DNA of 64,000 nucleotides from Acidimicrobiales bacterium (GTDB lineage: Bacteria; Actinomycetota; Acidimicrobiia; Acidimicrobiales; Bog-793), in assembly GCA_050008715.1 (NCBI GenBank), contig JBEKMC010000001.1:25280-89279 (forward strand), in the 5' to 3' direction. The position numbers and the translations under genes are program-made. Positions 1 through 64,000 of this stretch are shown piece after piece (position 1 is the stretch's first letter; each line of letters begins with the position of its first letter). The notes beneath the pieces are model-generated. The model searched no databases. It was given only the letters and a program-made list of their open reading frames with translations, and was not told where the DNA came from.

Positions 1-1256
1 AGCTGGCCGAAGCCGCCGCGCACCTCCCGCAGGATCTCCGCAGCGAGCTCGTCGCCGGCCGCCGCCTTCTGCCAGGAGGCGTCCTCGACGACGAGCTCCG
101 GCGCGAAGAGGAACTCCACGTACGCCGGCACCTCGCCCAAGACGGCGACCCGCTCGCGCACGAGGGGAGCCAGTAGCGACCACTCCGGGGTGTCGTAGAA
201 CGCCGTCCCGAGCCGATCATCCGTCTCGAGCGACCACGCCCGGCACCGCTGCGTGAACTCCTCGTCGGTCAGCTGCCGGATGTAGACGCCGTTGAAATGG
301 AGGAGTTTCTGGATGTCGAAGAACGCCGGCGAGTGGTTGACGTCCTCGAGACGGAAGGCCTCGACGAGCTCGTCACGGGTGAAGAACTCGCGGCCGTCCT
401 CGAAGCTCCAGCCGAGCAGGGCGAGGTAGTTGCCGATCGCCTCCGGCAGGTAGCCCTCCGCTCGGTAGTCCTCGATGGCCACCCGGTCGCGTCGCTTGGA
501 GATCTTCTGCCGCCGCTCGTTGACGAGCACGGGCAAGTGGGCGAAGGCCGGCAGGGGCAGCACCGCCCCGGGTCCGCCGGCCTGCGCCGCCGCGTTCAGC
601 GCTTCCCAGATGAGCACGGCCTTCGGTGTGGTGGGCAGGTGCTCCTCGGCGCGGATCACGTGACTGATCGCCATGTCGCGATCGTCGGTGACGACGGCGA
701 GGACGAAGAGGGCGTCCCCGTTGGACTTGGCGACGACGAAGTCCTCGATCGTCTCGTTGGCGAACTCGACGTCGCCGCGGATGAGGTCGTGCACGACGGT
801 GACACCGGTGTCCGGCACGGCGAAACGAAGGGCTCTGCCCGGGCCCCGCTCGAGCCCGCGGTGGCGGCAGTACCCGTCGTACCCGGGCGTCGGGCTGCCC
901 TTCGTCCGGGCGTCCGCCTCCTCGCGGGTGCACTCGCAGGCGTACAGGTGACCGGCGTCCCACAACCGGTCGAGCGTCTGGTCGTAGAGGCCACGGCGCT
1001 CCGACTGGCGGTAGGGGCCCTCGTCCCAGTCGATGCCGAGCCAGGTGAGGGCGGCGAGGATGCCCTCGTACTGCTCTTCCTGATGCCGCTCCCGGTCGGT
1101 GTCCTCGATACGGAGCACGAAGACGCCGCCGGCACGACGGGCGACACACCAGTTGTACAAGGCGGTCCGGGCCGAGCCCACGTGGAAGTAACCCGTCGGG
1201 GACGGGGCCATGCGGACCCGGACGCTTCGGTCCGTCTGCGCCTCCTCGGCGCTCAC
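1..1256 (-). CDS. gltX: glutamyl-tRNA synthetase (N-terminal about 418 codons; 3' end outside window)
   Basis: The minus-strand translation reads VSAEEAQTDRSVRVRMAPSPTGYFHVGSARTALYNW...VLRIEDTDRER...KISKRR and stays open to the window edge. GTG at 1256 overlaps the ferredoxin stop (GTGA). An alternative ATG lies at 1211. Confidence 0.9.
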   Translation of the reverse strand, partial: MSAEEAQTDRSVRVRMAPSPTGYFHVGSARTALYNWCVARRAGGVFVLRIEDTDRERHQEEQYEGILAALTWLGIDWDEGPYRQSERRGLYDQTLDRLWDAGHLYACECTREEADARTKGSPTPGYDGYCRHRGLERGPGRALRFAVPDTGVTVVHDLIRGDVEFANETIEDFVVAKSNGDALFVLAVVTDDRDMAISHVIRAEEHLPTTPKAVLIWEALNAAAQAGGPGAVLPLPAFAHLPVLVNERRQKISKRRDRVAIEDYRAEGYLPEAIGNYLALLGWSFEDGREFFTRDELVEAFRLEDVNHSPAFFDIQKLLHFNGVYIRQLTDEEFTQRCRAWSLETDDRLGTAFYDTPEWSLLAPLVRERVAVLGEVPAYVEFLFAPELVVEDASWQKAAAGDELAAEILREVRGGFGQ

Positions 1257-1444
1257 CCCTCGACCGAGATCGCTTGCTTCGGGCAGGACCTCACACACTC
1301 CATCACCTTGGCGCGGAGCTCCTCGGCCGGCTCCTCGTTCAGCACGTAGAGGAAGTCGTCGTCACGCACCTCGAAGACCTCCGGGAGGATCCCCATGCAG
1401 ATGGCGTTGGACTCACACAGGTCGTAGTCGACGATGACTCGCAT
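1253..1444 (-). CDS. small ferredoxin (63 aa)
   Basis: The product is MRVIVDYDLCESNAICMG...VMECVRSCPKQAISVEG, with the Cys spacing of small actinobacterial 3Fe-4S/4Fe-4S ferredoxins. AGGAGG lies 7 nt upstream of the ATG. Confidence 0.85.
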   Translation of the reverse strand: MRVIVDYDLCESNAICMGILPEVFEVRDDDFLYVLNEEPAEELRAKVMECVRSCPKQAISVEG

Positions 1445-1542
1445 ACGAGGTCCTCCTGGTCGGGCGTCGGCGTCACGGTCATGGTAGGCGGATCGTGGTT
1501 GCGTATATGCCACGAGGAACCAGCCAAGTTGCGGCCGGAGGC

Positions 1543-2721
1543 TCAGGGCTCCCGGTCCCGCAGGATCCACATCGAGAAGAACTGGGACCCGCCGCCGTAG
1601 GCGTGCCCGAGGGCGCAGCGGGCGCCGTCGACCTGGTGCTCGCCGGCGGCACCCCTCACCTGCAAAGCGGCCTCGCCGAAGCGGAGCATCCCCGAGGCAC
1701 CGATGGGGTTCGAGGAGAGCACGCCGCCCGACATGTTCCAGGGGATGCGACCACCGAGGCGGGTGGCGCCCGACTCGGTCAGCTTCCATCCTTCCCGATC
1801 AGCAGAGAAACCCAACGACTCCAACCACATCGGCTCGAACCACGAGAACGGCACGTACACCTCGGCACAGTCGATCTCGCCCATCGGGTCGGTGATGCCC
1901 GCCTGCCGGTAGACGTCCGCCACACAGTCCCGTGAGGCCCGCGGGTCGACCTGGTCCCGGCCGGAGAACATCGTCGGCTCGCTCCGCATGGCCGCCCCGT
2001 GAATCCATGCCGGCGGGCGCCCACGAGCGGCCGACGACGACGCCACAGCTCGTGCCGTCGTGGCGTCGGCGAGCACCATGGCGCACGCCCCGTCCGACGA
2101 CGGGCACGTCTCGAGGTAGCGGATCGGATCCCACAGCATCGGGGAGGCTTCGACCATGGCGAGGTCGATGCCGTCGATGTGGAGGTGCGCGTACGGGTTC
2201 AGCAGGGCGTTCTGCCGGTCCTTGACCGCCACGAGCATGCCGATGTGCGCCGGCGCCTCCGAGCGTCGCATGTAGGCGCGGATGAGGGGGGCGAAGTAGC
2301 CGCCGGCGCCGGCGAGCAACGGCGGCGAGAACGGCTGCGGCGAGGAGAGGGCCCACATGGCGTCGGCGTCGGACTGTTTCTCGAAGGCGACCGTCAGCAC
2401 GCGTGAGTGGATGCCACCCCGCACGAGGTTGGCGGCCACGAGGGCCGTCGACCCGCCAACCGAGCCGGCGGTGTGCACGCGGATCATCGGCTTGCCGACC
2501 GCCCCGAGGGCGGGTGCCAGGTAGAGCTCCGGCATCATGACGCCCTCGAAGAAGTCGGGCGCCTTGCCGAGCACGACGGCGTCGATGTCGGCCCAGTCCA
2601 TGCCGGCGTCCTCGAGGGCGCGCTCGGCCGCCTCGCGCACGAGCCCGGCGATGGAGACGTCGTCCCGGCGGGCCGCATGGCGGGTCTGGCCCACCCCGAC
2701 GACGGCGCAGGCATTTGCCAC
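1543..2721 (-). CDS. ltp3: SCP2/Ltp-type thiolase-fold protein, Ltp3-like (392 aa)
   Basis: The translation VANACAVVGVGQT...RVHTAGSVGGSTALVAANL...SNPIGASGMLR...GHAYGGGSQ has a thiolase-like fold pattern. The GTG start overlaps the upstream stop by 1 nt. It is the third gene of a DUF35-thiolase-thiolase operon. Confidence 0.8.
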   Translation of the reverse strand: MANACAVVGVGQTRHAARRDDVSIAGLVREAAERALEDAGMDWADIDAVVLGKAPDFFEGVMMPELYLAPALGAVGKPMIRVHTAGSVGGSTALVAANLVRGGIHSRVLTVAFEKQSDADAMWALSSPQPFSPPLLAGAGGYFAPLIRAYMRRSEAPAHIGMLVAVKDRQNALLNPYAHLHIDGIDLAMVEASPMLWDPIRYLETCPSSDGACAMVLADATTARAVASSSAARGRPPAWIHGAAMRSEPTMFSGRDQVDPRASRDCVADVYRQAGITDPMGEIDCAEVYVPFSWFEPMWLESLGFSADREGWKLTESGATRLGGRIPWNMSGGVLSSNPIGASGMLRFGEAALQVRGAAGEHQVDGARCALGHAYGGGSQFFSMWILRDREP

Positions 2722-3776
2722 TACTCCCCCTCCAGCACGCACACGAGGTTCTGCTGCAGGCACGGTCCCGAGGTGGCATGGGCGAGCGCACGGTCGGCCT
2801 CGCCCGACCAGATGCGGGCGGCTGCCTCGCCGATGCGGACGAGGCCGGCGACCATGATGGCGTTGGCGGCGAGCGCCCCTCCCGACGGGTTGACGGACAC
2901 GTCGTCGTCCAGCCCGAGCGCCGAGCGCAGGATCAGCTCCTGATGGGTGAAGGGAGCGTGCAGCTCGGCGACGTCCACCGTCGCCGGCGCACCCGCCTCC
3001 CGGGCGGCCGTCGTCGTCGAGGACGACACCGAGAGGTCGCGAGCACCCAGTGAGTGGGTCTCGATGCGGTGGTCGATGCCTCGGATCCACGCCGGCCGCC
3101 GGGCCAGGCGACGGGCGGCATCGCCGGCGGCGAGGATCACCGCCGCCGACCCGTCGGTGACCGGAGGGCAGTCGTGGCGTCGCAGCGGCGCCACGAGGTA
3201 CGGCTCCTGCAGCAGCACGTCGGGGGCGGGCGAACCCTTCACCTGGGCGAGCTCGTTCGACTCGGCCGCCGTCCGGCTGCGGGCCGCCACGGCCGCCATG
3301 TCGGCCTCGGTGTACAAGCCGGCGTCGAGCCCGGCTCGAGCCTGCAGCGCCGCCATCGACACGGCGTCGGGCCACAGCGGTGCCATCACGTACGGGTCGA
3401 GCTGGCGGGAGAAGAGCTCGGTGAGCGAGGCGCTCGGGGAGGACTTGCCGAAGCAGTACACGAGCGCCGTGTCGATGTCACCGAGCTGGAGCCGGACCCA
3501 TGCTTCGTAGAGGGCGAAGGCCCCGTCCATCTCGACGTGGCTCTCCTCGATGGGCGGCCAGGCCCCGACCGCATCGAGCCCACCGACAAAACTGAACGGC
3601 ACCCCCATCAAGTAGTCCGTCGACCCGGACACCGTGAAACCGATGTCGGCGATCGTGAGGCCGCTCGCCTCGAAGACCTCCCGGACGACCGGCATCACGA
3701 GCTCCACCTCGTTGGCATCCTCGACGCGCCGCACCATGGGCGTCTGGGCGAAGGCGACGACGGCGACGTCTCTCAT
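2721..3776 (-). CDS. ltp4: SCP2/Ltp-type thiolase-fold protein, Ltp4-like (351 aa)
   Basis: The translation runs MRDVAVVAFAQTPMVRR...VNPSGGALAANAIMVAGLVRIGEAA...QQNLVCVLEGE. Its size and position match the middle gene of the Mtb Rv3521-Rv3522-Rv3523 arrangement, recalled from memory. Confidence 0.75.
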   Translation of the reverse strand: MRDVAVVAFAQTPMVRRVEDANEVELVMPVVREVFEASGLTIADIGFTVSGSTDYLMGVPFSFVGGLDAVGAWPPIEESHVEMDGAFALYEAWVRLQLGDIDTALVYCFGKSSPSASLTELFSRQLDPYVMAPLWPDAVSMAALQARAGLDAGLYTEADMAAVAARSRTAAESNELAQVKGSPAPDVLLQEPYLVAPLRRHDCPPVTDGSAAVILAAGDAARRLARRPAWIRGIDHRIETHSLGARDLSVSSSTTTAAREAGAPATVDVAELHAPFTHQELILRSALGLDDDVSVNPSGGALAANAIMVAGLVRIGEAAARIWSGEADRALAHATSGPCLQQNLVCVLEGE

Positions 3777-3805
3777 CTGTGTCCCCTCATCGATGTCCCA
3801 GTCGC

Positions 3806-4774
3806 CTACAGGTGAGCCTTGAACGAGTCGTACTCGGCGTCCGGCTCGCCGCTCGGGCGGAACCACCGGAGCGACTCGAGGCTTGGGCGACGTTCCTCCG
3901 GCTCTTGCCAGACAGCCTCGACGCGCATCCCCATGCGCACGTCGGCGGCGGCACACTCCTGGATGAGCGCCATGAAGGGGATGTCCGCACCGTCGAGCAG
4001 CACCTGCGCACACACGTAGGGCAGCTCGATCGCCTGGCCCCGGAAGGGCACGTTCACGACGCAGAACGTCGTCACCACGCCACGCTGGCCACACTCGACG
4101 AGGTCGGTCGTGGGCACGCCGTCGGTCGGGCACGCACCTCGCGGCGGCAGGTACACCTTCTTGCACACCGGGCAACGCCGGCCGAGGAACTTGCCCTCGA
4201 CGAGGCCGCGCAGGAACGCCGACTGTGCGTGCCCGGCCGTGACGTCGTACTCGAGGCGGATGGGTGTCACGATCTGGCTGACGGGCACGGCGGGGTCGTC
4301 GAGCTCGGCCGTGTTCCGGGGCACGAGCCCGGCGCCGGCCGACTCCTCCGGCACGAAGGCGGCGATGTCGGTGATGTCGCCGCGCCGCTCTGCCCGCCAC
4401 ACGGCCCGGACGCGCATGCCGGTCGACATGGCGTCCATCGTCTTCGCGTCGACGTAATGCAAGAGCGCCGTGTCGGCGCCGTCGAGCTTGACGAGGGCGA
4501 AGGCGAACGGCCGGTCGAGCAGGTGGTGCGGCAGCGGCTCGGACACCCAGCACCAGGTCGTCACTGTGCCCGTGTCGCTCACGGTCACGGCCTCGGCCGT
4601 GGCGTTCCCCGAGAAGGGGTCGTACTCGGCCGGCGGCACGATGACTGCGCCGCCGTCGGCCCTCACGCCTTCGATGCGACCGTCCCGCAACGCCGTGAAG
4701 AAACCCCCCATCACCGCCCCCACGGAGCGGTGGTACGGGTACTCGCTCACGTGGTGCGCCCGCAGCAGCTCCAT
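3806..4774 (-). CDS. tandem DUF35 OB-fold / zinc-ribbon protein (thiolase-fold partner)
   Basis: The 322-aa product carries a CPVCKKVYLPPRGACPTDG zinc ribbon and two OB-fold-like halves. It lies directly upstream of the two thiolase-fold genes. An internal ATG (MGGFF...) is an alternative start. Confidence 0.75.
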   Translation of the reverse strand: MELLRAHHVSEYPYHRSVGAVMGGFFTALRDGRIEGVRADGGAVIVPPAEYDPFSGNATAEAVTVSDTGTVTTWCWVSEPLPHHLLDRPFAFALVKLDGADTALLHYVDAKTMDAMSTGMRVRAVWRAERRGDITDIAAFVPEESAGAGLVPRNTAELDDPAVPVSQIVTPIRLEYDVTAGHAQSAFLRGLVEGKFLGRRCPVCKKVYLPPRGACPTDGVPTTDLVECGQRGVVTTFCVVNVPFRGQAIELPYVCAQVLLDGADIPFMALIQECAAADVRMGMRVEAVWQEPEERRPSLESLRWFRPSGEPDAEYDSFKAHL

Positions 4775-4780
4775 GGCGAG

Positions 4781-4802
4781 AAACTAGAACAGATTCTAGT
4801 TT
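4781..4802. promoter_or_regulatory. KstR-like operator (9-bp inverted repeat AAACTAGAA-CAGA-TTCTAGTTT)
   Basis: It is an AT-rich palindrome in the 70-nt divergent DUF35/fadE intergenic region. The core TAGAACAGATTCTA differs at 1 constrained position from the KstR consensus TnnAACnnGTTnnA, as I recall that consensus. Confidence 0.65.
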
Positions 4803-4844
4803 CGTGCGTCGTGCCGGCCGGGCCGGCCGGGCTACCCTGCCGCC

Positions 4845-6011
4845 ATGGATCTCGCCTTGCCCGGGGACGACGACGCCCGGCGCTCGGCCGTACGCTCGTG
4901 GCTGGAGGCCCACCCCGAGCCGACGGGCCGCCAGCTCGCCGAGGCCGGGTACGTGGCACCACATTGGCCGGCGCCGTGGGGCCTCGGTGCCGACCCGATC
5001 CACCAGCTCATCATCGACGACGAATTGCGGCGGGCACGAGTGCGACGCCCCGACAACGCCATCGGAATCGGCTGGGCCGGGCCGACGATCATTCACGCCG
5101 GCACCGAGGAGCAGAAGGAGCGCTACCTCCTGCCAATGCTCGCCGGCGAGGAGATCTGGTGCCAGCTCTTCTCCGAGCCCGATGCCGGCTCGGACCTCGC
5201 CAACCTCTCCACGCGGGCGACCCGGGACGGCGACACCTACGTGGTGAACGGCCAGAAGATCTGGACGTCGTACGCCCATCGCGCCGCCTTCGGCATCCTC
5301 ATCTGCCGCACCGACCCCGACGTGGCGAAACACCAGGGCATCACGTACCTCATCTGCCCCATGGACGCACCGGGACTGACGATCCGCCCGATCGTCGAGA
5401 TGACCGGGGACCACAACTTCAACGAGGTGTTCTTCGACGAGGTGCGCATCCCTGTGGCCAACCGCGTCGGTGACGAGAACGCCGGGTGGGCACTCGCGAA
5501 GGTGACCCTCGGCAACGAGCGGGTCTCGCTCTCGGGAGAAGGTGCCCTGTGGGGTCGTGGGCCCTCCGCCGACGACCTCCTCGACCTCGTCCGTCGTTCC
5601 GGCGGCAGCTCCGATCCTCTCATGCGCCAACGGTTGGCTCAGCTCTACATCCGCTCCGAGACGCTCCGCCTCATCCGGCTGCGGACGCTCGTCGCCGCCC
5701 TCGCCGGCCGCCCGCCGGGGCCGGAGGCGTCCCTGCGCAAGGCGCTCGCCGACGAGCACGGACAAGAGATCATGGGCCTCGCCAAAGATCTCTGCGGCGC
5801 CTCCGGCATGCTGGCAGCGGCCACGCCGTATGGGGATGCCAATCCCATCTGGCCCTACGGCTACCTGTTCGCCCCAGCCCTCACCGTCGGCGGCGGCACC
5901 GCCCAGGTGCAGCGCAACATCATTGCCGAGCGGGTTCTCGGGCTCCCCCACGAGCCCGACGTCGAGGTGGGCAAGTCATGGGCGGAGGCTCGCTCGGCCG
6001 CCAGAGCCTGA
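4845..6011 (+). CDS. fadE: acyl-CoA dehydrogenase
   Basis: The 388-aa product contains ...WCQLFSEPDAGSDLANL...NGQKIWTSYAH...GGGTAQVQRNIIAERVLGLP, typical ACAD motifs. Confidence 0.85.
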   Translation: MDLALPGDDDARRSAVRSWLEAHPEPTGRQLAEAGYVAPHWPAPWGLGADPIHQLIIDDELRRARVRRPDNAIGIGWAGPTIIHAGTEEQKERYLLPMLAGEEIWCQLFSEPDAGSDLANLSTRATRDGDTYVVNGQKIWTSYAHRAAFGILICRTDPDVAKHQGITYLICPMDAPGLTIRPIVEMTGDHNFNEVFFDEVRIPVANRVGDENAGWALAKVTLGNERVSLSGEGALWGRGPSADDLLDLVRRSGGSSDPLMRQRLAQLYIRSETLRLIRLRTLVAALAGRPPGPEASLRKALADEHGQEIMGLAKDLCGASGMLAAATPYGDANPIWPYGYLFAPALTVGGGTAQVQRNIIAERVLGLPHEPDVEVGKSWAEARSAARA

Positions 6012-6018
6012 GGCAGGC

Positions 6019-6603
6019 TCAGAGCAGCAGGCGACAGGCGATCCCGATGTCCGACACGGCCCTGGCATTGTCGATCGTCCCGTGGGTCCAGCTGAGTATC
6101 GCCGAGTTCCAGACGTGGCCGAGCATGCGGGTCCGCTCTGCGATGTCGGCAGGGGCGCCTTCGCCGGCTGCTTGCACCATGAGGGCTTCCATCGTCGTCG
6201 AGACACGCTCGCGGCACTCCGTCACACCCGGTTCGAGGGAGGACATCGCCGCCAGAAGGGCGGCAACGAGCTTCGGCTGACGGCTCATGACCCGCATGGA
6301 TCGCTCGAGCAGGTTGGCGACCCGCTCGGAGGGGGTCGTGCCCGCCACCGGGGCATCCCTCAGCAGGTCGGCGAGCTGGTCGATCCAGTAGACGAGGGCG
6401 GCCGCCAGCAGATGGTCCTTCGAGTGGAAGTACCGGTAGACGGTCCCGAGGGCGACGTTCGCCCGCTCGGCGACGTCGCGCATCTGCACCGCGTCGTAGC
6501 CGCCCTCTGCGGCAAGCGCCATGGCAGCGTCCATCACGCGCCGGCGCCGCTGCTGTTGCGAGCCGCGGAGCTCGGTCGTAACTGGAACATGTTCCTGTTT
6601 CAC
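6019..6603 (-). CDS. kstR: TetR-family repressor, KstR-like
   Basis: The HTH region reads YDAVQMRDVAERANVALGTVYRYFHSKDHLL. The start is ambiguous: TTG 6633, GTG 6603 or ATG 6534. Confidence 0.75.
   Translation of the reverse strand: MKQEHVPVTTELRGSQQQRRRRVMDAAMALAAEGGYDAVQMRDVAERANVALGTVYRYFHSKDHLLAAALVYWIDQLADLLRDAPVAGTTPSERVANLLERSMRVMSRQPKLVAALLAAMSSLEPGVTECRERVSTTMEALMVQAAGEGAPADIAERTRMLGHVWNSAILSWTHGTIDNARAVSDIGIACRLLL
6583..6596. promoter_or_regulatory. KstR-like operator (perfect palindrome GGAACATGTTCC)
   Basis: TGGAACATGTTCCT matches 7 of the 8 constrained positions of TnnAACnnGTTnnA. It sits at or just upstream of the TetR gene's 5' end. Confidence 0.6.
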
Positions 6604-6655
6604 GCGGCACAACGGTAGCGCCGCCCGCCTCAACAGGACGGTTGCCGGTGGCGGG

Positions 6656-7126
6656 TCAGGAACGTCCGGCTTCGGCGAGGGCGGCTTCGAGGCGGTCGAC
6701 GAATGGGATCTGTGTGGGTTTCAATTTGCGGCGGGCCGCGTCGGGGCTGACCCACTCGGCACGGGCGATCTCAGGGAAGCTCGCGCGGCGACCCGAGCGC
6801 GGCGGCCACTCGATCTCGAACTCGTTGCTGACGACCGTCGAAATGTCGAGGTCGCCTTCGACCGCCCAGGCGCGCACGACCTTGCCGCCTTTCTGAGTGA
6901 TGGCGCCAAGGTCGATCCGCTCGCCGCCCGGGGCGGGGCTGCCCATCTCTTCGGCGAACTCACGGTAGGCGGCAGCCAGCGCCTCCTCGTCCGGCTCGTA
7001 TTCGCCCTTCGGAATGGTCCAGGAGCCCTCGTCCTTACGGGCGAAGTACGGGCCGCCGGGAAAGGCGACGAGGACCTCGAGTCCACCGGCCGTTCGGCGC
7101 CGGTACAACAGCAGCCCGGCGCTCAC
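6656..7126 (-). CDS. NUDIX hydrolase
   Basis: The Nudix box GEYEPDEEALAAAYREFAEEMG is present (GX5EX7REUXEEXGU). Confidence 0.85.
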   Translation of the reverse strand: MSAGLLLYRRRTAGGLEVLVAFPGGPYFARKDEGSWTIPKGEYEPDEEALAAAYREFAEEMGSPAPGGERIDLGAITQKGGKVVRAWAVEGDLDISTVVSNEFEIEWPPRSGRRASFPEIARAEWVSPDAARRKLKPTQIPFVDRLEAALAEAGRS

Positions 7127-7178
7127 CCGCGATCTCGCCGCGCTCAGGACGGCTCCCGGCCGCTCACGGGCATGATGC

Positions 7179-8873
7179 TCAGATGCTGGCCGTCTCGCGC
7201 CACCGGCCGAACACGTCGGCGAGGGCGTTCATGATCTCGCCGACGGTCGCGTACGTGAGCACCGCCCGGTGGATCGCCGGCATGAGGTTCGAGTCGGAGC
7301 TGGCGGCAACGACCCGGATCTCGTCGAGTGCCGCCTCGACGGCCTCGCCCGAGCGCCGCCCACGAACGTCCGCAAGGCGCTTGTTCTGTAGCTCCTCGAC
7401 CTCCTGGCCGATCTGCAGGATCGGTGGCGGGTCCTCCTCGTTGCCCTCGAAGTAGCCCGTCACGCCGACGACGATCCGCCGATGGGCGGAGACCTTCTGC
7501 TCGTAGGAGTAGGCGGCATCGCCGATCTCGGACTGGAACCAGCCCTGCTCGATCCCGGCGTACACGCCTTCGAGGATGGAGCCGGACCCAAGCTCGTCCA
7601 GGTACGCGAACACGGCCTCGGCCTGGCGCTCCATCTCGTCGGTGAGCGCCTCGACGAAGTAAGAGCCGCCGAGGGGGTCGGCGACGTGGGTGACGCCGAT
7701 CTCGTGGGCGATGACCTGCTGGGTGCGAAGGGCGATGCGGGCCGCCTTCTCCGTCGGGAGGGCGAGCACCTCGTCCATCGAGTTGGTGTGCAGGCTCTGG
7801 GTCCCGCCGAGCACGCCGGCGAGGGCTTCGATGGCCGTGCGGACGATGTTCACCTCCGGCTGCTGAGCCGTCAGCGAGCATCCGGCCGTCTGAGTGTGGA
7901 ACCGAAGCTGCAGCGATCGCTCGGTCTCGGCGCCGTAGCGCTCCTTCAGCCAGCGCGCCCAGATGCGCCGCGCCGCCCGGTATTTGGCGATCTCCTCGAA
8001 GAAATCGAGGTGGGCGTTGAAGAAGAAACTCAACCGGGGTGCGAACTCGTCGACCGGCAACCCCGCCGCCACCGCCGCCTCGACGTAGGCGAAACCGTTG
8101 GCCAGCGTGAAGGCCAGCTCCTGCGCCGCCGTCGAGCCGGCCTCTCGGATGTGGTAGCCGGATACCGACACCGTGTTCCACTTCGGCATCTCCGCCGAGC
8201 AGTAGCGGATCATGTCGGTGACGACGCGCACCGACGGCCTCGGCGGGAAGACGTACTCCTTCTGGGCCTGGTACTCCTTCAAGATGTCGTTCTGGATCGT
8301 GCCGCCGAGTGCCCGGCGCGGCGTGCCGACCTTCTCGGCGGCGGCGAAGTACATCGCCAGCAGCACGGCCGCCGGCGAGTTGATCGTCATCGAGGTCGTC
8401 ACCGTACCGAGATCGATGCCGGCAAAGAGGTCTTCCACGTCGGCCAAGGTGTCGACGGCGACGCCGCAGCGGCCCACCTCGCCGAGGCACTCCGGGTCGT
8501 CCGAGTCGCGGCCCATGAGCGTCGGCAGGTCGAAGGCGGTCGACAGGCCGTCGCCGCCCGAGCGGAGGATCTCCTTGAAGCGGACGTTCGTGTCCTCAGC
8601 CGTCCCGAAGCCGGCGAACAGCCGCATCGTCCAGAGCCTGGACCGGTACATCGAGGCGTGCGGGCCCCGCGTGTACGGGTAGACGCCGGGCAGCTCGTCC
8701 CCGGGGCCGTACACAGGGTCGAGAGGGATGCCGGACAGCGTCTCGAAGTCGGCGTCGCGCAGCGGGGCCTTCTCGTACTGTCGGCGCCACTCGCTCCAGT
8801 TGGCCCGATTCGCCTCGCCGGCCCGATTCGCCTCGCCAGCCCGATTTGCCTCGCCAGCACCGTGATCGATCAC
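7179..8873 (-). CDS. icmA: acyl-CoA mutase large (substrate-binding) subunit, isobutyryl-CoA mutase IcmA-like, no B12-binding domain
   Basis: The 564-aa product contains [36 protein letters not shown] and SLHTNSMDE motifs. It carries the Phe (MRLFAGFG) and Gln ([11 protein letters not shown]) pair characteristic of ICM rather than MCM. The start is GTG. Confidence 0.8.
8803..8856. repeat. 3 x 18-nt tandem repeat inside the icmA 5' end
   Basis: The unit gcccgattcgcctcgcc(g/a) occurs three times with one substitution. It encodes (GEANRA)x3 directly after the start codon. Confidence 0.95.
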
Positions 8874-8919
8874 GGAACGAGTCTACGAGGCCGACCCCGC
8901 CGATCCGGAGCGGTCGGGC

Positions 8920-9294
8920 TCAGAGCTCGGCGACGTGGCAGACCGCCTCCACGTTGTGGCCGTCCGGGTCACGGACGAACGTGGCGAAGTAGGCGTCGTG
9001 GTACTCGGGGAACAGTTGCGGTGAATACAGGATCTCCGCCCCGATGGCGATGGCGGCGGCATGGAAGTCCCTCACCTGCGCACGGTCGGAGGCCCTGAAG
9101 GCGAGGTGCAGCTCTCGGTCGCCGGCGCGCTCGGCAGGGATGAGCCAGAAGGATCCGCCGTCGTCCTCGAAGAAGAAACCCACCCAACCCTCCCCATCGC
9201 TTGCCACGGTCACGCCGAGCGTCACGAGGAGCGGCTCGTAGAAGCGGCGGCTCGCCTCGACGTCGGACACCTGCAAGTTGACGTGGTCGATCAT
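8920..9294 (-). CDS. VOC/glyoxalase-family protein (124 aa)
   Basis: The product reads MIDHVNLQVSDVEASRRFYEPLL...FVRDPDGHNVEAV. Confidence 0.8.
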   Translation of the reverse strand: MIDHVNLQVSDVEASRRFYEPLLVTLGVTVASDGEGWVGFFFEDDGGSFWLIPAERAGDRELHLAFRASDRAQVRDFHAAAIAIGAEILYSPQLFPEYHDAYFATFVRDPDGHNVEAVCHVAEL

Positions 9295-9308
9295 GGACCC
9301 AGTCCGCC

Positions 9309-11066
9309 TCAGCGGTCGGGCCCGAGCGAGGCCGGCGGTGACAGATGCTGACCGGACGAGAACCGGCCCCGCCCGCGGCCACCGGTACCGGCCACCCACA
9401 CCATGTCGCGGCCGCGGCGCTTGGCCTCGTACATGGCCGCGTCGGAGAGCGCCAGCACCTCGTCGGCGGAGGTGAAGTCTCTCGAGAGCGACGCCACGCC
9501 GATCGAGATCCGGATGGGCAGGTCCCCCGTGAGCTTCGTCGAGTCGAGGGAGGCGATGAGCGCCCTCAGTGCCTCGGCGATCGTCATGCCCTCGTCGAGC
9601 TCGGTGTCACCGAGGAGGACGACGAACTCCTCGCCGCCGTAGCGGGCGAGGATGTCGTGCTTGCGCAAGCGCTCCGACAGCGCCTGCCCGATCCACTGCA
9701 GCACCAGGTCGCCCTGCGAGTGGCCGTAGGTGTCGTTCACGGGCTTGAAGTGGTCGATGTCGATGAACAGGACCGTGCTCGGCTCGTCGCGCAGTCGCAG
9801 CCGCTCCATCGCCCGCGTGACGGCGATGACGAGGGCGCGCCGGTTGGCAAGGCCCGTGAGCGGGTCGGTCTGTGCCTCGACGCGTACGGCTTCGAACTCC
9901 CGGGCCTGTTCGACCGCCGTAGCACATTGGTCGGCGAAGAATTCCAGCGCCTGGATATGGGCGCGGTCGGGGAGGAGACCGTTCTTCGGCTCGTCGAGGG
10001 AGATCAAGCCGATCGTCTCACCGGAGAGACCCACGAGCGGCACGGTCAGCATGTCCTCGGCGTGCCACTGCCCGTCCTTCCAGTCCGGATCGGGCTCCGG
10101 CGTGTTGAGCTTGGCATCGAGCTCGGCGGGGATCGTGAAACGCCGGTGGTCGAAGAGGTACGACCGCGACACGACCATCTCCGGCTGCATGGCAGGAGCG
10201 AACTCGTCGAGCGAGACTGCGTTGGCGCGAAGCTCGGCGTCCTCGTCGACCGAGAGGCCGACGCTCGCCCGCATCTCCAGCTGGTGACCGCCGACGCCCA
10301 GGTAGATGGCGGCTCGCCAGAACCCTCCGGCGTTCGACATCGCGCCCGCGATGCCGCGCAGGACGTCGTCGAGACCCACGTCCCCACGCACTCGGGCGCT
10401 TGCGGCCATGAGCGCCTCGAGCTGGCCCCGCTGCGCCTCGGCGATCGCACGAGCGGCCCGCTCGGTCGCCCGGGTCCGCACGATCTCGAGCCCGACGACG
10501 GTGAACTCGGCGAGCGCTTCGAGCATGAGCGCCTGCTCGGGCGGCGGCAGCTCACCGGAGAGGGGGTCGTCCGGGTTGAGGTAGCCGATGATTCGTCCGT
10601 CCGAGTCGATGAGCGGGGCGAACAGCAACGAGCCGGGCTGCCACGTCCTCGGCGGGACGGAGACGCCCGTCGACCGGACCACCGCCCGCACGTCCTCGCG
10701 GTCGCGCACGGCGTGCCCCGGAGGGACCCAGTGGACTCCGCCGAGGGCGATGGACGAGTGGATGAGCGCCTCGAAGGCACTGTCGCTCACGACGAGGTTG
10801 CGGAAGGCTCGCTCGTCATCGAGGCGAACCCCGGCCGAGGCGGCATGGTGGAAATGGCCGTCGTCGCCCCGCAGGGCCAAGACACAGGCGGAGTACCCGA
10901 GCGCCGACCGGGCCGTGTTCACGACCATGTGGAACAAGGTCTGCTCGTCATCCATGGACGCGAGCGAGCGGGCGAGGCGGAGAACCCCGCGCAGCTGGGC
11001 GGCCGTGCGATCGAAGCCCTCGCCCGTCGGCGGAGGCATCGGTACGACATCTGGGCTAGTCGCCAT
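9309..11066 (-). CDS. GAF-GAF-GGDEF diguanylate cyclase
   Basis: The C-terminus reads DPLTGLANRRAL...FIDIDHFKPVNDTYGH...RKHDILARYGGEEFVVLL, with both the GGEEF active site and the RxxD I-site present. The N-terminus has two GAF-like regions. An alternative GTG start lies at 11105. Confidence 0.85.
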   Translation of the reverse strand: MATSPDVVPMPPPTGEGFDRTAAQLRGVLRLARSLASMDDEQTLFHMVVNTARSALGYSACVLALRGDDGHFHHAASAGVRLDDERAFRNLVVSDSAFEALIHSSIALGGVHWVPPGHAVRDREDVRAVVRSTGVSVPPRTWQPGSLLFAPLIDSDGRIIGYLNPDDPLSGELPPPEQALMLEALAEFTVVGLEIVRTRATERAARAIAEAQRGQLEALMAASARVRGDVGLDDVLRGIAGAMSNAGGFWRAAIYLGVGGHQLEMRASVGLSVDEDAELRANAVSLDEFAPAMQPEMVVSRSYLFDHRRFTIPAELDAKLNTPEPDPDWKDGQWHAEDMLTVPLVGLSGETIGLISLDEPKNGLLPDRAHIQALEFFADQCATAVEQAREFEAVRVEAQTDPLTGLANRRALVIAVTRAMERLRLRDEPSTVLFIDIDHFKPVNDTYGHSQGDLVLQWIGQALSERLRKHDILARYGGEEFVVLLGDTELDEGMTIAEALRALIASLDSTKLTGDLPIRISIGVASLSRDFTSADEVLALSDAAMYEAKRRGRDMVWVAGTGGRGRGRFSSGQHLSPPASLGPDR

Positions 11067-11258
11067 CTGGGCTAACCGCTTTCGGGCGCGGGCGGCCACC
11101 AACACGACGTCACGTCGTTGTCGTCATCTGGCGTCTGCATGGCACCCCCACGAGTGATCCGCCCAATTGTAAGCGACTCTGCACCACCCGAAATGCATGC
11201 CGGTCTGGAACAGATCCGCAGGTCGCCTTACGCGTCGCATTTTGCTAGACCACAGCTC

Positions 11259-12395
11259 ATGCACGTCGCCGTTCCGCGCGAGTCCGTTCCCGGCGAGCGC
11301 CGAGTCGCAACCGTCCCGAGCGCCATCGCAAGGCTGAAAGCCAAGGGGATCGATGTCACCATCGAGACCGGCGCCGGCGCCGGCGCCCTGTTCGACGATG
11401 CTGCCTACGTGGCAGCGGGCGCAACGGTCGCACCCGACCTCGACGCCACCTTCGCCGGGACCGACGTCATCGCCAAGGTGCAGGCTCCTACGCCGGAAGA
11501 GGCAGGTCACTTCCCCGAAGGCTCCGCCCTCGTGTGCCTGCTGCAGCCGGCGTCGCACCTGCCGCTCGTCCGGGTCCTGCTCGCCAGGCGGATCTCCGCC
11601 TTCAGCCTCGACCTCTTGCCCCGTATCAGCCGCGCCCAGGCGATGGACGCCCTCTCCTCGCAGGCGACCGTGGGTGGTTACCGGGCGGGATTGCTCGCCG
11701 CCGAACGCCTCCCCCGCTTCTTCCCGATGTTCATGACGGCGGCCGGCACCGTGCCTCCTGCCAAGGTCCTCGTGCTCGGTGCCGGCGTGGCAGGGCTGCA
11801 GGCGATCGCCACCGCCCGACGCCTCGGCGCCATCGTGCGCGCCTACGACGTGCGGCCCGCATCGCGAACCGAGGTGCAGTCACTCGGGGCCGCCTTCGTG
11901 GAGCTGGAGCTCGAGGCGCAGGAGGGACAAGGCGGCTACGCCCGCGAGCAGTCCGAAGAGTTTCTCGCCCGTCAGCGCGAGCTCATCGGCAACGAGGTCG
12001 CCGGGGCCGACGCCGTCATCACGACGGCTGCCATTCCCGGTCGGAAGGCGCCGCTGCTCGTCACGGCGGAGATGGTCGCCCGGATGAGCCCGGGCAGCGT
12101 CATCATCGACCTCGCTGCCGAGTCCGGCGGCAACTGCGAGCTCTCCGAGCCCGGCAAGGACGTCGTCGTGAACGGCGTCACCATCTACGGGGCCAGCAAC
12201 GTCGCCAGCTCGATGGCGACGCACGCGAGCTTCCTGTACGCCCGCAACATCGCCGAGCTGCTCGGCGTGATGGTGGCTGACGGAGCCTTCCATGCCGATT
12301 TCGACGACGAGATCATCGCCGGGAGCTGCGTCACCTTCGCCGGCGAAGTACGCCACGAGCCCACGCGACTGGCGCTCGAAGGAGACAGCGCATGA
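11259..12395 (+). CDS. pntAA: NAD(P) transhydrogenase subunit alpha part 1
   Basis: The product reads MHVAVPRESVPGERRVA...VLVLGAGVAGLQAIATARRLGA..., an alanine-dehydrogenase-like fold. Confidence 0.9.
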   Translation: MHVAVPRESVPGERRVATVPSAIARLKAKGIDVTIETGAGAGALFDDAAYVAAGATVAPDLDATFAGTDVIAKVQAPTPEEAGHFPEGSALVCLLQPASHLPLVRVLLARRISAFSLDLLPRISRAQAMDALSSQATVGGYRAGLLAAERLPRFFPMFMTAAGTVPPAKVLVLGAGVAGLQAIATARRLGAIVRAYDVRPASRTEVQSLGAAFVELELEAQEGQGGYAREQSEEFLARQRELIGNEVAGADAVITTAAIPGRKAPLLVTAEMVARMSPGSVIIDLAAESGGNCELSEPGKDVVVNGVTIYGASNVASSMATHASFLYARNIAELLGVMVADGAFHADFDDEIIAGSCVTFAGEVRHEPTRLALEGDSA

Positions 12396-12733
12396 ACGGC
12401 TCCGACATCCTCACGCTCATCACGATCTTCGTGCTCTCGGCGTTCGTCGGCTTCGAAGTCATCTCGAAGGTGCCGAGCATCCTGCACACGCCGCTCATGT
12501 CGGGCACGAACGCCATCCACGGTGTCGTCCTCGTGGGCTCGATGATCGTGCTCGGGACGGCGCACGGGTCGCTCGAGATCTCGTTGGGTTTCGTGGCGGT
12601 TGTGCTGGCGACCATCAACGTCGTCGGTGGCTTCGTCGTCACCGACCGAATGCTCGAGATGTTCAAGGGACGCCCGGCGGCGCCGAGCAAGGCCGCCGAA
12701 GCGGACAAGCCCGACACCGGAGGCCAGCGATGA
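12392..12733 (+). CDS. pntAB: NAD(P) transhydrogenase subunit alpha part 2 (membrane)
   Basis: The 113-aa hydrophobic protein contains HTPLMSGTNAIHGVVLVG. Its ATGA overlaps pntAA. Confidence 0.9.
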   Translation: MNGSDILTLITIFVLSAFVGFEVISKVPSILHTPLMSGTNAIHGVVLVGSMIVLGTAHGSLEISLGFVAVVLATINVVGGFVVTDRMLEMFKGRPAAPSKAAEADKPDTGGQR

Positions 12734-14115
12734 GCCTCGACACGGGCATTCGCCTCGCCTACCTCATCGCCGCCGTCTGCTTCATCGTGGCGTTGAGCGG
12801 GCTGTCCGGGCCGAAGACGGCGCGGGCCGGCAACCTCATCGGGGCAGCCGGAATGACCCTTGCCGTCGGGATGACGTTCGCAACGCCGGGACTGTCGCGA
12901 TTCGCCCTCATGGTCGGCGCCATGGCCCTCGGCGCCGTCATCGGCTTCCCGGCGGCGCGGCTCGTGAAGATGACGGCCATCCCGCAGATGGTGGCGGCGT
13001 TCAACGGCGTCGGCGGTGGAGCGGCTGCCTTGATCGCGCTGGCCACGTTCTTGAAGGCGACGCCGGCCGATCTTGCCGCCTACCAGGTCATCGAGGTGCT
13101 CTTCGGCGTCATCATCGGATGCGTCTCGTTCTCCGGCTCGGCGATTGCCTTCGCCAAGTTGCAGGAGCTCATGACCGGTCGTCCCGTCACCTACCCCGGC
13201 CAGCAGGTCTTGAACGGTCTCGTCGGTGCCGCCATCCTCGCCCTCGGCGTCGTCGCCTGCGTGAGCCCCCACACGTGGCGCGTGGCGGCGGTGGCGGGGC
13301 TCGCCCTGCTGTTCGGGATCGCCTTCGTCCTCCCGATCGGTGGCGCCGATGTCCCGGTGCTCATCTCGCTGCTGAACTCGTTCACGGGGCTGGCGGTCGC
13401 TGCGAGCGGTTTCGTGCTGCACTCCGTCGTGCTCGTCGTTGCCGGCACGCTCGTCGGCGCATCGGGCACGTTGCTCACGAGGATGATGAGCGCAGCGATG
13501 GGACGGTCGCTGCCGAACATCCTCTTCAGCGCGTTCGGATCGGTCATCACGGCAACCGGTGGCGCCGAGGGGGCCACCGATCGCAGCGTGCGCTCGGCCA
13601 GCGCCGAGGACATCGCCGTCCTCCTCGCCTACTCGCGCAAGGTCATCATCGTGCCGGGTTACGGCCTCGCCGTAGCCCAGGCGCAGCACACCGCCCGCGA
13701 GCTCGCCGAGCTGCTCGAGTCACGCGGCGTCGAGGTCATCTACGCGATCCACCCCGTCGCGGGCCGGATGCCCGGTCACATGAACGTCCTGCTCGCAGAA
13801 GCGAACGTCCCGTACGACCAGCTGAAGGAGATGGACGACGCCAACCCGGAGTTCGCCACCGCCGACGTGGCTCTCGTCGTCGGTGCCAACGACGTCGTCA
13901 ACCCGGCGGCGAAGAACTCCCCCGGGAGCCCGATCTACGGGATGCCGATCCTGTCGGTCGACGAGGCGAAGAACATCGTCTTCCTCAAACGCTCGATGCG
14001 CCCGGGCTTCGCCGGCATCGACAACGAGCTGCTCTTCGACGACAAGACGACGTTGCTCTTCGGCGACGCCAAGGCCTCGCTCGGACAGCTCGTGGCAGCC
14101 GTCAAGCAGCTCTGA
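12730..14115 (+). CDS. pntB: NAD(P) transhydrogenase subunit beta
   Basis: The product runs MSLDTGIRLAYLIAAVCFI...IIVPGYGLAVAQAQH...HPVAGRMPGHMNVLLAEA.... Its ATGA overlaps pntAB. Confidence 0.9.
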   Translation: MSLDTGIRLAYLIAAVCFIVALSGLSGPKTARAGNLIGAAGMTLAVGMTFATPGLSRFALMVGAMALGAVIGFPAARLVKMTAIPQMVAAFNGVGGGAAALIALATFLKATPADLAAYQVIEVLFGVIIGCVSFSGSAIAFAKLQELMTGRPVTYPGQQVLNGLVGAAILALGVVACVSPHTWRVAAVAGLALLFGIAFVLPIGGADVPVLISLLNSFTGLAVAASGFVLHSVVLVVAGTLVGASGTLLTRMMSAAMGRSLPNILFSAFGSVITATGGAEGATDRSVRSASAEDIAVLLAYSRKVIIVPGYGLAVAQAQHTARELAELLESRGVEVIYAIHPVAGRMPGHMNVLLAEANVPYDQLKEMDDANPEFATADVALVVGANDVVNPAAKNSPGSPIYGMPILSVDEAKNIVFLKRSMRPGFAGIDNELLFDDKTTLLFGDAKASLGQLVAAVKQL

Positions 14116-14118
14116 GAC

Positions 14119-14193
14119 ACGCAGCTCCGAGTCACGCCGCTCCGGGTCGAGGGGCTCTGGGTCAAGGGGCTCTGGGTCACACCGCTCTGGGCA
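14119..14193. repeat. about 5 x 15-nt degenerate tandem repeat (core gctcYgRgtc), intergenic
   Basis: The units are acgcagctccgagtc / acgccgctccgggtc / gaggggctctgggtc / aaggggctctgggtc / acaccgctctgggca. They lie between the convergent pntB and PIN/TRAM genes. Confidence 0.85.
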
Positions 14194-14199
14194 GTCCGC

Positions 14200-15342
14200 T
14201 CAGCGCCGCTCGTTGACCTCCCAGTCGGTCTCGCGCGGTGACCCGGCGCCGTCCATCACCTGCCCGAACACGATCAGGCCTTGGCTCGTCGGTCGGGTGG
14301 ACAGCACGGCGACATCGACCCCGTCCTCTCCGATGAGATGGGCGGCATCGTTGACCACGACCATGTCACCGTCGGGCAGGTAACCGACCGCCTGACGGGG
14401 CTGCTTGCCCGGGCGCACGAGGTCGACGCGCAGTCGCTCTCCGGGCACGTGGTCAGGGGCGAGGTCCGACAGGAGCGCCCTCATGTCGATGATGCGGATG
14501 CCGATCGCGGCCTGCTGGCGGGCGACCTCGGCCGACGAAGTGACGACGCGCACACCGAGACGGTCGGCGATCGCCAGCACCTTCTCCTCGGTCATGGCCG
14601 CTGCCGGCACGTCGCCGCTCACGATCGTCACGGTGACCCCGGCTTCCCGGATGGCTTCGAGCGCCTCGAGCCCACGTCGCGCTCGCCGCGAGGCGACTGG
14701 ATCGGGTGCGTCGGCGAGCGTGCGCAGCTCGTCGGCGACAGGTTCGGGCACGAGGATCTCGGTGCCGAGCAGTCCGGCTCGCCCGAGCACGAGGAAGGCG
14801 CGGTCCATCACAGCGGACGTGTCCACCATGAGGGCGTCCGTGTTCGCCTCGCCGTCTCCGACGGCAAGGCGCCGGGAGAGGCGGGCGGCATCGGAGAGCT
14901 GCCGGCCCTTCGTCAGACCGATACGGAGGCCGAGATACCCGATGACCCAGGCGACCGATGCGGCGATCGGGTAGTCGAAGTCCTGCTTGACGAAGACGAA
15001 CAGCGGGATGCATGCCACGCAGCCCACGAGGAGGCCGAGGCCCCCGAGCAGGGCGCCGGCGAGGATCTCGGTCGCCGGCACGTCGCGCCAACGACGTGTC
15101 CAATGCACAGAGACGCGCTCCACGACGCGCCCGAAGGCGCCGCCGAACACGTAGGCGACGAGAACCCCGATCGTGGCGCCGAGGACGCGGGCGCCCGAGG
15201 TCGAGTTCTCCGTGATCGAAAGGCCGACGAGCGCTCCGACGACGACGACGATGACGCGGAGGATCTCTACGAAGACCGTGGCGTCGGATCCCCTCGTGGC
15301 GGCTCGCACAATCGAAAGCGTACTGACCGCCGGAGCCCCCAT
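14200..15342 (-). CDS. PIN/TRAM-domain membrane protein (YacL-like)
   Basis: N-terminal TM helices (VEILRVIVVVVGALVGL..., LLGGLGLLVGCVACIPLFVFV) are followed by a PIN-like segment (LMVDTSAVMDRAFLVL) and a TRAM-like C-terminus. The start is ambiguous: GTG 15375, ATG 15342 or GTG 15309. Confidence 0.7.
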   Translation of the reverse strand: MGAPAVSTLSIVRAATRGSDATVFVEILRVIVVVVGALVGLSITENSTSGARVLGATIGVLVAYVFGGAFGRVVERVSVHWTRRWRDVPATEILAGALLGGLGLLVGCVACIPLFVFVKQDFDYPIAASVAWVIGYLGLRIGLTKGRQLSDAARLSRRLAVGDGEANTDALMVDTSAVMDRAFLVLGRAGLLGTEILVPEPVADELRTLADAPDPVASRRARRGLEALEAIREAGVTVTIVSGDVPAAAMTEEKVLAIADRLGVRVVTSSAEVARQQAAIGIRIIDMRALLSDLAPDHVPGERLRVDLVRPGKQPRQAVGYLPDGDMVVVNDAAHLIGEDGVDVAVLSTRPTSQGLIVFGQVMDGAGSPRETDWEVNERR

Positions 15343-15365
15343 TGCCTCGGTACGCTCGGCGGGCC

Positions 15366-16670
15366 ATGACACCACGCGGGCGGCGGGGCACCGCCATTGC
15401 CGTCGCCATCATCCTCGCCGTCGCCGTCGTCATCGCGATCGTCGGCGTGGGCCACGCCGGCATGGGCGGCTCCGGCACGGTCACCACGACCAGCCCACCG
15501 ACCATCCCGACGACGACCAACCCCTACGCCGCCGAGGAGATCCGTACGGTGCTGGCGGCGAAGCGGGCTGTGAACGTCACACTTCCGAACGGGTCGGGTG
15601 CAGCGGCTCCGGTTCTCGGGCGGAGTCCCTACCGCTCGCCGCTCGGACGGCACGAGGTGGTGGGTTTCGTGCCGTATTACGAGCTCGGCAGCATCGACAA
15701 GATGGAGCTCGCCGACTTCACCGACGTCGTGTACTACGCCCTCGACTTGAAGCCGAACGGTCTCCTCGACGAGGCCGGCTCGTCCACCGGCTGGAGCGAC
15801 TTGCGCGACGGTGGTGCCGGGAACCTCGTGGCGTCGGGCCACACCGCTCATGACCGTGTCCTCTTGAGCGTCTTCTCGCAGAGCCCGTCGGTGCTCGCCG
15901 CTCTCGCTGCCCACCCGGGCGGCGGGAGGCGCCTCGCCGACGAGCTGGCGCCGCTGCTGTCGCAGTTCGGCTTCGACGGGATCGATCTCGACCTCGAGGG
16001 TCAGGCCGGGGCTGACCGGGCAGGTTTTGTCAGCTACATGGCAGCATTCTCGTCACGGCTGCGCACGCTCGACCCGTCGTGGACCATCATGCTGAACACG
16101 TTCCCGCAGTCGGCAGAGGACACGAGCGGTTTCTTCGACGTGCGGGCACTCGCCCGGTACGTCGACGTGATGTTCGTGATGGCCTACGACATGACGGACA
16201 ACGAGATCCCGTCCGCCAACGCCCCCCTCACCGGGGCGAGCCTCACCGTCGCCGACGCGCTTGCCTCGTATGCGGCCGCCGGCCTGGCAGGCAAGACGAT
16301 CCTCGGCACGCCGTTCTACGGCTACGACTTCCCGTCCCAAGGCTCGAGCGTGGGAGCGCAGGCTTCCGGCCAGCCGTACGCCGTCACCTACGACGCCATC
16401 CTCGCGTCCATCGTTCACGACGGTCACAAACCGCTCTGGGATTCCGTGACGGACACGCCGTATACGGTCTTCCGCCGCTCCGGGTCATGGCATCAGACGT
16501 GGTTCGACGACCCGGCCTCGATTGCCCTCAAGACGGCGCTGGCCGCCCAGTTCCATATCGCCGGGGTCGGTGCATGGGAGCTCGGCATGGTGCAACAGGC
16601 ACCACAGATGATCACGGTCCTCACGGGCGGATCTCCGGTCCTGAAACAGCCGCTCGCCACACAACCCTGA
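15366..16670 (+). CDS. membrane-anchored glycoside hydrolase family 18 protein
   Basis: It has an N-terminal TM helix (IAVAIILAVAVVIAIVGV) and the GH18 catalytic motif FDGIDLDLEG (DxxDxDxE). An alternative TTG start lies at 15342. Confidence 0.8.
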   Translation: MTPRGRRGTAIAVAIILAVAVVIAIVGVGHAGMGGSGTVTTTSPPTIPTTTNPYAAEEIRTVLAAKRAVNVTLPNGSGAAAPVLGRSPYRSPLGRHEVVGFVPYYELGSIDKMELADFTDVVYYALDLKPNGLLDEAGSSTGWSDLRDGGAGNLVASGHTAHDRVLLSVFSQSPSVLAALAAHPGGGRRLADELAPLLSQFGFDGIDLDLEGQAGADRAGFVSYMAAFSSRLRTLDPSWTIMLNTFPQSAEDTSGFFDVRALARYVDVMFVMAYDMTDNEIPSANAPLTGASLTVADALASYAAAGLAGKTILGTPFYGYDFPSQGSSVGAQASGQPYAVTYDAILASIVHDGHKPLWDSVTDTPYTVFRRSGSWHQTWFDDPASIALKTALAAQFHIAGVGAWELGMVQQAPQMITVLTGGSPVLKQPLATQP

Positions 16671-16763
16671 GGCACCGAGGCGCCGGAGCGCCGAGCCGCC
16701 GGCGGGGATTCAAAGGCACGGGATCCTCAACGGGTATGCTCGTCACGAGCCCAAGGTGGTCGG

Positions 16764-19700
16764 ATGACGGCCACTTACCTACGACCTTGGATGGGTGAAG
16801 AGGTGCCTACCGAGGCGTCAAGGATCGCGATACCTGGGTTCGAGCTCGTCGAGGAGCTCGGTCGCGGCGCCACCACAGCGGTCTACCGAGCGGTTCGCGA
16901 CGGCGAGGACTACGCCGTCAAGATCCAGGAGCTGAGCGGGCCGGACGACATCTCCCGGCTCACCTTCCGCCGGGAGGCCGCCATCCTCGCGGCGATCCGC
17001 CATCCCTGCCTCGGAAAGGTCTACGAGGTCGGCGAGACCAACCGGGTCTCGTACCTCGCCATGGAGCTCATCGGCGGTCGCACGCTCGCACAGGCCATCG
17101 ACGAGGAAGGGGCGCTTCCCGAAGCGCGCGTCCTGTCGCTGGCCGCTGATGTCGCCTCCGCCCTCGAGGTCGCCCACCGGGTCGGCCTCGTCCACCGCGA
17201 CGTCGCCCCCCGCAACATCGTGCTGCGATCGGACGGGCGTGCGGTCCTCATCGACTTCGGACTCGCCACCCAGATCGGCACACGCCAGCCCGAGGACGCC
17301 GTCATCGGCACCGTGCTCTACAGCGCCCCGGAACAGACCGGAATGGTGCGGCGGCCCGTGGACCGCCGCTCCGACCTCTACTCGCTCGGAGCAGTCCTGT
17401 TCGAGTGCGTCACCGGCCGCCCGCCGTTCCGAGCCGCCGACGCCGGGGAAGTCGTGCGCATGCACGCCGTGCAGGCGCCGCCCGATGCCCGCGCCCTCGA
17501 GCCGAACGTGTCGGTGCAACTGTCACGTATCCTCGCCAAGCTTCTGGCAAAGGATCCGGACGACCGTTACCAGGACGCCGGTTCGCTCCTCTCGGACCTC
17601 GAGGCCCTCCGCCGGGGCACGTTGCAGACCGAGGCACCGCTTGGTCACTCCGTATCGGATCGCCCGACGACGATGGTCACGCTCGTCGGTCGCGAGACCG
17701 AGCTGTCCGCCCTCCTCGAGACGGCGAACGAGTGCCGCACCACCGGTGTCGGCTCCGCCGTGCTGATCGAGTCGGACCCCGGCGGCGGCAAGACCCGCCT
17801 CGTGGCGGAGTTGGCCCTCATCGCCCGCGGCAACGGCATGAGCGTCCTCGAGACACACATCGGGCTCGACCATCCGGGGCCCCTCGGGCCGCTCGCGCGG
17901 GCGCTCGGCCGTTTCCTCGCCGACCTCGAGACCCGAGATCCGGAGACGCTCGCCCATCTGCGCGAGCAGATGGGGCTCGGGCGCAGCGGGGCGGCGGACT
18001 CGCTCGTCGGTCTCTCCCAGAACCTCGACCGGTTCCTGTCGGTGGGCGCGGAGCGGGCGGCCGAGCCGAGCTTCCACGAGTTCGCCGTCATCGAGGCGGC
18101 ACACCTGTTGATGTCGGTCGCCAACGCCTCGACGGGCGGGGCTCTGCTCGTCATCGACAACGCCCACCTGGCCGACGACGCCACTCATCGTGTGCTCTCG
18201 TACCTCGCGCCCGAGCTCGACCGCCTGCCCCTCATGGTCGTCCTTACGGCCCGTACCGATCCTGCGAACACGCCGGCCGTGCAACGCTTGCGCAGCGAGA
18301 TGGGCGACGCCGTCCGGCGCCGGATCGAGCTGCCGCCGCTGAGCGACGCGCAGATCGAAGGCGTCCTCTCGTGGCAGCTCGGCGGCGATGCCCTCGAGCC
18401 GAGCCTTGCCAACGAGATCACGATCCGGGCGAACGGCAACCCGTCCGCCGCCGTCGAGTACCTCAGGTCGGCGCTCGAGGCAGGCGTCCTCCGGCCCTAC
18501 TGGGGCACGTTCTCGGTGGACGCGGAGGCGCTGGCGAGCCTCGACCTTCCGATGGACGTGCGGGGCCTCGCCCTCCGCCGGCTCGACGGCCTGCGGCCGG
18601 CGACGCGCTGGCTGCTCACCGAGGCCGCCGTGATCGGCTCGAGCTTCAACGTCGACCTCTTGGCGACGATCACGCGCTGGCCGACCGGCGACGTGCACGT
18701 CGCGCTCGGGGAGGCCGCCAGGGCGCGGGTCGTAGAGGCCCACGAGAGCGAGCGGTACGTCTTCTTGGACGAAGGCGTCCGGGACGTCCTGTTGAGCTCC
18801 ATCGACGCCCAGGCCTCGCAGCAGGCCCACGAGCTGCTGGCACGAGCGTTGCAGGAGACCGGGGACAGCCGGCCGGAGATCCTCTACGACATCGCCCGCC
18901 ACTACGCCCTCGGTGAGATCGCCACCGAGCCGCGGCGTTGCTTCCAGGCCAACCATCGTGCGGCACGCCTCGCCCTGGCCGCACAGGCCGACGACGACGC
19001 CCTGGCGTTTCTCGCAACGGCGGAGGTGGTAGCTGCCGAGTACCGCTTGACGGTCGGCAGTGCCTTCGAGGCCGACTACGGCACGGCGCTCGCTCGCAGC
19101 GGCAAGGTCCCCGAGGCGCTCGCACACTACGAGAACGCCCTGCGGCTCGAACGCGAGCGCATCGGCAAGGCCCGGATCCACGAGCACGTCGCCCGCGTCT
19201 ACTTCGCCCAGACGAATGGCACCTTGGGCCTGCAGCACGCCCGCGCCGGCCTGGCGGAGCTGGGCAAGCCGCTGCCGTCGAGCAACGTGCTCGCCGTGCT
19301 GTCGACGCTGTGGAAGTGCTTCCTCGGCCTCGTGCTCGGCGTGACGAGGATCGGCTTCGGGGGAGCCAAGCGAGGAAAGCGCGAGCAGGTCCGCCTCGAA
19401 TGCCGTCTCCTCGAAGTCGCCGGCGACTCGGCCGATCTCGAGCATCGGTCGTTCCTGTCAGTCGGCGCGGCGCTTCGAGCGCTCCTGCCGGCGAACCGCC
19501 TCGGTCACTCCCGCGAGTACGTCGGCGTGTACGCCCACCTCGGTGTCGTGCTCGCGCAGATCCGGCTCGTCAATTTCGCCCGCATCGTCGCCCGTCACAC
19601 GACCCGCGTTGCCGAGCGCAGCGGCGACCAGGGAACGCTCGTGCACGCGAAGCTTCTCGAAGCGATCAGCCTCGAGTTCCAGGGCGAGTCCGTGCAATCG

Positions 19701-22169
19701 CAACAGGTGCTCGCCGAAGTGCTCCGCCACGAGACGCGCTGGCTGCAGCCAGGCGAGTACTTGAGCGGCGTCCTGGCTGCCTGCATCGGGCTCGGGATGA
19801 GAGGGCGCATCCTCGAGCAGGTCGCCTGGGTCGAGGAGGCGACCTGGCATTCCGGCGCAGCCACGCGCATCGCGGACGGGACGGTGACGGGGCTCGACTT
19901 CGTCGGGATCGGGATCTCCGGGCTCCTCGAGCAGCCGACGCTCGGATTGGAGCGGATCGGGCGGGTGCGGGAGCGTTTTGCCAGCACGCAACCGTCACGC
20001 CTCTCCGTCGCCGGCTATCAGGTGGCCCTCACGACGTTCCACTACGGGCTGAACGAGCTCGGACTGCCGTTCGAACAGTCGATCTCGGCGTTCCGCGCCC
20101 AGAAGCTGCCACCCTGGAACTGCCCCTACAACCTCTCCATGTTCTGGATCATGCAGGCCTACGGGAGGCTCTCACAGCTGCTGAACGGTCCTCCGGAAGA
20201 GCGCAAGGAGCGGGCACGGCAAGCACGGAGAGCAGTGCGGGACCTGCACATCGCCTCCCGCACGCCCTTGCTGCGGGCTCACTACCACGCGGCGCGCGGC
20301 GGTCTCCTCGTGGCGAAGGGTCGCTACAAGGCTGCTCTGCGTGCCAGCTCGAAAGGCCAGTCCCTGCTCATCGGGCTCGATGGGCCCGGCGTCGAGATGG
20401 CCATCCAAATGGTTCGCAGCCGGGCGCTCGCCGGCGCCGGCTACCAGGAGGAGTCGGACCGGTTGGCCGTGGCGGCCTCGCGGCTCGCCGAGGACCTCGG
20501 TGTCACGGGTTTCGTCCGCTGGATTCAGCCGCGGGTCATCGAGCGCCCCCGCCGCGGTCCCTTCGCTCACTCCGTGCGCGCCCAGTCCATGGGCGCAGGC
20601 CCGGTACGTGTGTCCGGCTTTCACGCCATCGGTGCCGGCGGGGTCCGCGTCGCCAGCCGAGCCGCCCGCCAGCTCGAGGCGCTCCTGCAAGTCGGAGCGG
20701 CCGCCGCCCGCGTTCTCGACCCTGAGGAGCTCGCCCGGCTCGCCCTCGACGAGACCGTGCGAATCCTCAATGCCGAGCGGGCGCTGCTGTTCCTCACGAA
20801 CGAGAACTCGGGCCTCGTGCGACCGCACCTCGGGAGGGACGCCGCCTGCAACGACTTGAAGGAGCTCACGGGATACTCCTCGACCATCGTCGACCGGGTC
20901 GTGGCCACCCGGGAGGCCATCGTCCTCACCGGGACGGAGGAGGGCGCCGCCCTCGGGTCGGAGAGCGCCGTCACCCACGGACTGCGCTCGATCCTCGTGG
21001 CGCCACTGCAGATCGAGGACCGCCTGCTCGGCGTCGTCTACCTCGACAGCCGCCTGGCAAAAGGTATCTTCACGAACGACGACGTCGAGATCCTGAGCGC
21101 CATCACCTCGAACATCGCCTTCGCCCTCGAGACGGCCCGCCTGGCCGAGATCGAGATGTCGGTCGCGAGCGAGCGGCGCCAGCGTCAGGTGGCCGAGCTG
21201 CTACGCGACTCGATGCGCTCGATCGGCCAGAGCCTGGAGCCTCGCGGGGTGCTGCGCTCCATCCTGCAGACCTCGGTCTCGGCCCTCGCCGCCGATGCCG
21301 GTGCCATCCTGCTCGCCGACGGGGAGCGCCTCGAGATCGCCGCCGCCATGGGCGGTGGCGTGTCGCTGCCGCCGGAAGGCTACGACCTCGCCAAGGCGGA
21401 CCAACCGGAGATCGCCGAGGCGCTCCGGTCCCGCAAGCCACTCGCCGTCGCCAGCGTCATCAGCGAGCGCAACTCTCCGCTGTTCGGCCTCCTCGGGCGC
21501 GCCGGTTCGTTCATCGTCGCCCCGCTCGTGGAACGCGAGCGGGCGGTTGGCGCCCTTGTGATCATCGCCCGCCGGCCGAACGCCTTCGGCCAGACCCAGA
21601 CCGAGGTCGCCGCCGCCCTCGCCGGCCAAGGTGTCGTCGCCTACGAGAACGCCCAGCTGTTCGCTCGGGTGCAGACGCTGGCGCAACGCGACGAGCTGTC
21701 CGGCGTGGCCAACCGGCGCTACTTCTTCGAGACGGCCGGCCGCACATTCCGGGACGCCCGCCAGGTCGGCACGCCGCTCTCGGCCATGATGCTCGACATC
21801 GACCACTTCAAGAACGTCAACGACCGCTACGGCCACGCCTCCGGGGACGACGTCATCAGGGTGGTCGCCCAGCGGGTCACGAAGGTGATCGGCTCGGGTG
21901 ACATCGTCGGGCGCTACGGCGGCGAGGAGTTCGCCCTCGTCGTGCAAGCTCCCCTCAAGGACGCCCATGAGCTGGCGGAACGTCTTCGCCAGGTCATCAA
22001 CGAGGCGCCGATCGCCACGGCCGCCGGGCCCGTCGAGGTGACCGTCTCGGTCGGCGTCGCCGAGATGGACATGCGGGACGCAGACCTCGGTCGCCTGCTG
22101 CAGCGGACCGACGCCGCCCTCTACGAAGCCAAGCGCGGTGGTCGCGACCAGGTCGCCCGCGCTTCGTAG
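16764..22169 (+). CDS. multidomain signalling protein: Hanks-type protein kinase - AAA_16/STAND P-loop ATPase - helical/TPR repeats - GAF - GAF - GGDEF
   Basis: The 1801-aa product has these parts. Kinase: LGRGATTAVY, YAVKIQ, HRDVAPRN, DFGLAT, YSAPEQ. P-loop: VGRETEL...LIESDPGGGKTRLVAELA. Two GAF-like segments. GGDEF: RDELSGVANRRYF...LDIDHFKNVNDRYGH...GRYGGEEFALV. Confidence 0.85.
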   Translation: MTATYLRPWMGEEVPTEASRIAIPGFELVEELGRGATTAVYRAVRDGEDYAVKIQELSGPDDISRLTFRREAAILAAIRHPCLGKVYEVGETNRVSYLAMELIGGRTLAQAIDEEGALPEARVLSLAADVASALEVAHRVGLVHRDVAPRNIVLRSDGRAVLIDFGLATQIGTRQPEDAVIGTVLYSAPEQTGMVRRPVDRRSDLYSLGAVLFECVTGRPPFRAADAGEVVRMHAVQAPPDARALEPNVSVQLSRILAKLLAKDPDDRYQDAGSLLSDLEALRRGTLQTEAPLGHSVSDRPTTMVTLVGRETELSALLETANECRTTGVGSAVLIESDPGGGKTRLVAELALIARGNGMSVLETHIGLDHPGPLGPLARALGRFLADLETRDPETLAHLREQMGLGRSGAADSLVGLSQNLDRFLSVGAERAAEPSFHEFAVIEAAHLLMSVANASTGGALLVIDNAHLADDATHRVLSYLAPELDRLPLMVVLTARTDPANTPAVQRLRSEMGDAVRRRIELPPLSDAQIEGVLSWQLGGDALEPSLANEITIRANGNPSAAVEYLRSALEAGVLRPYWGTFSVDAEALASLDLPMDVRGLALRRLDGLRPATRWLLTEAAVIGSSFNVDLLATITRWPTGDVHVALGEAARARVVEAHESERYVFLDEGVRDVLLSSIDAQASQQAHELLARALQETGDSRPEILYDIARHYALGEIATEPRRCFQANHRAARLALAAQADDDALAFLATAEVVAAEYRLTVGSAFEADYGTALARSGKVPEALAHYENALRLERERIGKARIHEHVARVYFAQTNGTLGLQHARAGLAELGKPLPSSNVLAVLSTLWKCFLGLVLGVTRIGFGGAKRGKREQVRLECRLLEVAGDSADLEHRSFLSVGAALRALLPANRLGHSREYVGVYAHLGVVLAQIRLVNFARIVARHTTRVAERSGDQGTLVHAKLLEAISLEFQGESVQSQQVLAEVLRHETRWLQPGEYLSGVLAACIGLGMRGRILEQVAWVEEATWHSGAATRIADGTVTGLDFVGIGISGLLEQPTLGLERIGRVRERFASTQPSRLSVAGYQVALTTFHYGLNELGLPFEQSISAFRAQKLPPWNCPYNLSMFWIMQAYGRLSQLLNGPPEERKERARQARRAVRDLHIASRTPLLRAHYHAARGGLLVAKGRYKAALRASSKGQSLLIGLDGPGVEMAIQMVRSRALAGAGYQEESDRLAVAASRLAEDLGVTGFVRWIQPRVIERPRRGPFAHSVRAQSMGAGPVRVSGFHAIGAGGVRVASRAARQLEALLQVGAAAARVLDPEELARLALDETVRILNAERALLFLTNENSGLVRPHLGRDAACNDLKELTGYSSTIVDRVVATREAIVLTGTEEGAALGSESAVTHGLRSILVAPLQIEDRLLGVVYLDSRLAKGIFTNDDVEILSAITSNIAFALETARLAEIEMSVASERRQRQVAELLRDSMRSIGQSLEPRGVLRSILQTSVSALAADAGAILLADGERLEIAAAMGGGVSLPPEGYDLAKADQPEIAEALRSRKPLAVASVISERNSPLFGLLGRAGSFIVAPLVERERAVGALVIIARRPNAFGQTQTEVAAALAGQGVVAYENAQLFARVQTLAQRDELSGVANRRYFFETAGRTFRDARQVGTPLSAMMLDIDHFKNVNDRYGHASGDDVIRVVAQRVTKVIGSGDIVGRYGGEEFALVVQAPLKDAHELAERLRQVINEAPIATAAGPVEVTVSVGVAEMDMRDADLGRLLQRTDAALYEAKRGGRDQVARAS

Positions 22170-22193
22170 GCCAAGCTCGTCGTAGATGGGGCG

Positions 22194-23045
22194 CTACCGC
22201 TCGACGAGGTAGTAGTCCTCGACCCCTGTCGAGACGAAACCACAGCTCTCGTACAGGTGCAGTGCCGCAGGATTGTCGACGAGCACCTCGAGATGCACCG
22301 ACTCGATGCCCTCGGACCGCACCGCCCGCGTGATCGTGGACAGCGCTCCCCGCCCGTAGCCGCGCCCCTGCAGCTCGGGCACGATGACGAAGCCGTAGAT
22401 ACCAGCATCGTGCGCCACCTCGTCACGGTCGACGCGGACGACCCCGACGCGTGTGCCGGCAGTCTCGATGACGATTGTCTGCCTGACTCGTTCCTCCCAG
22501 TCGTCACGGTCGACCGCCTCGGTAGGGAGCCCGAAGCCGCGGGCGGTGCAGTCCCGCACGAAGTCGAGGTCGTCCGAGACAGCGGGCCGCAGGGTCATCT
22601 GCTCGTGTGCACCCTGCAGCTCGGGTGCATGTTCCTGGCGCATCCGGTGTTCGGAGGACTGGAGCGTGCCACCGCGCCCCGCAGCGAAACCCACCCCTGC
22701 CGCACACGACCGGTCCACGATGAGGAGCACGCGCCCGACGCCGCGGCTGCGCAGCTCGTCCATGGCCGCGTCGAGCAGGCGGGTAGCGATGTGCCGGCGG
22801 CGGTGGCGGGGATGAACCATCCCGCAGATCTCGACCTCGGTCGGTATGTTCTGGTAGATGCCGCAGAACCCGGCGATCTCGCCGTCGGCCGTGCGCCAGA
22901 GGAAGTCGTTCGCCAGCTCGGGGGAACGAGTGCGCAGCGTTCCGTACTCGAGCTTCAGGCGACCCCCGTCGACGGCGCCGCAGGCGGCCTCGAGGCTGGC
23001 GATAGCGCTCAGTTGCGTTGCGCCCAGCCCGCGGGAGATCTCGAG
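22194..23045 (-). CDS. two-domain GNAT N-acetyltransferase (MshD-like architecture); start codon unresolved
   Basis: The C-terminal GNAT domain carries VPELQGRGYGRGAL. N-terminal GNAT-like sequence (LEISRGLGATQLSAIASLEAACGAVDGG...EICGMVHPRHRRRHIATRL) continues in frame upstream of the first canonical start (ATG 22820). Confidence 0.6.
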   Translation of the reverse strand, partial: LEISRGLGATQLSAIASLEAACGAVDGGRLKLEYGTLRTRSPELANDFLWRTADGEIAGFCGIYQNIPTEVEICGMVHPRHRRRHIATRLLDAAMDELRSRGVGRVLLIVDRSCAAGVGFAAGRGGTLQSSEHRMRQEHAPELQGAHEQMTLRPAVSDDLDFVRDCTARGFGLPTEAVDRDDWEERVRQTIVIETAGTRVGVVRVDRDEVAHDAGIYGFVIVPELQGRGYGRGALSTITRAVRSEGIESVHLEVLVDNPAALHLYESCGFVSTGVEDYYLVER

Positions 23046-23051
23046 CCCGCC

Positions 23052-23126
23052 AGCGTTGGAGTCACCGGCGTTGGGGTCGCCGGCGTTGGGGTCGCCGGTC
23101 TGAGGGCTGCCGGCGTGAGGGCTGCC
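23052..23126. repeat. 5 x 15-nt tandem repeat (two sub-families)
   Basis: The units are agcgttggagtcacc, ggcgttggggtcgcc (x2), ggtctgagggctgcc and ggcgtgagggctgcc. They lie between the rpsT stop and the GNAT domain. Confidence 0.9.
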
Positions 23127-23136
23127 GGCCGTGACC

Positions 23137-23418
23137 TCACTCGTCGCCGGAGCGCTCCTCGACGAGGTCGGCGAAGTGCCGGACGAGGCGTGACTTGCGC
23201 CGGGCTGCCTGGTTCGGGTGGATGATGCCCTTGGCGGCAGCTTTGTCGATGCGCTTGACAGCGAGGCGCAGACGATCGCCCATGTCCTCGGCGCCGGTCT
23301 CGGCTGCCCGAAGGGCGCCCTTCGTACGCGTCTTCAGCTCCGAGCGGACGGCCTTGTTGCGCTCGTGGCGCAACTTGTTCTGGCGGTCCCGCTTGATCTG
23401 ACTCTTGATATTGGCCAT
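23137..23418 (-). CDS. rpsT: 30S ribosomal protein S20
   Basis: The 93-aa product reads MANIKSQIKRDRQNKLRHERNKAVRSELKT...GIIHPNQAARRKSRL. Confidence 0.95.
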   Translation of the reverse strand: MANIKSQIKRDRQNKLRHERNKAVRSELKTRTKGALRAAETGAEDMGDRLRLAVKRIDKAAAKGIIHPNQAARRKSRLVRHFADLVEERSGDE

Positions 23419-23443
23419 GTCTTCCTCAGACGCGAATCGCTGT

Positions 23444-23494
23444 GTACTCGAAGTTGACGGGTACTCGGCGATAAAGGGTACTCGGACGATGTCG
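23444..23494. repeat. 3 direct repeats of GTACTCG phased exactly 17 nt apart
   Basis: The units are gtactcgaagttgacgg / gtactcggcgataaagg / gtactcggacgatgtcg, in the rpsT-lepA divergent intergenic region. Confidence 0.85.
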
Positions 23495-23586
23495 TGCCGG
23501 GACCTGGTTCGGCCCGCTGCTAACGGGCACGATCGTATCAGGAGCCCGGACCGTCCCTGCCCGTGCGGCTCGCAGGGAGCCGGCGA

Positions 23587-23616
23587 GGGCTGGCCGGAGG
23601 GGGGCTGGCCGGAGGG
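23587..23616. repeat. 2 x 15-nt perfect tandem duplication (gggctggccggaggg)
   Basis: It lies immediately upstream of the lepA start region. Confidence 0.9.
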
Positions 23617-23648
23617 GAGCGCTTCAGGTGGCAGCATGGTTGGCCGCC

Positions 23649-25436
<1,788 letters not shown>

Positions 25437-25504
25437 GGCGGGGACGCCGCCAACTGGCCGCTTGTCCTGCTCAAGGCCGAAATGCCGATAAAATCAAGGG
25501 CATT

Positions 25505-26548
25505 GTGAGCGGTACGCCGGAGACGAGGGACCTCGACGAGCGGAAGGCCGCCATTTTGAAGACGGTCGTCACCGACTATGTCGAGACGGCCCAGCCGGTG
25601 GGATCCTCCCAGGTCGCCCGAGATCCCACGATCGAGGTCTCGCCCGCGACGATCCGGGCGGACATGGCGGCGCTCGAGCGCGACGGCTACCTCATGCATC
25701 CGCACACGAGTGCGGGCCGCGTGCCGACGGACAAGGGTTACCGTTTCTTCGTCGACCACCTGGCGACGCCGATGCTGCTCGGCGAGTCGAAGCAGGAGCA
25801 GATCCAGGAATTCTTCTCCCGCGCCCACGGTGAGCTCGAGCGCATGCTGGCGGACACGAGCCGGCTCCTCGCCCAGCTGACCGATTCGGCCGCCATCGTC
25901 GTCGGGCCGGGCCACGAACGACTCGTCGTGCGCTCGGCGCTCGTCGTCCGCATCTCGTCGCACGCCGGCCTCGTCGTCGTCGTGTTGTCGAACGGCGTCG
26001 TCGAGAAGCACACCGTCTCCCTCGGCGCCGACGTGGCCGATGGCGACATCGAAGCTGCCAGCAGCTACTTGCAGCAGCATTTCGCCGATTACTCCCTCAC
26101 CCAGCTCGTGCCCGGCGGCGTCTCGCTCCCCGGCAGCCGTCGCCTCGAAGTGGACGAGGTGGTCGCCGCCTGCCGGCAGGCGCTCACCGACTCCGACGAT
26201 GCCGAGCAGACGAGCGACCAGGTGTTCGTGGGCGGGGCGGCGAGGATGGCGGAGCGTTTCGAGGCGGTCGACCAGGTGCGGGCCGTCCTCGGGATCCTCG
26301 AGCAGTCCTTCGTCGTCGTGTCGCTGCTCCGGGATGTGCTCGCGCAGGGACAGTCCGTCGCCATCGGCTCGGAGCACGGGCTTGCACCGCTCTCGACGTG
26401 CTCGCTCGTGGTGGCTCCGTACGTGGGCGAGGACGACGCCGTCGGCACCATCGGTATCCTCGGCCCTACGCGCATGGACTACCCGCAAGCTCTCGCTACC
26501 GTCGCCGTCGTCGGCCGGCGCCTGTCGCGAGAGCTGCGCCGCGGGTGA
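25505..26548 (+). CDS. hrcA: heat-inducible transcription repressor HrcA
   Basis: The GTG start gives VSGTPETRDLDERKAAILKTVVTDYVETAQPVGSSQVA.... Confidence 0.9.
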   Translation: MSGTPETRDLDERKAAILKTVVTDYVETAQPVGSSQVARDPTIEVSPATIRADMAALERDGYLMHPHTSAGRVPTDKGYRFFVDHLATPMLLGESKQEQIQEFFSRAHGELERMLADTSRLLAQLTDSAAIVVGPGHERLVVRSALVVRISSHAGLVVVVLSNGVVEKHTVSLGADVADGDIEAASSYLQQHFADYSLTQLVPGGVSLPGSRRLEVDEVVAACRQALTDSDDAEQTSDQVFVGGAARMAERFEAVDQVRAVLGILEQSFVVVSLLRDVLAQGQSVAIGSEHGLAPLSTCSLVVAPYVGEDDAVGTIGILGPTRMDYPQALATVAVVGRRLSRELRRG

Positions 26549-26603
26549 GCGCGCAGACCTCTGCCGTGCGGCACGCCGCACCCTGAATCCGGATACTTGA
26601 GAC

Positions 26604-27743
26604 GTGGCCACTGACTATTACGAGCTGCTCGGCGTCAGCCGGAACGCCAACGAGGACGAGCTGAAGAAGGCCTACCGCGCCCTCGCTCGGGAGCTGCACC
26701 CTGACGCCACGGGCGGGGACCAGGCGACCGAGGAGCGGTTCAAGGAAGTCACGCTCGCCTACGAGACCTTGCGCGACCCGGAACGGCGCCGGCGCTACGA
26801 CATGTTCGGGCCCGAGGGCGTACGTGGATCTGGCGCCGGCGGCGGAGGCGGCGGGGGCGACCCCTTCGGGTTCAGCGGCAACCTCGGTGACATCTTCGAC
26901 GTCTTCTTCGGCGGTGGCGGGGGCGGTGGCTTCGGCAGCCAGGGCCGCCCGAGCGCACGCCGCGGTGCCGACGCCGAAGTCGTCCTCGACCTCTCGCTGA
27001 CGGAGGCCGCCTTCGGGGGCACGAAGGACGTCAAGGTCAATACCCCCGTCGCGTGCACGACGTGCTCGGGCAGCGGAGCCCGGGCGGGGACCTCGCCGAC
27101 CACCTGCCCCGATTGTCGCGGTGCCGGCCAGGTGCAGCGAGTGCGCCAGTCACTGCTCGGGCAGATGGTGACCGCGACGCCCTGCAACCGTTGCCAGGGC
27201 ACGGGCGAGACCGTCGCCTCGCCGTGCCCCGACTGCCGCGGCCAGGGCCGGCGCAACGAGGAGCGCACGCTGTCGATCAACGTGCCGGCCGGCGTCGACA
27301 ACGGCGCCACCTTACGCGTGACCGGCAACGGTGCCGCCGCCCTGCGGGGCGGTCCCGCCGGGGACTTGTACGTGCATCTGCGCGTTGCGGCCGACCCACG
27401 TTTCGACCGATCCGGCAACGACCTCGTCGCCACTGTGCACGTGTCCTTCGCACAGGCGGCGCTCGGTGCCGAGCTCGAGATCGAGACGCTCGACGGTACG
27501 TCGCAGATCGACGTGCCGCCCGGCACCCAGTCGGGCAAGATCATCCGCCTCGGCGGCCTCGGTGTCCCGAAGCTGCGCGCCCGCGGCCGCGGCGACCTGC
27601 TCGTGCACATCGTCGTCGACACGCCGACGAAGCTGTCGAAACAGGAGGAGGACCTCGTCCGGCAGCTCGCCGAGCTCCGCGGCGAGGCCGTGGCACCGCC
27701 CGACCACGGCCTGCTGTCCCGCCTGCGCTCCCGCACGCACTAG
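26604..27743 (+). CDS. dnaJ: molecular chaperone DnaJ
   Basis: It has a J domain (DYYELLGVSRNANEDELKKAYRALARELHPD), a G-rich linker and four CxxCxGxG zinc-finger repeats. The start is GTG. Confidence 0.95.
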   Translation: MATDYYELLGVSRNANEDELKKAYRALARELHPDATGGDQATEERFKEVTLAYETLRDPERRRRYDMFGPEGVRGSGAGGGGGGGDPFGFSGNLGDIFDVFFGGGGGGGFGSQGRPSARRGADAEVVLDLSLTEAAFGGTKDVKVNTPVACTTCSGSGARAGTSPTTCPDCRGAGQVQRVRQSLLGQMVTATPCNRCQGTGETVASPCPDCRGQGRRNEERTLSINVPAGVDNGATLRVTGNGAAALRGGPAGDLYVHLRVAADPRFDRSGNDLVATVHVSFAQAALGAELEIETLDGTSQIDVPPGTQSGKIIRLGGLGVPKLRARGRGDLLVHIVVDTPTKLSKQEEDLVRQLAELRGEAVAPPDHGLLSRLRSRTH

Positions 27744-27754
27744 CCGTCCTTCCG

Positions 27755-28567
27755 GTGCCACAGGCCGCGTCCGTCCCACCGCTCCTGCGACAGGCCGCCG
27801 CCCTCGTCTACGTGACGGACCTGGAGTCACCCGAGCTGAGCGCCGACGACGCCCATCACCTGTCGGCGGTGCTGCGGCTCCGCCCGGGCGAGGTCGTCGC
27901 CATCGCCGACGGTGCCGGGCGCTATCGCGGGTGCCGGGTGACCGCCGGGAGCACCGGTGCCGACCCCCGGGTGGTCGCCTCGGGCGCGGCGGCGGCCGCC
28001 GGCCGCGTGGACCGCCGGCGCGGGCGGCCCGCGCCCGTCGTGCTCGAGCCGGACACCGACGTGGCGGTCGTGGCGAGAGTGGAGCCGGAGCTGACGGTGG
28101 GTTTCTCGTTGGCGAAAGGTGACCGGGGCGACTGGGCGGTGGCCAAGCTGTCGGAGCTCGGCGTCGACCGCATCGTGCCGCTCGTGTGCGAGCGGACCGC
28201 CGTCCGCTGGAGCCAGCAGGCCGTCGACCACCAGATCGAACGTCTGCGGCGCATCGCCCGCGAGGCGTCGATGCAGTCCCGCCGGGCGTGGCTCCCCGTG
28301 GTCCTGGACCTGCTGCCGCTGGCCGAGGCGGCCGCGACACTGGGAGACGGCATCGCCTTGGCCGAGCCCGGCGGTGCGCCACCCTCCCTTGCACGGCCGA
28401 CGGTCCTCGTCGGGCCGGAGGGCGGCTTCTCTCCCCGCGAGCTGGCGATGGGGTTCCCGCAGGTCGGGCTCGGGGACACGATCCTGCGGATCGAGACGGC
28501 CGCCGTCGTCGCCGGCGCCATGTTGGCGGGGTTTCGCGCCGGTGTGCTGGGGCACCATCCGGCCTAG
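27755..28567 (+). CDS. rsmE: 16S rRNA (uracil1498-N3)-methyltransferase RsmE
   Basis: The product contains ...GDRGDWAVAKLSELGVDRIVPL...LVGPEGGFSPREL...LRIETAAV. The start is GTG. Confidence 0.85.
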   Translation: MPQAASVPPLLRQAAALVYVTDLESPELSADDAHHLSAVLRLRPGEVVAIADGAGRYRGCRVTAGSTGADPRVVASGAAAAAGRVDRRRGRPAPVVLEPDTDVAVVARVEPELTVGFSLAKGDRGDWAVAKLSELGVDRIVPLVCERTAVRWSQQAVDHQIERLRRIAREASMQSRRAWLPVVLDLLPLAEAAATLGDGIALAEPGGAPPSLARPTVLVGPEGGFSPRELAMGFPQVGLGDTILRIETAAVVAGAMLAGFRAGVLGHHPA

Positions 28568-28740
28568 CGGCGGCCTCAGAGTGACATCCGACCGCTGAGA
28601 GTAGTAGTCTTGACCGCGTTACGTGGTAATACTCGGTCCTGCCGCCAGAGAACCATCTTCTGACGGGCCCCGGGCGAAGCAGGTTCGGGTAGGACGCGGC
28701 CCGCAACGAAGCCGCCGCGGAGAGAGGGTGCGAGGCGAAG

Positions 28741-29325
28741 ATGAGCACGGGAGCGGCGAGAGTTTCCGAGAACAGCCTGACCGACGACGAAGTGGCGCGC
28801 TACGCCCAGGTGGTCGGTCTTCGCCTGCGGGCCGTCCGGCGCCAGAAGCGCCTCTCGCTGCAGGCCGTCGAGCGTGCCTCCGGGGAGGAGTTCAAGGCGT
28901 CCGTCCTCGGTGCCTACGAGCGCGGCGAGCGCACCATCTCGGTCCCACGCCTGCAGCGCCTCGCCCAGATCTACGCCGTGCCGGTCGACCAGCTGCTGCC
29001 GGCCGACATGTCGCAGCCGCTCGGCCGCGCCGCTGCTGCCTCTGCTGCCGCCCGCACGACTGCGGGCTCGGACCGTACGGTGCGCAAGATCACGGTCCAG
29101 CTGGAGCGGTTGAACGAGGCGACCGGGCCCGAGCCGGACCTGCTCCGCCACTTCCTCGCCTCGGTGCAGGTGCAACGCCAGGACTTCAACGGCAAGGTGA
29201 TCACGATCCGCGAAGGCGACCTGCGCGTCATGGCCTCGATGTTCGGCCGCAGCGTGGAAGCCCTCGCCGTCCGCCTCGAGGAGCTCGGCCTGCTGTACCA
29301 CCCGAGCTCGAACGGCACCGGCTGA
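28741..29325 (+). CDS. bldD: BldD-family developmental transcription regulator (XRE HTH plus c-di-GMP-binding C-terminal domain)
   Basis: The 194-aa product is collinear with Streptomyces BldD as I recall it. Shared segments are LRAVRRQKRLSLQAVE...VLGAYERGERTISVPRLQRLAQIYAVPVDQLLP and VQRQDFNGKVITIREGDLR, which carries the RxD-x8-RxxD motif. Confidence 0.8.
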   Translation: MSTGAARVSENSLTDDEVARYAQVVGLRLRAVRRQKRLSLQAVERASGEEFKASVLGAYERGERTISVPRLQRLAQIYAVPVDQLLPADMSQPLGRAAAASAAARTTAGSDRTVRKITVQLERLNEATGPEPDLLRHFLASVQVQRQDFNGKVITIREGDLRVMASMFGRSVEALAVRLEELGLLYHPSSNGTG

Positions 29326-30593
29326 CCCTGCCAGCCTCCTCACCGGGCCCAGGCTCCTCGCCAGACCCGACCTTCTCGCCGAGCCCTACCTTCTCGCCGA
29401 GCCCAGCCGAGCTCGAGCTCGCCCGGCTGCCGCCCGTCGGACCGGGCCTGTACGTCCACATCCCGTTCTGCGCCAGCCGCTGCGACTACTGCGCCTTTGC
29501 CACCTGGACCGACCGCCACCATCTGGCCGAGGCGTACGTCGACTCATGCCTGCGCGACTACGAGGCTGCACAGCGGTCTGGTGTTGGGTCGGTGACCACG
29601 ATCTTCCTGGGCGGAGGCACGCCGAGCCAGCTGCCGAACGACGATCTCGTCCGGCTTCTCGCCGCCTTCGAGCACGACGACGGCGCCGAGGTGTCGGTCG
29701 AGGCGAACCCGGAGGACGTCACGGCGGAGTGGCTCAGCGCCTGCGTCGGTGCCGGCGTGAACCGCATCTCCCTCGGCGTGCAGTCCCTCGACCCTGTCGT
29801 GCTGAACGGCCTCGGCCGGCGCCACGACCCCGAAGCGGTGGCGCAGGCGGTCGCCAACATCGCGGCTGCCGGCATCGGGCGTTACAGCGTGGACCTCATC
29901 TACGGCGGCTTCGGCGAGACCGACGAGAGCTGGCTTCGGACCCTCGACGGCGTCCTCGGCCTCGAGCCGTCCCCCGGCCACGTCAGCGCGTACGCCCTCA
30001 CCGTGGAGGCCGGAACGCCGCTCGCGCTCGATCGCGCCCGCCATCCCGACGACGACGTCCAAGCGGTCCGCTACGAGCAGACCGACGCCGTGCTGAGCGC
30101 CGCCGGCATGTCCTGGTACGAGATCTCGAACTGGTCGCTGCCCGGCGAGGAGTCCCGGCACAACCTCAACTACTGGATGGAGGGCGACTACCTCGGGCTG
30201 GGGTGCGCCGCCCACAGCCACCGGGGAGGGCGGCGCTGGTGGAACGTGCGCACGCCAGACCGCTACATCGAGCTGGTCGACTCGGGCGCCTCGCCGGAGT
30301 CCGTCTCCGAAACCCTCCCCCTCCCACAACGCCACCTCGAAGCCCTCGAGCTCTTCGTGCGCACCAGGCTGGGCGTCCCGGTCGACACCCTGGCAGACGC
30401 CCTCGCCACCGAGCCGGCGCTGCAGGATCTCGTCGCCGTCGACGGGAGGAGCGGGCGGCTCGTCCTGACGCTCGCCGGCCGCTTGCTGGCGAACGAGGTC
30501 GCGTGCCGCTTACGCCCAAATGCTCCGAAAGTGGTCGAGATGGCTGCGACGCTCGGTAGTCTTTCGACATGGCCGAACCGATCGTCTGGATGA
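29322..30593 (+). CDS. hemW: radical SAM heme chaperone HemW (HemN-like); start codon unresolved (CTG 29322 proposed)
   Basis: The translation contains LYVHIPFCASRCDYCAF...FLGGGTPS...SVEANPEDV...RISLGVQS.... No ATG, GTG or TTG exists in any frame between the bldD stop and the CxxxCxxC motif. Confidence 0.75.
   Translation: MTLPASSPGPGSSPDPTFSPSPTFSPSPAELELARLPPVGPGLYVHIPFCASRCDYCAFATWTDRHHLAEAYVDSCLRDYEAAQRSGVGSVTTIFLGGGTPSQLPNDDLVRLLAAFEHDDGAEVSVEANPEDVTAEWLSACVGAGVNRISLGVQSLDPVVLNGLGRRHDPEAVAQAVANIAAAGIGRYSVDLIYGGFGETDESWLRTLDGVLGLEPSPGHVSAYALTVEAGTPLALDRARHPDDDVQAVRYEQTDAVLSAAGMSWYEISNWSLPGEESRHNLNYWMEGDYLGLGCAAHSHRGGRRWWNVRTPDRYIELVDSGASPESVSETLPLPQRHLEALELFVRTRLGVPVDTLADALATEPALQDLVAVDGRSGRLVLTLAGRLLANEVACRLRPNAPKVVEMAATLGSLSTWPNRSSG
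29366..29401. repeat. 2 x 18-nt tandem duplication
   Basis: The units are cccgaccttctcgccgag / ccctaccttctcgccgag. They encode (PTFSPS)x2 in the hemW N-terminal extension. Confidence 0.9.
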
Positions 30594-30796
30594 GCACGCC
30601 GGCAGTGGCCGAGTACCTCGGCGTCAACACTCGCACCGTCTATCGCCTCATCGACGAGGGCGAGCTCACGGCGTACAAGTTCGGCCGCGTCATCCGGTTG
30701 AAGGAGGCCGACGTGCTCGCTTTCATCGAACACAGCCGCATCACTCCTGGCAGCCTCGAGCACCTCTACCCCGAGCCCGTGCGATCCGAGAGCTGA
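30590..30796 (+). CDS. small MerR/excisionase-type (HTH_17) DNA-binding protein, BldC-like (68 aa)
   Basis: The product reads MSTPAVAEYLGVNTRTVYRLIDEGELTAYKFGRVIRLKEADVLAFIEH.... Its ATG overlaps the hemW stop (ATGA). An alternative ATG lies at 30569. Confidence 0.7.
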   Translation: MSTPAVAEYLGVNTRTVYRLIDEGELTAYKFGRVIRLKEADVLAFIEHSRITPGSLEHLYPEPVRSES

Positions 30797-30804
30797 GCCG
30801 ATCC

Positions 30805-31146
30805 GTGGCCTGCCTGTTCTGCTCCATCGTGGCCGGTGACGTGCCGTCGACAGAAGTGCTCTCGACCGATCTGGCCTACGCCTTTCGGGACATCAACCCC
30901 GGCGCCCCCACTCACGTGCTCGTCGTGCCGCGGGCACACATCACCGACGCCGCCGATCTCGATCCCTCCCACGCCGTCATCCTCGCCGGCGTGTTCGCCG
31001 CCGCCCAGCAGGTTGCCGCCCTCGAAGGGCTCACCGAACGCGGGTACCGCCTCGTGTTCAACGTCGGCGAGGACTCCGGCAACAGCGTGCCCCACCTCCA
31101 TCTCCACGTCCTCGGCGGCCGGCGCATGTCCTGGCCCCCTGGGTGA
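30805..31146 (+). CDS. HIT-family (Hint-like) nucleotide hydrolase
   Basis: The GTG start gives VACLFCSIVAGDVPS...THVLVVPRAH...VPHLHLHVLGG, with the histidine triad. Confidence 0.9.
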   Translation: MACLFCSIVAGDVPSTEVLSTDLAYAFRDINPGAPTHVLVVPRAHITDAADLDPSHAVILAGVFAAAQQVAALEGLTERGYRLVFNVGEDSGNSVPHLHLHVLGGRRMSWPPG

Positions 31147-31236
31147 GGCGTATTGATCCCGGGCGGTCGACCCACACCGGAGCGACCGTCGCCCGGTTCG
31201 GTGCGGGTCGGCTGGTAGCCTCGTCCTGATCACAGC

Positions 31237-32268
31237 GTGCCCTCGACCCAAGCCAAGATCCTCGTCCCCGGCAACCACCTCATGGTGGGACTGCTCGGCC
31301 AGAAGGACGAGCTGTTGCGGACCATCGAGCGGGCCTTCGAGGGCAACTCCATCCACGTCCGTGGCAACGAGATCACAGTCGATGGGCCCGATGCCGGTCG
31401 CGTCGCCCATCTGTTCGAGGAGCTCGTGGCCCTGCTCGAGCACGGGCACTTCGTCGACGAGGCGAACATCGGGCGCTCGATCGAGATGGTGAAAGAGGAT
31501 CTGCGGCCCTCGGAGGTCTTGACCACCGAGGTAGCCCGCTCACCCCGGGGCAAGCGCGTGCACCCGAAGACGGCCGGCCAGAAGCGCTACGCCGAGGCCA
31601 TCACGGAGAACGTCATCACGTTCGGGATCGGCCCCGCCGGCACCGGCAAGTCGTATCTCGCCGTCGCCCTCGCCGTGCAGGCGCTGCAGGCAAAGCAAGT
31701 CAACCGCATCATCCTCACGCGGCCGGCGGTGGAGGCGGGAGAGCGGCTCGGGTTTCTCCCCGGCGACCTCCTCGCCAAAGTCGACCCCTACCTGCGACCC
31801 CTCTACGACGCCCTCTACGACATGCTCGAGCCGGAAGGCACCCAACGGCTCATGGAGCGCGGCACGATCGAGGTGGCCCCGCTCGCCTACATGCGGGGCC
31901 GGACGCTCAACTCGAGCTTCGTGATCCTCGACGAGGCGCAGAACACGACGCCCGAGCAGATGAAGATGTTCCTCACGAGAGTGGGTTTCGGGACCCGGGT
32001 CGTCGTCAACGGCGACGCCACCCAGGTGGACATCCCCGGTGGCCGGTCCGGGCTCATCGGCCTCGAACCCGTGCTCGGCGGCATCGAGGGCGTGGCGTTC
32101 GTGCACCTCACCCAAGCCGACGTCGTGCGCCACCGCATCGTCCGGGAGATCGTGAACGCCTACGACCGGTACGCCGCCGCCCAGGCCGGGATCACGATCC
32201 CCGGCAACGTAGCGGCCGACTCCGGTCCTGCTGCTGCACAGGCGGGACCGATCGCCCACGTGAGCTGA
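31237..32268 (+). CDS. phoH: PhoH-like ATPase
   Basis: The product contains GIGPAGTGKSYLAVALAV...ILTRPAVEAGERLGFLPGDL...FVILDEAQNTT. Confidence 0.9.
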   Translation: MPSTQAKILVPGNHLMVGLLGQKDELLRTIERAFEGNSIHVRGNEITVDGPDAGRVAHLFEELVALLEHGHFVDEANIGRSIEMVKEDLRPSEVLTTEVARSPRGKRVHPKTAGQKRYAEAITENVITFGIGPAGTGKSYLAVALAVQALQAKQVNRIILTRPAVEAGERLGFLPGDLLAKVDPYLRPLYDALYDMLEPEGTQRLMERGTIEVAPLAYMRGRTLNSSFVILDEAQNTTPEQMKMFLTRVGFGTRVVVNGDATQVDIPGGRSGLIGLEPVLGGIEGVAFVHLTQADVVRHRIVREIVNAYDRYAAAQAGITIPGNVAADSGPAAAQAGPIAHVS

Positions 32269-32276
32269 GCGACGTC

Positions 32277-32816
32277 GTGCCCATCGAGGTGTTCGTCGCC
32301 GACGAGCAGTCCCAACAGCCCGTGGACATCAAGCGATGGGGTGCGCTGGCGGAGCGGCTGCTGGCCGAGCGCCGGCTCGGCTCAGACGTCGAGCTGAACG
32401 TGATGTTCGTGGACGAGTCGGCGATGGCGGCGCTGAACCAGCGTTTCTTGAGCCGTGACGGGCCGACCGACGTGCTCTCGTTCCCGCTCGAGGACGATCT
32501 CGTGCTCCCGATCGGGCCCCCGAAGTCGATGGCGCCGCGCGGCAGCGGCCCCGGGCGCCGGGGCGACGAGTTCGAGGACGACTCGCCAGGGCCGAGGATC
32601 CCGCTGCTGTTGGGCGATGTCGTGATCTGCCCGCAGGTGGCTGCTCGCAACGCTCCCGACCACGCCGGCTCCTACGACGACGAGCTAGCGCTGCTGCTCG
32701 TGCATGGCATCTTGCACCTGCTCGGCATGGACCACGAAGACGACGACGAGGCGGTCGCCATGGAGACGCTCGAGCAGGAACTGCTCGACCGTCACTACCG
32801 CCAGGCACCGGCATGA
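32277..32816 (+). CDS. ybeY: rRNA maturation endoribonuclease YbeY
   Basis: The metal-binding motif HGILHLLGMDHEDD is present. The start is GTG. Confidence 0.9.
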   Translation: MPIEVFVADEQSQQPVDIKRWGALAERLLAERRLGSDVELNVMFVDESAMAALNQRFLSRDGPTDVLSFPLEDDLVLPIGPPKSMAPRGSGPGRRGDEFEDDSPGPRIPLLLGDVVICPQVAARNAPDHAGSYDDELALLLVHGILHLLGMDHEDDDEAVAMETLEQELLDRHYRQAPA

Positions 32817-34159
32817 CCCCGCAGCTCGCCGTCATCACCTGGAGCTCCAGCGACAGCTGGATCCTCGTGGCCGTCGTCGTCCTCATCCTCTTCTCGGCCG
32901 TGCTCGCCCTCGCCGAGACCGGCCTCACGCGGACGTCGCGAGCACGCTCCAAGGCGCTCGAGGACTCCGGTATCAGGGGCTCGAAGTCGCTTCGGCGGCT
33001 CGTGGAGTCGCCCGAGAGCTTCCTTGCCCCGGTCCTGCTCCTCGTCCTGCTCTGCCAGCTCGTGGCTGCCACCCTCGTCGGCGTGGTGGCCGCCCACGTG
33101 TTCGGCCCCTTCGGCGTGGCGGCGGCGACGCTGTTCGAGGTCGTCGTGATCTTCTTGTTCGCCGAAGCCGTGCCGAAGCAATGGGCCGTGCGCAACGCGG
33201 ATCGCGCCGCCCTGTTCGCCGCCCCACTCGTGGCCGCCTTCGTACGCTTCCCACCGGTGCGCGTGCTGTCGTCCGGCCTCATCGGCGTCGCCCGCTTCCT
33301 CACGCCGGGAGGCCGGCGGCCTCATGGCGGCAGTGAGATAACAGAGTCCGAGCTGCTCGCCTTCACCGACGTCGCCGTGGAGGAGGCCGCCATCGAGAGC
33401 GACGAGCGCGAGCTCATCCACTCGATCCTCGAATTCGGTGACACGATCGTCCGCGAGGTCATGGTCCCGCGGCCCGACATCGTCGCCTTCGCCGCCTCCA
33501 CCCTCGTCGAGCGCGCCCTCGAGGACGCCATCACCGTGGGCTTCAGTCGCCTGCCCGTCTACGACGCCAGCATCGACCACGTCGTCGGCATCGCCTTCAC
33601 GAAGGACCTCGTGCTGGCGGTCCGGCGTGGGCAGGCCGCCCGGCCGGTCGCCGAGACCGCCCGCGTCGCCCACTTCGTCCCCGAGACGAAACGCGTCGCC
33701 CCCCTGCTGCGCGAGATGCAGCGAGACCGTTTCCATCTCGCCGTCGTCGTGGACGAGTACGGGGGCACGGCCGGCATCGTGTCGCTCGAGGACCTGATCG
33801 AGGAGCTTGTCGGGGAGATATCCGACGAGTACGACGTCGTCGAGCCAACGGTGGAGCCGCTCGAGGACGGCCGCTACCGGGTGCCGAGCATCATGGGTGT
33901 GGACGAGGTCAATGACTTCCTCGGGGCGGAGCTGCCGCTCGGCGACGACTGGGACACGATCGGCGGCCTCGTGATGGCAAAGGCCGGCCACATCCCGAGC
34001 GAGGGCGAGTCGATCGAGATCGACGGCTACCTCCTCGTCGCCGGCAACGTGACCGGCCAGCGCATCGGGTCGGTGACGGTCGAGGCACTCGACGGCCGCG
34101 CACCGCTCCAGCACGAGGATGCCCCGTCCGACTCCGTCGAGACGAGTGTCGATGAGTGA
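32813..34159 (+). CDS. DUF21-CBS-CorC_HlyC hemolysin-family membrane protein
   Basis: An N-terminal TM domain is followed by a CBS pair ([12 protein letters not shown]..., [27 protein letters not shown]) and a CorC C-terminal domain. Its ATGA overlaps ybeY. Confidence 0.85.
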
Positions 34160-35132
34160 GGCCGGCGGGGGCGAGGCCGGCGGCCGGGGCGGCGAGGCCG
34201 GCGGGGGCGAAGCCGGCGGCCAGAACGATTGGCCGGGCGGCGGCCGAGGCGGCGACGGGGACTGGGGGCCGGAGGAGCCGGCGGGCTTCCGGTCGGGTTT
34301 CGTCGCCCTGCTCGGCCGGCCGAACGTCGGCAAATCCACCCTCCTCAACAGGATCATCGGCACGAAGGTGACGATCACGGCGTCGGTGCCGCACACGACA
34401 CGCACCCGAGTCCGCGGCGTCCTCGACCGCCCGGACGCCCAGGTCGTGTTCCTGGACACGCCCGGCATCCACAAGCCGAAGACGGCACTCGGCACCCGCC
34501 TCAACGCCACGGCGTCACACACGATCTCCGACGTCGACCTGTGCGTGTTCATGGTGGAGGCGAACGCAGCCATCGGCCCAGGTGATCGCTTCATCGCGGA
34601 GCGGCTCCCGACGGGCACGATCGTGGCGGTCAACAAGACCGACCGGGCGAACCGGGAGGGCATCCTGCAGCACCTCGCAACGGCCGCCGCCGACCTCGGC
34701 ATCGCCGACGCCGAGTACTTCCCCATCTCGGCTCGTACCGGAGACGGGGTCCCCGCTCTCGTCGAACATCTCGTCAGTCGTCTGCCAGAAGGTCCCCGAT
34801 ATTTCCCGCCGGATACCGTCACGGACGTGCCGGAGGCGTTCTGGGTGGCCGAGCTCGTGCGCGAGCAGCTCATCCGCCATGCCGAGGAGGAGCTCCCGCA
34901 CTCGATCGCATGCCGGGTGACGGAGTGGGAGTGGCCCCGCATCCGCTGCGAGATCATCGTCGAGCGCGACTCGCAGAAGGGCATCGTCATCGGCAAGGGC
35001 GGCTCGGTGCTCAAGGCCGCCGGCATTGCCGTGCGCCAGCAGCTGCCCCCGGGGGCGTACCTCGAGCTTTTCGTCAAGGTCGAGAAGTCCTGGCAGCGCC
35101 GCCCGGAGCTGATCGAGCGGCTGGGGTACTGA
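34152..35132 (+). CDS. era: GTPase Era with Gly-rich repeat N-terminal extension
   Basis: The product contains GFVALLGRPNVGKSTLLN...DTPG...NKTD and a C-terminal KH domain. The start is an ATG shortly upstream of the corC-like stop. An alternative ATG lies at 34119. Confidence 0.9.
   Translation: MSEAGGGEAGGRGGEAGGGEAGGQNDWPGGGRGGDGDWGPEEPAGFRSGFVALLGRPNVGKSTLLNRIIGTKVTITASVPHTTRTRVRGVLDRPDAQVVFLDTPGIHKPKTALGTRLNATASHTISDVDLCVFMVEANAAIGPGDRFIAERLPTGTIVAVNKTDRANREGILQHLATAAADLGIADAEYFPISARTGDGVPALVEHLVSRLPEGPRYFPPDTVTDVPEAFWVAELVREQLIRHAEEELPHSIACRVTEWEWPRIRCEIIVERDSQKGIVIGKGGSVLKAAGIAVRQQLPPGAYLELFVKVEKSWQRRPELIERLGY
34158..34223. repeat. about 4 copies of a 15-21-nt GC-rich tandem repeat (gaggccggcgggggc)
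   Basis: It encodes [21 protein letters not shown] at the Era N-terminus. Confidence 0.85.
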
Positions 35133-35135
35133 TAT

Positions 35136-35159
35136 TTTAGCAACATAACCATTGCTAAA
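35136..35159. promoter_or_regulatory. AT-rich inverted repeat TTTAGCAA-N8-TTGCTAAA (candidate operator)
   Basis: This is the only strongly AT-rich stretch in the region (gatattttagcaacataaccattgctaaatc). It lies 4 nt after the era stop and 30 nt before the Rieske-fusion ATG, and it overlaps -10-like hexamers (TATTTT). Confidence 0.6.
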
Positions 35160-35188
35160 TCACCGGGGCGCGGCGTACGGTTGCAGGC

Positions 35189-36931
35189 ATGACCGCTCCG
35201 GATGAGGTGAGAGTCGGGACGTTGGCCGAGCTCGCCGAGCGCGGCTGCTTGACGGCCAAGCTGGGCAACCGTCCCGTCTGCGTCTTCTACGACGAGGGCG
35301 AGGTGTTCGCCGTCGAGGATCGATGCCCGCACATGGGTTTCCCGTTGCGGCGGGGGACGGTGCAAGGTGGCTTGCTGACGTGCCATTGGCATCATGCACG
35401 CTTCGACCTTGCCTCGGGCGGGACGCTCGACCCCTTTGCCGACGACGTGCCGGCGTTTCCCGTCGAGATCCGCGACGGCGACGTCATCGTGCTGGCTGCG
35501 GCCGACTCCGACCGCGTGGGCCGCCTTCTCCGGCGGCTCGAAGAGGGACTCGAGCAGGGCATCACGCTCGTCATCGCCAAGGCGGTGCTCGGCCTCCTCG
35601 AGGTGGGTGCCGGCGCAGACGAGATCGTCGAGGCCGGCGTCAGCTTCGGCACGAAGTACCGGGTGCAAGGCTGGGGGCCCGGGCTCACCGTCCTCGTCGC
35701 CATGGCGAACGTGCTCCCGGCGCTCGACCCGGCCGACCGCCCTCTTGCCCTCGTGCACGGTCTGGCCTTCCTGTCGGGCGATACCGCCGGCCGCCCGCCG
35801 CGGTTCCCCCTGGCACCCCTCGAATCGGCCGTCGCCATCTCGAGACTGACCGACTGGTACCGGCGCTTCATCGACACGCGTTCGGCCGACGCCGCAGAGC
35901 GAACCTTGGCGACGGCCATCGCCGCCGGCAACGATCCCTCCGACATCGCCTCGCTGCTCGGTGCGGCCGTCACCGATCACGTCTTCATCGACGAGGGCCA
36001 CACGATCGACTTCACGAACAAGGCCTTCGAGTGCCTCGAGCACATCGGCTGGGACCGTGCCGGCGAGGTGCTGACGACGCTCGTCGCCCAAACGGCGTCA
36101 GCTCAGCGCCACGAAGAAGAGTCAGCATGGCGACATCCCGTTGACCTGGCAGCGCTGCTGTCGGCATCGGCGAGCGAGGACGTGCTCAGCGCCAGGCTCG
36201 GTGCCGCCTCGGGACGCGAGGCGACCCCTGTGTTCGGGGACGAGGAGATCGACTCCCTCGCCTGGGTGCTGTTGTCCGACGACCCGGCCGGCATCATCGG
36301 GTGCCTCGATCGCGCCCTCGACGCCGGCGCCAGTCCAGAGCAGCTCGCCCGTGCGGTCGCCTACGCGGCTGCGCTGCGGATCGTGAGATTCCACACACAG
36401 AACGACCACGGCGACTGGAACGAGGTCCACCATGCCTTCACCGCCGCCAACGCCGTACATCAATCCATGCTCAGGGCACCTTCGGTCGAGCTCGTCCGGG
36501 GTGTGTACCAGGGGGCCATGCGGGTGTACCTCGATCGTTTCTTGAACGTGCCGGCAGCTCGCCAGCCGTCGGGCGACGAGCCCGCCGACCTGGCCCTGCT
36601 GCAGGCGTGCTGGGACTCCGAGGGTGGTGTCGACGAGGCCGGGCAGATCGCGTACCGGTTCCTCGCCGGCGGCGGCGAGCCGGCCGAGCTGATCGCCGTG
36701 CTCGGAAAGGCGCTCCTCACTGAGGATGCCCAATTCCACTGGTTCCAGATCTACGAGGCGGCAGTGCGCCAATGCGGTGCCTGGCCGCCGGGGAGCGAGC
36801 AGGGCCGGCTCATACTCGCCGGCTGCTCCCGCTTCCTCGCCGCCCACACGCCGACGCGGCGAGAGCGCTCCCAGGTCGTGCGTATCGCCACCCGCCTGCG
36901 CCGCGGCGACCCGCTCTACGAAGAGTCCTGA
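35189..36931 (+). CDS. Rieske [2Fe-2S] domain fused to about 470-aa uncharacterised helical domain
   Basis: The Rieske ligands are C46-P-H48 ...16 aa... C65-H-W-H68 (CPHMGFPL...CHWHHARF). I do not recognise the remainder. Confidence 0.7.
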   Translation: MTAPDEVRVGTLAELAERGCLTAKLGNRPVCVFYDEGEVFAVEDRCPHMGFPLRRGTVQGGLLTCHWHHARFDLASGGTLDPFADDVPAFPVEIRDGDVIVLAAADSDRVGRLLRRLEEGLEQGITLVIAKAVLGLLEVGAGADEIVEAGVSFGTKYRVQGWGPGLTVLVAMANVLPALDPADRPLALVHGLAFLSGDTAGRPPRFPLAPLESAVAISRLTDWYRRFIDTRSADAAERTLATAIAAGNDPSDIASLLGAAVTDHVFIDEGHTIDFTNKAFECLEHIGWDRAGEVLTTLVAQTASAQRHEEESAWRHPVDLAALLSASASEDVLSARLGAASGREATPVFGDEEIDSLAWVLLSDDPAGIIGCLDRALDAGASPEQLARAVAYAAALRIVRFHTQNDHGDWNEVHHAFTAANAVHQSMLRAPSVELVRGVYQGAMRVYLDRFLNVPAARQPSGDEPADLALLQACWDSEGGVDEAGQIAYRFLAGGGEPAELIAVLGKALLTEDAQFHWFQIYEAAVRQCGAWPPGSEQGRLILAGCSRFLAAHTPTRRERSQVVRIATRLRRGDPLYEES

Positions 36932-39204
36932 CTCGGGTGCGGCGCTTGCATCGCCGCGAGGAAGGCGACGGCGTCGGCACGCTCCTTCGTGCGACGCATA
37001 GGCGGGAGCGCCTTCACGAGGTAGCCCGAGTAGCTCGCCGTCGCCAGGCGAGGGTCGAGCACGGCGACGACGCCGCGGTCGGTCTCCGTCCGGATGAGGC
37101 GTCCGGCACCCTGGGCCAACAACGTCGCCGCCCGCGGAAGGTCGACCAGCCGAAAACCCATCGCGCCCGCCGCCTCCCGTCGTGCAGCCATGAGTGGCTC
37201 GTCCGGCCGAGGAAACGGAATCTTGTCGATCACGACGAGCGACAGCGTCGCACCGGGCACGTCAACCCCCTGCCAGAACCCCATCGTCGCGAACAGGCAT
37301 GCCGCCTCCTCCGAGCTGAATGCTTGCAGGAGCGCGGCCTTCGGGAGATCGCCCTGCACGTGGACCGGCCACGGGATCCTGGGACGGAGGGCGTCGGCCG
37401 CTGCCTGCATCGCCCGGTAGCTCGTGAACAGCCCGAGCGTGCGGCCGCCGGCTGCCCGGACGAGTGCTTCGAGCTCGTCGTGGAGCGCCGCCTCGGAGTT
37501 CGGCCGGCGGCGGTCGGGCAGGCGGGCGGCGCAATAGAGGAGGCCGTGGCCGGCGTAGTCGAACGGGCTGCCGACGTTGAGCTCCGTGACCGTGCCGGCG
37601 GCTGCTCCGAGGCGTTGGGCGAGGCCGGGCGGCAACGTGGCACTCGTCAGGACGACCGGGATCTCGGCGAACACCTGCTGGGCGAGAAAGCTGCTCACGT
37701 CGAGCGGGGCGGACCTCAGAGAGGGCCGGTCGCCGCCGGTGACCCACACGACCTCCTCCGCCGCCGGGCGCGGGCCGGCGGGGGCGGGCGGGGCGGCGGG
37801 GGCGGCGGCAGCGGCGGCGGGAGCGGCGGCGGGAGCGGCGGCGCCGGCGGCGGGGGCGGGGGCGGCGAGCGGGGCGGGGGCGGCGAGCAAGCACGACTCG
37901 AGCTCCTCCCGGCAACGCTCGACGGCGAGGAGCGCCCGCAGGGCTCGCTGGGCGGTGTCGCTCGTGGTGGGCTGATCGGACTGGGAGGCGCGCCGCAGCT
38001 CGCGTTCGAGCTGCACGAGCCGGGCCACAGTGAAGCTCACGGCCGGGCCGACCACGTCACCGAGACCGGGAGGCAGCCGCTGTTCGGGGACAGAGGCCAG
38101 GGCATCTTCGAAGCGACCGGCCGCCGCCAGTACTCCGTCCACGGCCTCAGTGCCGGCCCGGGCAGCCCGCCCGCCAGCCGCAACAGGACCGCCGCCGGCA
38201 TCGAGCCCGCGTCCGGCACTGTCGAGGGATGGGCGAGCGGCCACGGCGATGCCTCGCAGCCGTCCGGGGCTGACGTCGACGCCGAGACAAGCGGCGAGCA
38301 CGTCCTCCAACTCGTGCGCCTCGTCCACGACGAGCGCACCGTGTTCCGGCAACACGGCCCCTCCGCTCCGGAGGTTCGCCCCGAGGAGGTGGAGATTGAC
38401 GATGACGACGTCCGCCGCGCCCGCCAGAGCTCTGGCTCGCTCGGTGAAGCAGTCGGCACCGGACGGGCACCGATGAGCACCCGGGCACTCGTCGGCTCCG
38501 ACGCTGACCGCGGACCATGCTGTCGGGTGAGGCTCGAAGTCGAGCTCGCCGCGGTCGCCTGACACCGTCGACTCAGACCACTGCACGAGGCGCGTCACCT
38601 GCTCACCGAGTGAGCCCCGAAGGTTCGCGGTGGAGGCGCCGACTCCCTCGAGGCTGCCTTGCCGGCCCGCCTGCTCCATCTCGGCGAGCCGCTGCCGGCA
38701 GAGGTAGTTCGATCGGCCCTTCAGAACCGCCCAGCGGATCGGGCGACCGAGCTTGACGCTCTTCGCTACAAGGGGCAGATCTTTCGTCGCGAGCTGGTCC
38801 TGGAGCGCCTTCGTAGCGGTCGCCACGACCACGCACGACGACGACAGGACCGCGGGCACGAGGTAGGCGAACGACTTGCCGGTCCCGGTCCCGGCCGTGA
38901 CCGCTACGTGACGAGGCTGGTGACTGGGACCGGTGCCGTAGGCGTTGCCGTTCCCTTTGCTGTTGCCGTCGCCGCCGGCGTGGCCGACGTTGCCGTCGTT
39001 GCCGGCCCGGCCGGCGTTGCCGGCTCGGCCGACGTTGCCGTCGTTGTCGGCCCGGCCGGCGTTGCCGGCTCGGCCGGCGCCGGCGGCGCTCGCCAGGCAA
39101 GCTGCCACCGCCTCAGCCATCGCCCGCTGTCCCTCGCGAACTTCTGCCGCCGGCAGCTTGGCGACGACCCGCCCGAGCTGATCGGTAACGGTCAGCCGTG
39201 CCAC
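36916..39204 (-). CDS. dinG: DinG/Rad3-family Fe-S ATP-dependent DNA helicase
   Basis: It has Walker A (TAGTGTGKSFAYLVPA), Fe-S cysteines (SNYLCRQR...ECPGAHRCPSGADCF), a DEAH box (VVDEAHELED) and C-terminal helicase motifs (SATL..., FATMGFWQGVDVPG..., GRLIRTETDRG). The start is either GTG 39204 or ATG 39342. Third-position GC drops between the two, which favours 39204. Confidence 0.8.
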   Translation of the reverse strand: MARLTVTDQLGRVVAKLPAAEVREGQRAMAEAVAACLASAAGAGRAGNAGRADNDGNVGRAGNAGRAGNDGNVGHAGGDGNSKGNGNAYGTGPSHQPRHVAVTAGTGTGKSFAYLVPAVLSSSCVVVATATKALQDQLATKDLPLVAKSVKLGRPIRWAVLKGRSNYLCRQRLAEMEQAGRQGSLEGVGASTANLRGSLGEQVTRLVQWSESTVSGDRGELDFEPHPTAWSAVSVGADECPGAHRCPSGADCFTERARALAGAADVVIVNLHLLGANLRSGGAVLPEHGALVVDEAHELEDVLAACLGVDVSPGRLRGIAVAARPSLDSAGRGLDAGGGPVAAGGRAARAGTEAVDGVLAAAGRFEDALASVPEQRLPPGLGDVVGPAVSFTVARLVQLERELRRASQSDQPTTSDTAQRALRALLAVERCREELESCLLAAPAPLAAPAPAAGAAAPAAAPAAAAAAPAAPPAPAGPRPAAEEVVWVTGGDRPSLRSAPLDVSSFLAQQVFAEIPVVLTSATLPPGLAQRLGAAAGTVTELNVGSPFDYAGHGLLYCAARLPDRRRPNSEAALHDELEALVRAAGGRTLGLFTSYRAMQAAADALRPRIPWPVHVQGDLPKAALLQAFSSEEAACLFATMGFWQGVDVPGATLSLVVIDKIPFPRPDEPLMAARREAAGAMGFRLVDLPRAATLLAQGAGRLIRTETDRGVVAVLDPRLATASYSGYLVKALPPMRRTKERADAVAFLAAMQAPHPSQDSS
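37810..37888. repeat. GC-rich in-frame tandem repeats (3 x 12 nt then 2 x 18 nt) inside dinG
   Basis: The 12-nt unit agcggcggcggg occurs three times, the third variant. The 18-nt unit ggggcgggggcggcgagc occurs twice, perfectly. Together they encode an Ala/Pro tract (AAPAPLAAPAPAAGAAAPAAAPAAAAAAPAAPPAPAGP). Confidence 0.9.
38983..39072. repeat. 2 x 45-nt tandem duplication inside dinG (1 mismatch)
   Basis: The unit gccgacgttgccgtcgttgccggcccggccggcgttgccggctcg occurs twice. It encodes AGRAGNAGRA(D/G)NDGNVG repeats immediately N-terminal to the Walker A motif. Confidence 0.95.
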
Positions 39205-39357
39205 GGCGGCGACCCTACCGAGGCGGTGGCCGGTGGGGGCGCGGATGGGCGGGGTTTCTCGAACCGTGGACCCAAAACGACCGGAGAGGGGTAGCTCCGG
39301 TCGCTCCGTGCACTCGGTTGGCGGCGCTCGGCGGCGCGACATCACTACTCTTCCGCC

Positions 39358-41109
39358 GTGCAGCTGCGCCGCGTCGGAATCGTCGTCGCCGCCGGCGCCG
39401 GATATCTCGCCGTCTCGGTGGTCCTGTGGTGGCACCTGTGGGCTGTCGGGCTCGGTCACGGCATCGTGGCGGGCGGCTACGGCGATCCCGACCAGGACGT
39501 CTGGTTCCTCGCCTGGGTACCGCACGCTCTGTCGCATGGGCTCAATCCCTTCTTCAGCAGGGCGATGTTCGCCCCGAAGGGGATCAACCTCACCGTCAAC
39601 ACGAGCATCCTCCTGCCCTCCCTCGTCATGACGCCGGTCACCGAGCTGTTCGGCCCGCTCGTGTCGTTCAACGTCGCCGTTGTCCTCGCACCGGCGTTGA
39701 GCTCGTTGACCGCTTTCGCGGCATTCCGGCGGTGGGCACCATGGGCGCCCGGACGCTGGCTGGCATGCCTGTTGTACGGTTTCTCGCCGTTCGTGCTCAA
39801 CGACCTCCTGTCGGGTCACCTGCACCTGACGATCCTCGTGTTCCCACCGCTGGCGCTCGTGCTCTTCGACGATCTCCTGGTACGCCGGCAAGGAAACGCC
39901 GTCACCAAAGGAGTCCTGCTCGGCCTCGTCTTTGCCGCTCAGTTCCTCACCGGCCAGGAGCTCATGGCGATGATGGCGATGGTTGCCCTTTGTGGGGTCG
40001 CCATCTTGGCGTTGCGTCACCCGGGCGAGGCCAAGCGGCACTGGCGGCGGGTGGCGACCGGCCTCGCCAGCGGTGTCATCGTCGCCGGCGTGCTGCTGGC
40101 CGTTCCCGTCTACGAGCTGCTGGCCGGGCCTCGCCGCTTCGGCGGCACCGTCTTCCCGGTGCCGTATGCGTTCTGCATGGTGTTGCGCACGTGGCTGTGG
40201 CCGCTCGGCGGTTGGCCTCAAGCCAGAGCGGCGTCCTATGTCGGGCTTCCGATCCTTCTCGTCGTCGCCGTCGCCTGCTGGCGGATCCGCGACGGCACGC
40301 TGCGCTTCGCGGCCGCAATGGCGGGGGTGGCGTTGATGTTCGGTCTCGGTGACAGCATCCATTGGAGTGCGACCCTGAACACGCACATCCCGCTCCCCGA
40401 CACGATCTTCAGTCATTGGCCGTTGTTGAAGAACCTGTTGCCGGTGCGCTTCGCCCTCATGATCAACCTGTTCCTGGCGCTCGCGCTCGCCATCACCTTC
40501 GAGCACGTGCGGGCGTGGTGGGCGGCTCGTCAGATGTCCACGTCACCGGGGGCCAGTCGCCGCCTCGTCGCCGGTCTCGTCAGCCTCGGGCTCGGTGTCG
40601 TGACGTTGGCGTCGCCGGCACTGGGCTCCCCCATCCCTTACAGCATCCGGCGGATCGCCGTGCCGGCGGTCTACCAGTCACCCGTCCTCCGCGATCTGCC
40701 CGCCGGGACGGTGTTGCTCGGGTTCCCGTTGCCGAACGGGTTCTTCGCCGACCCGCTCGTGTGGCAGGCAGAGGAGTCGATGCCGTACGACCTCGTGGCC
40801 GGGTACGGCTTCATCCCGAGCCCGACGGGCACGCAGCCGACGGGACAGATGTGGCCGAGCATCGCGTATCAGCTCTTCCAGGAGGCGCAGCTCGGACTGT
40901 TGCCTCGGCGTCCGGACCCGACAGACGTCACAGAGCTGCGGGCGGACCTGTCGGCCTGGCACGTGTCGGTCGTCGTCGAGTACGTGGGCTACATCTCCGT
41001 GGTGCAGCCGGGCGAGCTGGCCGCCGTCGTCGACGCGGCAACGGGCGTCGCTCCGCTTCGAGTCGACGGCGCCTGGGTGTGGCGGCTGCGGCTTCCGGCA
41101 CCGACGTAA
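39358..41109 (+). CDS. polytopic membrane protein, GT-C-like glycosyltransferase candidate
   Basis: The 583-aa product has at least 10 hydrophobic helices and an acidic motif in the first loop (GDPDQDVWFLAW). It has a soluble C-terminal domain of about 150 aa. I recognise no specific family. Confidence 0.55.
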   Translation: MQLRRVGIVVAAGAGYLAVSVVLWWHLWAVGLGHGIVAGGYGDPDQDVWFLAWVPHALSHGLNPFFSRAMFAPKGINLTVNTSILLPSLVMTPVTELFGPLVSFNVAVVLAPALSSLTAFAAFRRWAPWAPGRWLACLLYGFSPFVLNDLLSGHLHLTILVFPPLALVLFDDLLVRRQGNAVTKGVLLGLVFAAQFLTGQELMAMMAMVALCGVAILALRHPGEAKRHWRRVATGLASGVIVAGVLLAVPVYELLAGPRRFGGTVFPVPYAFCMVLRTWLWPLGGWPQARAASYVGLPILLVVAVACWRIRDGTLRFAAAMAGVALMFGLGDSIHWSATLNTHIPLPDTIFSHWPLLKNLLPVRFALMINLFLALALAITFEHVRAWWAARQMSTSPGASRRLVAGLVSLGLGVVTLASPALGSPIPYSIRRIAVPAVYQSPVLRDLPAGTVLLGFPLPNGFFADPLVWQAEESMPYDLVAGYGFIPSPTGTQPTGQMWPSIAYQLFQEAQLGLLPRRPDPTDVTELRADLSAWHVSVVVEYVGYISVVQPGELAAVVDAATGVAPLRVDGAWVWRLRLPAPT

Positions 41110-41146
41110 GGGCCGGCGAGGTCGGCGGGTCGTCGCTACGCGCCAC

Positions 41147-41192
41147 TTCTGGAGTGAGAAAGCGACCGCTACGGTGGTTTTCTCACTCCAGA
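41147..41192. terminator. perfect 15-bp stem / 16-nt loop hairpin between convergent genes
   Basis: The arms are ttctggagtgagaaa (41147-41161) and tttctcactccagaa (41178-41192). The right arm contains the methyltransferase stop codon. Confidence 0.6.
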
Positions 41193-42277
41193 ACTTCGGC
41201 CGGCGTTAGCCGGCCACGGCCCGGATTCGGGCCAGTGGCGGCGGCGGCCATGGCTGCGCACACAACGTCCCGAGCGCCCGAGAGAACGATCAGCTCGGTG
41301 TTCCTCAGATGGGACACCTCGCCGACCTTGACTCCCCCTGGGTTGTGGATGCCGATCTGGGCACCTACGTACCGCTTTGAGTCAAAGCTGAGGACCTCGA
41401 CATGTCCTCTCGAGCCGCACATGGCGGTGAGGTCGTCAAGCGTCAGCCAGGCCTCGTCGTTGTAGGACACGGCGAGGAGGCGGCTCCGGGCCGCCTCGAT
41501 GACGCTCGCCAGCGCCGTCGCCATCGAGCGGCGGCCGTTGAAGGGGCTGTGGGACGCCGGTTCCCGGCAATCGACGCGCTTGCAGGCGGTGCCGTAGTGC
41601 TGCGGGGCGTCCCACCGCACGAGCGTCTCCCAGACGTGATAATTCGAGAAGTACCGGTGCTGGTTGTAGGGCGGGTCGAGGTACGCGAAGTCGAATTCGC
41701 CGGTCAGCGACCTGGCCGTGTCGAGGGCGTCGCCCAGCAGCGCCGTGCCGTCGCCCTCGATGAGGTTCGGGACGCGTAATTCGAGCGGCTTCAGGGCGCG
41801 GGGCGCCCACTGCTTCAGGTAGGCCATCTGCAGCCCGGTGGTGGAGTCGACTCGATCCGCCGCCTCGAGCAGGCTCGACAGGAGCAGGGGATACAGCGGC
41901 GTTCCGGCGAAATCCTCGATGGCGTCCCGGATGGCGTCGATACGAGCCCCGTTGTCCGGGTGGAAGTAACGCGCCGTCTCGCAGAAGACCGCCGTGACAT
42001 AGCCCCGCACGGGCGGGCGGGCCGCCAAATAGCCCAGTACTTCGGTGAGCTCCCGGACATCGATGTTGCGGGCGTTCGTGGCGACGTACGCCTGCGCGAG
42101 GACGTGGGCGTAGGTGGCCGAGTCGACGGCGGTCACGTGGGCGCCGCTCTTCTTGAGGGCTTGGGCGACGCGGGTCGTCCCGGTGAAGAGGTCGAGCGCC
42201 CGTGTCGTCCCGACGGACTGGGCGAGGAGGGTGATGGCTGGGACGAGGCGGCGTTTTGACCCGAGATACTTGATCAC
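41183..42277 (-). CDS. Dam-type (D12 class, alpha-group) N6-adenine DNA methyltransferase
   Basis: Three motifs are present: motif X VIKYLGSKRRL, motif I ALDLFTGTTRV and motif IV AYLDPPYNQ. The GTG start overlaps the adnB stop (GTGA). Confidence 0.8.
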   Translation of the reverse strand: MIKYLGSKRRLVPAITLLAQSVGTTRALDLFTGTTRVAQALKKSGAHVTAVDSATYAHVLAQAYVATNARNIDVRELTEVLGYLAARPPVRGYVTAVFCETARYFHPDNGARIDAIRDAIEDFAGTPLYPLLLSSLLEAADRVDSTTGLQMAYLKQWAPRALKPLELRVPNLIEGDGTALLGDALDTARSLTGEFDFAYLDPPYNQHRYFSNYHVWETLVRWDAPQHYGTACKRVDCREPASHSPFNGRRSMATALASVIEAARSRLLAVSYNDEAWLTLDDLTAMCGSRGHVEVLSFDSKRYVGAQIGIHNPGGVKVGEVSHLRNTELIVLSGARDVVCAAMAAAATGPNPGRGRLTPAEVLE

Positions 42278-45200
42278 GCCGCTGCGACCGCCGCCCGGAC
42301 ACGGGCGACGGCCGCCGGGAGATCTGGCACGTCGAACTCGATCGGGCGACCCGGCGGCGCCAGGAAGACGAGCACGCACCGTCGTACGGGCATCCCCGTC
42401 GCGTCCGCCAGCGCCAGTGCGTAGGCGGCGGCCTGCAGGGAATAGCGCTCAGCGGATGCGAGCACGTCCGCCTGATCCCGTACCGAGTCGGTCTTGTAGT
42501 CGATGACGACGAGTCCACCGTCGTCTTCGAAGCAGATGTCAACGTAGCCGTCGAGCACGACCCCGCCGACCATCGTGGCGACATAGACCTCACGCCGAGG
42601 GCTGCCCGAATCGAAGGCGGCTTTCACCGTCGGGCTGGACAAGGCCGAGGCCACGAGGTCTTCCACTTCGCCCGCCCGGGCGCCGATGCCCTCCGACCCC
42701 GCCTGGGCAGCCGCAAGCTCGCGAAGCTCGGAAAGATCCGCGCCATGGGGTGTGCCGTCGGCGATCCGGCGGGCCACGTCCTGGCCGACGGACTGCAGCA
42801 CGGCGTGGACGGCCCGGCCGAGCTGCGTGCCGCCGCGCCCTCGACGGCGCCCTGCGCCACCGGCGTCGGCGCCGGGCGCCTCTTCGTCGATGGGCGCCTC
42901 CGCTCGCGTGCCGGCCTCGGCGCCCTCCCAGCCCAGCCCCGCCAGGGCCGCCACCTCGGTCGCCCGAACGCTCCTGCGCCGCCGGACCCGCTCCAGCAAC
43001 TCGATGCGCTCGCCCTGCCAGGCGTGCCAGTCCGCCGGCGACCTGGCCGTCCGCCTGGCCGTACGTCGGGCGACGACGGGGACGCTCATGGCGGTGACGT
43101 CGAACAGGGAGACCTGCGTCCCCGGGCCGAACGTCGCGCCGGCCTGGTCTGGCCGCTCCCCCGCGTCCGACACGTGGACGTCGTCGGCGGCGATCGGCTC
43201 CCACAACCCTGGGACACGCTCGAGCGCTTCAGTTGCGGCCTCGTAGAGCCGCTGGCCAAGGGTGCCGTCGCCGGCCGTCGCTGCGTGGTGGGCACAGACG
43301 ACGAGATGGTCCTGGGCGCGAGTGGCCGCCACGTAGAGCACCCTGACGGCCTCCGCCCTCTCGAGCGCCTGCTCGGCGGTTCTGAGCACGTCCACTCCGG
43401 CGGTCCGCAGATCTGCCCGCAGGTGCACCTCGGGTCGCCCGCCGGCGCCACGTAGGACCTTGCGGCCGACGCCGCGGGGGACGTCGTCACTGGTCCCGAA
43501 TCCCGCCAGCACGGCGATGGGGAACTCGAGGCCCTTCGCCGCATGGACGGTCAGGATGTGAACGACCTCTTCGTCGGGCTCCGGCAGGATCGACTCCACC
43601 GAACGAAGACCTTCGGAGAGCTGCTCCTCGACCCAGTCGGCGAACGCCCGCAGCCCTCCGCCACCCGCCTCGACGAACGCCCGCGCCCGCTCGATCAAGA
43701 AACGCACCCGCCTCCATGACTCCCGCTCCCGCGGCGAGCCGACTGACAGCTGTAAGAGCCGCCGATCACGGACGGCCGCTTCGAGGACACCCACCGGGCC
43801 GAGCTCGAAGCGCCTGGCTCGGTAGCCCCGCAGTGCCGACAACGCGCCGGCGACGACCTCGGCACCGGCGACATGGGCTTCGCCACCCTCGCCGGCCTGC
43901 AGGCGCTCCTCGACCGACCACACTCCGCCGTCACGCCGGTACCCATAGAGCTCGTCGTCCCGGCAGGCAAAGGCCGGCGAGCGCAGCGCCGCCAACAGCG
44001 CCACCCGGTCAGCCGGGTCGTCGATCGCCCGGCACAGGGCGAGGAGGTCGCGCACCTCCTGGCTCCGGTAGATGAGCGACGCGCTCTCGACCCTGTAGCC
44101 GATCCCGTGGGCGTCGAGCGCCGCCTCGAGCTCGGCAAGGCCTGTCCTGCGGGGCACCAGAATGGCGACGTCGCTCAGCCGGGCCGGCCGGCGGGCGTCA
44201 TCGTCGCCGACGAGCCAGCCCTCGGTGTTCACGGCCCGGTCGATGGCCATGGCGCAGGCCTCAGACTCGACGACGCGCTGGTCGTGCCGCTTGAGAGAGC
44301 CGTCCAGCTCCCCCCCGGCGATCCGGACCGGCACCCGGTGCCCCGTAGACGGCCGCACCGGCTCGAGTCGCGAGTAGCTGTCTCCCATGAGCGACGTGAA
44401 GCACTCGTTGGCAAACTCGAGGATGCCGGGCACGGATCGGAAATTCGACGTCAACGCGACAGGACCTCCTTCGGCGAGACGTGCCCGGGCGACTTCGTAG
44501 GCAGCCAGGTCGGCTCCGCGGAAGCGGTAGATCGACTGCTTCGGGTCGCCGACGAAGAACAACCGGCCAGCGTCCTTGCCACCGATGAGCTCGGCGATCT
44601 CGAGCTGCAGCGGGTCGGTGTCCTGGAACTCGTCGATCAGCAGGTATCTGAGCTTGCCCCGCACCCGCGCGAGCACACCCGGGTTCTCGGCCAGCAGATC
44701 GCGGGCAAGCACGAGCAGATCGTGGAACACAAGCGTTCCCGCGGCACGACGAGCGGCCGCCGCCTCAAGGGCCACGACGTCGAACGTGGCTACGAGCGCC
44801 GGCAGCACGGCGTCGGCAACCTCCGCGACGGCCCTCGACCGGGCCTCCCGGGCATCGCTGAGATGGCCGCGCACTTCGTCGACGTCACATGCCCAAGCGC
44901 CCTTCTGGCCGGCGTTCCCGATCCGCAGCGACGGCTGTTGTGCCGCCAGCACGGCAAGGCGCGGATCACCAGCCACTCCGCCGCCGGCGGCGCGACCGCC
45001 CGCCGCGAAGTCCTCGTCCTCGTCCTCGCCCTCGTCCGAGCCGGACAAAAGAACCTGGAGATCCCTCGCCTCGCGCAGCCGCAGCAAGAGGACGTCGCCG
45101 GGATCGGTGCAGTGCGGTTCGAGGGCGAGAGCCCCCTCGAGGCTGGCGAGGACGTCGGCCGTGCCCCGATCGACGGCGGCCGCCACGATCGCCAAGACGG

Positions 45201-45795
45201 CGGGCACATCGGGACCGGCGGTTGCGCACCGGTCCCACTCCTCACTCACCTCTTTAGCCAGGTCTTGCAAGTGGGCCGGCGTGACCCCCACCACGGAAGC
45301 AACCCCGAAGAGCTGGCGCATACGCTCGTCCTCGCCGAGACGATCGAGCACGGCAGACCAGTGCTCACGCCAGGCGAGGCTCTGGCGCACCTCGTCGAGA
45401 ATCTCGATCCGTGGCGGCAGGCCTGCCTCGATGGGATGCTCGGCGAGCAGCCGCTGGCAGAAGCCGTGGATCGTCGAGATCGCCGCCTCGTCCAGATGAT
45501 CGAGCGCGTCCTGTACCCGGCGTCGCTCCGCTCCGTCCCGGCCCCGGTTGGCGAGACTCGTCAGCTCCGACCGCACCCGCACTTTGAGCTCCAGCGCCGC
45601 TGCCTCGGTGAAGGTGATGGCGGCGAGGTCCTCGAGCCCACACGCGCCCGACCTCAACAGCTGCACGATCCGCGACACGAGCGCGGTCGTCTTGCCCGAA
45701 CCCGCTCCCGCTTCCACGAACAGCGTCGAGTCCAGGCGGTACTCGATCGTGTGCCTCGCGGCAGAATCGGCCAGGCGCCGCGCCGAGACGCTCAT
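42274..45795 (-). CDS. adnB: UvrD-type helicase / RecB-type nuclease subunit (AdnB/AddA-like)
   Basis: The 1173-aa product has Walker A (EAGAGSGKTTALVSRIV), motif II (YLLIDEFQDTDPLQ) and a C-terminal PD-(D/E)XK nuclease (GYVDICFEDDGGLVVIDYKTD). Confidence 0.85.
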   Translation of the reverse strand: MSVSARRLADSAARHTIEYRLDSTLFVEAGAGSGKTTALVSRIVQLLRSGACGLEDLAAITFTEAAALELKVRVRSELTSLANRGRDGAERRRVQDALDHLDEAAISTIHGFCQRLLAEHPIEAGLPPRIEILDEVRQSLAWREHWSAVLDRLGEDERMRQLFGVASVVGVTPAHLQDLAKEVSEEWDRCATAGPDVPAVLAIVAAAVDRGTADVLASLEGALALEPHCTDPGDVLLLRLREARDLQVLLSGSDEGEDEDEDFAAGGRAAGGGVAGDPRLAVLAAQQPSLRIGNAGQKGAWACDVDEVRGHLSDAREARSRAVAEVADAVLPALVATFDVVALEAAAARRAAGTLVFHDLLVLARDLLAENPGVLARVRGKLRYLLIDEFQDTDPLQLEIAELIGGKDAGRLFFVGDPKQSIYRFRGADLAAYEVARARLAEGGPVALTSNFRSVPGILEFANECFTSLMGDSYSRLEPVRPSTGHRVPVRIAGGELDGSLKRHDQRVVESEACAMAIDRAVNTEGWLVGDDDARRPARLSDVAILVPRRTGLAELEAALDAHGIGYRVESASLIYRSQEVRDLLALCRAIDDPADRVALLAALRSPAFACRDDELYGYRRDGGVWSVEERLQAGEGGEAHVAGAEVVAGALSALRGYRARRFELGPVGVLEAAVRDRRLLQLSVGSPRERESWRRVRFLIERARAFVEAGGGGLRAFADWVEEQLSEGLRSVESILPEPDEEVVHILTVHAAKGLEFPIAVLAGFGTSDDVPRGVGRKVLRGAGGRPEVHLRADLRTAGVDVLRTAEQALERAEAVRVLYVAATRAQDHLVVCAHHAATAGDGTLGQRLYEAATEALERVPGLWEPIAADDVHVSDAGERPDQAGATFGPGTQVSLFDVTAMSVPVVARRTARRTARSPADWHAWQGERIELLERVRRRRSVRATEVAALAGLGWEGAEAGTRAEAPIDEEAPGADAGGAGRRRGRGGTQLGRAVHAVLQSVGQDVARRIADGTPHGADLSELRELAAAQAGSEGIGARAGEVEDLVASALSSPTVKAAFDSGSPRREVYVATMVGGVVLDGYVDICFEDDGGLVVIDYKTDSVRDQADVLASAERYSLQAAAYALALADATGMPVRRCVLVFLAPPGRPIEFDVPDLPAAVARVRAAVAAA

Positions 45796-48700
45796 ATCGG
45801 TCCCACGAGCTCGGTGAACGCCTTCATCTCGTGATCATTGCTCGCACGTTCCCAGAGCTCGGCCCGATCCGTCGTGCACAACGCGTCGAAGTCGCAGTAC
45901 TGGCAGTTGTCGTACTGCGACTGGAGCAGGCGCCCCGGGTGCGGAGGGAAGCAACCGGCGTCGATGGTCGACACGAGCGTCTCGAGCACATCGTGGAGGG
46001 CCGCAGCCACTTCTTCGTTCAACTCCACAGGGATCACGGCGTAGCCGGCCACCGCCTGCACGAAGCGATATTCGGCACGAGCTGGCTGGCGGAGGGTGAG
46101 CTCCCGACCGAGGACCTCGACGGCGGCTTTCGCGTAGATCGGGAGCTGAAGGTGACGACCACGCCCGAGCGGATCCGTGAGAATGTCCTGGAAGTTGCCG
46201 GACCTCCCGCTCTTGTAGTCCACGACCACGAGGCGGCCGTCGGCGGTGACGTCGACACGATCGATGCGGCCGCGGAACAGGACGTCGCGCCCGGCGGCGT
46301 GGGCCACGACTGGCCGTCCCTCCCCACCGAAGTCGAGCTCGACCGACATCGGAACCCGGCCCGCAGCGACGGAGTCCGCCACGTCCCGAGCGACGTACCG
46401 CTCGAGATCCCGCAGGATGCGCGCCCGTTCGGTGTCCCAGAAGATCGCCTTGCCAGTCTTGCCCGATCGCTCGAGCTCCTCGAAGGCGGTGTTCGCGAGG
46501 TCACGCAGCCGGGCACGGGAACGCTCGTCGATGACCGTGACCGGCACGACGGTGCCGTTCTCCTCGAAGAAACCCTCCAACACCGCGTGCATCAGCGTCC
46601 CCCGCTCACGCGCATCGATCACCACGAGGCGCTCCGGCTGCTCGAGCTTGCTGACACCGAGCTTGCGGTCGACGAAGAAACGGAACGGGCACGCCGCGAA
46701 AGTCTCCAACCCTGTGGCCGACAGCGGGTGGACCCAGGCATCCTCAGCCAGGCCGGCGGCGGGTACGTACCCGGCATAGGGGTTGAGGCCGCCGGCACGG
46801 CGATCGAGGGCAGCTTGTCGCCGTCGCCGGTAGTCACCGTCCAACAGCTCCAGGAAGGAGGGCGCCTCGCTGCTGGAAATGGCCAGGAGGGAGGCCAGCT
46901 CGAAGTCGGCGGCGTCCGATGCGGCCATGCCGTCGACGACCTGGCGGATCGAGCCGGCAAACGACGGAACGTCGGTGAGGCGGCCGTCGAACAGCTCGGC
47001 CGCCCACCGGGACGGGTAGGCCGCCCGACCGACGCGCACGTCGATGCGGGCAAAGGAGGCAGATGACCTTGCGGAGGCCGACAACGCCCAGAGGAGATGA
47101 CGGCGGCCTGCTTCGTCCGCCTGCTCCCGCTCCGCCAGCGAGGCCACCTGGTCGCGCTCGGATCTCGGCAGCAGGGGATCGTCACGCCGGGGGGCCGGCA
47201 GATCGCCCTCGCGGCACCCGAGGACGATCAGCAGATCCGAGCTCGTGCCCGCGACGGCGCGGAGCGACCCCACTGCCGGCCCGGCGCCGAAGCGGCCGCG
47301 GTCACCAGCTGGGCGGTCAAGGGCAACGTCGAGGGCGACGGCAAGACGCCGTAGCCGCTCCGAAGCCGAGAAACGGCCAAGCGGCTCGAGAGCGTCGAGG
47401 GCGTCGAGATCGCTCACGGCGTCGGCGATCGTGGTCCGTTGCTCACCTGGCTCGAGCAGTTCCTCCAGCGCGTCGTCGGTCCATCTTCGAAGCGCAGCCC
47501 AGCTGTCGGCCCGCGCGGCCGCCGAAACGAGAGCATGCAGCCGTTCGACGAACTCGAGCAGGTCGGCTGCGACCTGGGCCGCCGGCGTGGGCTCGGCCGC
47601 CGGGTCTCGCTGAAGACGGGCGATGTGGGTCCGAAGACGGTCGCGCCACTGGGAGATCCCGCTCAAGACGCCGGCAGCTCGTGAGCAGCGGTCCCAGGCG
47701 CCGACGGGGACGGCACCCTCTGCGGTGACACTCGCCAAGTGGCGAGCCAGGCCCTTGTCCGAGCGGATCGGTCCGCTCGACAGCCAGTCGATGACGTGGC
47801 CGCGATCGAGCTCCTGCCCCGGCAGCGCCGGCATCGCCAGCGCTACGAGACCGATCAGCAGCCGCGCATGCGGCGTGTCTCGGAGGAGCTGACGGTCGCC
47901 GCCGCTGTGCGGGACGCCGGCGACAGCCAGCTGTTCGGCGATTCGCCGGTGCAGCTCGGGCGCCCGTGCGCCATCGGGAAATGTCACCACGCACCGCCCG
48001 AGATCCCCGCCGTCCTCGGCATGAGCGATGAGGCGGCGCACCGCTTCGCGCACCTCGACGTCGTCATCTGGAGACGAGGAGAACTCAGTGAATCGGACGG
48101 CGTCGGCGCCGGAGCCGACCGTGGGTGCCCCCAGACCAGTCGCCCCGGCGCCGGCGGCCGCCGCGGCAGTGCCGACCACCTCAATCTCACCGCGTGACAC
48201 ACCGCCGAAACCGTCGGCCAGCGCCGCCAGGAACCTGTGGATCGCCCTGTCGGCCAGTTCGTCGCCGGTCACGCCGGCGAGCACGAGCAGCTCGAGGCGT
48301 CGTGCCAGCGACACGAGCAGCCCGGCCTCCGCCGGCCCGAGCGGATCAGGCAGGTAGAGCACGACGTTGCCCAGCTCGGAGACGTCAGCACCGCCACCGG
48401 CAGCCAGCTGGTCCATGGCGGCCCGGAGAAGGTCGTCGCTGTCGTGATAACCGGCCTCGAGGAGCTGCCGCATCGCCCGCACGAGGGCGACGACGTCGCC
48501 GGCCCGGGCGCTCGTCGAGGCGAGGCGGTCCAGTTCGACCGCCGATGCCCGGCGAAGGTCTCGGTACGTCGTGGCGAGGCTCTCCTCCGTCGCCTCGTGC
48601 CCGGCGACGGGGGCGAGAACACCCGGCACCACGCCGAGGGCGACGCGGGCGGCGGTGCGGACTGCGACCGGCGTCAGCGGCCGGCGCCCACCACGGGCGG

Positions 48701-48959
48701 CGCCGGCGGCGCCGAGCTGCTGGACCAGTGCAGCGAGCGGGGCGAAGCGAACGGCGGCGAATGCCCCGCGTTCGACGAGGCGCCGCCGCAGTGACAATCC
48801 GACGATCGGGCTGCGAACGACAACCCAGACCGGGGCCAGGCGGTCGGCGACATGCACCCGTTGCAGCTCGTCCACGAGCGCCGCCTCCGCCGCCACGCCT
48901 GGGATGACCCGCTCGATCCGACCTGCCATTGGGACGATGGTACGAGAGGGGTGTGTCAA
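45792..48959 (-). CDS. adnA: helicase-nuclease partner subunit (AdnA/AddB-like) with Fe-S cysteine cluster
   Basis: The 1055-aa product has a nuclease motif (GRIDRVDVTADGRLVVVDYKSGR) and cysteines at FAACPFRFF and CQYCDFDALC. Its stop overlaps the adnB start. The start is TTG 48959 or ATG 48929. Confidence 0.75.
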   Translation of the reverse strand: MTHPSRTIVPMAGRIERVIPGVAAEAALVDELQRVHVADRLAPVWVVVRSPIVGLSLRRRLVERGAFAAVRFAPLAALVQQLGAAGAARGGRRPLTPVAVRTAARVALGVVPGVLAPVAGHEATEESLATTYRDLRRASAVELDRLASTSARAGDVVALVRAMRQLLEAGYHDSDDLLRAAMDQLAAGGGADVSELGNVVLYLPDPLGPAEAGLLVSLARRLELLVLAGVTGDELADRAIHRFLAALADGFGGVSRGEIEVVGTAAAAAGAGATGLGAPTVGSGADAVRFTEFSSSPDDDVEVREAVRRLIAHAEDGGDLGRCVVTFPDGARAPELHRRIAEQLAVAGVPHSGGDRQLLRDTPHARLLIGLVALAMPALPGQELDRGHVIDWLSSGPIRSDKGLARHLASVTAEGAVPVGAWDRCSRAAGVLSGISQWRDRLRTHIARLQRDPAAEPTPAAQVAADLLEFVERLHALVSAAARADSWAALRRWTDDALEELLEPGEQRTTIADAVSDLDALDALEPLGRFSASERLRRLAVALDVALDRPAGDRGRFGAGPAVGSLRAVAGTSSDLLIVLGCREGDLPAPRRDDPLLPRSERDQVASLAEREQADEAGRRHLLWALSASARSSASFARIDVRVGRAAYPSRWAAELFDGRLTDVPSFAGSIRQVVDGMAASDAADFELASLLAISSSEAPSFLELLDGDYRRRRQAALDRRAGGLNPYAGYVPAAGLAEDAWVHPLSATGLETFAACPFRFFVDRKLGVSKLEQPERLVVIDARERGTLMHAVLEGFFEENGTVVPVTVIDERSRARLRDLANTAFEELERSGKTGKAIFWDTERARILRDLERYVARDVADSVAAGRVPMSVELDFGGEGRPVVAHAAGRDVLFRGRIDRVDVTADGRLVVVDYKSGRSGNFQDILTDPLGRGRHLQLPIYAKAAVEVLGRELTLRQPARAEYRFVQAVAGYAVIPVELNEEVAAALHDVLETLVSTIDAGCFPPHPGRLLQSQYDNCQYCDFDALCTTDRAELWERASNDHEMKAFTELVGPI

Positions 48960-48995
48960 GGACTGCGTTTGTGGACAAAGCGGGGTTTCGGAAGC

Positions 48996-49634
48996 TCAGC
49001 TCGGCAGCGGTACCTCCTCGAGCCGGCCGTCCGACAATTCCCACCAGTCGTCACAGCAGTCCGCCACCTCGGGGTCGTGCGTGGCGATGACGACGAGCCT
49101 GCCCCGACCGGCCACGTCCAGCAGCAGCCGCAGCACACGTTCTCGGCTGTCGGCATCGAGCTCTGCGGTCGGCTCGTCGGCGATGATCACGTCGTGCTCG
49201 CCCGCCAGCACTCGTGCCACCGCCACGCGTTGCCGTTGACCTCCGGACAGCTCGGTGACGAGCCGGTCCTCCGTGCCCGCGAGCCCGACGGCGGCGAGCG
49301 CACGAGTCGAGCGGCTCTCGATCTCGTCACGAGGCGGGACCAGGGCGGCCGCCTGCATCGGTAGCGAGACGTTCTCGACCGCCGTGAGGCTGGGCGCCAG
49401 CCCGAAGGTCTGCGGAACGAAACCCACCCGCCGCGTCGACCCGGACAGCTCCACCCGCCCCTCGTCCGGCTGGAGCAGGCCGGCGAGCACCAGCATCAAC
49501 GTCGTCTTCCCGGAGCCGGAGTGCCCACTGATCGCCACCGCTCGCCCGGCGTGCGCTGACAAGTCGAGGCCGTCGAGCACCTGGCGGCCGCCGAGCCGGA
49601 CCGAGAGCCTGCGCGCTTCGATTGCCGCCGCCAT
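48996..49634 (-). CDS. ABC transporter ATP-binding protein (212 aa)
   Basis: Walker A (GHSGSGKTT), signature (LSGGQRQR) and Walker B (IIADEPT) are present. Confidence 0.85.
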   Translation of the reverse strand: MAAAIEARRLSVRLGGRQVLDGLDLSAHAGRAVAISGHSGSGKTTLMLVLAGLLQPDEGRVELSGSTRRVGFVPQTFGLAPSLTAVENVSLPMQAAALVPPRDEIESRSTRALAAVGLAGTEDRLVTELSGGQRQRVAVARVLAGEHDVIIADEPTAELDADSRERVLRLLLDVAGRGRLVVIATHDPEVADCCDDWWELSDGRLEEVPLPS

Positions 49635-50515
49635 CAGGCGTCCTCCGGATCGGCGCGAGTGAGCTGGATGCCGTCGGCCCGCTCCGACAGGCGGAAGAGG
49701 GTTTGCGGCGGGAAGCGTGTGAGCACGTCCGGCGGGAGCTGCAACGTGCCGTCGCGCCCGACGACGGCGTACTGGCCGCCCTTGCGGCCTTCGGCTCCGA
49801 CGCGACCGTCGCGGATCGTGACCGTGCGGGGGACCGATGCGGCAACCGCAGGGTCGTGCGTCACCATGACCATCGTCGCACCGACGCCGTCGTGGAGCTC
49901 GTGAAGGGCCTCGATGACCTCACTGCGTTGTGCGTGATCGAGCTGGCTCGTCGGTTCGTCGACGAGAAGCAGGTTGCCGCCGCCGGCGGCGCCGACGGCG
50001 AGGGCGACGCGCTGCAGCTCGCCGCCGGAGAGGCTGCCGATCTGCCGCTGGGCGAGGGCATGGATTCGGAGCAGCGACAGCAGCTCGTCAGGCGCCGGCG
50101 GCGGGGGCACGTCATGCCGGCCACTGGAACGGGCGCCACGACCGGCGAACACGACGTTCTGTCGGACGCTGGCGTACGGCAGCAGGTTGGCGAGCGGGTC
50201 CTGCAGGACGATGCCGACATCGGTGGCGCGGTACCGCCGCAGCTCTGCCGGCGTCATCCGGGTGACGTCGCGGTTGCCGACGAGGACCTGGCCGGCAGAT
50301 GGGCGCAGCAGTCCGCCCAGCATTCGCAGCAGGGTGGACTTGCCAGCACCGGACGGCCCGAGCAGGGCCACCATCTCGCCGGCGTCGATGGTGAGATCGA
50401 CGCCCCGCAGCGCGATGACCTCGGCGCCGTCAAGGTGGTAGAGGTGAACGACGTTCGAGCAGTCGATGGCGAGGCCTGCAAGGCGCTCGGCTCCGCCGAC
50501 GATGGTGGACGTCAT
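49634..50515 (-). CDS. ABC transporter ATP-binding protein (293 aa, C-terminal extension)
   Basis: Walker A (GPSGAGKST), signature (LSGGELQR) and Walker B (LLVDEPT) are present. Its start overlaps the permease stop (ATGA). Confidence 0.85.
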   Translation of the reverse strand: MTSTIVGGAERLAGLAIDCSNVVHLYHLDGAEVIALRGVDLTIDAGEMVALLGPSGAGKSTLLRMLGGLLRPSAGQVLVGNRDVTRMTPAELRRYRATDVGIVLQDPLANLLPYASVRQNVVFAGRGARSSGRHDVPPPPAPDELLSLLRIHALAQRQIGSLSGGELQRVALAVGAAGGGNLLLVDEPTSQLDHAQRSEVIEALHELHDGVGATMVMVTHDPAVAASVPRTVTIRDGRVGAEGRKGGQYAVVGRDGTLQLPPDVLTRFPPQTLFRLSERADGIQLTRADPEDA

Positions 50516-53500
50516 GTGCTCGACCTGACGTCTTCGGGTCGGACGCGCCGCATCGTGAGCAGGCTGGCGAGCATCCCTCCGACAAGCAGCACGATGAGCA
50601 CCGCGGCGGCGGCGACGACTGCGGCGGTCACTCCGGTGCCGACCGAGGTGGGCAGCACCGGGCCCTGGCGACCCGGCGGGAATTCCGGCAGCAGGCTCAA
50701 GCTGAGCTGGCCCGCCACGATGCCGGCCACGACTCCGAGGAGGACGCCGACGACCACGACGACCGCCTGCTCGATGAGGAGGGAACGACGAAGCGGCTGC
50801 AACGGGACACCGACCGCCGCCAGTGCGGCGAATTCGAGGGAGCGCCGGCGAGCGTCGGAGGCCACCGAGAACAAGACGGCCCCGAGGGCGAGCAGCGTTG
50901 CCCCGAGGGCTGCCAGCACGAACATGTCGAAGGCGAGCGACGGAGCGGTGTGCCCGAGCGACTCGGCCGCCTCGCCGGCCGTCGACGTGGCGAGGACCGT
51001 GACGCCGTTGTCCGAAAGGCGATGCAGGAGGGCAGCACTCGGCCGGTCGTGGCACCAGACCTCGTAGGTGACGCTCCCGATCGGGCCTTCGTACTTCGCC
51101 TCGGCAAAGGCCAAGTCGATCAAGGTGGCGTTGTCGCCGATACCGGGCAGTGCGAGGGCCTCAGTCCGCGCAACCGTGGTGATGGCCGACCCGTCGAGAC
51201 CGGTGGCTGGGAACTGGCCCGGATCGGCCGGGTTGGCGTTGAGCGCCGCCAGCGTCGTCGTGACGACGGACGGGACAACGCTCGGTGCGTCGTCGGGGCC
51301 GATCGCCGGCATCGGCGTGGAGGCGACCGCATTGAACGTCACCGAGACCTGTGAGCCGGTCGCCGAGAGGGAGACCGAGCTCGACTGGTCCGAGGAGCTC
51401 GTCGGGGTCGCCGACGTCCAGTCCCCCGGGTTCGTGAGGCCGATGTCGGCCGGGACCCACCGGCCGCTGCGATCGGCCTCGACGCCGGACAGCTCGATGG
51501 GGACCGTCACCGCGTCGACGTTGCTGTTCTGCGAGGGGTTCCACTGCAGATAGATCGAGTCGATGCGGCACACGAGCGTGCAGGCATAGTCGAGGGACGT
51601 GCTCTCTTCTGCCGTGCCCTCGTGCAACGGAGCGCCGAGGACGAGCGAGGCGCTCGTGTCGTTCTGCTCGTCGAACAGATTGAGGACGAGCTCGGGTGCG
51701 GGTTTGACGGCCGTGTTCAGCCGCACCCTCATGCGGATTGCCGAGGCGTTGGCGAGCGTGGCCTCGGGCGCGGAGGGCGGATGCAGGTCGGCCGCGACGG
51801 CGGATGCGGAGGAGGGTCCAGTCGTCGTACCTGACGGCCAGCTGGCGATTGCGGCAAAACGAGTGGCGTCCACGGCGAGCGTCGGGCTGCTGGCGGAGAT
51901 CTTCGCGACGGCCATGGCCTCGCGTCCGGATGGATCGGCGTTGTCGACGGCTTGCAGGAAGTCCACGCCGGACGCGAGCCGCACCGTCAATACGTCCGGA
52001 GCGCCCACCTGGAACGCCGCCTGGGTGGCACGGTTCCTGTCCGCAACTTCGTAACCGGCTACGGAGAACACGAGCACACCTACAGCGATCACGAGCACGA
52101 CGACGCGGCGGGCAACACCCGCCCGCCGCATGATGCTGCGGCTCGCGAGGCCGAGCGCGACACGCGGCGACCAACGCGTGGCTCGGACCACGGCACGGGA
52201 CGCCAGCGGCAGCAGGCGAGCGCCGAGGATGCCGGCGACGAGCGCGAGCGCCCCGGGCGTGAGCGACGCCAGCGGATCGAGCGGGGCACCACCGGACGTC
52301 GATGAGTGGGTGCTCACGAGCTCGACGACGGCCGCAGCCGCGAGGACGACGACGAGGAGGTCGACGATCGAGGCGTTGCGGCGACTGCGGCGCTCTGAGG
52401 CGGAACGACCTTCACGAGCGAGCGAAGGTCGAACGAGGGCTCGAGAACCGATCGCAGCCGCCCCGAAGCCCGCCACGAACGTGCCGATCGCCACCACCAC
52501 TGCCAGCCCGTCCACCGACGTGCCAGTGCCCGCCTCGAACACGTGAGGGGCCAGCATGGCGACGAGCAGCCAGCCGAGCTCGAGGCCGACCGGAGTGGCG
52601 ACCGCCAGCAAGATCGCCGGCTCCCGCAAGGCCACAATGGCGATGGACCGGCGGCTCAGTCCCCGCAGCTCGGCGATCTCGAGGTCGCCGCTGCGCTGGG
52701 TCGCGTTGCTGGCGGCGACCTGGTAGAGCACGAGGAGCCCGAGCAGAACGAGCTCGAGGGCGGCGGCGGCAACGATCGTCCGCATCTGGCTCTCCTGGTT
52801 GACGACGCCCTCTAACACGCCGGGAAGCCCAGAGGTTGCCAGCAATTGGAGGGACGGCAAGGAGATCTCGAAGGACGACAACTGGCTGAGGATGTGGGGG
52901 ATCTGTGTCGCCTCGATGACGGACGGGCGCAGTGGGACCTGCCCGAACGCGGCCGTCGGGAAGAGCAAGGCTTGCCGAGCCGCCCCACCGCTCGAGACGA
53001 AGGCGTCGTCGATGTATTCGACGCTGCCCTCGGACGGGCTCGAGGTCTTGATCGTGCCGTACAGGAAGGGGTTCTCACCCCACCAGTAGGGGGCATCCGG
53101 ATTCCCCGTCTCATAGAGGCCGGAGACGACGAGCGGCTCGTTGCGGCGGCCGATCACGTTGCCGACGTGGGTGCTCAGCAGCGCGGCCGAACGAGTGCTG
53201 AGGAGAACCTCGTCGCTCCCGCTCGGGCAGTGGCCTGCCACGATGTCGAGCTGCGCGCAGACCCCCGTGCGGGACTCGATCTCGACGGCGACCATCTGCT
53301 TGCTCGTCGGATCGAGCAGCTCGGCCGACACGTCCACGGTGACGATCGGCGGCCCGTAGCGGTCCGTCGGCGCAGTCCCCGAACCTCCTGGGAGCTTGCC
53401 GAGGGCGCGCTCCAGATCCACGGTCGAACCGCCGGTGACGCCCTGCACAGGCTGGATGAGGATGCCGTCGGCGCTCGGCACGACGGTCGAGAGGGTTGCG

Positions 53501-53667
53501 TAGGTGACCGACTGGTCCGCCGCCGCGAGGTAGATCGGGCCGGCCGTCGCCGCGGTGACGGCCGCCACGGCCACGAGCAGGAAGACGAGCGACGACCCCA
53601 AGCGCCAGCGGATCGACTGCCAGACCAGGCCACCTCTGTGGCGACCATGCGGCTGTTTCGACGTCAC
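50512..53667 (-). CDS. large FtsX-family ABC permease (two FtsX modules, 1051 aa)
   Basis: The GTG start gives MTSKQPHGRHRGGLVWQSIRWRLGSSLVFLLVAVAAV.... Two TM bundles are separated by large extracytoplasmic domains. It lies adjacent to the two ATPase genes. Confidence 0.7.
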   Translation of the reverse strand: MTSKQPHGRHRGGLVWQSIRWRLGSSLVFLLVAVAAVTAATAGPIYLAAADQSVTYATLSTVVPSADGILIQPVQGVTGGSTVDLERALGKLPGGSGTAPTDRYGPPIVTVDVSAELLDPTSKQMVAVEIESRTGVCAQLDIVAGHCPSGSDEVLLSTRSAALLSTHVGNVIGRRNEPLVVSGLYETGNPDAPYWWGENPFLYGTIKTSSPSEGSVEYIDDAFVSSGGAARQALLFPTAAFGQVPLRPSVIEATQIPHILSQLSSFEISLPSLQLLATSGLPGVLEGVVNQESQMRTIVAAAALELVLLGLLVLYQVAASNATQRSGDLEIAELRGLSRRSIAIVALREPAILLAVATPVGLELGWLLVAMLAPHVFEAGTGTSVDGLAVVVAIGTFVAGFGAAAIGSRALVRPSLAREGRSASERRSRRNASIVDLLVVVLAAAAVVELVSTHSSTSGGAPLDPLASLTPGALALVAGILGARLLPLASRAVVRATRWSPRVALGLASRSIMRRAGVARRVVVLVIAVGVLVFSVAGYEVADRNRATQAAFQVGAPDVLTVRLASGVDFLQAVDNADPSGREAMAVAKISASSPTLAVDATRFAAIASWPSGTTTGPSSASAVAADLHPPSAPEATLANASAIRMRVRLNTAVKPAPELVLNLFDEQNDTSASLVLGAPLHEGTAEESTSLDYACTLVCRIDSIYLQWNPSQNSNVDAVTVPIELSGVEADRSGRWVPADIGLTNPGDWTSATPTSSSDQSSSVSLSATGSQVSVTFNAVASTPMPAIGPDDAPSVVPSVVTTTLAALNANPADPGQFPATGLDGSAITTVARTEALALPGIGDNATLIDLAFAEAKYEGPIGSVTYEVWCHDRPSAALLHRLSDNGVTVLATSTAGEAAESLGHTAPSLAFDMFVLAALGATLLALGAVLFSVASDARRRSLEFAALAAVGVPLQPLRRSLLIEQAVVVVVGVLLGVVAGIVAGQLSLSLLPEFPPGRQGPVLPTSVGTGVTAAVVAAAAVLIVLLVGGMLASLLTMRRVRPEDVRSST

Positions 53668-53695
53668 TCCGAGACGCTAACGCAATATGTCGGTT

Positions 53696-55957
53696 TCATG
53701 ACGGCCGGTACCGGCGCGGTCCGAGCGGCCCAGGACCGCCCCGAGCCTCGACCAGCTGCCGGATGAGCGGGAGCACATGCGCGCCGACAATCGCTCCGCA
53801 GTACGGCGCGAAGTGGATGCCGTCGCTGTAGCGGCACAGGTGCCCGTCGACGGTGGCATCGAAATGGTTGCCGGGAGAGACGTAGGAGTCGAGGTCGACG
53901 AGATGGACCTGCCGCGGAAACGCTGCCGCCAGCCGGGCGAGCATCCCGTTGATGAGCCCATGGCGCTGAGCCGACGATGCCGGGGCGGGTGACCCGTCGG
54001 CGAACGGTGCCGGATCCACGTAGGGAACCGTCAACACGACGACGGGGATGCCGCCGGCGCCCTCGGTCCGCACGAACAGCTCCATGCGGCTGAACAGGTA
54101 GGAGTCGAAGGCGGGTTGGCCGATGTGGACCTCGTGACCGCCCCACTGCCAGTTGAAGCAGTCCCAGTAGCCCATGAGCACGACGAGCGCCTGTGGGTGG
54201 ACGGCTTTCTCCTCAGCGCGCCAGGTAGCGAACTGATTGCGGCAGGGAGTGAATTGTGCCGAGAAAGCCAACCCGGGACCCCATTGCCCGAGACCCCGGA
54301 CGCCGAAACTGCAACCGATCGCCGCGTCGTCGCTCAGCAGCACTCCGTAGTGCTGCTGGTCGGATCCGAGTCCGAACGCCAACGTGAGAGCCATCGAGTC
54401 GCCCATCACCATCGCCCGAACCGGCGGGCACGTATGGAAGGTCTCGTACGCCGGGATCGTCGTCGGCAGCCGCACCGAGCACGGTCCTTGATCCCCGGCC
54501 CAGGACACTCCAGGGATCGGTGCCACCGTGGTCGTCGGCTCGTTAGGCGGCGGGTCCACCGTGCCCACCCCTGCCGCCGAGGGCACGCCGGAAGCGACGA
54601 CGAGGGCGGCGACCGCCACGGCGGCTGCCGGTGCCGCTGCGACCCGCACGGCCCAGGCCGGCCAGCGGCGTTGCCGGATCGGCTGTTCTATGGCGAGGTA
54701 GCTCGCGATCGACACGGCGAATGTGGCCCCGACGCGCACGACGAACAACGACCAACCGGCAAGACCGGTGGACTGCTCGTCGAGCCAGATGAAGAGCGGG
54801 TAGTGCCACAGATAGAGCCCGTAGGAGATCCGCCCGATCGAGCGCAGCGGCCACGTAGCGAGCAGGCGGGCAGCGGGTGCTGCGGGGGCGAGTGCGACCG
54901 AAGCGATGAGGGCGACGACGGCGACGTCGAAGACGAGAAACCCTCCCCGGTAGATCCCGCCGCCGGTGCCACCACTCCCGCCGGCGAGGTACATGCCGCC
55001 GATGACGGCGGCGAGTCCGGCGAGGCCGAGGACTCCGAGAGCCGCCACGGTGGCGGCGGGACGGCCGTCTGCGGCTCGGCCTTGCAGCCGCCAGCCGGCA
55101 GGACGGCCGTCGCGTTCGGCCCATTGGCGCCACAGCTTCTGCCTGCCGGCGGGACGGCCGTCGCGTTCGGGCCGTTCACGCCACAGAGCGAGGCCGACGG
55201 ACAGCGCTGCACCGGCGAGGAGGCCCTGGGCGCGCGTGTCGGTGCCGTAGTAGACGCGGTTCAGACCGCCGCCGCCATGGAAGAGCCACGACATCTCAGC
55301 GGCCGAGGCGACCGACCCCGCCACTGCCAGCACCAAGAGCGCCTTGAGCCCCCGCGACCGCCCGGAATCGTCAGGACGGAAACGGCCGGCGAGACGCAGG
55401 ATGCCGAGGACGATGAGCGGCCAGACGAGGTAGAACTGCTCCTCGATCGCCAGTGACCACGTGTGCTGCAGTGGTGAAGGCCGGGCTGTCTGTGCGAAGT
55501 AGCCGGCACCGGTCCAGATCTGGTGCCAGTTACCGACGTAGAACAGCGTGGCGAGGCCGTCCGGCAACAGGTCGGGAACCGCTGCAGACGAGCCGGCAAC
55601 GGCCTGGTAGAACCCCACGGCGGCGACGAGGCAGAACAGCGCCGGCAACAGGCGGCGCGCCCGTCGGGACCAGAACTGCCTGAGGCCGACGGTGTGCCGG
55701 TCAGCGAACTCTGCCACCAGCAGCGAGGTGATGAGGAATCCGGACAGGACGAAGAACACCTCCACGCCGAGGAAGCCGCCCTGAGCCAACGACACCGGAC
55801 TGCCGTGAAACGACACACCGCCGTGGTAGAAGAGCACTGCCACGATCGCGAGCGCTCGGACACCGTCCAGTGCGGGCTGGTACGCCAGCCGCCGACCGGC
55901 CCCCCTGGGAGCCTTGGAGTCGCCGATCGGGGCGGCGTCGTCGGGGGCCGGTCGCAT
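53696..55957 (-). CDS. acyltransferase-3 (OafA/OatA-like) membrane domain fused to SGNH hydrolase domain
   Basis: The AT3 N-terminus reads LDGVRALAIVAVLFYHGG...GFLGVEVFFVLSGFLIT. The C-terminus has an SGNH-like VMGDSMA. An alternative ATG start lies at 55999. Confidence 0.8.
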   Translation of the reverse strand: MRPAPDDAAPIGDSKAPRGAGRRLAYQPALDGVRALAIVAVLFYHGGVSFHGSPVSLAQGGFLGVEVFFVLSGFLITSLLVAEFADRHTVGLRQFWSRRARRLLPALFCLVAAVGFYQAVAGSSAAVPDLLPDGLATLFYVGNWHQIWTGAGYFAQTARPSPLQHTWSLAIEEQFYLVWPLIVLGILRLAGRFRPDDSGRSRGLKALLVLAVAGSVASAAEMSWLFHGGGGLNRVYYGTDTRAQGLLAGAALSVGLALWRERPERDGRPAGRQKLWRQWAERDGRPAGWRLQGRAADGRPAATVAALGVLGLAGLAAVIGGMYLAGGSGGTGGGIYRGGFLVFDVAVVALIASVALAPAAPAARLLATWPLRSIGRISYGLYLWHYPLFIWLDEQSTGLAGWSLFVVRVGATFAVSIASYLAIEQPIRQRRWPAWAVRVAAAPAAAVAVAALVVASGVPSAAGVGTVDPPPNEPTTTVAPIPGVSWAGDQGPCSVRLPTTIPAYETFHTCPPVRAMVMGDSMALTLAFGLGSDQQHYGVLLSDDAAIGCSFGVRGLGQWGPGLAFSAQFTPCRNQFATWRAEEKAVHPQALVVLMGYWDCFNWQWGGHEVHIGQPAFDSYLFSRMELFVRTEGAGGIPVVVLTVPYVDPAPFADGSPAPASSAQRHGLINGMLARLAAAFPRQVHLVDLDSYVSPGNHFDATVDGHLCRYSDGIHFAPYCGAIVGAHVLPLIRQLVEARGGPGPLGPRRYRPS
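55094..55195. repeat. 2 x 51-nt imperfect tandem duplication inside the acyltransferase gene (third partial copy near 55054)
   Basis: gccggcaggacggccgtcgcgttcggcccattggcgccacag... is repeated at a 51-nt period. It encodes ERDGRPAG-type repeats in the linker. Confidence 0.85.
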
Positions 55958-55976
55958 GAGCCGTACAGTTTCGCAA

Positions 55977-56795
55977 ATGCGAGCAAGGGACGACGACACG
56001 GCCGACTACCTCGAGCTCAACCGGCGCAACTGGGACGAGCGCGTGGGGGTGCACGTGGCGAGCGGTTTCTATGCCGTTGACCGGTTCGTCGAGGGTGAGG
56101 ATCACCTTCACCGCTTCGAGGCAGAGGAGCTCGGGGACGTGTCCGGCAAGCGCATCGCCCATTTGCAATGCCATTTCGGGATGGACACGTTGTCGCTCGC
56201 GAGGCGTGGCGCTCAGATGACGGGGGTTGATTTCTCGGGGCCTGCGGTCGCGGAGGCGACGGCGCTGGCGGCCCGGTTGGGCATCGAGGCGCGTTTCGTC
56301 GAGGCGAACGTCTACGACGCCGTCCAAGCCCTCGGCGACACCTACGACATCGTCTACACCGGCAAGGGGGCCCTCAACTGGATCCCCGATCTGGCAGCGT
56401 GGGCGCAGGTAGTGGCGGCGCTGTTGCAGCCGGGGGGCTTCCTCTACCTGACGGAGTATCACCCGCTCTCGGGCATGCTCGACGACGACGGTGTGGAATT
56501 CGAGTGGCCATACTTCAACGGCGGTCCGGAAGTCTGGGACGACGGCACCGACTACGCCGACCCGACAGCGGTGCTCGAGAACGCCCGCACCGTCGAGTGG
56601 GCGCATCCGATCTCCGAGGTGATCTGCGCGGTCATCGATGCCGGGCTCCGGATCGAGTTCTTCCACGAGTTCGCCGAGACGTCGTTCCGACGCTTCTCGT
56701 TCATGGAGGAAGTCGGGCCGCGGCTGTACCGGATGCCGGCAGGCAAGCCGGACCTGCCGCTGATGTACTCGATCCGGGCAGCCAAGTCATCCTGA
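55977..56795 (+). CDS. class I SAM-dependent methyltransferase
   Basis: The product contains RIAHLQCHFGMDTLSLARRGAQMTGVDFS...LLQPGGFLYLTEYHP. Alternative starts lie at 55914 (TTG) and 55956 (ATG). Confidence 0.75.
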   Translation: MRARDDDTADYLELNRRNWDERVGVHVASGFYAVDRFVEGEDHLHRFEAEELGDVSGKRIAHLQCHFGMDTLSLARRGAQMTGVDFSGPAVAEATALAARLGIEARFVEANVYDAVQALGDTYDIVYTGKGALNWIPDLAAWAQVVAALLQPGGFLYLTEYHPLSGMLDDDGVEFEWPYFNGGPEVWDDGTDYADPTAVLENARTVEWAHPISEVICAVIDAGLRIEFFHEFAETSFRRFSFMEEVGPRLYRMPAGKPDLPLMYSIRAAKSS

Positions 56796-56844
56796 TCCGG
56801 TTCGCCCAGGGCAGACGAAAGCACCCGGCATTAGTGTCCACTTC

Positions 56845-58305
56845 GTGAGCTGGTTCGAATGCGTCCCGAACTTCTCGGAGGGCCGGGACCTGGGCAAGAT
56901 CGCCACGATCGTGGCCGAGGCACGCGAACAGCCGGGCGTCGCCGTGCTCGACGTCGAACAGAACGCCGACCACAACCGCTGCGTGGTGACCCTCGTCGGC
57001 GAGGGTCCGGCACTCGTCGAGGCCATGATCCGCATGATGCGTGCGGCCACGACACTGATCGACCTCACCACGCACGAAGGCGAGCACCCTCGGATGGGTG
57101 CCACTGATGTCGTCCCGTTCGTGCCTCTTGGCGATGCGACGGACGACGAGGCGGTCGGCCTCGCCGTGGCGCTCGGCACACGGGTCTGGGAAGAGCTGCG
57201 GATCCCCGTGTACTTGTACGCGAAGGCAGCACGCGTGCCGGAACGTCAGGACCTCGCAAAGGTGCGCGCCGGCCAGTTCGAGGGCATCCGGGACACGATC
57301 GGGACCGACGCCGCCCGCCGCCCGGACATCGGCGAACCGCAGGTACATCCGACCGCCGGTGTCGTGGCCGTCGGTGCCCGGCCGGTCCTCATCGCCTACA
57401 ACGCCTACTTGACGACGCCCGACGTCGCCGTCGCCAAACGAGTGGCGAAGGCCGTCCGCGGGCGTGACGGCGGGCTCGCCGAGGTGAAGGCGCTCGGCTT
57501 CGACATCCGCGAGCGACAGCGTGCACAAGTCTCGATGAATCTCACGGACTACCGGCGCACGCCGATCCATCGCGCCGTCGAGGCGGTGAGGCGGGAGGCG
57601 GCTCGTTTCGGCGTGAGCGTGGAGGATACCGAGATCGTCGGCCTCGTGCCTGAGGATGCCCTCTTCGACGCGGCCGAGTACTACTTGCAACTCAACGGCT
57701 TCGACCGGGCCACCGTCCTCGAGCGCAAGGTGCGCGACGCGCAGGCGCCCGCCGAGTCATTGGCCCCCGCCGAGTCATTGGCCGAGTTCGCCGCACGTCT
57801 CGCAGCCCGTACGCCCGTGCCGGGAGGCGGGAGCGCCAGTGCCGCCGCCGGAGCTCTGGGCGCGGCGCTCGGCGAGATGGTGACCAACTACTCGGCCGGC
57901 GCCGGCGAAGCTCCGGCCCAGGCCGAGAAGCTGACGGTGGCCCGGAGTCGCTTCCTCGCCTTGGTGGACTTGGACTCGGACGCCTATGCCGGCACCGTGA
58001 CAGCGCGACGAGCGACGAAGAGCGAGCCGGGTCCAGAGGCTGAGGGGGCGTTCACGGCTGCGATCCGTCACGCCGCCGAGGTGCCACTCGAGACCGCTCG
58101 GCTGGCATGGTCCTGCGCCGAGGAGCTGAGAGGGCGCGAAGACGAGGTCCGGCCATACATGAAGAGCGACTGGACCGTCGCTCTTGCCCTGTTGGACGCT
58201 GCCCGCGAAGGCGCGCTCGCCAATGTCGCCATCAACCTCGACGACCTGCGCGCCCGGGAGACGGACATCGCCGATCTCGAGGCGGCGATCGAGGAACTGC
58301 GGTAG
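56845..58305 (+). CDS. ftcD: bifunctional glutamate formimidoyltransferase / formimidoyl-THF cyclodeaminase
   Basis: The FT domain begins (V/M)SWFECVPNFSEGRD. The CD domain carries PVPGGGSASAAAGALGAALGEMV. The start is GTG. Confidence 0.85.
   Translation: MSWFECVPNFSEGRDLGKIATIVAEAREQPGVAVLDVEQNADHNRCVVTLVGEGPALVEAMIRMMRAATTLIDLTTHEGEHPRMGATDVVPFVPLGDATDDEAVGLAVALGTRVWEELRIPVYLYAKAARVPERQDLAKVRAGQFEGIRDTIGTDAARRPDIGEPQVHPTAGVVAVGARPVLIAYNAYLTTPDVAVAKRVAKAVRGRDGGLAEVKALGFDIRERQRAQVSMNLTDYRRTPIHRAVEAVRREAARFGVSVEDTEIVGLVPEDALFDAAEYYLQLNGFDRATVLERKVRDAQAPAESLAPAESLAEFAARLAARTPVPGGGSASAAAGALGAALGEMVTNYSAGAGEAPAQAEKLTVARSRFLALVDLDSDAYAGTVTARRATKSEPGPEAEGAFTAAIRHAAEVPLETARLAWSCAEELRGREDEVRPYMKSDWTVALALLDAAREGALANVAINLDDLRARETDIADLEAAIEELR
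57747..57782. repeat. 2 x 18-nt tandem duplication at the FT/CD interdomain linker
   Basis: The units are gcccgccgagtcattggc / ccccgccgagtcattggc. They encode (APAESL)x2. Confidence 0.9.
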
Positions 58306-58348
58306 ATCGGCCAAAGCCCACTCCGAGGCGACCTGACATACTCCCGGG

Positions 58349-59923
58349 ATGAGCGATAGAACCGTCGACGAGGATGGTGTGAGCACGAGCGAGCCCGATG
58401 CGATCGATCTCGGTGGGACGCTGACGATCTCGGACGTGGTCTCGATCGCCCGTGGTGCCCCGGCACGCCTCGATGACGGCGCACGCGCCCGCATCGAGGC
58501 GTCGAGGGCGGTTGTCGATCGAGCTGTGAGCTCGGGGCAGATCGTCTACGGGGTGACGACCGGTTTTGGAGCCCTTGCCGATGTGCAGCTCGGGCCGGCG
58601 GACGCCGTGCGCCTGCAGCACTCGCTCCTGCGCACCCACGCCGTGGCCGTGGGTCCGGAACTGTCGCGTGAGGAAGTCCGGGCGATGCTCGCCCTTCGTG
58701 CCCACGTGCTCGGCCTTGGGTACTCCGGAGTGCGGTTCGAGGTTGCCCAACGATTCATCGACATGCTGCGTTTCGGGATCCTGCCCGTCGTGCCGGAGCA
58801 GGGCTCGCTCGGGGCTTCCGGCGACCTGGCGCCGCTCGCACACCTTGCCCTTGGTGCTGTCGGCGAAGGGCGTGTGCATTTCGAGGGAACGGAGATGGAC
58901 GCGGCCGAGGCGCTGTCTCGCTGTGGTCTCGCACCCATCGAGCTGAAGGCGAAAGAGGGTCTCGCCCTCATCAACGGCACACAGGGAATGACGGCGATCG
59001 GTGCGCTCGCGGCCGCCCGCGGCGGCATCCTCGCCAAGAGCGCCGACCTCGCCGCCGCCCTCACGATCGAGGGCATCCTCGGCACCGACCGCGCCTTCGA
59101 CTTGCGCGTCGTCGGCCTCCGGCCTCAGCCGGGTCAGCGGGCCGCTGCGGAGAACCTGCTCCGGCTCCTCGACGGGTCCGAAATCCTCGCGTCGCACCTC
59201 CACAGCCAGCACATCGTGCAGGACGCCTACTCGATCCGCTGTTCCCCCCAGGTGCACGGGGCGTTCCGCGACGTGCTCGCCAACACGATCCGCACGCTCG
59301 AGTACGAGCTGGCGGCGGTCTCTGACAACCCGATCGTGCTCGCCGAGCACGACGAGATCCTCTCGTGCGGCAACTTTCACGGCCAGCCCGTCGGCCACGC
59401 CTGTGACTCGCTGGCGGCTGCCTGTGTCGGGTTGGCATCCATCTCCGAACGACGTCTCTACCGGCTGCTCGACCCGAAGACGTCCAACGGGCTGCCGCCG
59501 TTCCTCGTCGAGCACGCCGGCGTCAACTCCGGCTTCATGGTGTGCCAGTACACGGCCGCATCGCTCGTGTCGGAGTCGAAGAGCCTCGCCCATCCGGCGA
59601 CGATCGACTCCATCACGTCGTCGGCCGGTCAGGAGGACCACGTGAGCATGGGGATGATCGCTGCCCGCCACGCCCGTGAGTGTGTCCGCAACGCCGAGGC
59701 GGTGATCGCGATGGAGGTGCTGGCGGCCGCCCAGGCGTGCGACCTGAGGTCACCCTTGCGGCCGGCTGACGGCACTGCCGCCGGTCTTCGGGCGGTCCGA
59801 GCCGTCATCGGGCACCTCGGCGACGACCGCCTCCTCAAACCGGATGTCGACGCTGCCATCGAGCTCGTGTCCTCGGGCGCCCTCGTGGAAGCCGTCGAGC
59901 AAGAGATCGGAGTGCTCCGATGA
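58349..59923 (+). CDS. hutH: histidine ammonia-lyase
   Basis: The MIO-forming motif [15 protein letters not shown] is present. Confidence 0.95.
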
Positions 59924-61611
59924 CCTCGCCTCCCGAACTGCACGGTCCTCGCGTCGTGCACGCGCCTCGCGGGACCTCGCTGAGCTGCCGCGGCTGGCCG
60001 CAGGAAGCTGCCCTGCGCATGCTCATGAACAACCTCGACCCCGACGTGGCCGAGCGGCCCGACGACCTCGTCGTCTACGGCGGCAGTGGCCGAGCGGCGC
60101 GTTCGTGGCAGGCCTTTGACACGATCGTGGCGACGTTGCGCCAGCTGGAGCACGACGAGACACTGCTCATCCAATCCGGAAAACCCGTCGGTGTCTTCCG
60201 CACCCACGAGTGGGCACCGCGAGTCCTCATCGCCAACTCCCTGCTCGTGCCGGACTGGGCCACACAGGAGGAATTCCGCCGGCTCGAGACGGCCGGCCTC
60301 ACGATGTATGGGCAGATGACTGCCGGTAGTTGGATCTACATCGGGACACAGGGCATCCTGCAGGGCACCTACGAGACCTTCGCCGCTATCGGGACTGCTC
60401 GATTCGGTGGGACGCTCGCGGGGCGGATCGTGCTCACGGCGGGCCTCGGCGGCATGGGTGGCGCCCAGCCGCTGGCCGTCACGATGAACGGCGGCGTAGC
60501 CGTCTGCGTCGAGGTGGACCCCTCGCGAGTGCAGCGCCGCCTCGAGACGCGTTACGTCGACATGGCCTGCGAGTCGACCTCCGAGGCCGTGACGCTCGCC
60601 CTCGATGCAGCCCGGGAGCGCCGTCCCCTCTCGATCGGTTTGATCGGCAACGCCGCCGAGGTGCTTCCAGAGCTGCTCGCCTTGGACTTTCCCGCCGACA
60701 TCGTGACGGACCAGACGTCGGCTCACGACACGACGTCATACGTGCCGGCCGGCTTGTCGCTCGAGGAGGCGGCGTCGCTGCGCTCGAGTGACGTGGGCGA
60801 GTACGTGCGGCGCTCGAAGGCGAGCATGGCGGTGCATGTGGAGGCGATGGTTGGTTTCTTGGACAAGGGCGCAGAGGTCTTCGACTACGGCAACGGCATA
60901 CGCGCCGAGGCGCAGTCGGAGGGATACGCACGAGCCTTCGACTATCCCGGTTTCGTGCCCGCCTATATCCGGCCACTGTTCTGCGAGGGGAAGGGCCCGT
61001 TCCGGTGGGCTGCCTTATCCGGGGAGCCGTCCGACATCGGGGCGACGGACCAGGCTGTGATCGCCGAGTTCCCCGAGGCCGAGGACCTTCTGCGGTGGTT
61101 GCGCCTCGCCGAGGACAAGGTCGCCTTCCAGGGCTTGCCGGCCCGAATTTGCTGGCTCGGCTATGGGGAACGGCACCGGGCCGGCCTGCGGTTCAACGAT
61201 CTCGTCGCCTCGGGGTCGGTCGTGGCTCCGATCGTCATCGGCCGGGACCACCTCGACTCGGGATCAGTCGCTTCGCCGTACCGCGAGACCGAGGCGATGG
61301 CGGACGGGAGCGACGCGATCGCCGACTGGCCGATCCTGAACGCCTTGTTGAACACGTCGAGCGGCGCCACGTGGGTGAGCGTCCACCACGGCGGTGGCGT
61401 CGGCATCGGCCGGTCGATCCACTCGGGCACCGTTACCGTCGCCGACGGTACGCCGCTCGCCGCCGAGAAACTCTCCCGGGTCCTCCTCAACGATCCCGGT
61501 ACCGGCGTCATGCGCCATGCCGACGCCGGCTACGAGATCGCTCGGACGACCGCGCGGGATCGTGGCATGTGGCTGCCATCGGAAGGGATCGGCGGACCGG
61601 AGTCCCCGTGA
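59920..61611 (+). CDS. hutU: urocanate hydratase
   Basis: The 563-aa product contains ...[12 protein letters not shown]...[15 protein letters not shown].... Its ATGA overlaps hutH. Confidence 0.95.
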
Positions 61612-61758
61612 GCCCGGCGACCGGCGCGTTCGCGCCCGACGTGCTCGTCGCGTGCTCGGCGACGGGCGCGATCACGGGGGTGGAGCATGTCACGCTCGGT
61701 CCTCGGGGAGCCTTGCCGAGCAGATGAGCCGTGCAGTCGTGAGTGCACTGGAGGAATC

Positions 61759-62931
61759 GTGACGGTCGTCGTGCGTGGGATCGGCCGGCTGTTCACCGCT
61801 TGTGCGGCCGGCACGATTGACGGAGGGGCTGTTGTCGTGAGCGACGGCCTCATCTCCTTTGTCGGGCCGGAAACGTCTCTCCCTCGTGAGCTTGGAGCCG
61901 CCGACGAGATCGATCTCGGTGGGGCGCTCGTCACTCCGGGCCTGATCGACGCCCACACACACCCGCTGTATGGCGGGAATCGTTTTGCCGAGATCGCTCT
62001 GCGGTCGAGTGGGGCGTCGTACTCCGAGATCGCGGCTGCCGGTGGTGGCATCGCCTCGACGGTGACCTCCACGCGGGCCACACCTCGTGACTCACTCGCT
62101 GACTCGGTTCGCCGGCGGCTCGAGTCGTGGTACGCCGGCGGCGCAACCACTGTCGAGGCCAAGACCGGCTACCACCTCAACGGGCCCGGCGAGCTCGAGG
62201 CGGTCGGGATCCTGGCGGGGCTCGGGGGTCCGGCGGGGTTGCCATCGATCGAGGTGACGTGGCTCGCCGGCCATGGAGTCGGGCCGGAATTTGCGGGCGA
62301 TCCAGACGGATACATCAACGATGCCTGCGGCTGGTGCGAGCGTGCTCGGTCGGCGGGCGCTCGCCACGCAGATGTGTTCTGCGACGAGGGGTATTTCACG
62401 GTCGAACAGGCTCGGCGGCTGCTGACGGCGGCGGCGACCGCCGGTCTGGTGCCGCGGATCCACGCCGACGAGCTGGCACGGACGGGCGGTGCTCAGCTCG
62501 CCGCGGAGTTGGGCTGCGCCTCGGCGGACCACCTGCTGCTCATCGACGAGTCGGACGCCAGGGCTCTCGCCACCGCCGGCGTTGTTGCCACCTTGGCGCC
62601 CGTGACCGCCCTTGCCATGGGGCAGCGGCCGCCGGTTGAGATGCTGCTCGAGGCGGGCGTGACGATCGCCCTCGGCTCCGACCACAACCCCGGCACATGC
62701 GGCACGACGTCGATGAGCCTCGTCGTGGCGCTGGGCGTGGCGGAACTCGGGCTGTCGGTCAGCCAGGCCCTGACGGCGGCGACCGCTGGGGGTGCCGCAT
62801 CGCTGCGTCTGCATGATCGAGGCCGCGTCGAGGTTGGTCTGCGAGGCGATCTCGTCGCCTGGGACGCCGACCACGAAGGGGCCTTCGCGTGGGGTTACGG
62901 TCTTCGGCCGCTGCGTGTCTGGAAGGCCTGA
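61759..62931 (+). CDS. hutI: imidazolonepropionase
   Basis: GTG is preceded by GGAGGA. The product contains GLIDAHTHPLYGG...IHADEL...GSDHNPG. A longer ATG start at 61687 is unlikely. Confidence 0.9.
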   Translation: MTVVVRGIGRLFTACAAGTIDGGAVVVSDGLISFVGPETSLPRELGAADEIDLGGALVTPGLIDAHTHPLYGGNRFAEIALRSSGASYSEIAAAGGGIASTVTSTRATPRDSLADSVRRRLESWYAGGATTVEAKTGYHLNGPGELEAVGILAGLGGPAGLPSIEVTWLAGHGVGPEFAGDPDGYINDACGWCERARSAGARHADVFCDEGYFTVEQARRLLTAAATAGLVPRIHADELARTGGAQLAAELGCASADHLLLIDESDARALATAGVVATLAPVTALAMGQRPPVEMLLEAGVTIALGSDHNPGTCGTTSMSLVVALGVAELGLSVSQALTAATAGGAASLRLHDRGRVEVGLRGDLVAWDADHEGAFAWGYGLRPLRVWKA

Positions 62932-63117
62932 GAGACTGGCTCGCAGTCCGTGTCGGGTTCTCCGGAGGGGGTGCGCGCCAGCGGGCCGGCGGGCTCGCCA
63001 CGTGCCGAGCTGCGGGTAAGCCGGCCCCGTCCGGGCTCGAACCGCCACGCGAGCTCGGCCAACGGCGGGCCGGCAAGCTCGGGCACCAAGCTCGGCCGGC
63101 GAGCTCGGTACGCACGG

Positions 63118-63244
63118 GGGCCGGGCGCTCCGAGTCAGTGCCGGCAGATGAGTGCCCTCACGTCGTCGTCGAGTTGACGGTAAGCCGGGTGGGCCGGGCG
63201 CTCCGAGTCAGTGCCGGCAGATGAGTGCCCTCACGTCGTCGTCG
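63118..63244. repeat. 54-nt direct repeat at 73-nt period spanning the 3' end of the PrmC-like gene
   Basis: 63118-63171 and 63191-63244 are identical (gggccgggcgctccgagtcagtgccggcagatgagtgccctcacgtcgtcgtcg). Each copy contains the last 11 codons plus the stop codon. Confidence 0.95.
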
Positions 63245-63978
63245 TCGTCGCTGAGCAGCTCGACGTCTCGATAGCCGAGCCCGGTCAGAACTGGCTCGAG
63301 CATCGCGGCTTCGTCGCCGCCGAGCTCCAGCAACAATGAGCCACCGGCGCGCAGCAGTGGCACAGCCTCGGCGGCGGCGCAAACGAGGAAAGTCGTGCCA
63401 TCCGCACCGCCGTCGAGCGCTCCACGGGGCTCGTACGTGGTGACGTCCCGTGGCAACAAACGGAGCTCGTCCGTCGGCACGTACGGCACCACGGCCGTCA
63501 CGACGTCGACTACTCCGCTGAGCGCGGCCGGCAGGTTGGCGGACATGTCGCCTTCGTAGACCTCGACACCGTTGGCCCTCGCGCAGGCGACCGCCAACGG
63601 ATCGTTCTCGGTCGCCACGATGCTGGCCGAGGAGTGTCGGCACTGGAGCACGACTGCGATGGCGCCCGAGCCGGTACAGAAGTCGACGGCGATTCCCGTG
63701 TTCGGGAGCCTCTTCGCCGCCTCGAGTGCTAACGGCTCGGTCTGCCATCGCGGCACGTAGACGCCGGGGTGAACGAGCACCTTCTCGCCGCAGAATCGGA
63801 CGGAGCCAACCAGCCAAGCAAGCGGCTCACCTTGGCATCGTCGACCCACGAGCTGCCGCAGTCGCCCGGGATCGCCGGCAGCGGCCTCGACGAGCTCGAC
63901 TGCCTCCTCCTCGGCGGCGACGCACCCGGCGCGGCGGAGCACAGCGGCGGTTCGGCCGATCTCCGTGGGAATGTCCAC
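63208..63978 (-). CDS. HemK/PrmC-related SAM-dependent methyltransferase
   Basis: Motif I is VDFCTGSGAIAVVL. The motif IV position reads TAVVPYVPT instead of NPPY. Confidence 0.75.
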   Translation of the reverse strand: MDIPTEIGRTAAVLRRAGCVAAEEEAVELVEAAAGDPGRLRQLVGRRCQGEPLAWLVGSVRFCGEKVLVHPGVYVPRWQTEPLALEAAKRLPNTGIAVDFCTGSGAIAVVLQCRHSSASIVATENDPLAVACARANGVEVYEGDMSANLPAALSGVVDVVTAVVPYVPTDELRLLPRDVTTYEPRGALDGGADGTTFLVCAAAEAVPLLRAGGSLLLELGGDEAAMLEPVLTGLGYRDVELLSDDDDDVRALICRH

Positions 63979-64000
63979 GATTATTTACTACTCCGTTCGA

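Follow-up and report, generated by a model that had tools for sequence, protein, structure and literature searches.

Within the 64,000-nucleotide stretch of Acidimicrobiales DNA analysed here (the window) we identified an open reading frame (ORF) on the forward strand at 16764-22169, which begins with an ATG and encodes 1801 amino acids with zero internal stops in the ORF listing. The predicted product carries, in order, a Hanks-type kinase, a STAND NTPase (AAA_16), a TPR-like helical solenoid of ~600 amino acids, two GAF domains and a GGDEF domain. An initial annotation made from the sequence had proposed both this domain order and an uninterrupted reading frame; the Pfam scan agrees with the former, and the frame is intact here and in all orthologs. 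Intact orthologs of 1766-1889 amino acids are spread over 35 or more protein clusters and 11 species genomes with conserved synteny, which, together with a GC3 of 0.89, marks the ORF as a genuine gene. Two starts are candidates, the ATG at 16764, preceded by a Shine-Dalgarno-like AAGGTGG motif, and the codon of M10 at 16791, which gene callers chose for a 98 %-identical homolog; the kinase domain lies downstream of both. A promoter and terminator scan around the gene returned nothing relevant above shuffled expectation. The neighbouring genes (MCM, PntAB, GH18, GNAT, LepA and DnaJ) form the same housekeeping setting in 11 species-level genomes, a synteny that identifies the gene as a vertically inherited core gene, and its base composition is native.

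More than 120 full-length relatives are distributed over Acidimicrobiales and Micromonosporaceae. The kinase-STAND-cyclase architecture, which had been singled out as remarkable, is not new: it belongs to a large existing family annotated 'diguanylate cyclase', and a protein combining kinase, TPR and GGDEF appeared in an in silico catalogue of 2005. Membership of the TOMM kinase/cyclase fusion family (TIGR03903) was considered and rejected, the match being confined to the kinase region and scoring 193 bits against a cut-off of 705.75.

STAND switch, helical solenoid and diguanylate cyclase

The STAND nucleotide-binding oligomerisation domain (NOD) occupies approximately residues 305-670 (17676-18773), as delimited by Pfam, AlphaFold2 (AF2) and Foldseek, with the AAA_16 match at residues 307-493 (E 9e-15). 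The STAND P-loop recognised in the initial annotation is the Walker A sequence DPGGGKT at residues 338-344, in which GGGKT (340-344) is intact and the first Gly of GxxGxGK is replaced by Asp338. Downstream lie a Walker B sequence LLVID-N (residues 461-466), a sensor-1-like VVLTAR (492-497), and then a helical domain and a winged-helix-like region. The Walker B motif retains Asp465, but throughout the clade Asn466 replaces its second acid, whereas outgroups have D-D; with this Asn, nucleotide may be bound yet hardly hydrolysed by the NTPase, and the switch model would then have to change. The AF2 model of the NOD region has a pLDDT of 84.8 and a pTM of 0.79, and Foldseek with residues 295-960 matched 6MFV (STAND-TPR, E 5e-11), chain C of 8BOB (a maltose-system negative-regulation entry, which we take to be MalT; E 2e-7), and then ORC/Cdc6 and NLR structures. 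The published STAND scheme comprises a NOD, an arm and a repeat sensor, with effectors at either end and ATP hydrolysis as the reset, and names PknK and MalT as one subfamily (PMC4381067). [quoted passage not shown]

The putative sensor, a TPR-like solenoid over approximately residues 671-1255 (18774-20528), was delineated by the family profile, AF2 and Foldseek. The TPR designation given to the region at first holds at sequence level for one short stretch, with a sub-threshold Pfam TPR match at residues 773-796 (E 0.0097) and a match of the family profile to consensus TPR proteins over residues ~765-830, a TPR pair; the rest is a TPR/SUPR-like solenoid by fold only. AlphaFold places helix-hairpin solenoids over ~670-1255, the alignment for the second structure prediction comprising seven rows. 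Foldseek matches for the solenoid are to MalT domain III (1HZ4, residues 930-1255), Rap/NprR and TPR subunits of the APC/C, with weak E values and TM scores of 0.5-0.6, and a single-sequence phmmer search of the PDB with residues 291-1300 as query found nothing. A conserved hydrophobic helix at residues 842-860 is unlikely to be transmembrane, since both flanking halves need cytoplasmic nucleotides and AF2 puts the helix within the solenoid region. A linker at approximately residues 1257-1296 (20532-20651) is predicted to be disordered (pLDDT <50).

Pfam GAF, GAF_2 and GAF_3 matched two stretches, best at residues 1318-1456. This first GAF domain (20715-21131) is the most constrained part of the protein, with a dN/dS of 0.02-0.07 and 89 % mean identity among orthologs. 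The second, with approximate boundaries at residues 1486-1628 (21219-21647), was placed from the second Pfam stretch and by alignment to the second GAF of a neighbouring cyclase, a GAF-GAF-GGDEF protein encoded in the window at 9309-11105 on the reverse strand. The diguanylate cyclase domain at residues 1640-1796 (21681-22151) matches GGDEF PF00990 (E 1e-41) and TIGR00254 (E 1e-45; 155 bits against a cut-off of 37), and its nearest PDB structures are PleD, WspR, DosC and DgcZ (E 1e-24 to 1e-27); these closest solved relatives are active cyclases. The canonical active-site set is complete, comprising DIDHFKNVNDRYGHASGD, GGEEF (residues 1719-1723, 21918-21932) and EAKRGGRD, and the GGEEF site is thus intact as first described. 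At the inhibitory site (I-site), residues 1710-1713 (21891-21902), motif reading and the clade alignment agree with the earlier observation that GSGD stands in place of RxxD, followed by the five residues IVGRY and then GGEEF; the neighbouring cyclase does retain the Arg, reading RKHD-ILARY-GGEEF. G[SA]xD occupies this position in every clade member and RxxD in most outgroup members; among GGDEF proteins in general the RxxD site is widespread without being essential. Given the absence of the primary I-site Arg, product feedback by c-di-GMP has probably been lost, and output would be set by the upstream switch.

The kinase domain and its catalytic loop

The kinase domain, residues 26-290 (16839-17633), was defined by Pfam, its PDB match, residue invariance and dN/dS. 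Pfam Pkinase (PF00069) matches residues 26-270 with an E value of 8e-44 (150.4 bits against a cut-off of 31.7), so that the kinase assignment, like that of the GGDEF domain, is upheld by the domain scan. PknB is the closest PDB structure (4e-45), and StkP and PknA are also among the nearest. The catalytic residues are Lys53, Glu71, Asp146, Asn151 and Asp164, with APE at 188-190; Lys53, Glu71, Asp146, Asn151 and the DFG motif are invariant in 36 of 36 clade sequences, and APE likewise does not vary within the clade. Between orthologs the kinase domain has a dN/dS of 0.06-0.11, compared with 0.05-0.115 for the GGDEF domain and 0.08-0.22 for the NTPase domain. The anatomy and fold classes of the protein, its conservation across the clade and purifying selection on it are established by these data.

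The catalytic loop reads HRDVAPRN (residues 144-151), exactly where the initial annotation had placed it, at 17193-17216. The Lys found two positions after the catalytic Asp (D+2) in the canonical HRDxKxxN loop of Ser/Thr kinases is missing, Ala148 standing there instead, and Arg150 lies at D+4. HRDV[A/S/G]PRN occurs in all ~35 Acidimicrobiales clusters and in 11 of 11 genome orthologs; among 35 listed clade relatives the D+2 residue is A, S or G in 22, 10 and 3, respectively, and Arg150 is invariant. The two nearest outgroup proteins, P0036 and P0037, have both bases (K-P-R), and farther relatives have K-P-x. In a neighbour-joining (NJ) tree the xPR clade is monophyletic, with P0036 and P0037 just outside and K-P-x proteins beyond, and a polytomy of the clade, the K-P-R pair and P0038 means that the order of events is suggested, not proven. 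The D+2 Lys has also been lost in P0038 (T-P-D) and P0045 (T-P-A) with no compensating base, so the family may tolerate weak kinase activity.

Elsewhere in bacteria the [A/S]-P-R loop is rare, occurring in 2 of 223 loops of near relatives, so that the A-x-R arrangement is not a common form among bacterial kinases. It has been fixed independently in a subclade of PASTA kinases, a lineage that altered both the catalytic loop and the P+1 residue, and a T-P-R loop is present in tandem kinases. A word-index homolog search with a 67-amino-acid fragment centred on the loop returned five short candidates only and was uninformative, and the main text of the bacterial STK (bSTK) atlas preprint describes neither A-x-R loops nor GGDEF fusions.

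The loop is a real, selected and lineage-specific feature. In this lineage of soil bacteria the catalytic-loop base has shifted, probably through K-P-R forms, from the D+2 Lys to the D+4 Arg, and D+2 now holds a small residue (A/S/G). By analogy with tyrosine kinases, Arg150 would compensate for the missing Lys.

Activity and substrate specificity of the kinase

Judged by its sequence, the kinase most likely retains catalytic activity. Canonical kinases that lose the D+2 Lys are strongly impaired in catalysis, and the domain might instead be a pseudokinase or a low-activity nucleotide binder, its fold kept as an ATP-sensing or scaffolding regulator of the STAND-cyclase machine. P0038 and P0045 are in keeping with such a role, as are the 13 of 223 loops of other bacterial kinases that lack both Lys and Arg (HRDISPDN, for example), and the clade-wide degeneration of the STAND Walker B hints at a shift from catalysis to binding. 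Pseudokinase families are described as common among bacteria in the bSTK atlas preprint, but a kinase counts as a pseudokinase there when its VAIK Lys, HRD Asp or DFG Asp is missing; here none of these varies within the clade, nor do Glu71 and Asn151. An invariant Arg150 beside a D+2 position restricted to small residues is moreover the pattern of functional replacement, not decay, the dN/dS of the kinase is as low as that of the cyclase domain, and the PASTA subclade fixed the same loop independently. We therefore regard a pseudokinase as unlikely.

The resemblance of the loop to the HRDLAARN of eukaryotic protein tyrosine kinases (PTKs), noted at the outset, is one of spacing: of the two PTK loop forms, HRDLAARN and HRDLRAAN, the former likewise places a small residue at D+2 and an Arg at D+4, but here Pro occupies D+3 (A-P-R for A-A-R). 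The A-A-R loop has been described as the hallmark parting eukaryotic tyrosine kinases from all Ser/Thr kinases, the combination of small D+2 residue and D+4 Arg being treated as PTK-specific and absent even from TKLs, and its Arg contacts the Tyr hydroxyl of the substrate (PMC4771162). A scan of metagenome DNA for H-R-D-[LIVMF]-A-[PA]-R-N returned, among the matches listed, which serve as examples rather than as frequencies, mostly eukaryotic tyrosine kinases of the P..W.APE type, making the motif a good PTK marker. On this basis the kinase could be a convergent bacterial tyrosine or dual-specificity enzyme, in which [A/S/G]-P-R re-creates the PTK pocket, Arg150 bonds the substrate Tyr hydroxyl and phosphotyrosine (pTyr) is coupled to c-di-GMP synthesis. 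Strict conservation of the loop under purifying selection is consistent with this, and Tyr186 in the P+1 loop is invariant; a P+1-loop Tyr is an autophosphorylation site in PKD (PMC6099456).

The tyrosine specificity that the initial annotation implied nevertheless finds no second line of evidence in the rest of the domain. In the activation segment (DFG to APE, residues 164-190, 17253-17333) the P+1 loop is GTVLYSAPE, of the Ser/Thr type GT..Y.APE with an invariant Thr183, and not the PTK type P-[IV]-[KR]-W-x-APE; a review counts the P+1 Ser/Thr residue among the major determinants of whether a kinase acts on Ser/Thr or on Tyr (PMC6213207). PTK-like co-substitutions were sought at other kinase-domain positions across the clade and none was found. 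The nearest structures are the PknB-like Ser/Thr kinases, and Pkinase outscores PK_Tyr_Ser-Thr by a margin equal to that of relatives with the canonical loop. The conserved acceptors in the activation loop are Thr169 and Thr173, with no new Tyr, and Tyr186 is equally conserved in the K-loop relatives. Nor does the conserved neighbourhood encode a tyrosine phosphatase or other pTyr component. A preprint on the archaeal tyrosine kinase Sut1 was set aside as a source of loop determinants, Sut1 not being a Hanks kinase. As no other tyrosine-kinase determinant is present, tyrosine specificity is possible but unsupported, and we hold the convergent tyrosine kinase to be doubtful. The broader proposal that [A/S/G]-P-R marks Hanks kinases of convergent Tyr or dual specificity in both the Acidimicrobiales clade and the PASTA subclade, with K-P-R proteins as living intermediates and, in this protein, pTyr wired to feedback-free c-di-GMP synthesis, is rather improbable. 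The unchanged Ser/Thr-type P+1 loop and the conserved activation-loop Thr residues make Ser/Thr phosphorylation, of the kinase itself and of its substrates, the most likely prediction, and the specificity may be relaxed or dual.

An anti-phage or conflict STAND system (Avs-like, or kinase-based as in PD-T4-6 or Mad6) with a nucleotide-second-messenger output is rejected as very improbable: defence systems often contain STAND NTPases that carry effector domains, and PADLOC gave strong matches to the PD-T4-6 and Mad6 models, but these matches are confined to the generic kinase domain (residues ~20-300), PADLOC matched none of its defence STAND models, and the gene, native in base composition, belongs to the syntenic core.

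Proposed mechanism and comparison with known systems

We consider the protein to be cytoplasmic and vertically inherited, the Acidimicrobiales representative of a large actinobacterial STAND signalling family; its kinase has convergently reached the loop geometry of eukaryotic receptor tyrosine kinases. We give this explanation as a whole a probability of roughly 0.6. In the mechanism that we propose, a MalT/PknK-type NOD and TPR-like sensor would form a nucleotide-dependent oligomerisation switch, to which the N-terminal Hanks kinase and the C-terminal GAF-GAF-GGDEF module are attached. Oligomerisation, gated further by a GAF ligand, would bring the GGDEF domains together so that c-di-GMP is made, with output set by the upstream switch and free of product feedback. 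We infer such control of the cyclase from the domain arrangement, and the kinase could either feed into the cyclase or form a second output in parallel with it.

Bacterial tyrosine phosphorylation has been attributed mostly to non-Hanks kinases (PMC6213207). With a relocated base fixed under strong purifying selection and K-P-R proteins just outside, the clade offers a natural experiment on what base relocation alone, with the P+1 loop unchanged, does to activity and specificity, and the PASTA kinases offer a second lineage in which both loop and P+1 residue are altered. Should the kinase prove to have ordinary Ser/Thr specificity, annotation would still be affected, since an A-x-R motif by itself would then be no sufficient ground for naming a tyrosine kinase in sequences from prokaryotes or metagenomes. 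The clade also unites three derived features in a single protein: the relocated kinase base, the loss of the second acid from Walker B and the loss of the I-site Arg from the cyclase. This makes it a useful model for STAND control of second-messenger synthesis.

Among the nearest counterparts are the Micromonosporaceae homologs (Actinoplanes, Planosporangium, Pilimelia and Spirilliplanes; annotated 'diguanylate cyclase'), which share the Pfam architecture at 1720-1830 amino acids and 35-40 % identity over 98-100 % of the query. They differ in their catalytic loop, which is the canonical HRDxKPxN, in their Walker motifs, which read canonically GxxGxGK[ST] (A) and D-D (B), and in the I-site, where most of them have RxxD. 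A 1826-amino-acid protein of Clostridium thermocellum, catalogued as 'Kinase + 6 TPR + GGDEF' by Krupa and Srinivasan (2005), is alike in size, N-terminal Hanks kinase, long TPR region and C-terminal GGDEF domain. AAA_16 and GAF are absent from that entry, which belongs to an in silico catalogue, and the likeness is one of description.

PknK of Mycobacterium tuberculosis resembles the protein in running straight from a Hanks kinase at the N-terminus into an AAA_16/MalT-type NOD and on to a sensor of helical repeats, a likeness drawn from published descriptions of PknK. To our knowledge PknK lacks GAF and GGDEF output domains and its catalytic loop is canonical. It has been classed as a STAND protein (PMC4381067) and as 'Kinase + MalT-like' (PMC1262709).

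The logic of NOD, arm and TPR-like sensor is shared with E. coli MalT and archaeal 6MFV, which are the best fold matches at an identity of only 14-17 %. MalT acts through a LuxR-type DNA-binding domain at its C-terminus, whereas the protein described here has a kinase and a cyclase as effectors, and in its clade the Walker B is D-N rather than D-D. With receptor-type PTKs (HRDLAARN, as in the insulin receptor kinase) the protein has in common Ala at D+2 and Arg at D+4, but not the P+1 loop, overall sequence affinity or other PTK core residues, so that the likeness is convergent and confined to the loop. With cyclases of the PleD and WspR type the protein shares its GGEEF active site and its GTP/Mg-binding motifs. 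PleD and WspR have an RxxD inhibitory site and receiver-domain inputs, whereas in the protein described here GSGD stands for RxxD and the inputs are the GAF domains and the STAND switch.

Domain architecture and family

The large gene at 16764-22169 (+) encodes a kinase-STAND-solenoid-GAF-GAF-GGDEF protein and, as claimed in the initial annotation, forms an intact ORF starting with ATG and running uninterrupted for 1801 codons with no internal stops. Its GC3 of 0.89 is in line with the genes of the window (~70 % GC). Two start codons are possible: ATG 16764 has an AAGGTGG motif 4 bases upstream and ATG 16791 corresponds to the start assigned to P0001, a homolog with 98 % identity, with either leaving every domain unaffected. 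We identified a Pkinase domain (residues 26-270, E 8e-44), an AAA_16 domain (residues 307-493, E 9e-15), two GAF stretches (the best at residues 1318-1456) and a GGDEF domain (residues 1640-1796, E 1e-41) using Pfam. An NCBIfam scan concurred, with a PknB-like profile as the nearest kinase model, and the kinase, AAA_16, GAF-GAF and GGDEF assignments proposed from the sequence hold. The TOMM kinase/cyclase equivalog was rejected, the protein scoring far under its NCBIfam cut-off. Each of the motifs picked out initially was found in place: the catalytic loop HRDVAPRN (residues 144-151, 17193-17216), the Walker A sequence DPGGGKT (residues 338-344, 17775-17795) and GSGD at the inhibitory I-site (residues 1710-1713), followed by IVGRY and GGEEF (residues 1719-1723). 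Walker B lies at residues 461-466 (18144-18161). The active-site motifs of the GGDEF domain are all canonical and the domain is nearest to active cyclases such as PleD, WspR, DosC and DgcZ.

More than 120 proteins, 1720-1890 aa long and sharing this set of Pfam domains, came out of a full-length homolog search, so the architecture that had drawn attention already constitutes a family. The nearest ~35 clusters are from Acidimicrobiales (59-98 % identity), the closest relatives originating from Acidimicrobiales/Acidimicrobiaceae metagenome-assembled genomes of soils and peat. A large group at 35-40 % identity belongs to Micromonosporaceae (Actinoplanes, Planosporangium, Pilimelia and Spirilliplanes), and Cyanobacteria and Proteobacteria contain weaker matches over the full length. 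Where a homolog has a name from its source, this is mostly 'diguanylate cyclase'. An 1826-aa 'Kinase + 6 TPR + GGDEF' protein already appears in a survey of kinase architectures in prokaryotes from 2005 (PMC1262709), and no functional study of any family member was found in the literature; the architecture is that of an already known, widespread and unstudied family.

Distribution, selection and specificity of the catalytic loop

Motif extraction from 120 homologs identified HRDV[A/S/G]PRN in all 35 close relatives, a pattern borne out by 11 of 11 genome orthologs. The second position after the catalytic Asp146 (D+2, here Ala148) is Ala in 22, Ser in 10 and Gly in 3 of the 35, while D+4 (here Arg150) is Arg throughout. 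Two homologs at ~50 % identity, P0036 and P0037, read HRD[IV]KPRN with Lys and Arg both present, and homologs beyond these are nearly all HRDxKPxN, mostly K-P-D at D+2 to D+4. A neighbour-joining tree of 129 full-length proteins recovers the x-P-R clade as monophyletic and places the K-P-R pair and the homolog P0038 (T-P-D) directly outside it, a branching pattern that fits a path in which Arg would have appeared first at D+4 and the D+2 Lys would then have been exchanged for a small residue. Lys53, Glu71, Asp146, Asn151 and the DFG motif are invariant in the clade and the P+1 loop is GT..Y.APE across all of it.

An exhaustive HMMER search with the kinase domain matched 1.1 million representative kinases, the best 150 of which provided 223 catalytic loops. 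Within this best 150 of 1.1 million, 195 of the 223 loops have Lys at D+2 without Arg at D+4, 8 have Arg at D+2, 4 are K-x-R, one is T-P-K and 13 lack both Lys and a compensating base, leaving two with a non-Lys D+2 and Arg at D+4, both HRDVTPRN and both located in the first domain of tandem-kinase proteins. The [A/S]-P-R loop is therefore rare, at roughly one percent of near relatives, and is not common among the bacterial kinases covered here. One group of kinase proteins (P0210, P0211, P0215, P0217, P0256 and P0261) carries an N-terminal kinase loop reading HRDISPDN, with neither Lys at D+2 nor Arg at D+4. Of these, P0210 was scanned against profiles and proved to have two kinase domains in tandem, the second matching better; the N-terminal domains of the group may be regulatory and pseudokinase-like.

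Metagenome contigs were also scanned at the DNA level with the pattern H-R-D-[LIVMF]-A-[PA]-R-N. Among the matches listed, most were tyrosine kinases of eukaryotes, recognisable by HRDLAARN, by exon-sized ORFs of low GC and by P..W.APE as the P+1 loop, confirming the usual meaning of the motif, and at least two were bacterial HRDVAPRN kinases, namely the unrelated membrane kinase L160 and the PknB-type PASTA kinase L147. In a search with L147, 91 of the 100 relatives with both motifs readable were canonical (HRD[IV]KPAN with GT). Three clusters 84-90 % identical to L147 (P0270-P0272) read HRDV[A/S]PRN and together with it form a small PknB/Stk1-type PASTA subclade that has lost the P+1 Thr as well (GG or SG instead of GT); relatives at ~52 % identity are canonical. 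The PASTA kinases P0283, P0285, P0290 and P0296 have Arg at D+2 (HRDIRPAN, the Src-type HRDLRAAN arrangement), the P+1 Thr being changed in three of these four (GP, GS, GS). Catalytic-loop base and P+1 residue seem to co-vary among PASTA kinases. The [A/S]-P-R loop is recurrent and becomes fixed in lineages, with at least one independent recurrence outside the clade, and we found no description of it in the literature searched.

Nei-Gojobori dN/dS values over seven ortholog pairs were 0.06-0.11 for the kinase domain, 0.05-0.115 for GGDEF, 0.08-0.22 for the NTPase domain, 0.06-0.16 for the helical regions and 0.02-0.07 for the first GAF domain (GAF1). The kinase range approximates that of GGDEF, and the kinase with the altered loop is therefore under purifying selection as strong as that on the cyclase, a pattern unlike that of a decaying domain. 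A kinase domain reduced to a pseudokinase scaffold is unlikely given this equally low ratio.

The initial annotation had likened the loop to that of tyrosine kinases. The spacing of HRDVAPRN is identical to that of HRDLAARN, and the AAR motif has been described as unique to protein tyrosine kinases (PTKs), its Arg bonding the hydroxyl of the substrate tyrosine (PMC4771162), both of which favour a convergent kinase with tyrosine-directed or truly dual specificity. The rest of the domain however appears to be of Ser/Thr type. Thr183 is kept in the P+1 loop, and a review counts the residue at this position among the main determinants of whether a kinase targets Ser/Thr or Tyr (PMC6213207). Among solved structures PknB, StkP, PknE and PknA are the nearest, the margin between Pkinase and PK_Tyr_Ser-Thr profile scores is equal in the clade and its canonical-loop relatives, a clade-versus-outgroup contrast showed no other kinase-domain position that had changed to a PTK-like residue, and the activation loop conserves Thr169 and Thr173 with no tyrosine gained. 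Evidence other than loop spacing thus points to a Ser/Thr-type enzyme, and convergence on tyrosine or dual specificity appears quite improbable. The initial observation is confirmed and its interpretation partly supported. Most likely the kinase has Ser/Thr specificity, possibly relaxed, and by analogy with PTKs and from the pattern of conservation Arg150 may assume the electrostatic role of the lost Lys, the small D+2 residue giving it room. The loop is a new, selection-maintained variant mirroring the tyrosine-kinase solution, with K-P-R proteins just outside the clade; it poses a well-defined biochemical question rather than a demonstrated novelty.

Conserved gene neighbourhood

The same neighbourhood surrounds the large gene in 11 species-level genomes, in the order methylmalonyl-CoA mutase, a small conserved ORF (8920-9399), a GAF-GAF-GGDEF cyclase, PntA, PntB, a conserved unknown gene, a GH18 glycosidase, the large gene, a GNAT acetyltransferase, LepA and DnaJ. 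The large gene is therefore a vertically inherited core gene and lies outside any mobile or defence island. A role as a defence system is hardly credible and was rejected on this conserved housekeeping synteny across 11 genomes and on the PADLOC results. The large gene adjoins no phosphatase, FHA protein or PilZ partner, and there are no other kinases within the window. In some ortholog loci the large gene is separated from its GH18 or GNAT neighbour by an additional 1-3.5 kb (L011 6490-10000, L001 15388-17264 and L004 15367-16533), and co-transcription with GH18 is therefore not obligatory.

The second cyclase, this GAF-GAF-GGDEF protein of 598 aa at 9309-11105 (-), reads RKHD-ILARY-GGEEF, its I-site being intact as had been noted. 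It shares 31 % identity with the C-terminal half of the large protein and may be a paralog of that module. In 7 of the 9 ortholog loci that reach far enough it occupies the same place, four genes upstream of the large gene. A 391-aa ORF at 14200-15375 (-) has good coding statistics and no Pfam match, and is syntenic with 62-90 % identity in Acidimicrobiales loci reaching that far. The remainder of the window is housekeeping, including an FtsX permease, an AT3-SGNH acyltransferase, a Rieske protein, two adjacent large ORFs at 42274-48959 (-) resembling an AddAB/AdnAB-type helicase-nuclease pair (UvrD-helicase plus PD-(D/E)XK, 1173 aa; PD-(D/E)XK, 1055 aa) and a histidine-utilisation (hut) cluster at 56845-61611 (+) comprising formiminotransferase-cyclodeaminase, a histidine ammonia-lyase-type aromatic lyase and urocanase.

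Proposed STAND switch, helical sensor and cyclase output

The I-site Arg is gone in all clade members (G[SA]xD) and RxxD is kept by the K-P-R outgroup and most distant relatives. An Actinoplanes subclade has lost the I-site independently with a canonical kinase loop, and the two changes are therefore not mechanistically tied. Clade members also have Asp or Glu for the first Gly of Walker A and Asn for the second acid of Walker B (D465-N466), which is D-D in distant relatives and D-G in the K-P-R pair. As STAND switches are reset by ATP hydrolysis (PMC4381067), these alterations suggest a hydrolysis-impaired switch with a slow-hydrolysing, long-lived state.

The initial assignment of the middle region as TPR holds in part, by profile for one short stretch and otherwise at the level of a TPR-like fold. 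Pfam gives a single TPR, sub-threshold, at residues 773-797, recurring near threshold at the homologous site in relatives, and a family profile built from 17 sequences matches consensus TPR proteins at residues ~765-830. An AlphaFold model of residues 295-960 was confident (pLDDT 84.8, pTM 0.79), with a P-loop alpha/beta core followed by a helical domain, a winged-helix-like region and helix pairs. Its top PDB match was 6MFV (E 5e-11 over 678 columns), a crystallised STAND protein with a TPR sensor. The next was 8BOB chain C (E 2e-7), from an entry concerning negative regulation of the maltose system and taken here to be MalT, with ORC/Cdc6, RuvB and NLR ATPases ranking lower. A second model, of residues 930-1310 (pLDDT 76.9), consists of helix hairpins throughout to ~1255 and then a disordered linker of ~40 residues, and resembles domain III of MalT, Rap/NprR and APC/C TPR subunits, at E values that are weak (~8e-3) and TM scores of 0.5-0.6. 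At the level of fold, the predicted models thus support a STAND module followed by a long TPR-like sensor. Within the solenoid, residues 842-860 (19287-19343) form a very hydrophobic helix, VLAVLSTLWKCFLGLVLGV, with a Kyte-Doolittle mean of 2.08, followed by TRIGFG; it is conserved family-wide and may either be buried in the core or serve in membrane association.

No part of the protein is more constrained than GAF1 (residues 1318-1456, 20715-21131), whose orthologs average 89 % identity. Its constraint exceeds that on both catalytic domains, suggesting that it binds a particular, conserved ligand. One polypeptide thus carries a kinase, a STAND nucleotide-binding oligomerisation domain (NOD), a TPR-like sensor, two GAF domains and an intact cyclase, all under purifying selection. 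The NOD and sensor would form a nucleotide-dependent oligomerisation switch which, together with ligand binding by the GAF domains, could bring the GGDEF domains into the dimeric arrangement needed for c-di-GMP synthesis, with output presumably free of product-feedback limitation given the absence of the I-site Arg. The kinase, presumably active via Arg150, might autophosphorylate to tune the switch or phosphorylate separate substrates as a second output. With its STAND module and TPR-like sensor the large protein conforms to the described STAND scheme, where MalT and the kinase PknK are named as one bacterial subfamily (PMC4381067).

Follow-up and report, generated by a model that had tools for sequence, protein, structure and literature searches.

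The systems closest to the locus reported here are two helicase-nucleases and several solitary adenine methylases. AddAB, like RecBCD, degrades linear foreign DNA, and the Walker A motif of AddB is not universal across the AddB family; in AdnAB, the AdnA subunit carries a UvrD-like motor domain. The dam gene of Escherichia coli encodes a solitary methylase and is part of a mixed operon, aroK-aroB-damX-dam-rpe-gph-trpS. In Bacillus subtilis AddAB (PDB 3U44 and 4CEH), the gene order is addB-addA, AddA combines a UvrD-like motor with a RecB nuclease, and AddB contains a RecB-type nuclease with cysteines in the pattern C...CxxCx5C. Mycobacterial AdnAB (PDB 6PPJ, 6PPR and 6PPU) is an actinobacterial end-resection helicase-nuclease made of two subunits. 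In marine Acidimicrobiia, two orphan m6A methylases, M.AspCt9H300mP26I and M.AspCt9H90mP5I, have been assigned BAAAA specificity (PMC8919816).

The locus lies in a window (the whole stretch of DNA that was analysed, 64,000 nucleotides) from an uncultured peat Acidimicrobiales-like actinobacterium and shares the addB-addA order of B. subtilis, from which it differs in having a methylase as a third cistron. The three genes follow one another on the minus strand: an addB-like gene (45792-48929), an addA-like gene (42274-45795) and a gene for a D12-class N6-adenine DNA methyltransferase of 364 aa (41183-42277). The longest open reading frame of the addB-like gene (45792-48959) begins with TTG at 48959, but the true start is probably the ATG at 48929, which fits the homologues and the alignment with the related locus L006. 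As the original prediction stated, the genes are chained by overlapping stop and start codons: addB and addA share the four bases ATGA (45792-45795), and the TGA of addA and the GTG start of the methylase share the four bases GTGA (42274-42277). The GTG start is backed by the homologues, since among the 20 that were aligned all 19 with an intact N-terminus open with (M/V)IKYLGSKRRL. The addB/addA overlap is present in every related locus and the addA/methylase overlap in five others (L004, L006, L008, L090 and L095), while a spacer of 354 bp (L005 and L007) or 157 bp (L091) replaces the latter elsewhere. Such tight overlap, seemingly the best hint of a functional link, is normal gene packing in these high-GC genomes. 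Our analysis suggests that the locus is probably an ordinary housekeeping addBA operon into which an orphan methylase has hitch-hiked, the pairing being one lineage's gene-order habit and no novel restriction-like system.

By their predicted architecture, the products of the first two genes form a divergent branch of AddAB, and they are classed on that basis and not as NCBIfam equivalogs. The addB product (1055 aa) has a C-terminal PDDEXK_1 nuclease domain (Pfam E 1.8e-39) with the motif VVDYKS and four cysteines, one upstream (C757) and three in a CxxCx5C arrangement (C1019-x2-C1022-x5-C1028). This combination of a RecB nuclease and Fe-S-type cysteines, already recognized in the original prediction, is that of an AddB with a putative Fe-S cluster, as in B. 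subtilis. Unlike its B. subtilis counterpart, the protein contains no Walker A motif of the form [AG]xxxxGK[ST], and Pfam detects no helicase domain in it; because the motif is not a family-wide feature, its absence counts against the Gram-positive subtype only. The sole match in a PDB sequence search was B. subtilis AddB (1.3e-3), and scores against NCBIfam TIGR03623 and the addB models were below cut-off (36 bits versus 904 for addB_Gpos and 46 versus 487 for addB_alphas). The addA product contains the Pfam domains UvrD-helicase (2e-50), UvrD_C and PDDEXK_1, a Walker A motif (AGAGSGKT at residue 29) and the nuclease motif VIDYKT. In agreement with the UvrD helicase-nuclease that had been proposed, this points to an SF1 UvrD-like helicase fused to a C-terminal RecB-family PD-(D/E)XK nuclease, the composition of AddA. 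It also scores below the cut-offs of NCBIfam addA_Gpos (270 bits versus 708), addA_alphas (213 versus 861) and the recB models. Both proteins fall far under the NCBIfam equivalog thresholds, a further difference from B. subtilis AddAB.

The name AdnA-AdnB, under which the pair had been introduced, was considered and rejected. Both subunits of AdnAB should have a UvrD-like motor together with a RecB-like nuclease, whereas Pfam finds nothing but a nuclease domain in the first subunit here, which lacks a Walker A motif and has no AdnA match in the PDB at E <= 0.01. The second subunit is detectably related to mycobacterial AdnB (2.5e-21), yet both AddA and RecB match it better, and the best PDB match is B. 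subtilis AddA (2.2e-46). The predicted end-resection enzyme of this lineage is of the AddAB type, with an AddB that lacks Walker A, and not the AdnAB known from mycobacteria.

The third gene encodes an alpha-group D12 methyltransferase, as proposed. The protein matches Pfam PF02086 (E 1.8e-32; 113.5 bits versus a gathering cut-off of 22), and the motifs IKYLGSKRRL, DLFTGTTRV and DPPY are all found, in the alpha-group order IKYLGSK (2-8), DLFTGTT (29-35) and DPPY (201-204), with the third Gly of the SAM motif replaced by Thr. The description Dam-type holds only as far as Pfam family membership goes: the nearest annotated relatives are of the FokI/LlaI/HpyI type, at 33% identity or less, and GATC specificity is therefore not implied. 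Sequence comparison with the PDB, profile search included, gave no match to Dam structures or to any other solved structure, and a fold search returned generic class I methyltransferases only. The GATC observed/expected ratio is 0.98, a value that is uninformative as to specificity. As in solitary methylases such as E. coli Dam, the enzyme belongs to the D12 class of m6A methylases, has no cognate nuclease, is conserved across a large clade and appears to share a transcript with unrelated or loosely related genes; unlike Dam, it belongs to another subfamily. The marine orphan m6A methylases with BAAAA specificity (PMC8919816) occur throughout the same bacterial class, Acidimicrobiia, and are without a restriction partner; the two published enzymes are only 32% identical to each other, while members of the present family are at least 54% identical.

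The methylase family is far wider than its association with addAB. At least 8000 homologous proteins are found at E <= 1e-10, and the family is chromosomal and, at identities of 54-79%, extends to over 600 species genomes. In the methylase alignment (A1), mean column identity is 67%, the invariant residues span the central SAM motif-DPPY region, and the target-recognition region is also conserved and not variable. Identity within the family stays at 54% or above where that of AddA falls to 40%, across Acidimicrobiia and some other Actinomycetota. The gene context was surveyed in the best 80 genome loci (GTDB), 65 of which could be judged, their upstream DNA reaching 3.6 kb or more. In only two of the 65 does addAB lie upstream, so that about 97% of the sampled members are located elsewhere. 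The methylase is found behind trpA (with a 4-base overlap in L001 and a 7-bp gap in L027), behind an S4-domain protein or a Zn peptidase (with 4-base overlaps), and downstream of genes for a BBE oxidase, a Ser/Thr kinase or a GNAT protein. This occurrence of the family in hundreds of genomes and unrelated contexts, together with addAB operons that lack it, makes the hitch-hiking orphan the best supported of the explanations first put forward. The locus itself matters little, since it brings together genes of two familiar kinds in an order specific to one lineage; the conserved methylase is worth noting as a candidate Dam/CcrM-like housekeeping methylase for the little-studied class Acidimicrobiia.

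The addA side was surveyed in a sample of 12 loci. The methylase follows addA in eight of the nine loci in which AddA identity is at least 46%, and in none of the three at 43% or less. The adjacency is present in close relatives, where its absence would have refuted the original prediction, but is lacking in the wider methylase family. In the one exception (L089), addA is followed directly by dinG and no methylase remnant is found; the more distant loci (L092, L093 and L094) have addBA without the methylase, and in L094 the gene that addA overlaps, again by 4 bases, is an unrelated one of the enolase family. The methylases that adjoin addA fall within one clade in a neighbor-joining tree, and the methylase and AddA identities drop together (80/69, 73/64, 79/61, 65/47, 66/47 and 62/46%). 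Across this clade the trio is kept although both flanks are reshuffled: depending on the locus, an ABC transporter, histidine ammonia-lyase or peptidase gene lies upstream, and a membrane protein, guanylate cyclases or OFeT downstream. The persistence of the trio despite changed flanks may reflect selection for co-expression, an observation that runs against plain hitch-hiking.

A functional coupling of the methylase to AddAB repair near DinG/YoaA, in which the methylation state would be coordinated with break processing, could draw on this persistence and on the 4-base overlap that is usually kept in trio loci. Examples of such coupling would be the re-methylation of repaired tracts, a cue to strand or DNA age for a phylum without MutS/MutL, or a modulated recognition of Chi-like sites. 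The dinG gene also stays close by across the clade, even in members that have lost addAB, and recCBD adjoins the methylase in L023. That last case is one in 80 loci, however, nearly all sampled family members lie away from addAB, and in L089, as in each of the three loci further removed, addAB stands without the methylase; we regard such coupling as unlikely. For methylation-directed control of recombination, also among the explanations first put forward, the persistence of the trio cuts both ways: it fits weak selection, and it also fits a last cistron that has no promoter, is hard to move and has become trapped, which would explain the persistence without selection. A stronger form, in which the conserved orphan m6A methylase of this Acidimicrobiales clade works as a functional part of end resection, is more doubtful still. 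AddAB, and perhaps DinG/YoaA as well, might then use the mark to distinguish DNA that is self, old or template from DNA that is new or foreign, or the mark might tune Chi-like recognition; if so, the operon fusion would be the genomic trace of a methylation-based discrimination signal for a MutS/MutL-less phylum.

Restriction-like or anti-phage logic, in which the methylase marks self and AddAB destroys unmethylated foreign DNA, had also been put forward and finds nothing in the locus to recommend it beyond the adjacency and the general degradation of linear foreign DNA by such enzymes. No restriction enzyme or defence gene was found near the trio by Pfam and PADLOC, the neighbors being addA, a membrane protein and transporters, and there is no endonuclease to make the ends; it is on the lack of an adjoining restriction enzyme that the methylase is termed an orphan. 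In the PADLOC scan, which covered the three trio genes and dinG, the methylase matches MTase_II (PDLC03298) over its full length (9.2e-138), and the remaining hits are of little meaning for defence: a generic UvrD-helicase (GajB model), DinG, a weak mad2 match (7.9e-7) and a borderline Cas4 match (E 6.7e-4) that falls on the AddB nuclease domain. Signature partner genes of BREX, DISARM, MADS and similar methylase-containing defence systems were not found at the locus by PADLOC or flank annotation. The trio is also surrounded by the housekeeping genes era, ybeY, phoH and dinG, and its GC content and GC3 equal those of the neighboring genes. Unlike defence methylases, this one is strongly conserved across classes; relatives above 45% identity are absent from plasmids and phages, phages being nearly devoid of high-identity relatives, and the methylase and addAB are separate in most genomes. 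Taken against these features, a self-marking defence role seems extremely improbable.

Restriction-modification systems are commonly laid out with the methylase facing a convergent gene of no known family, and the gene at 39358-41109 on the plus strand, delineated by a GC3 frame plot, has this orientation, has no Pfam or NCBIfam match and accompanies the methylase in several loci. It might be taken for the endonuclease of a remnant or split Type II system. However, it encodes a polytopic membrane protein of 583 aa with at least eight hydrophobic segments, which is not a nuclease candidate; it is missing from most methylase loci, its orientation is flipped in L006, and the neighbors of the methylase vary across the 80 loci. 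Next to the methylase here are addA and this membrane-protein gene, with no cognate endonuclease. We attach almost no credence to this reading.

Between the methylase and this convergent gene lies the hairpin that had been noted at the end of the unit (41147-41193), with arms TTCTGGAGTGAGAAA at 41147-41161 and 41179-41193 forming 15 perfect pairs and including the methylase stop codon. Its folding energy is -42.7 kcal/mol in an 81-nt context (z = -5.65), and none of 200 shuffled sequences folds as well. It has no U tract and is not called in a consensus terminator scan; it is probably a transcription stop or an RNA-stabilizing element. At the other end of the methylase, the start lies inside the addA stop and leaves no promoter-sized gap, so the gene is most likely co-transcribed with addBA. 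In metatranscriptome data, a contig from a strain of about 93% identity crosses the addA/methylase junction (42248-42490), which is consistent with such a transcript; it is a single, low-depth, unstranded contig and may stem from contaminating DNA.

On the most probable reading, addB-addA is a housekeeping operon for double-strand-break end resection, with AddA as motor and nuclease and AddB as a nuclease without an ATPase motif. In this lineage its last cistron is an orphan D12-class m6A methyltransferase from a highly conserved chromosomal actinobacterial family, most likely translated by re-initiating ribosomes, and the transcript probably stops at the strong hairpin over the methylase stop codon. 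By analogy with other solitary methylases, the enzyme most likely marks a fixed short motif genome-wide in a housekeeping or regulatory role. No mechanistic tie between methylase and AddAB would be needed, and the linkage would go back to a single event in a clade's ancestor, with vertical inheritance since.

The wider surroundings are syntenic with those of a relative, the window and L006 having the same gene order from HIT-phoH-ybeY-CNNM-era as far as the FtsX/ABC genes. Upstream of addB (48996-53667, minus strand), Pfam and the L006 synteny identify an FtsX-type permease gene (50512-53667) and two ABC ATPase genes (about 49643-50506 and 48996-49634), which are on the same strand as addB, end 37-67 bp ahead of it and could share its transcript. 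On the other side, the syntenic block includes a gene for a DinG/YoaA-like DNA repair helicase (36916-39204, minus strand; Pfam Helicase_C_2), which matches NCBIfam YoaA at 2.1e-138, below the cut-off of that model. The block as a whole is rich in DNA-repair genes (addBA and dinG/yoaA), which, like the recCBD genes beside the methylase in one relative, sits less easily with plain hitch-hiking.

The addB, addA and methylase open reading frames (ORFs) are arranged head to tail on the minus strand of the window, at 45792-48959, 42274-45795 and 41183-42277, respectively. The first of these intervals is the longest ORF, and its true start is probably the ATG at 48929, where the homologues begin. 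ATGA is common to the addB stop and the addA start, and GTGA to the addA stop and the methylase start; the overlapping three-gene chain described in the original prediction is borne out, and every motif quoted there is found in the proteins. The GTG start of the methylase is supported by its homologues, since the amino terminus reads (M/V)IKYLGSKRRL in all 19 that have it intact, out of 20 aligned.

The nuclease pair is of the AddAB type. The addA product combines a UvrD-type SF1 helicase with a carboxy-terminal PD-(D/E)XK nuclease (Pfam), and its best match among solved structures is B. subtilis AddA (2.2e-46), followed by RecB (about 1e-35), with mycobacterial AdnB reaching only 2.5e-21. The addB product contains a strong PDDEXK_1 nuclease domain, no other Pfam domain and no Walker A motif; AddB is its sole match among solved structures, and its cysteines (C757 and C1019-x2-C1022-x5-C1028) are the typical AddB iron-sulfur staple set. 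In AdnAB a motor domain is present in both subunits, whereas the first subunit here lacks the motor motif. This difference, together with the structure matches, shows that the AdnAB name proposed earlier is wrong. Also, the scores of both proteins fall well short of the NCBIfam equivalog cut-offs, which places them in a divergent AddAB branch.

The third protein is a D12-class adenine methyltransferase (PF02086, 113 bits in Pfam) with the alpha-group motif order; a Type II methylase model derived from PADLOC/REBASE matches it over its full length (9e-138). Its AlphaFold model is reasonable (pLDDT 78.9, pTM 0.82), and a Foldseek comparison of this model with the PDB returned only generic class I SAM methyltransferases (TM about 0.3); single-sequence and profile searches detected no PDB relative. 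The nearest annotated relatives on plasmids and phages, which include FokI-, LlaI- and HpyI-type and 'Dam family' entries, are at most 33% identical. Given these results, the term 'Dam-type' is supported only as a family label. One phage protein is closer: the jumbo Thermus phage phiLo (MH673673.1, 169759-170763) encodes a copy of 45% identity under the annotation 'hypothetical'. Oligonucleotide bias in the window gave no informative signal for candidate motifs (GATC, CATG, GGATG and others), the three named motifs occurring near expected frequency over its whole length. CTAG is strongly rarer than expected in the whole window (7 observed versus 44 expected, maximal-order Markov model), and the observed/expected ratio of CGCG is 0.61. 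In marine Acidimicrobiia, CGCG methylation has been reported, and m6A at BAAAA was found in all Acidimicrobiia MAGs examined in a marine metaepigenomic study; the BAAAA writers are orphan methylases that share only about 25% identity with known enzymes (PMC8919816).

The methylase family is large, with at least 8000 cluster representatives (E <= 1e-10) and members in more than 600 species genomes. In the best 80 genome loci the methylase is 54-79% identical to the window protein, and some of them come from MAGs labelled Solirubrobacteraceae, Propionibacteriaceae and Mycobacteriales or from a Citricoccus isolate genome. Identity in four such genomes (the Solirubrobacteraceae MAG L035, Citricoccus alkalitolerans L082, the Propionibacteriaceae MAG L085 and the Mycobacteriales MAG L074) is about 57-63%, as high as within Acidimicrobiia, which points to either extreme constraint or horizontal transfer. 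Among the best 80, 65 loci extend at least 3.6 kb upstream of the methylase, and addBA precedes it in only two of them (L007 and L008). Other genes in front of it are trpA, overlapping by 4 bases in L001 and 7 bp away in L027; an S4-domain protein or a Zn peptidase, each overlapping it by 4 bases; and a BBE-type oxidase, a Ser/Thr kinase or a GNAT acetyltransferase. In some loci the methylase stands alone.

Viewed from addA, the adjacency is conserved among nearer relatives. The methylase lies directly 3' of addA in eight of the nine loci with AddA identity of at least 46%: with a 4-base overlap in the window itself (100%), L004 (69%), L006 (64%), L095 (50%), L008 (47%) and L090 (47%), and behind a spacer of 354 bp in L005/L007 (61%) or 157 bp in L091 (46%). 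In the ninth, L089 (50%), addA is followed about 175 bp away by dinG, and in the interval 6001-11802 neither a methylase nor a membrane-protein gene, nor any detectable remnant of one, lies between addA and dinG. The methylase is also missing 3' of addA in all three loci at or below 43%, its place being taken by an enolase-family gene that overlaps addA by 4 bases (L094, 43%), an EamA transporter (L092, 42%) or a glyoxalase (L093, 40%). The adjacency is therefore conserved down to 46% AddA identity, but not at 43% and below nor, at 2 of 65, from the methylase side. A metagenome scan with back-translated AddA patterns was too specific and returned only two distant loci, including a recCBD locus.

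The addA-adjacent methylases form one clade in a neighbour-joining tree, and this clade also holds a subgroup (L016, L018, L023, L029 and L032) in which addBA is gone and OFeT and dinG are kept downstream. Divergence is much faster in AddA than in the methylase, and the identities of both to the window drop in parallel. On these comparisons, the simplest history would be that the methylase became fused once to the end of addBA in the ancestor of the clade and was then inherited vertically, with occasional loss or relocation. A looser functional tie between methylase and AddAB may nevertheless exist: the trio outlived changes on both flanks, repair genes abound in the block, and one relative has recCBD next to the methylase in divergent orientation. 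However, the recCBD arrangement occurs in 1 of the 80 loci, and persistence of the trio needs no selection, since a last cistron without a promoter of its own is hard to relocate. In that relative (L023), a recC-recB-recD operon (1185-9912, minus) is positioned just upstream of the block formed by methylase (10001-11083), OFeT and dinG, where sister genomes have addB-addA; an in-place swap of the end-resection machine is possible. A general pairing of the methylase with any end-resection enzyme was considered and rejected on the same count.

Rather than in an island, the trio is set in a block of chromosomal housekeeping genes. Its composition matches that of the neighbouring genes, G+C is 68-72% across the whole window, and a GC3 frame plot shows clear coding frames. 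The closest protein relatives are uncultured Acidimicrobiales and Acidimicrobiia genomes, and the metagenomes in which the window DNA occurs are almost solely from peat and soil. The genes preceding addB on its strand encode an FtsX permease and two ABC ATPases and end 37-67 bp before it; downstream, a convergent gene encodes a 583-residue protein, and a DinG/YoaA-like helicase gene follows. The stretch 30.9-53.7 kb is collinear with the metagenome locus L006 (shared order HIT, phoH, ybeY, CNNM, era, Rieske, dinG, membrane protein, methylase, addA, addB, ABC, ABC, FtsX), the membrane-protein gene being the sole inversion.

The original prediction had also offered a restriction-like reading, in which methylase and AddAB form an anti-phage system. 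Nothing beyond the adjacency speaks for it, and several points speak against it: a nuclease that would make ends is absent, PADLOC detects no partner for the trio from a defence system, the distribution is neither patchy nor mobile, and conservation of the methylase is far too high for a component of an arms race. The homologue alignment has 67% mean column identity, with invariant residues throughout the central region from the SAM-binding motif to DPPY, the part that holds the target-recognition domain in alpha-group enzymes. The best explanation is, with good probability, that a housekeeping AddAB operon carries a vertically inherited, hitch-hiking orphan methylase as its last gene. This fits all observations: the methylase sits behind unrelated genes in most loci, and addBA also occurs without it. 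The stop/start overlap is ordinary packing of these genomes, because the methylase overlaps unrelated upstream genes and addA overlaps an unrelated downstream gene. The earlier observation and the third of its readings hold up, then, although its enzyme name does not. Our literature search found no published description of an addAB-methylase operon.

The operon ends in the hairpin that had been predicted. Two inverted copies of TTCTGGAGTGAGAAA, at 41147-41161 and 41179-41193, give 15 perfect pairs and a few more (-42.7 kcal/mol in an 81-nt context, z = -5.65), and the arm has no further copy anywhere in the window. The methylase and the convergent plus-strand gene ending at 41109 are 73 bp apart, with the hairpin in this gap; the hairpin includes the stop codon of the methylase and has no U tract. 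A consensus promoter and terminator scan of 38.5-50.5 kb called nothing, the hairpin included. The hairpin may stop or stabilise the transcript. In one permafrost metatranscriptome (X21), addB, addA and the methylase are each covered in part by low-depth contigs of a strain about 93% identical, and a 243-nt contig crosses the addA/methylase junction (42248-42490); being unstranded and open to DNA carry-over, it is weakly compatible with co-transcription of the two genes. Coverage is gapped at 42900-43400 and 45055-45331, and since all contigs come from the variant about 7% different, the expression evidence concerns a sister strain and not this genome.

The downstream convergent gene (39358-41109, plus) was considered as a hidden restriction enzyme and rejected: with at least eight hydrophobic segments and no Pfam or NCBIfam family match, its product is a polytopic membrane protein and not a nuclease. 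Membrane proteins of about 580-680 residues, likewise without a Pfam or NCBIfam family, adjoin the methylase in several loci, usually convergently (L004, 4650-6560; L006, 11174-12985; L090, 10588-12321; L095, 10634-12493; L081, 4124-6157). The L006 gene is on the same strand as the methylase and its product is only 38% identical, versus 57-88% for flanking genes, so this gene is both inverted and fast-diverging. In L081 it lies 5' of the methylase, and the 4.1 kb of upstream contig holds no addAB match. The dinG/yoaA-like gene (36916-39204, minus) contains an in-frame 45-bp tandem repeat at 38974-39076 (2.3 copies, 94% matches), which encodes a Gly/Asn/Ala-rich insert near the amino terminus of the helicase.
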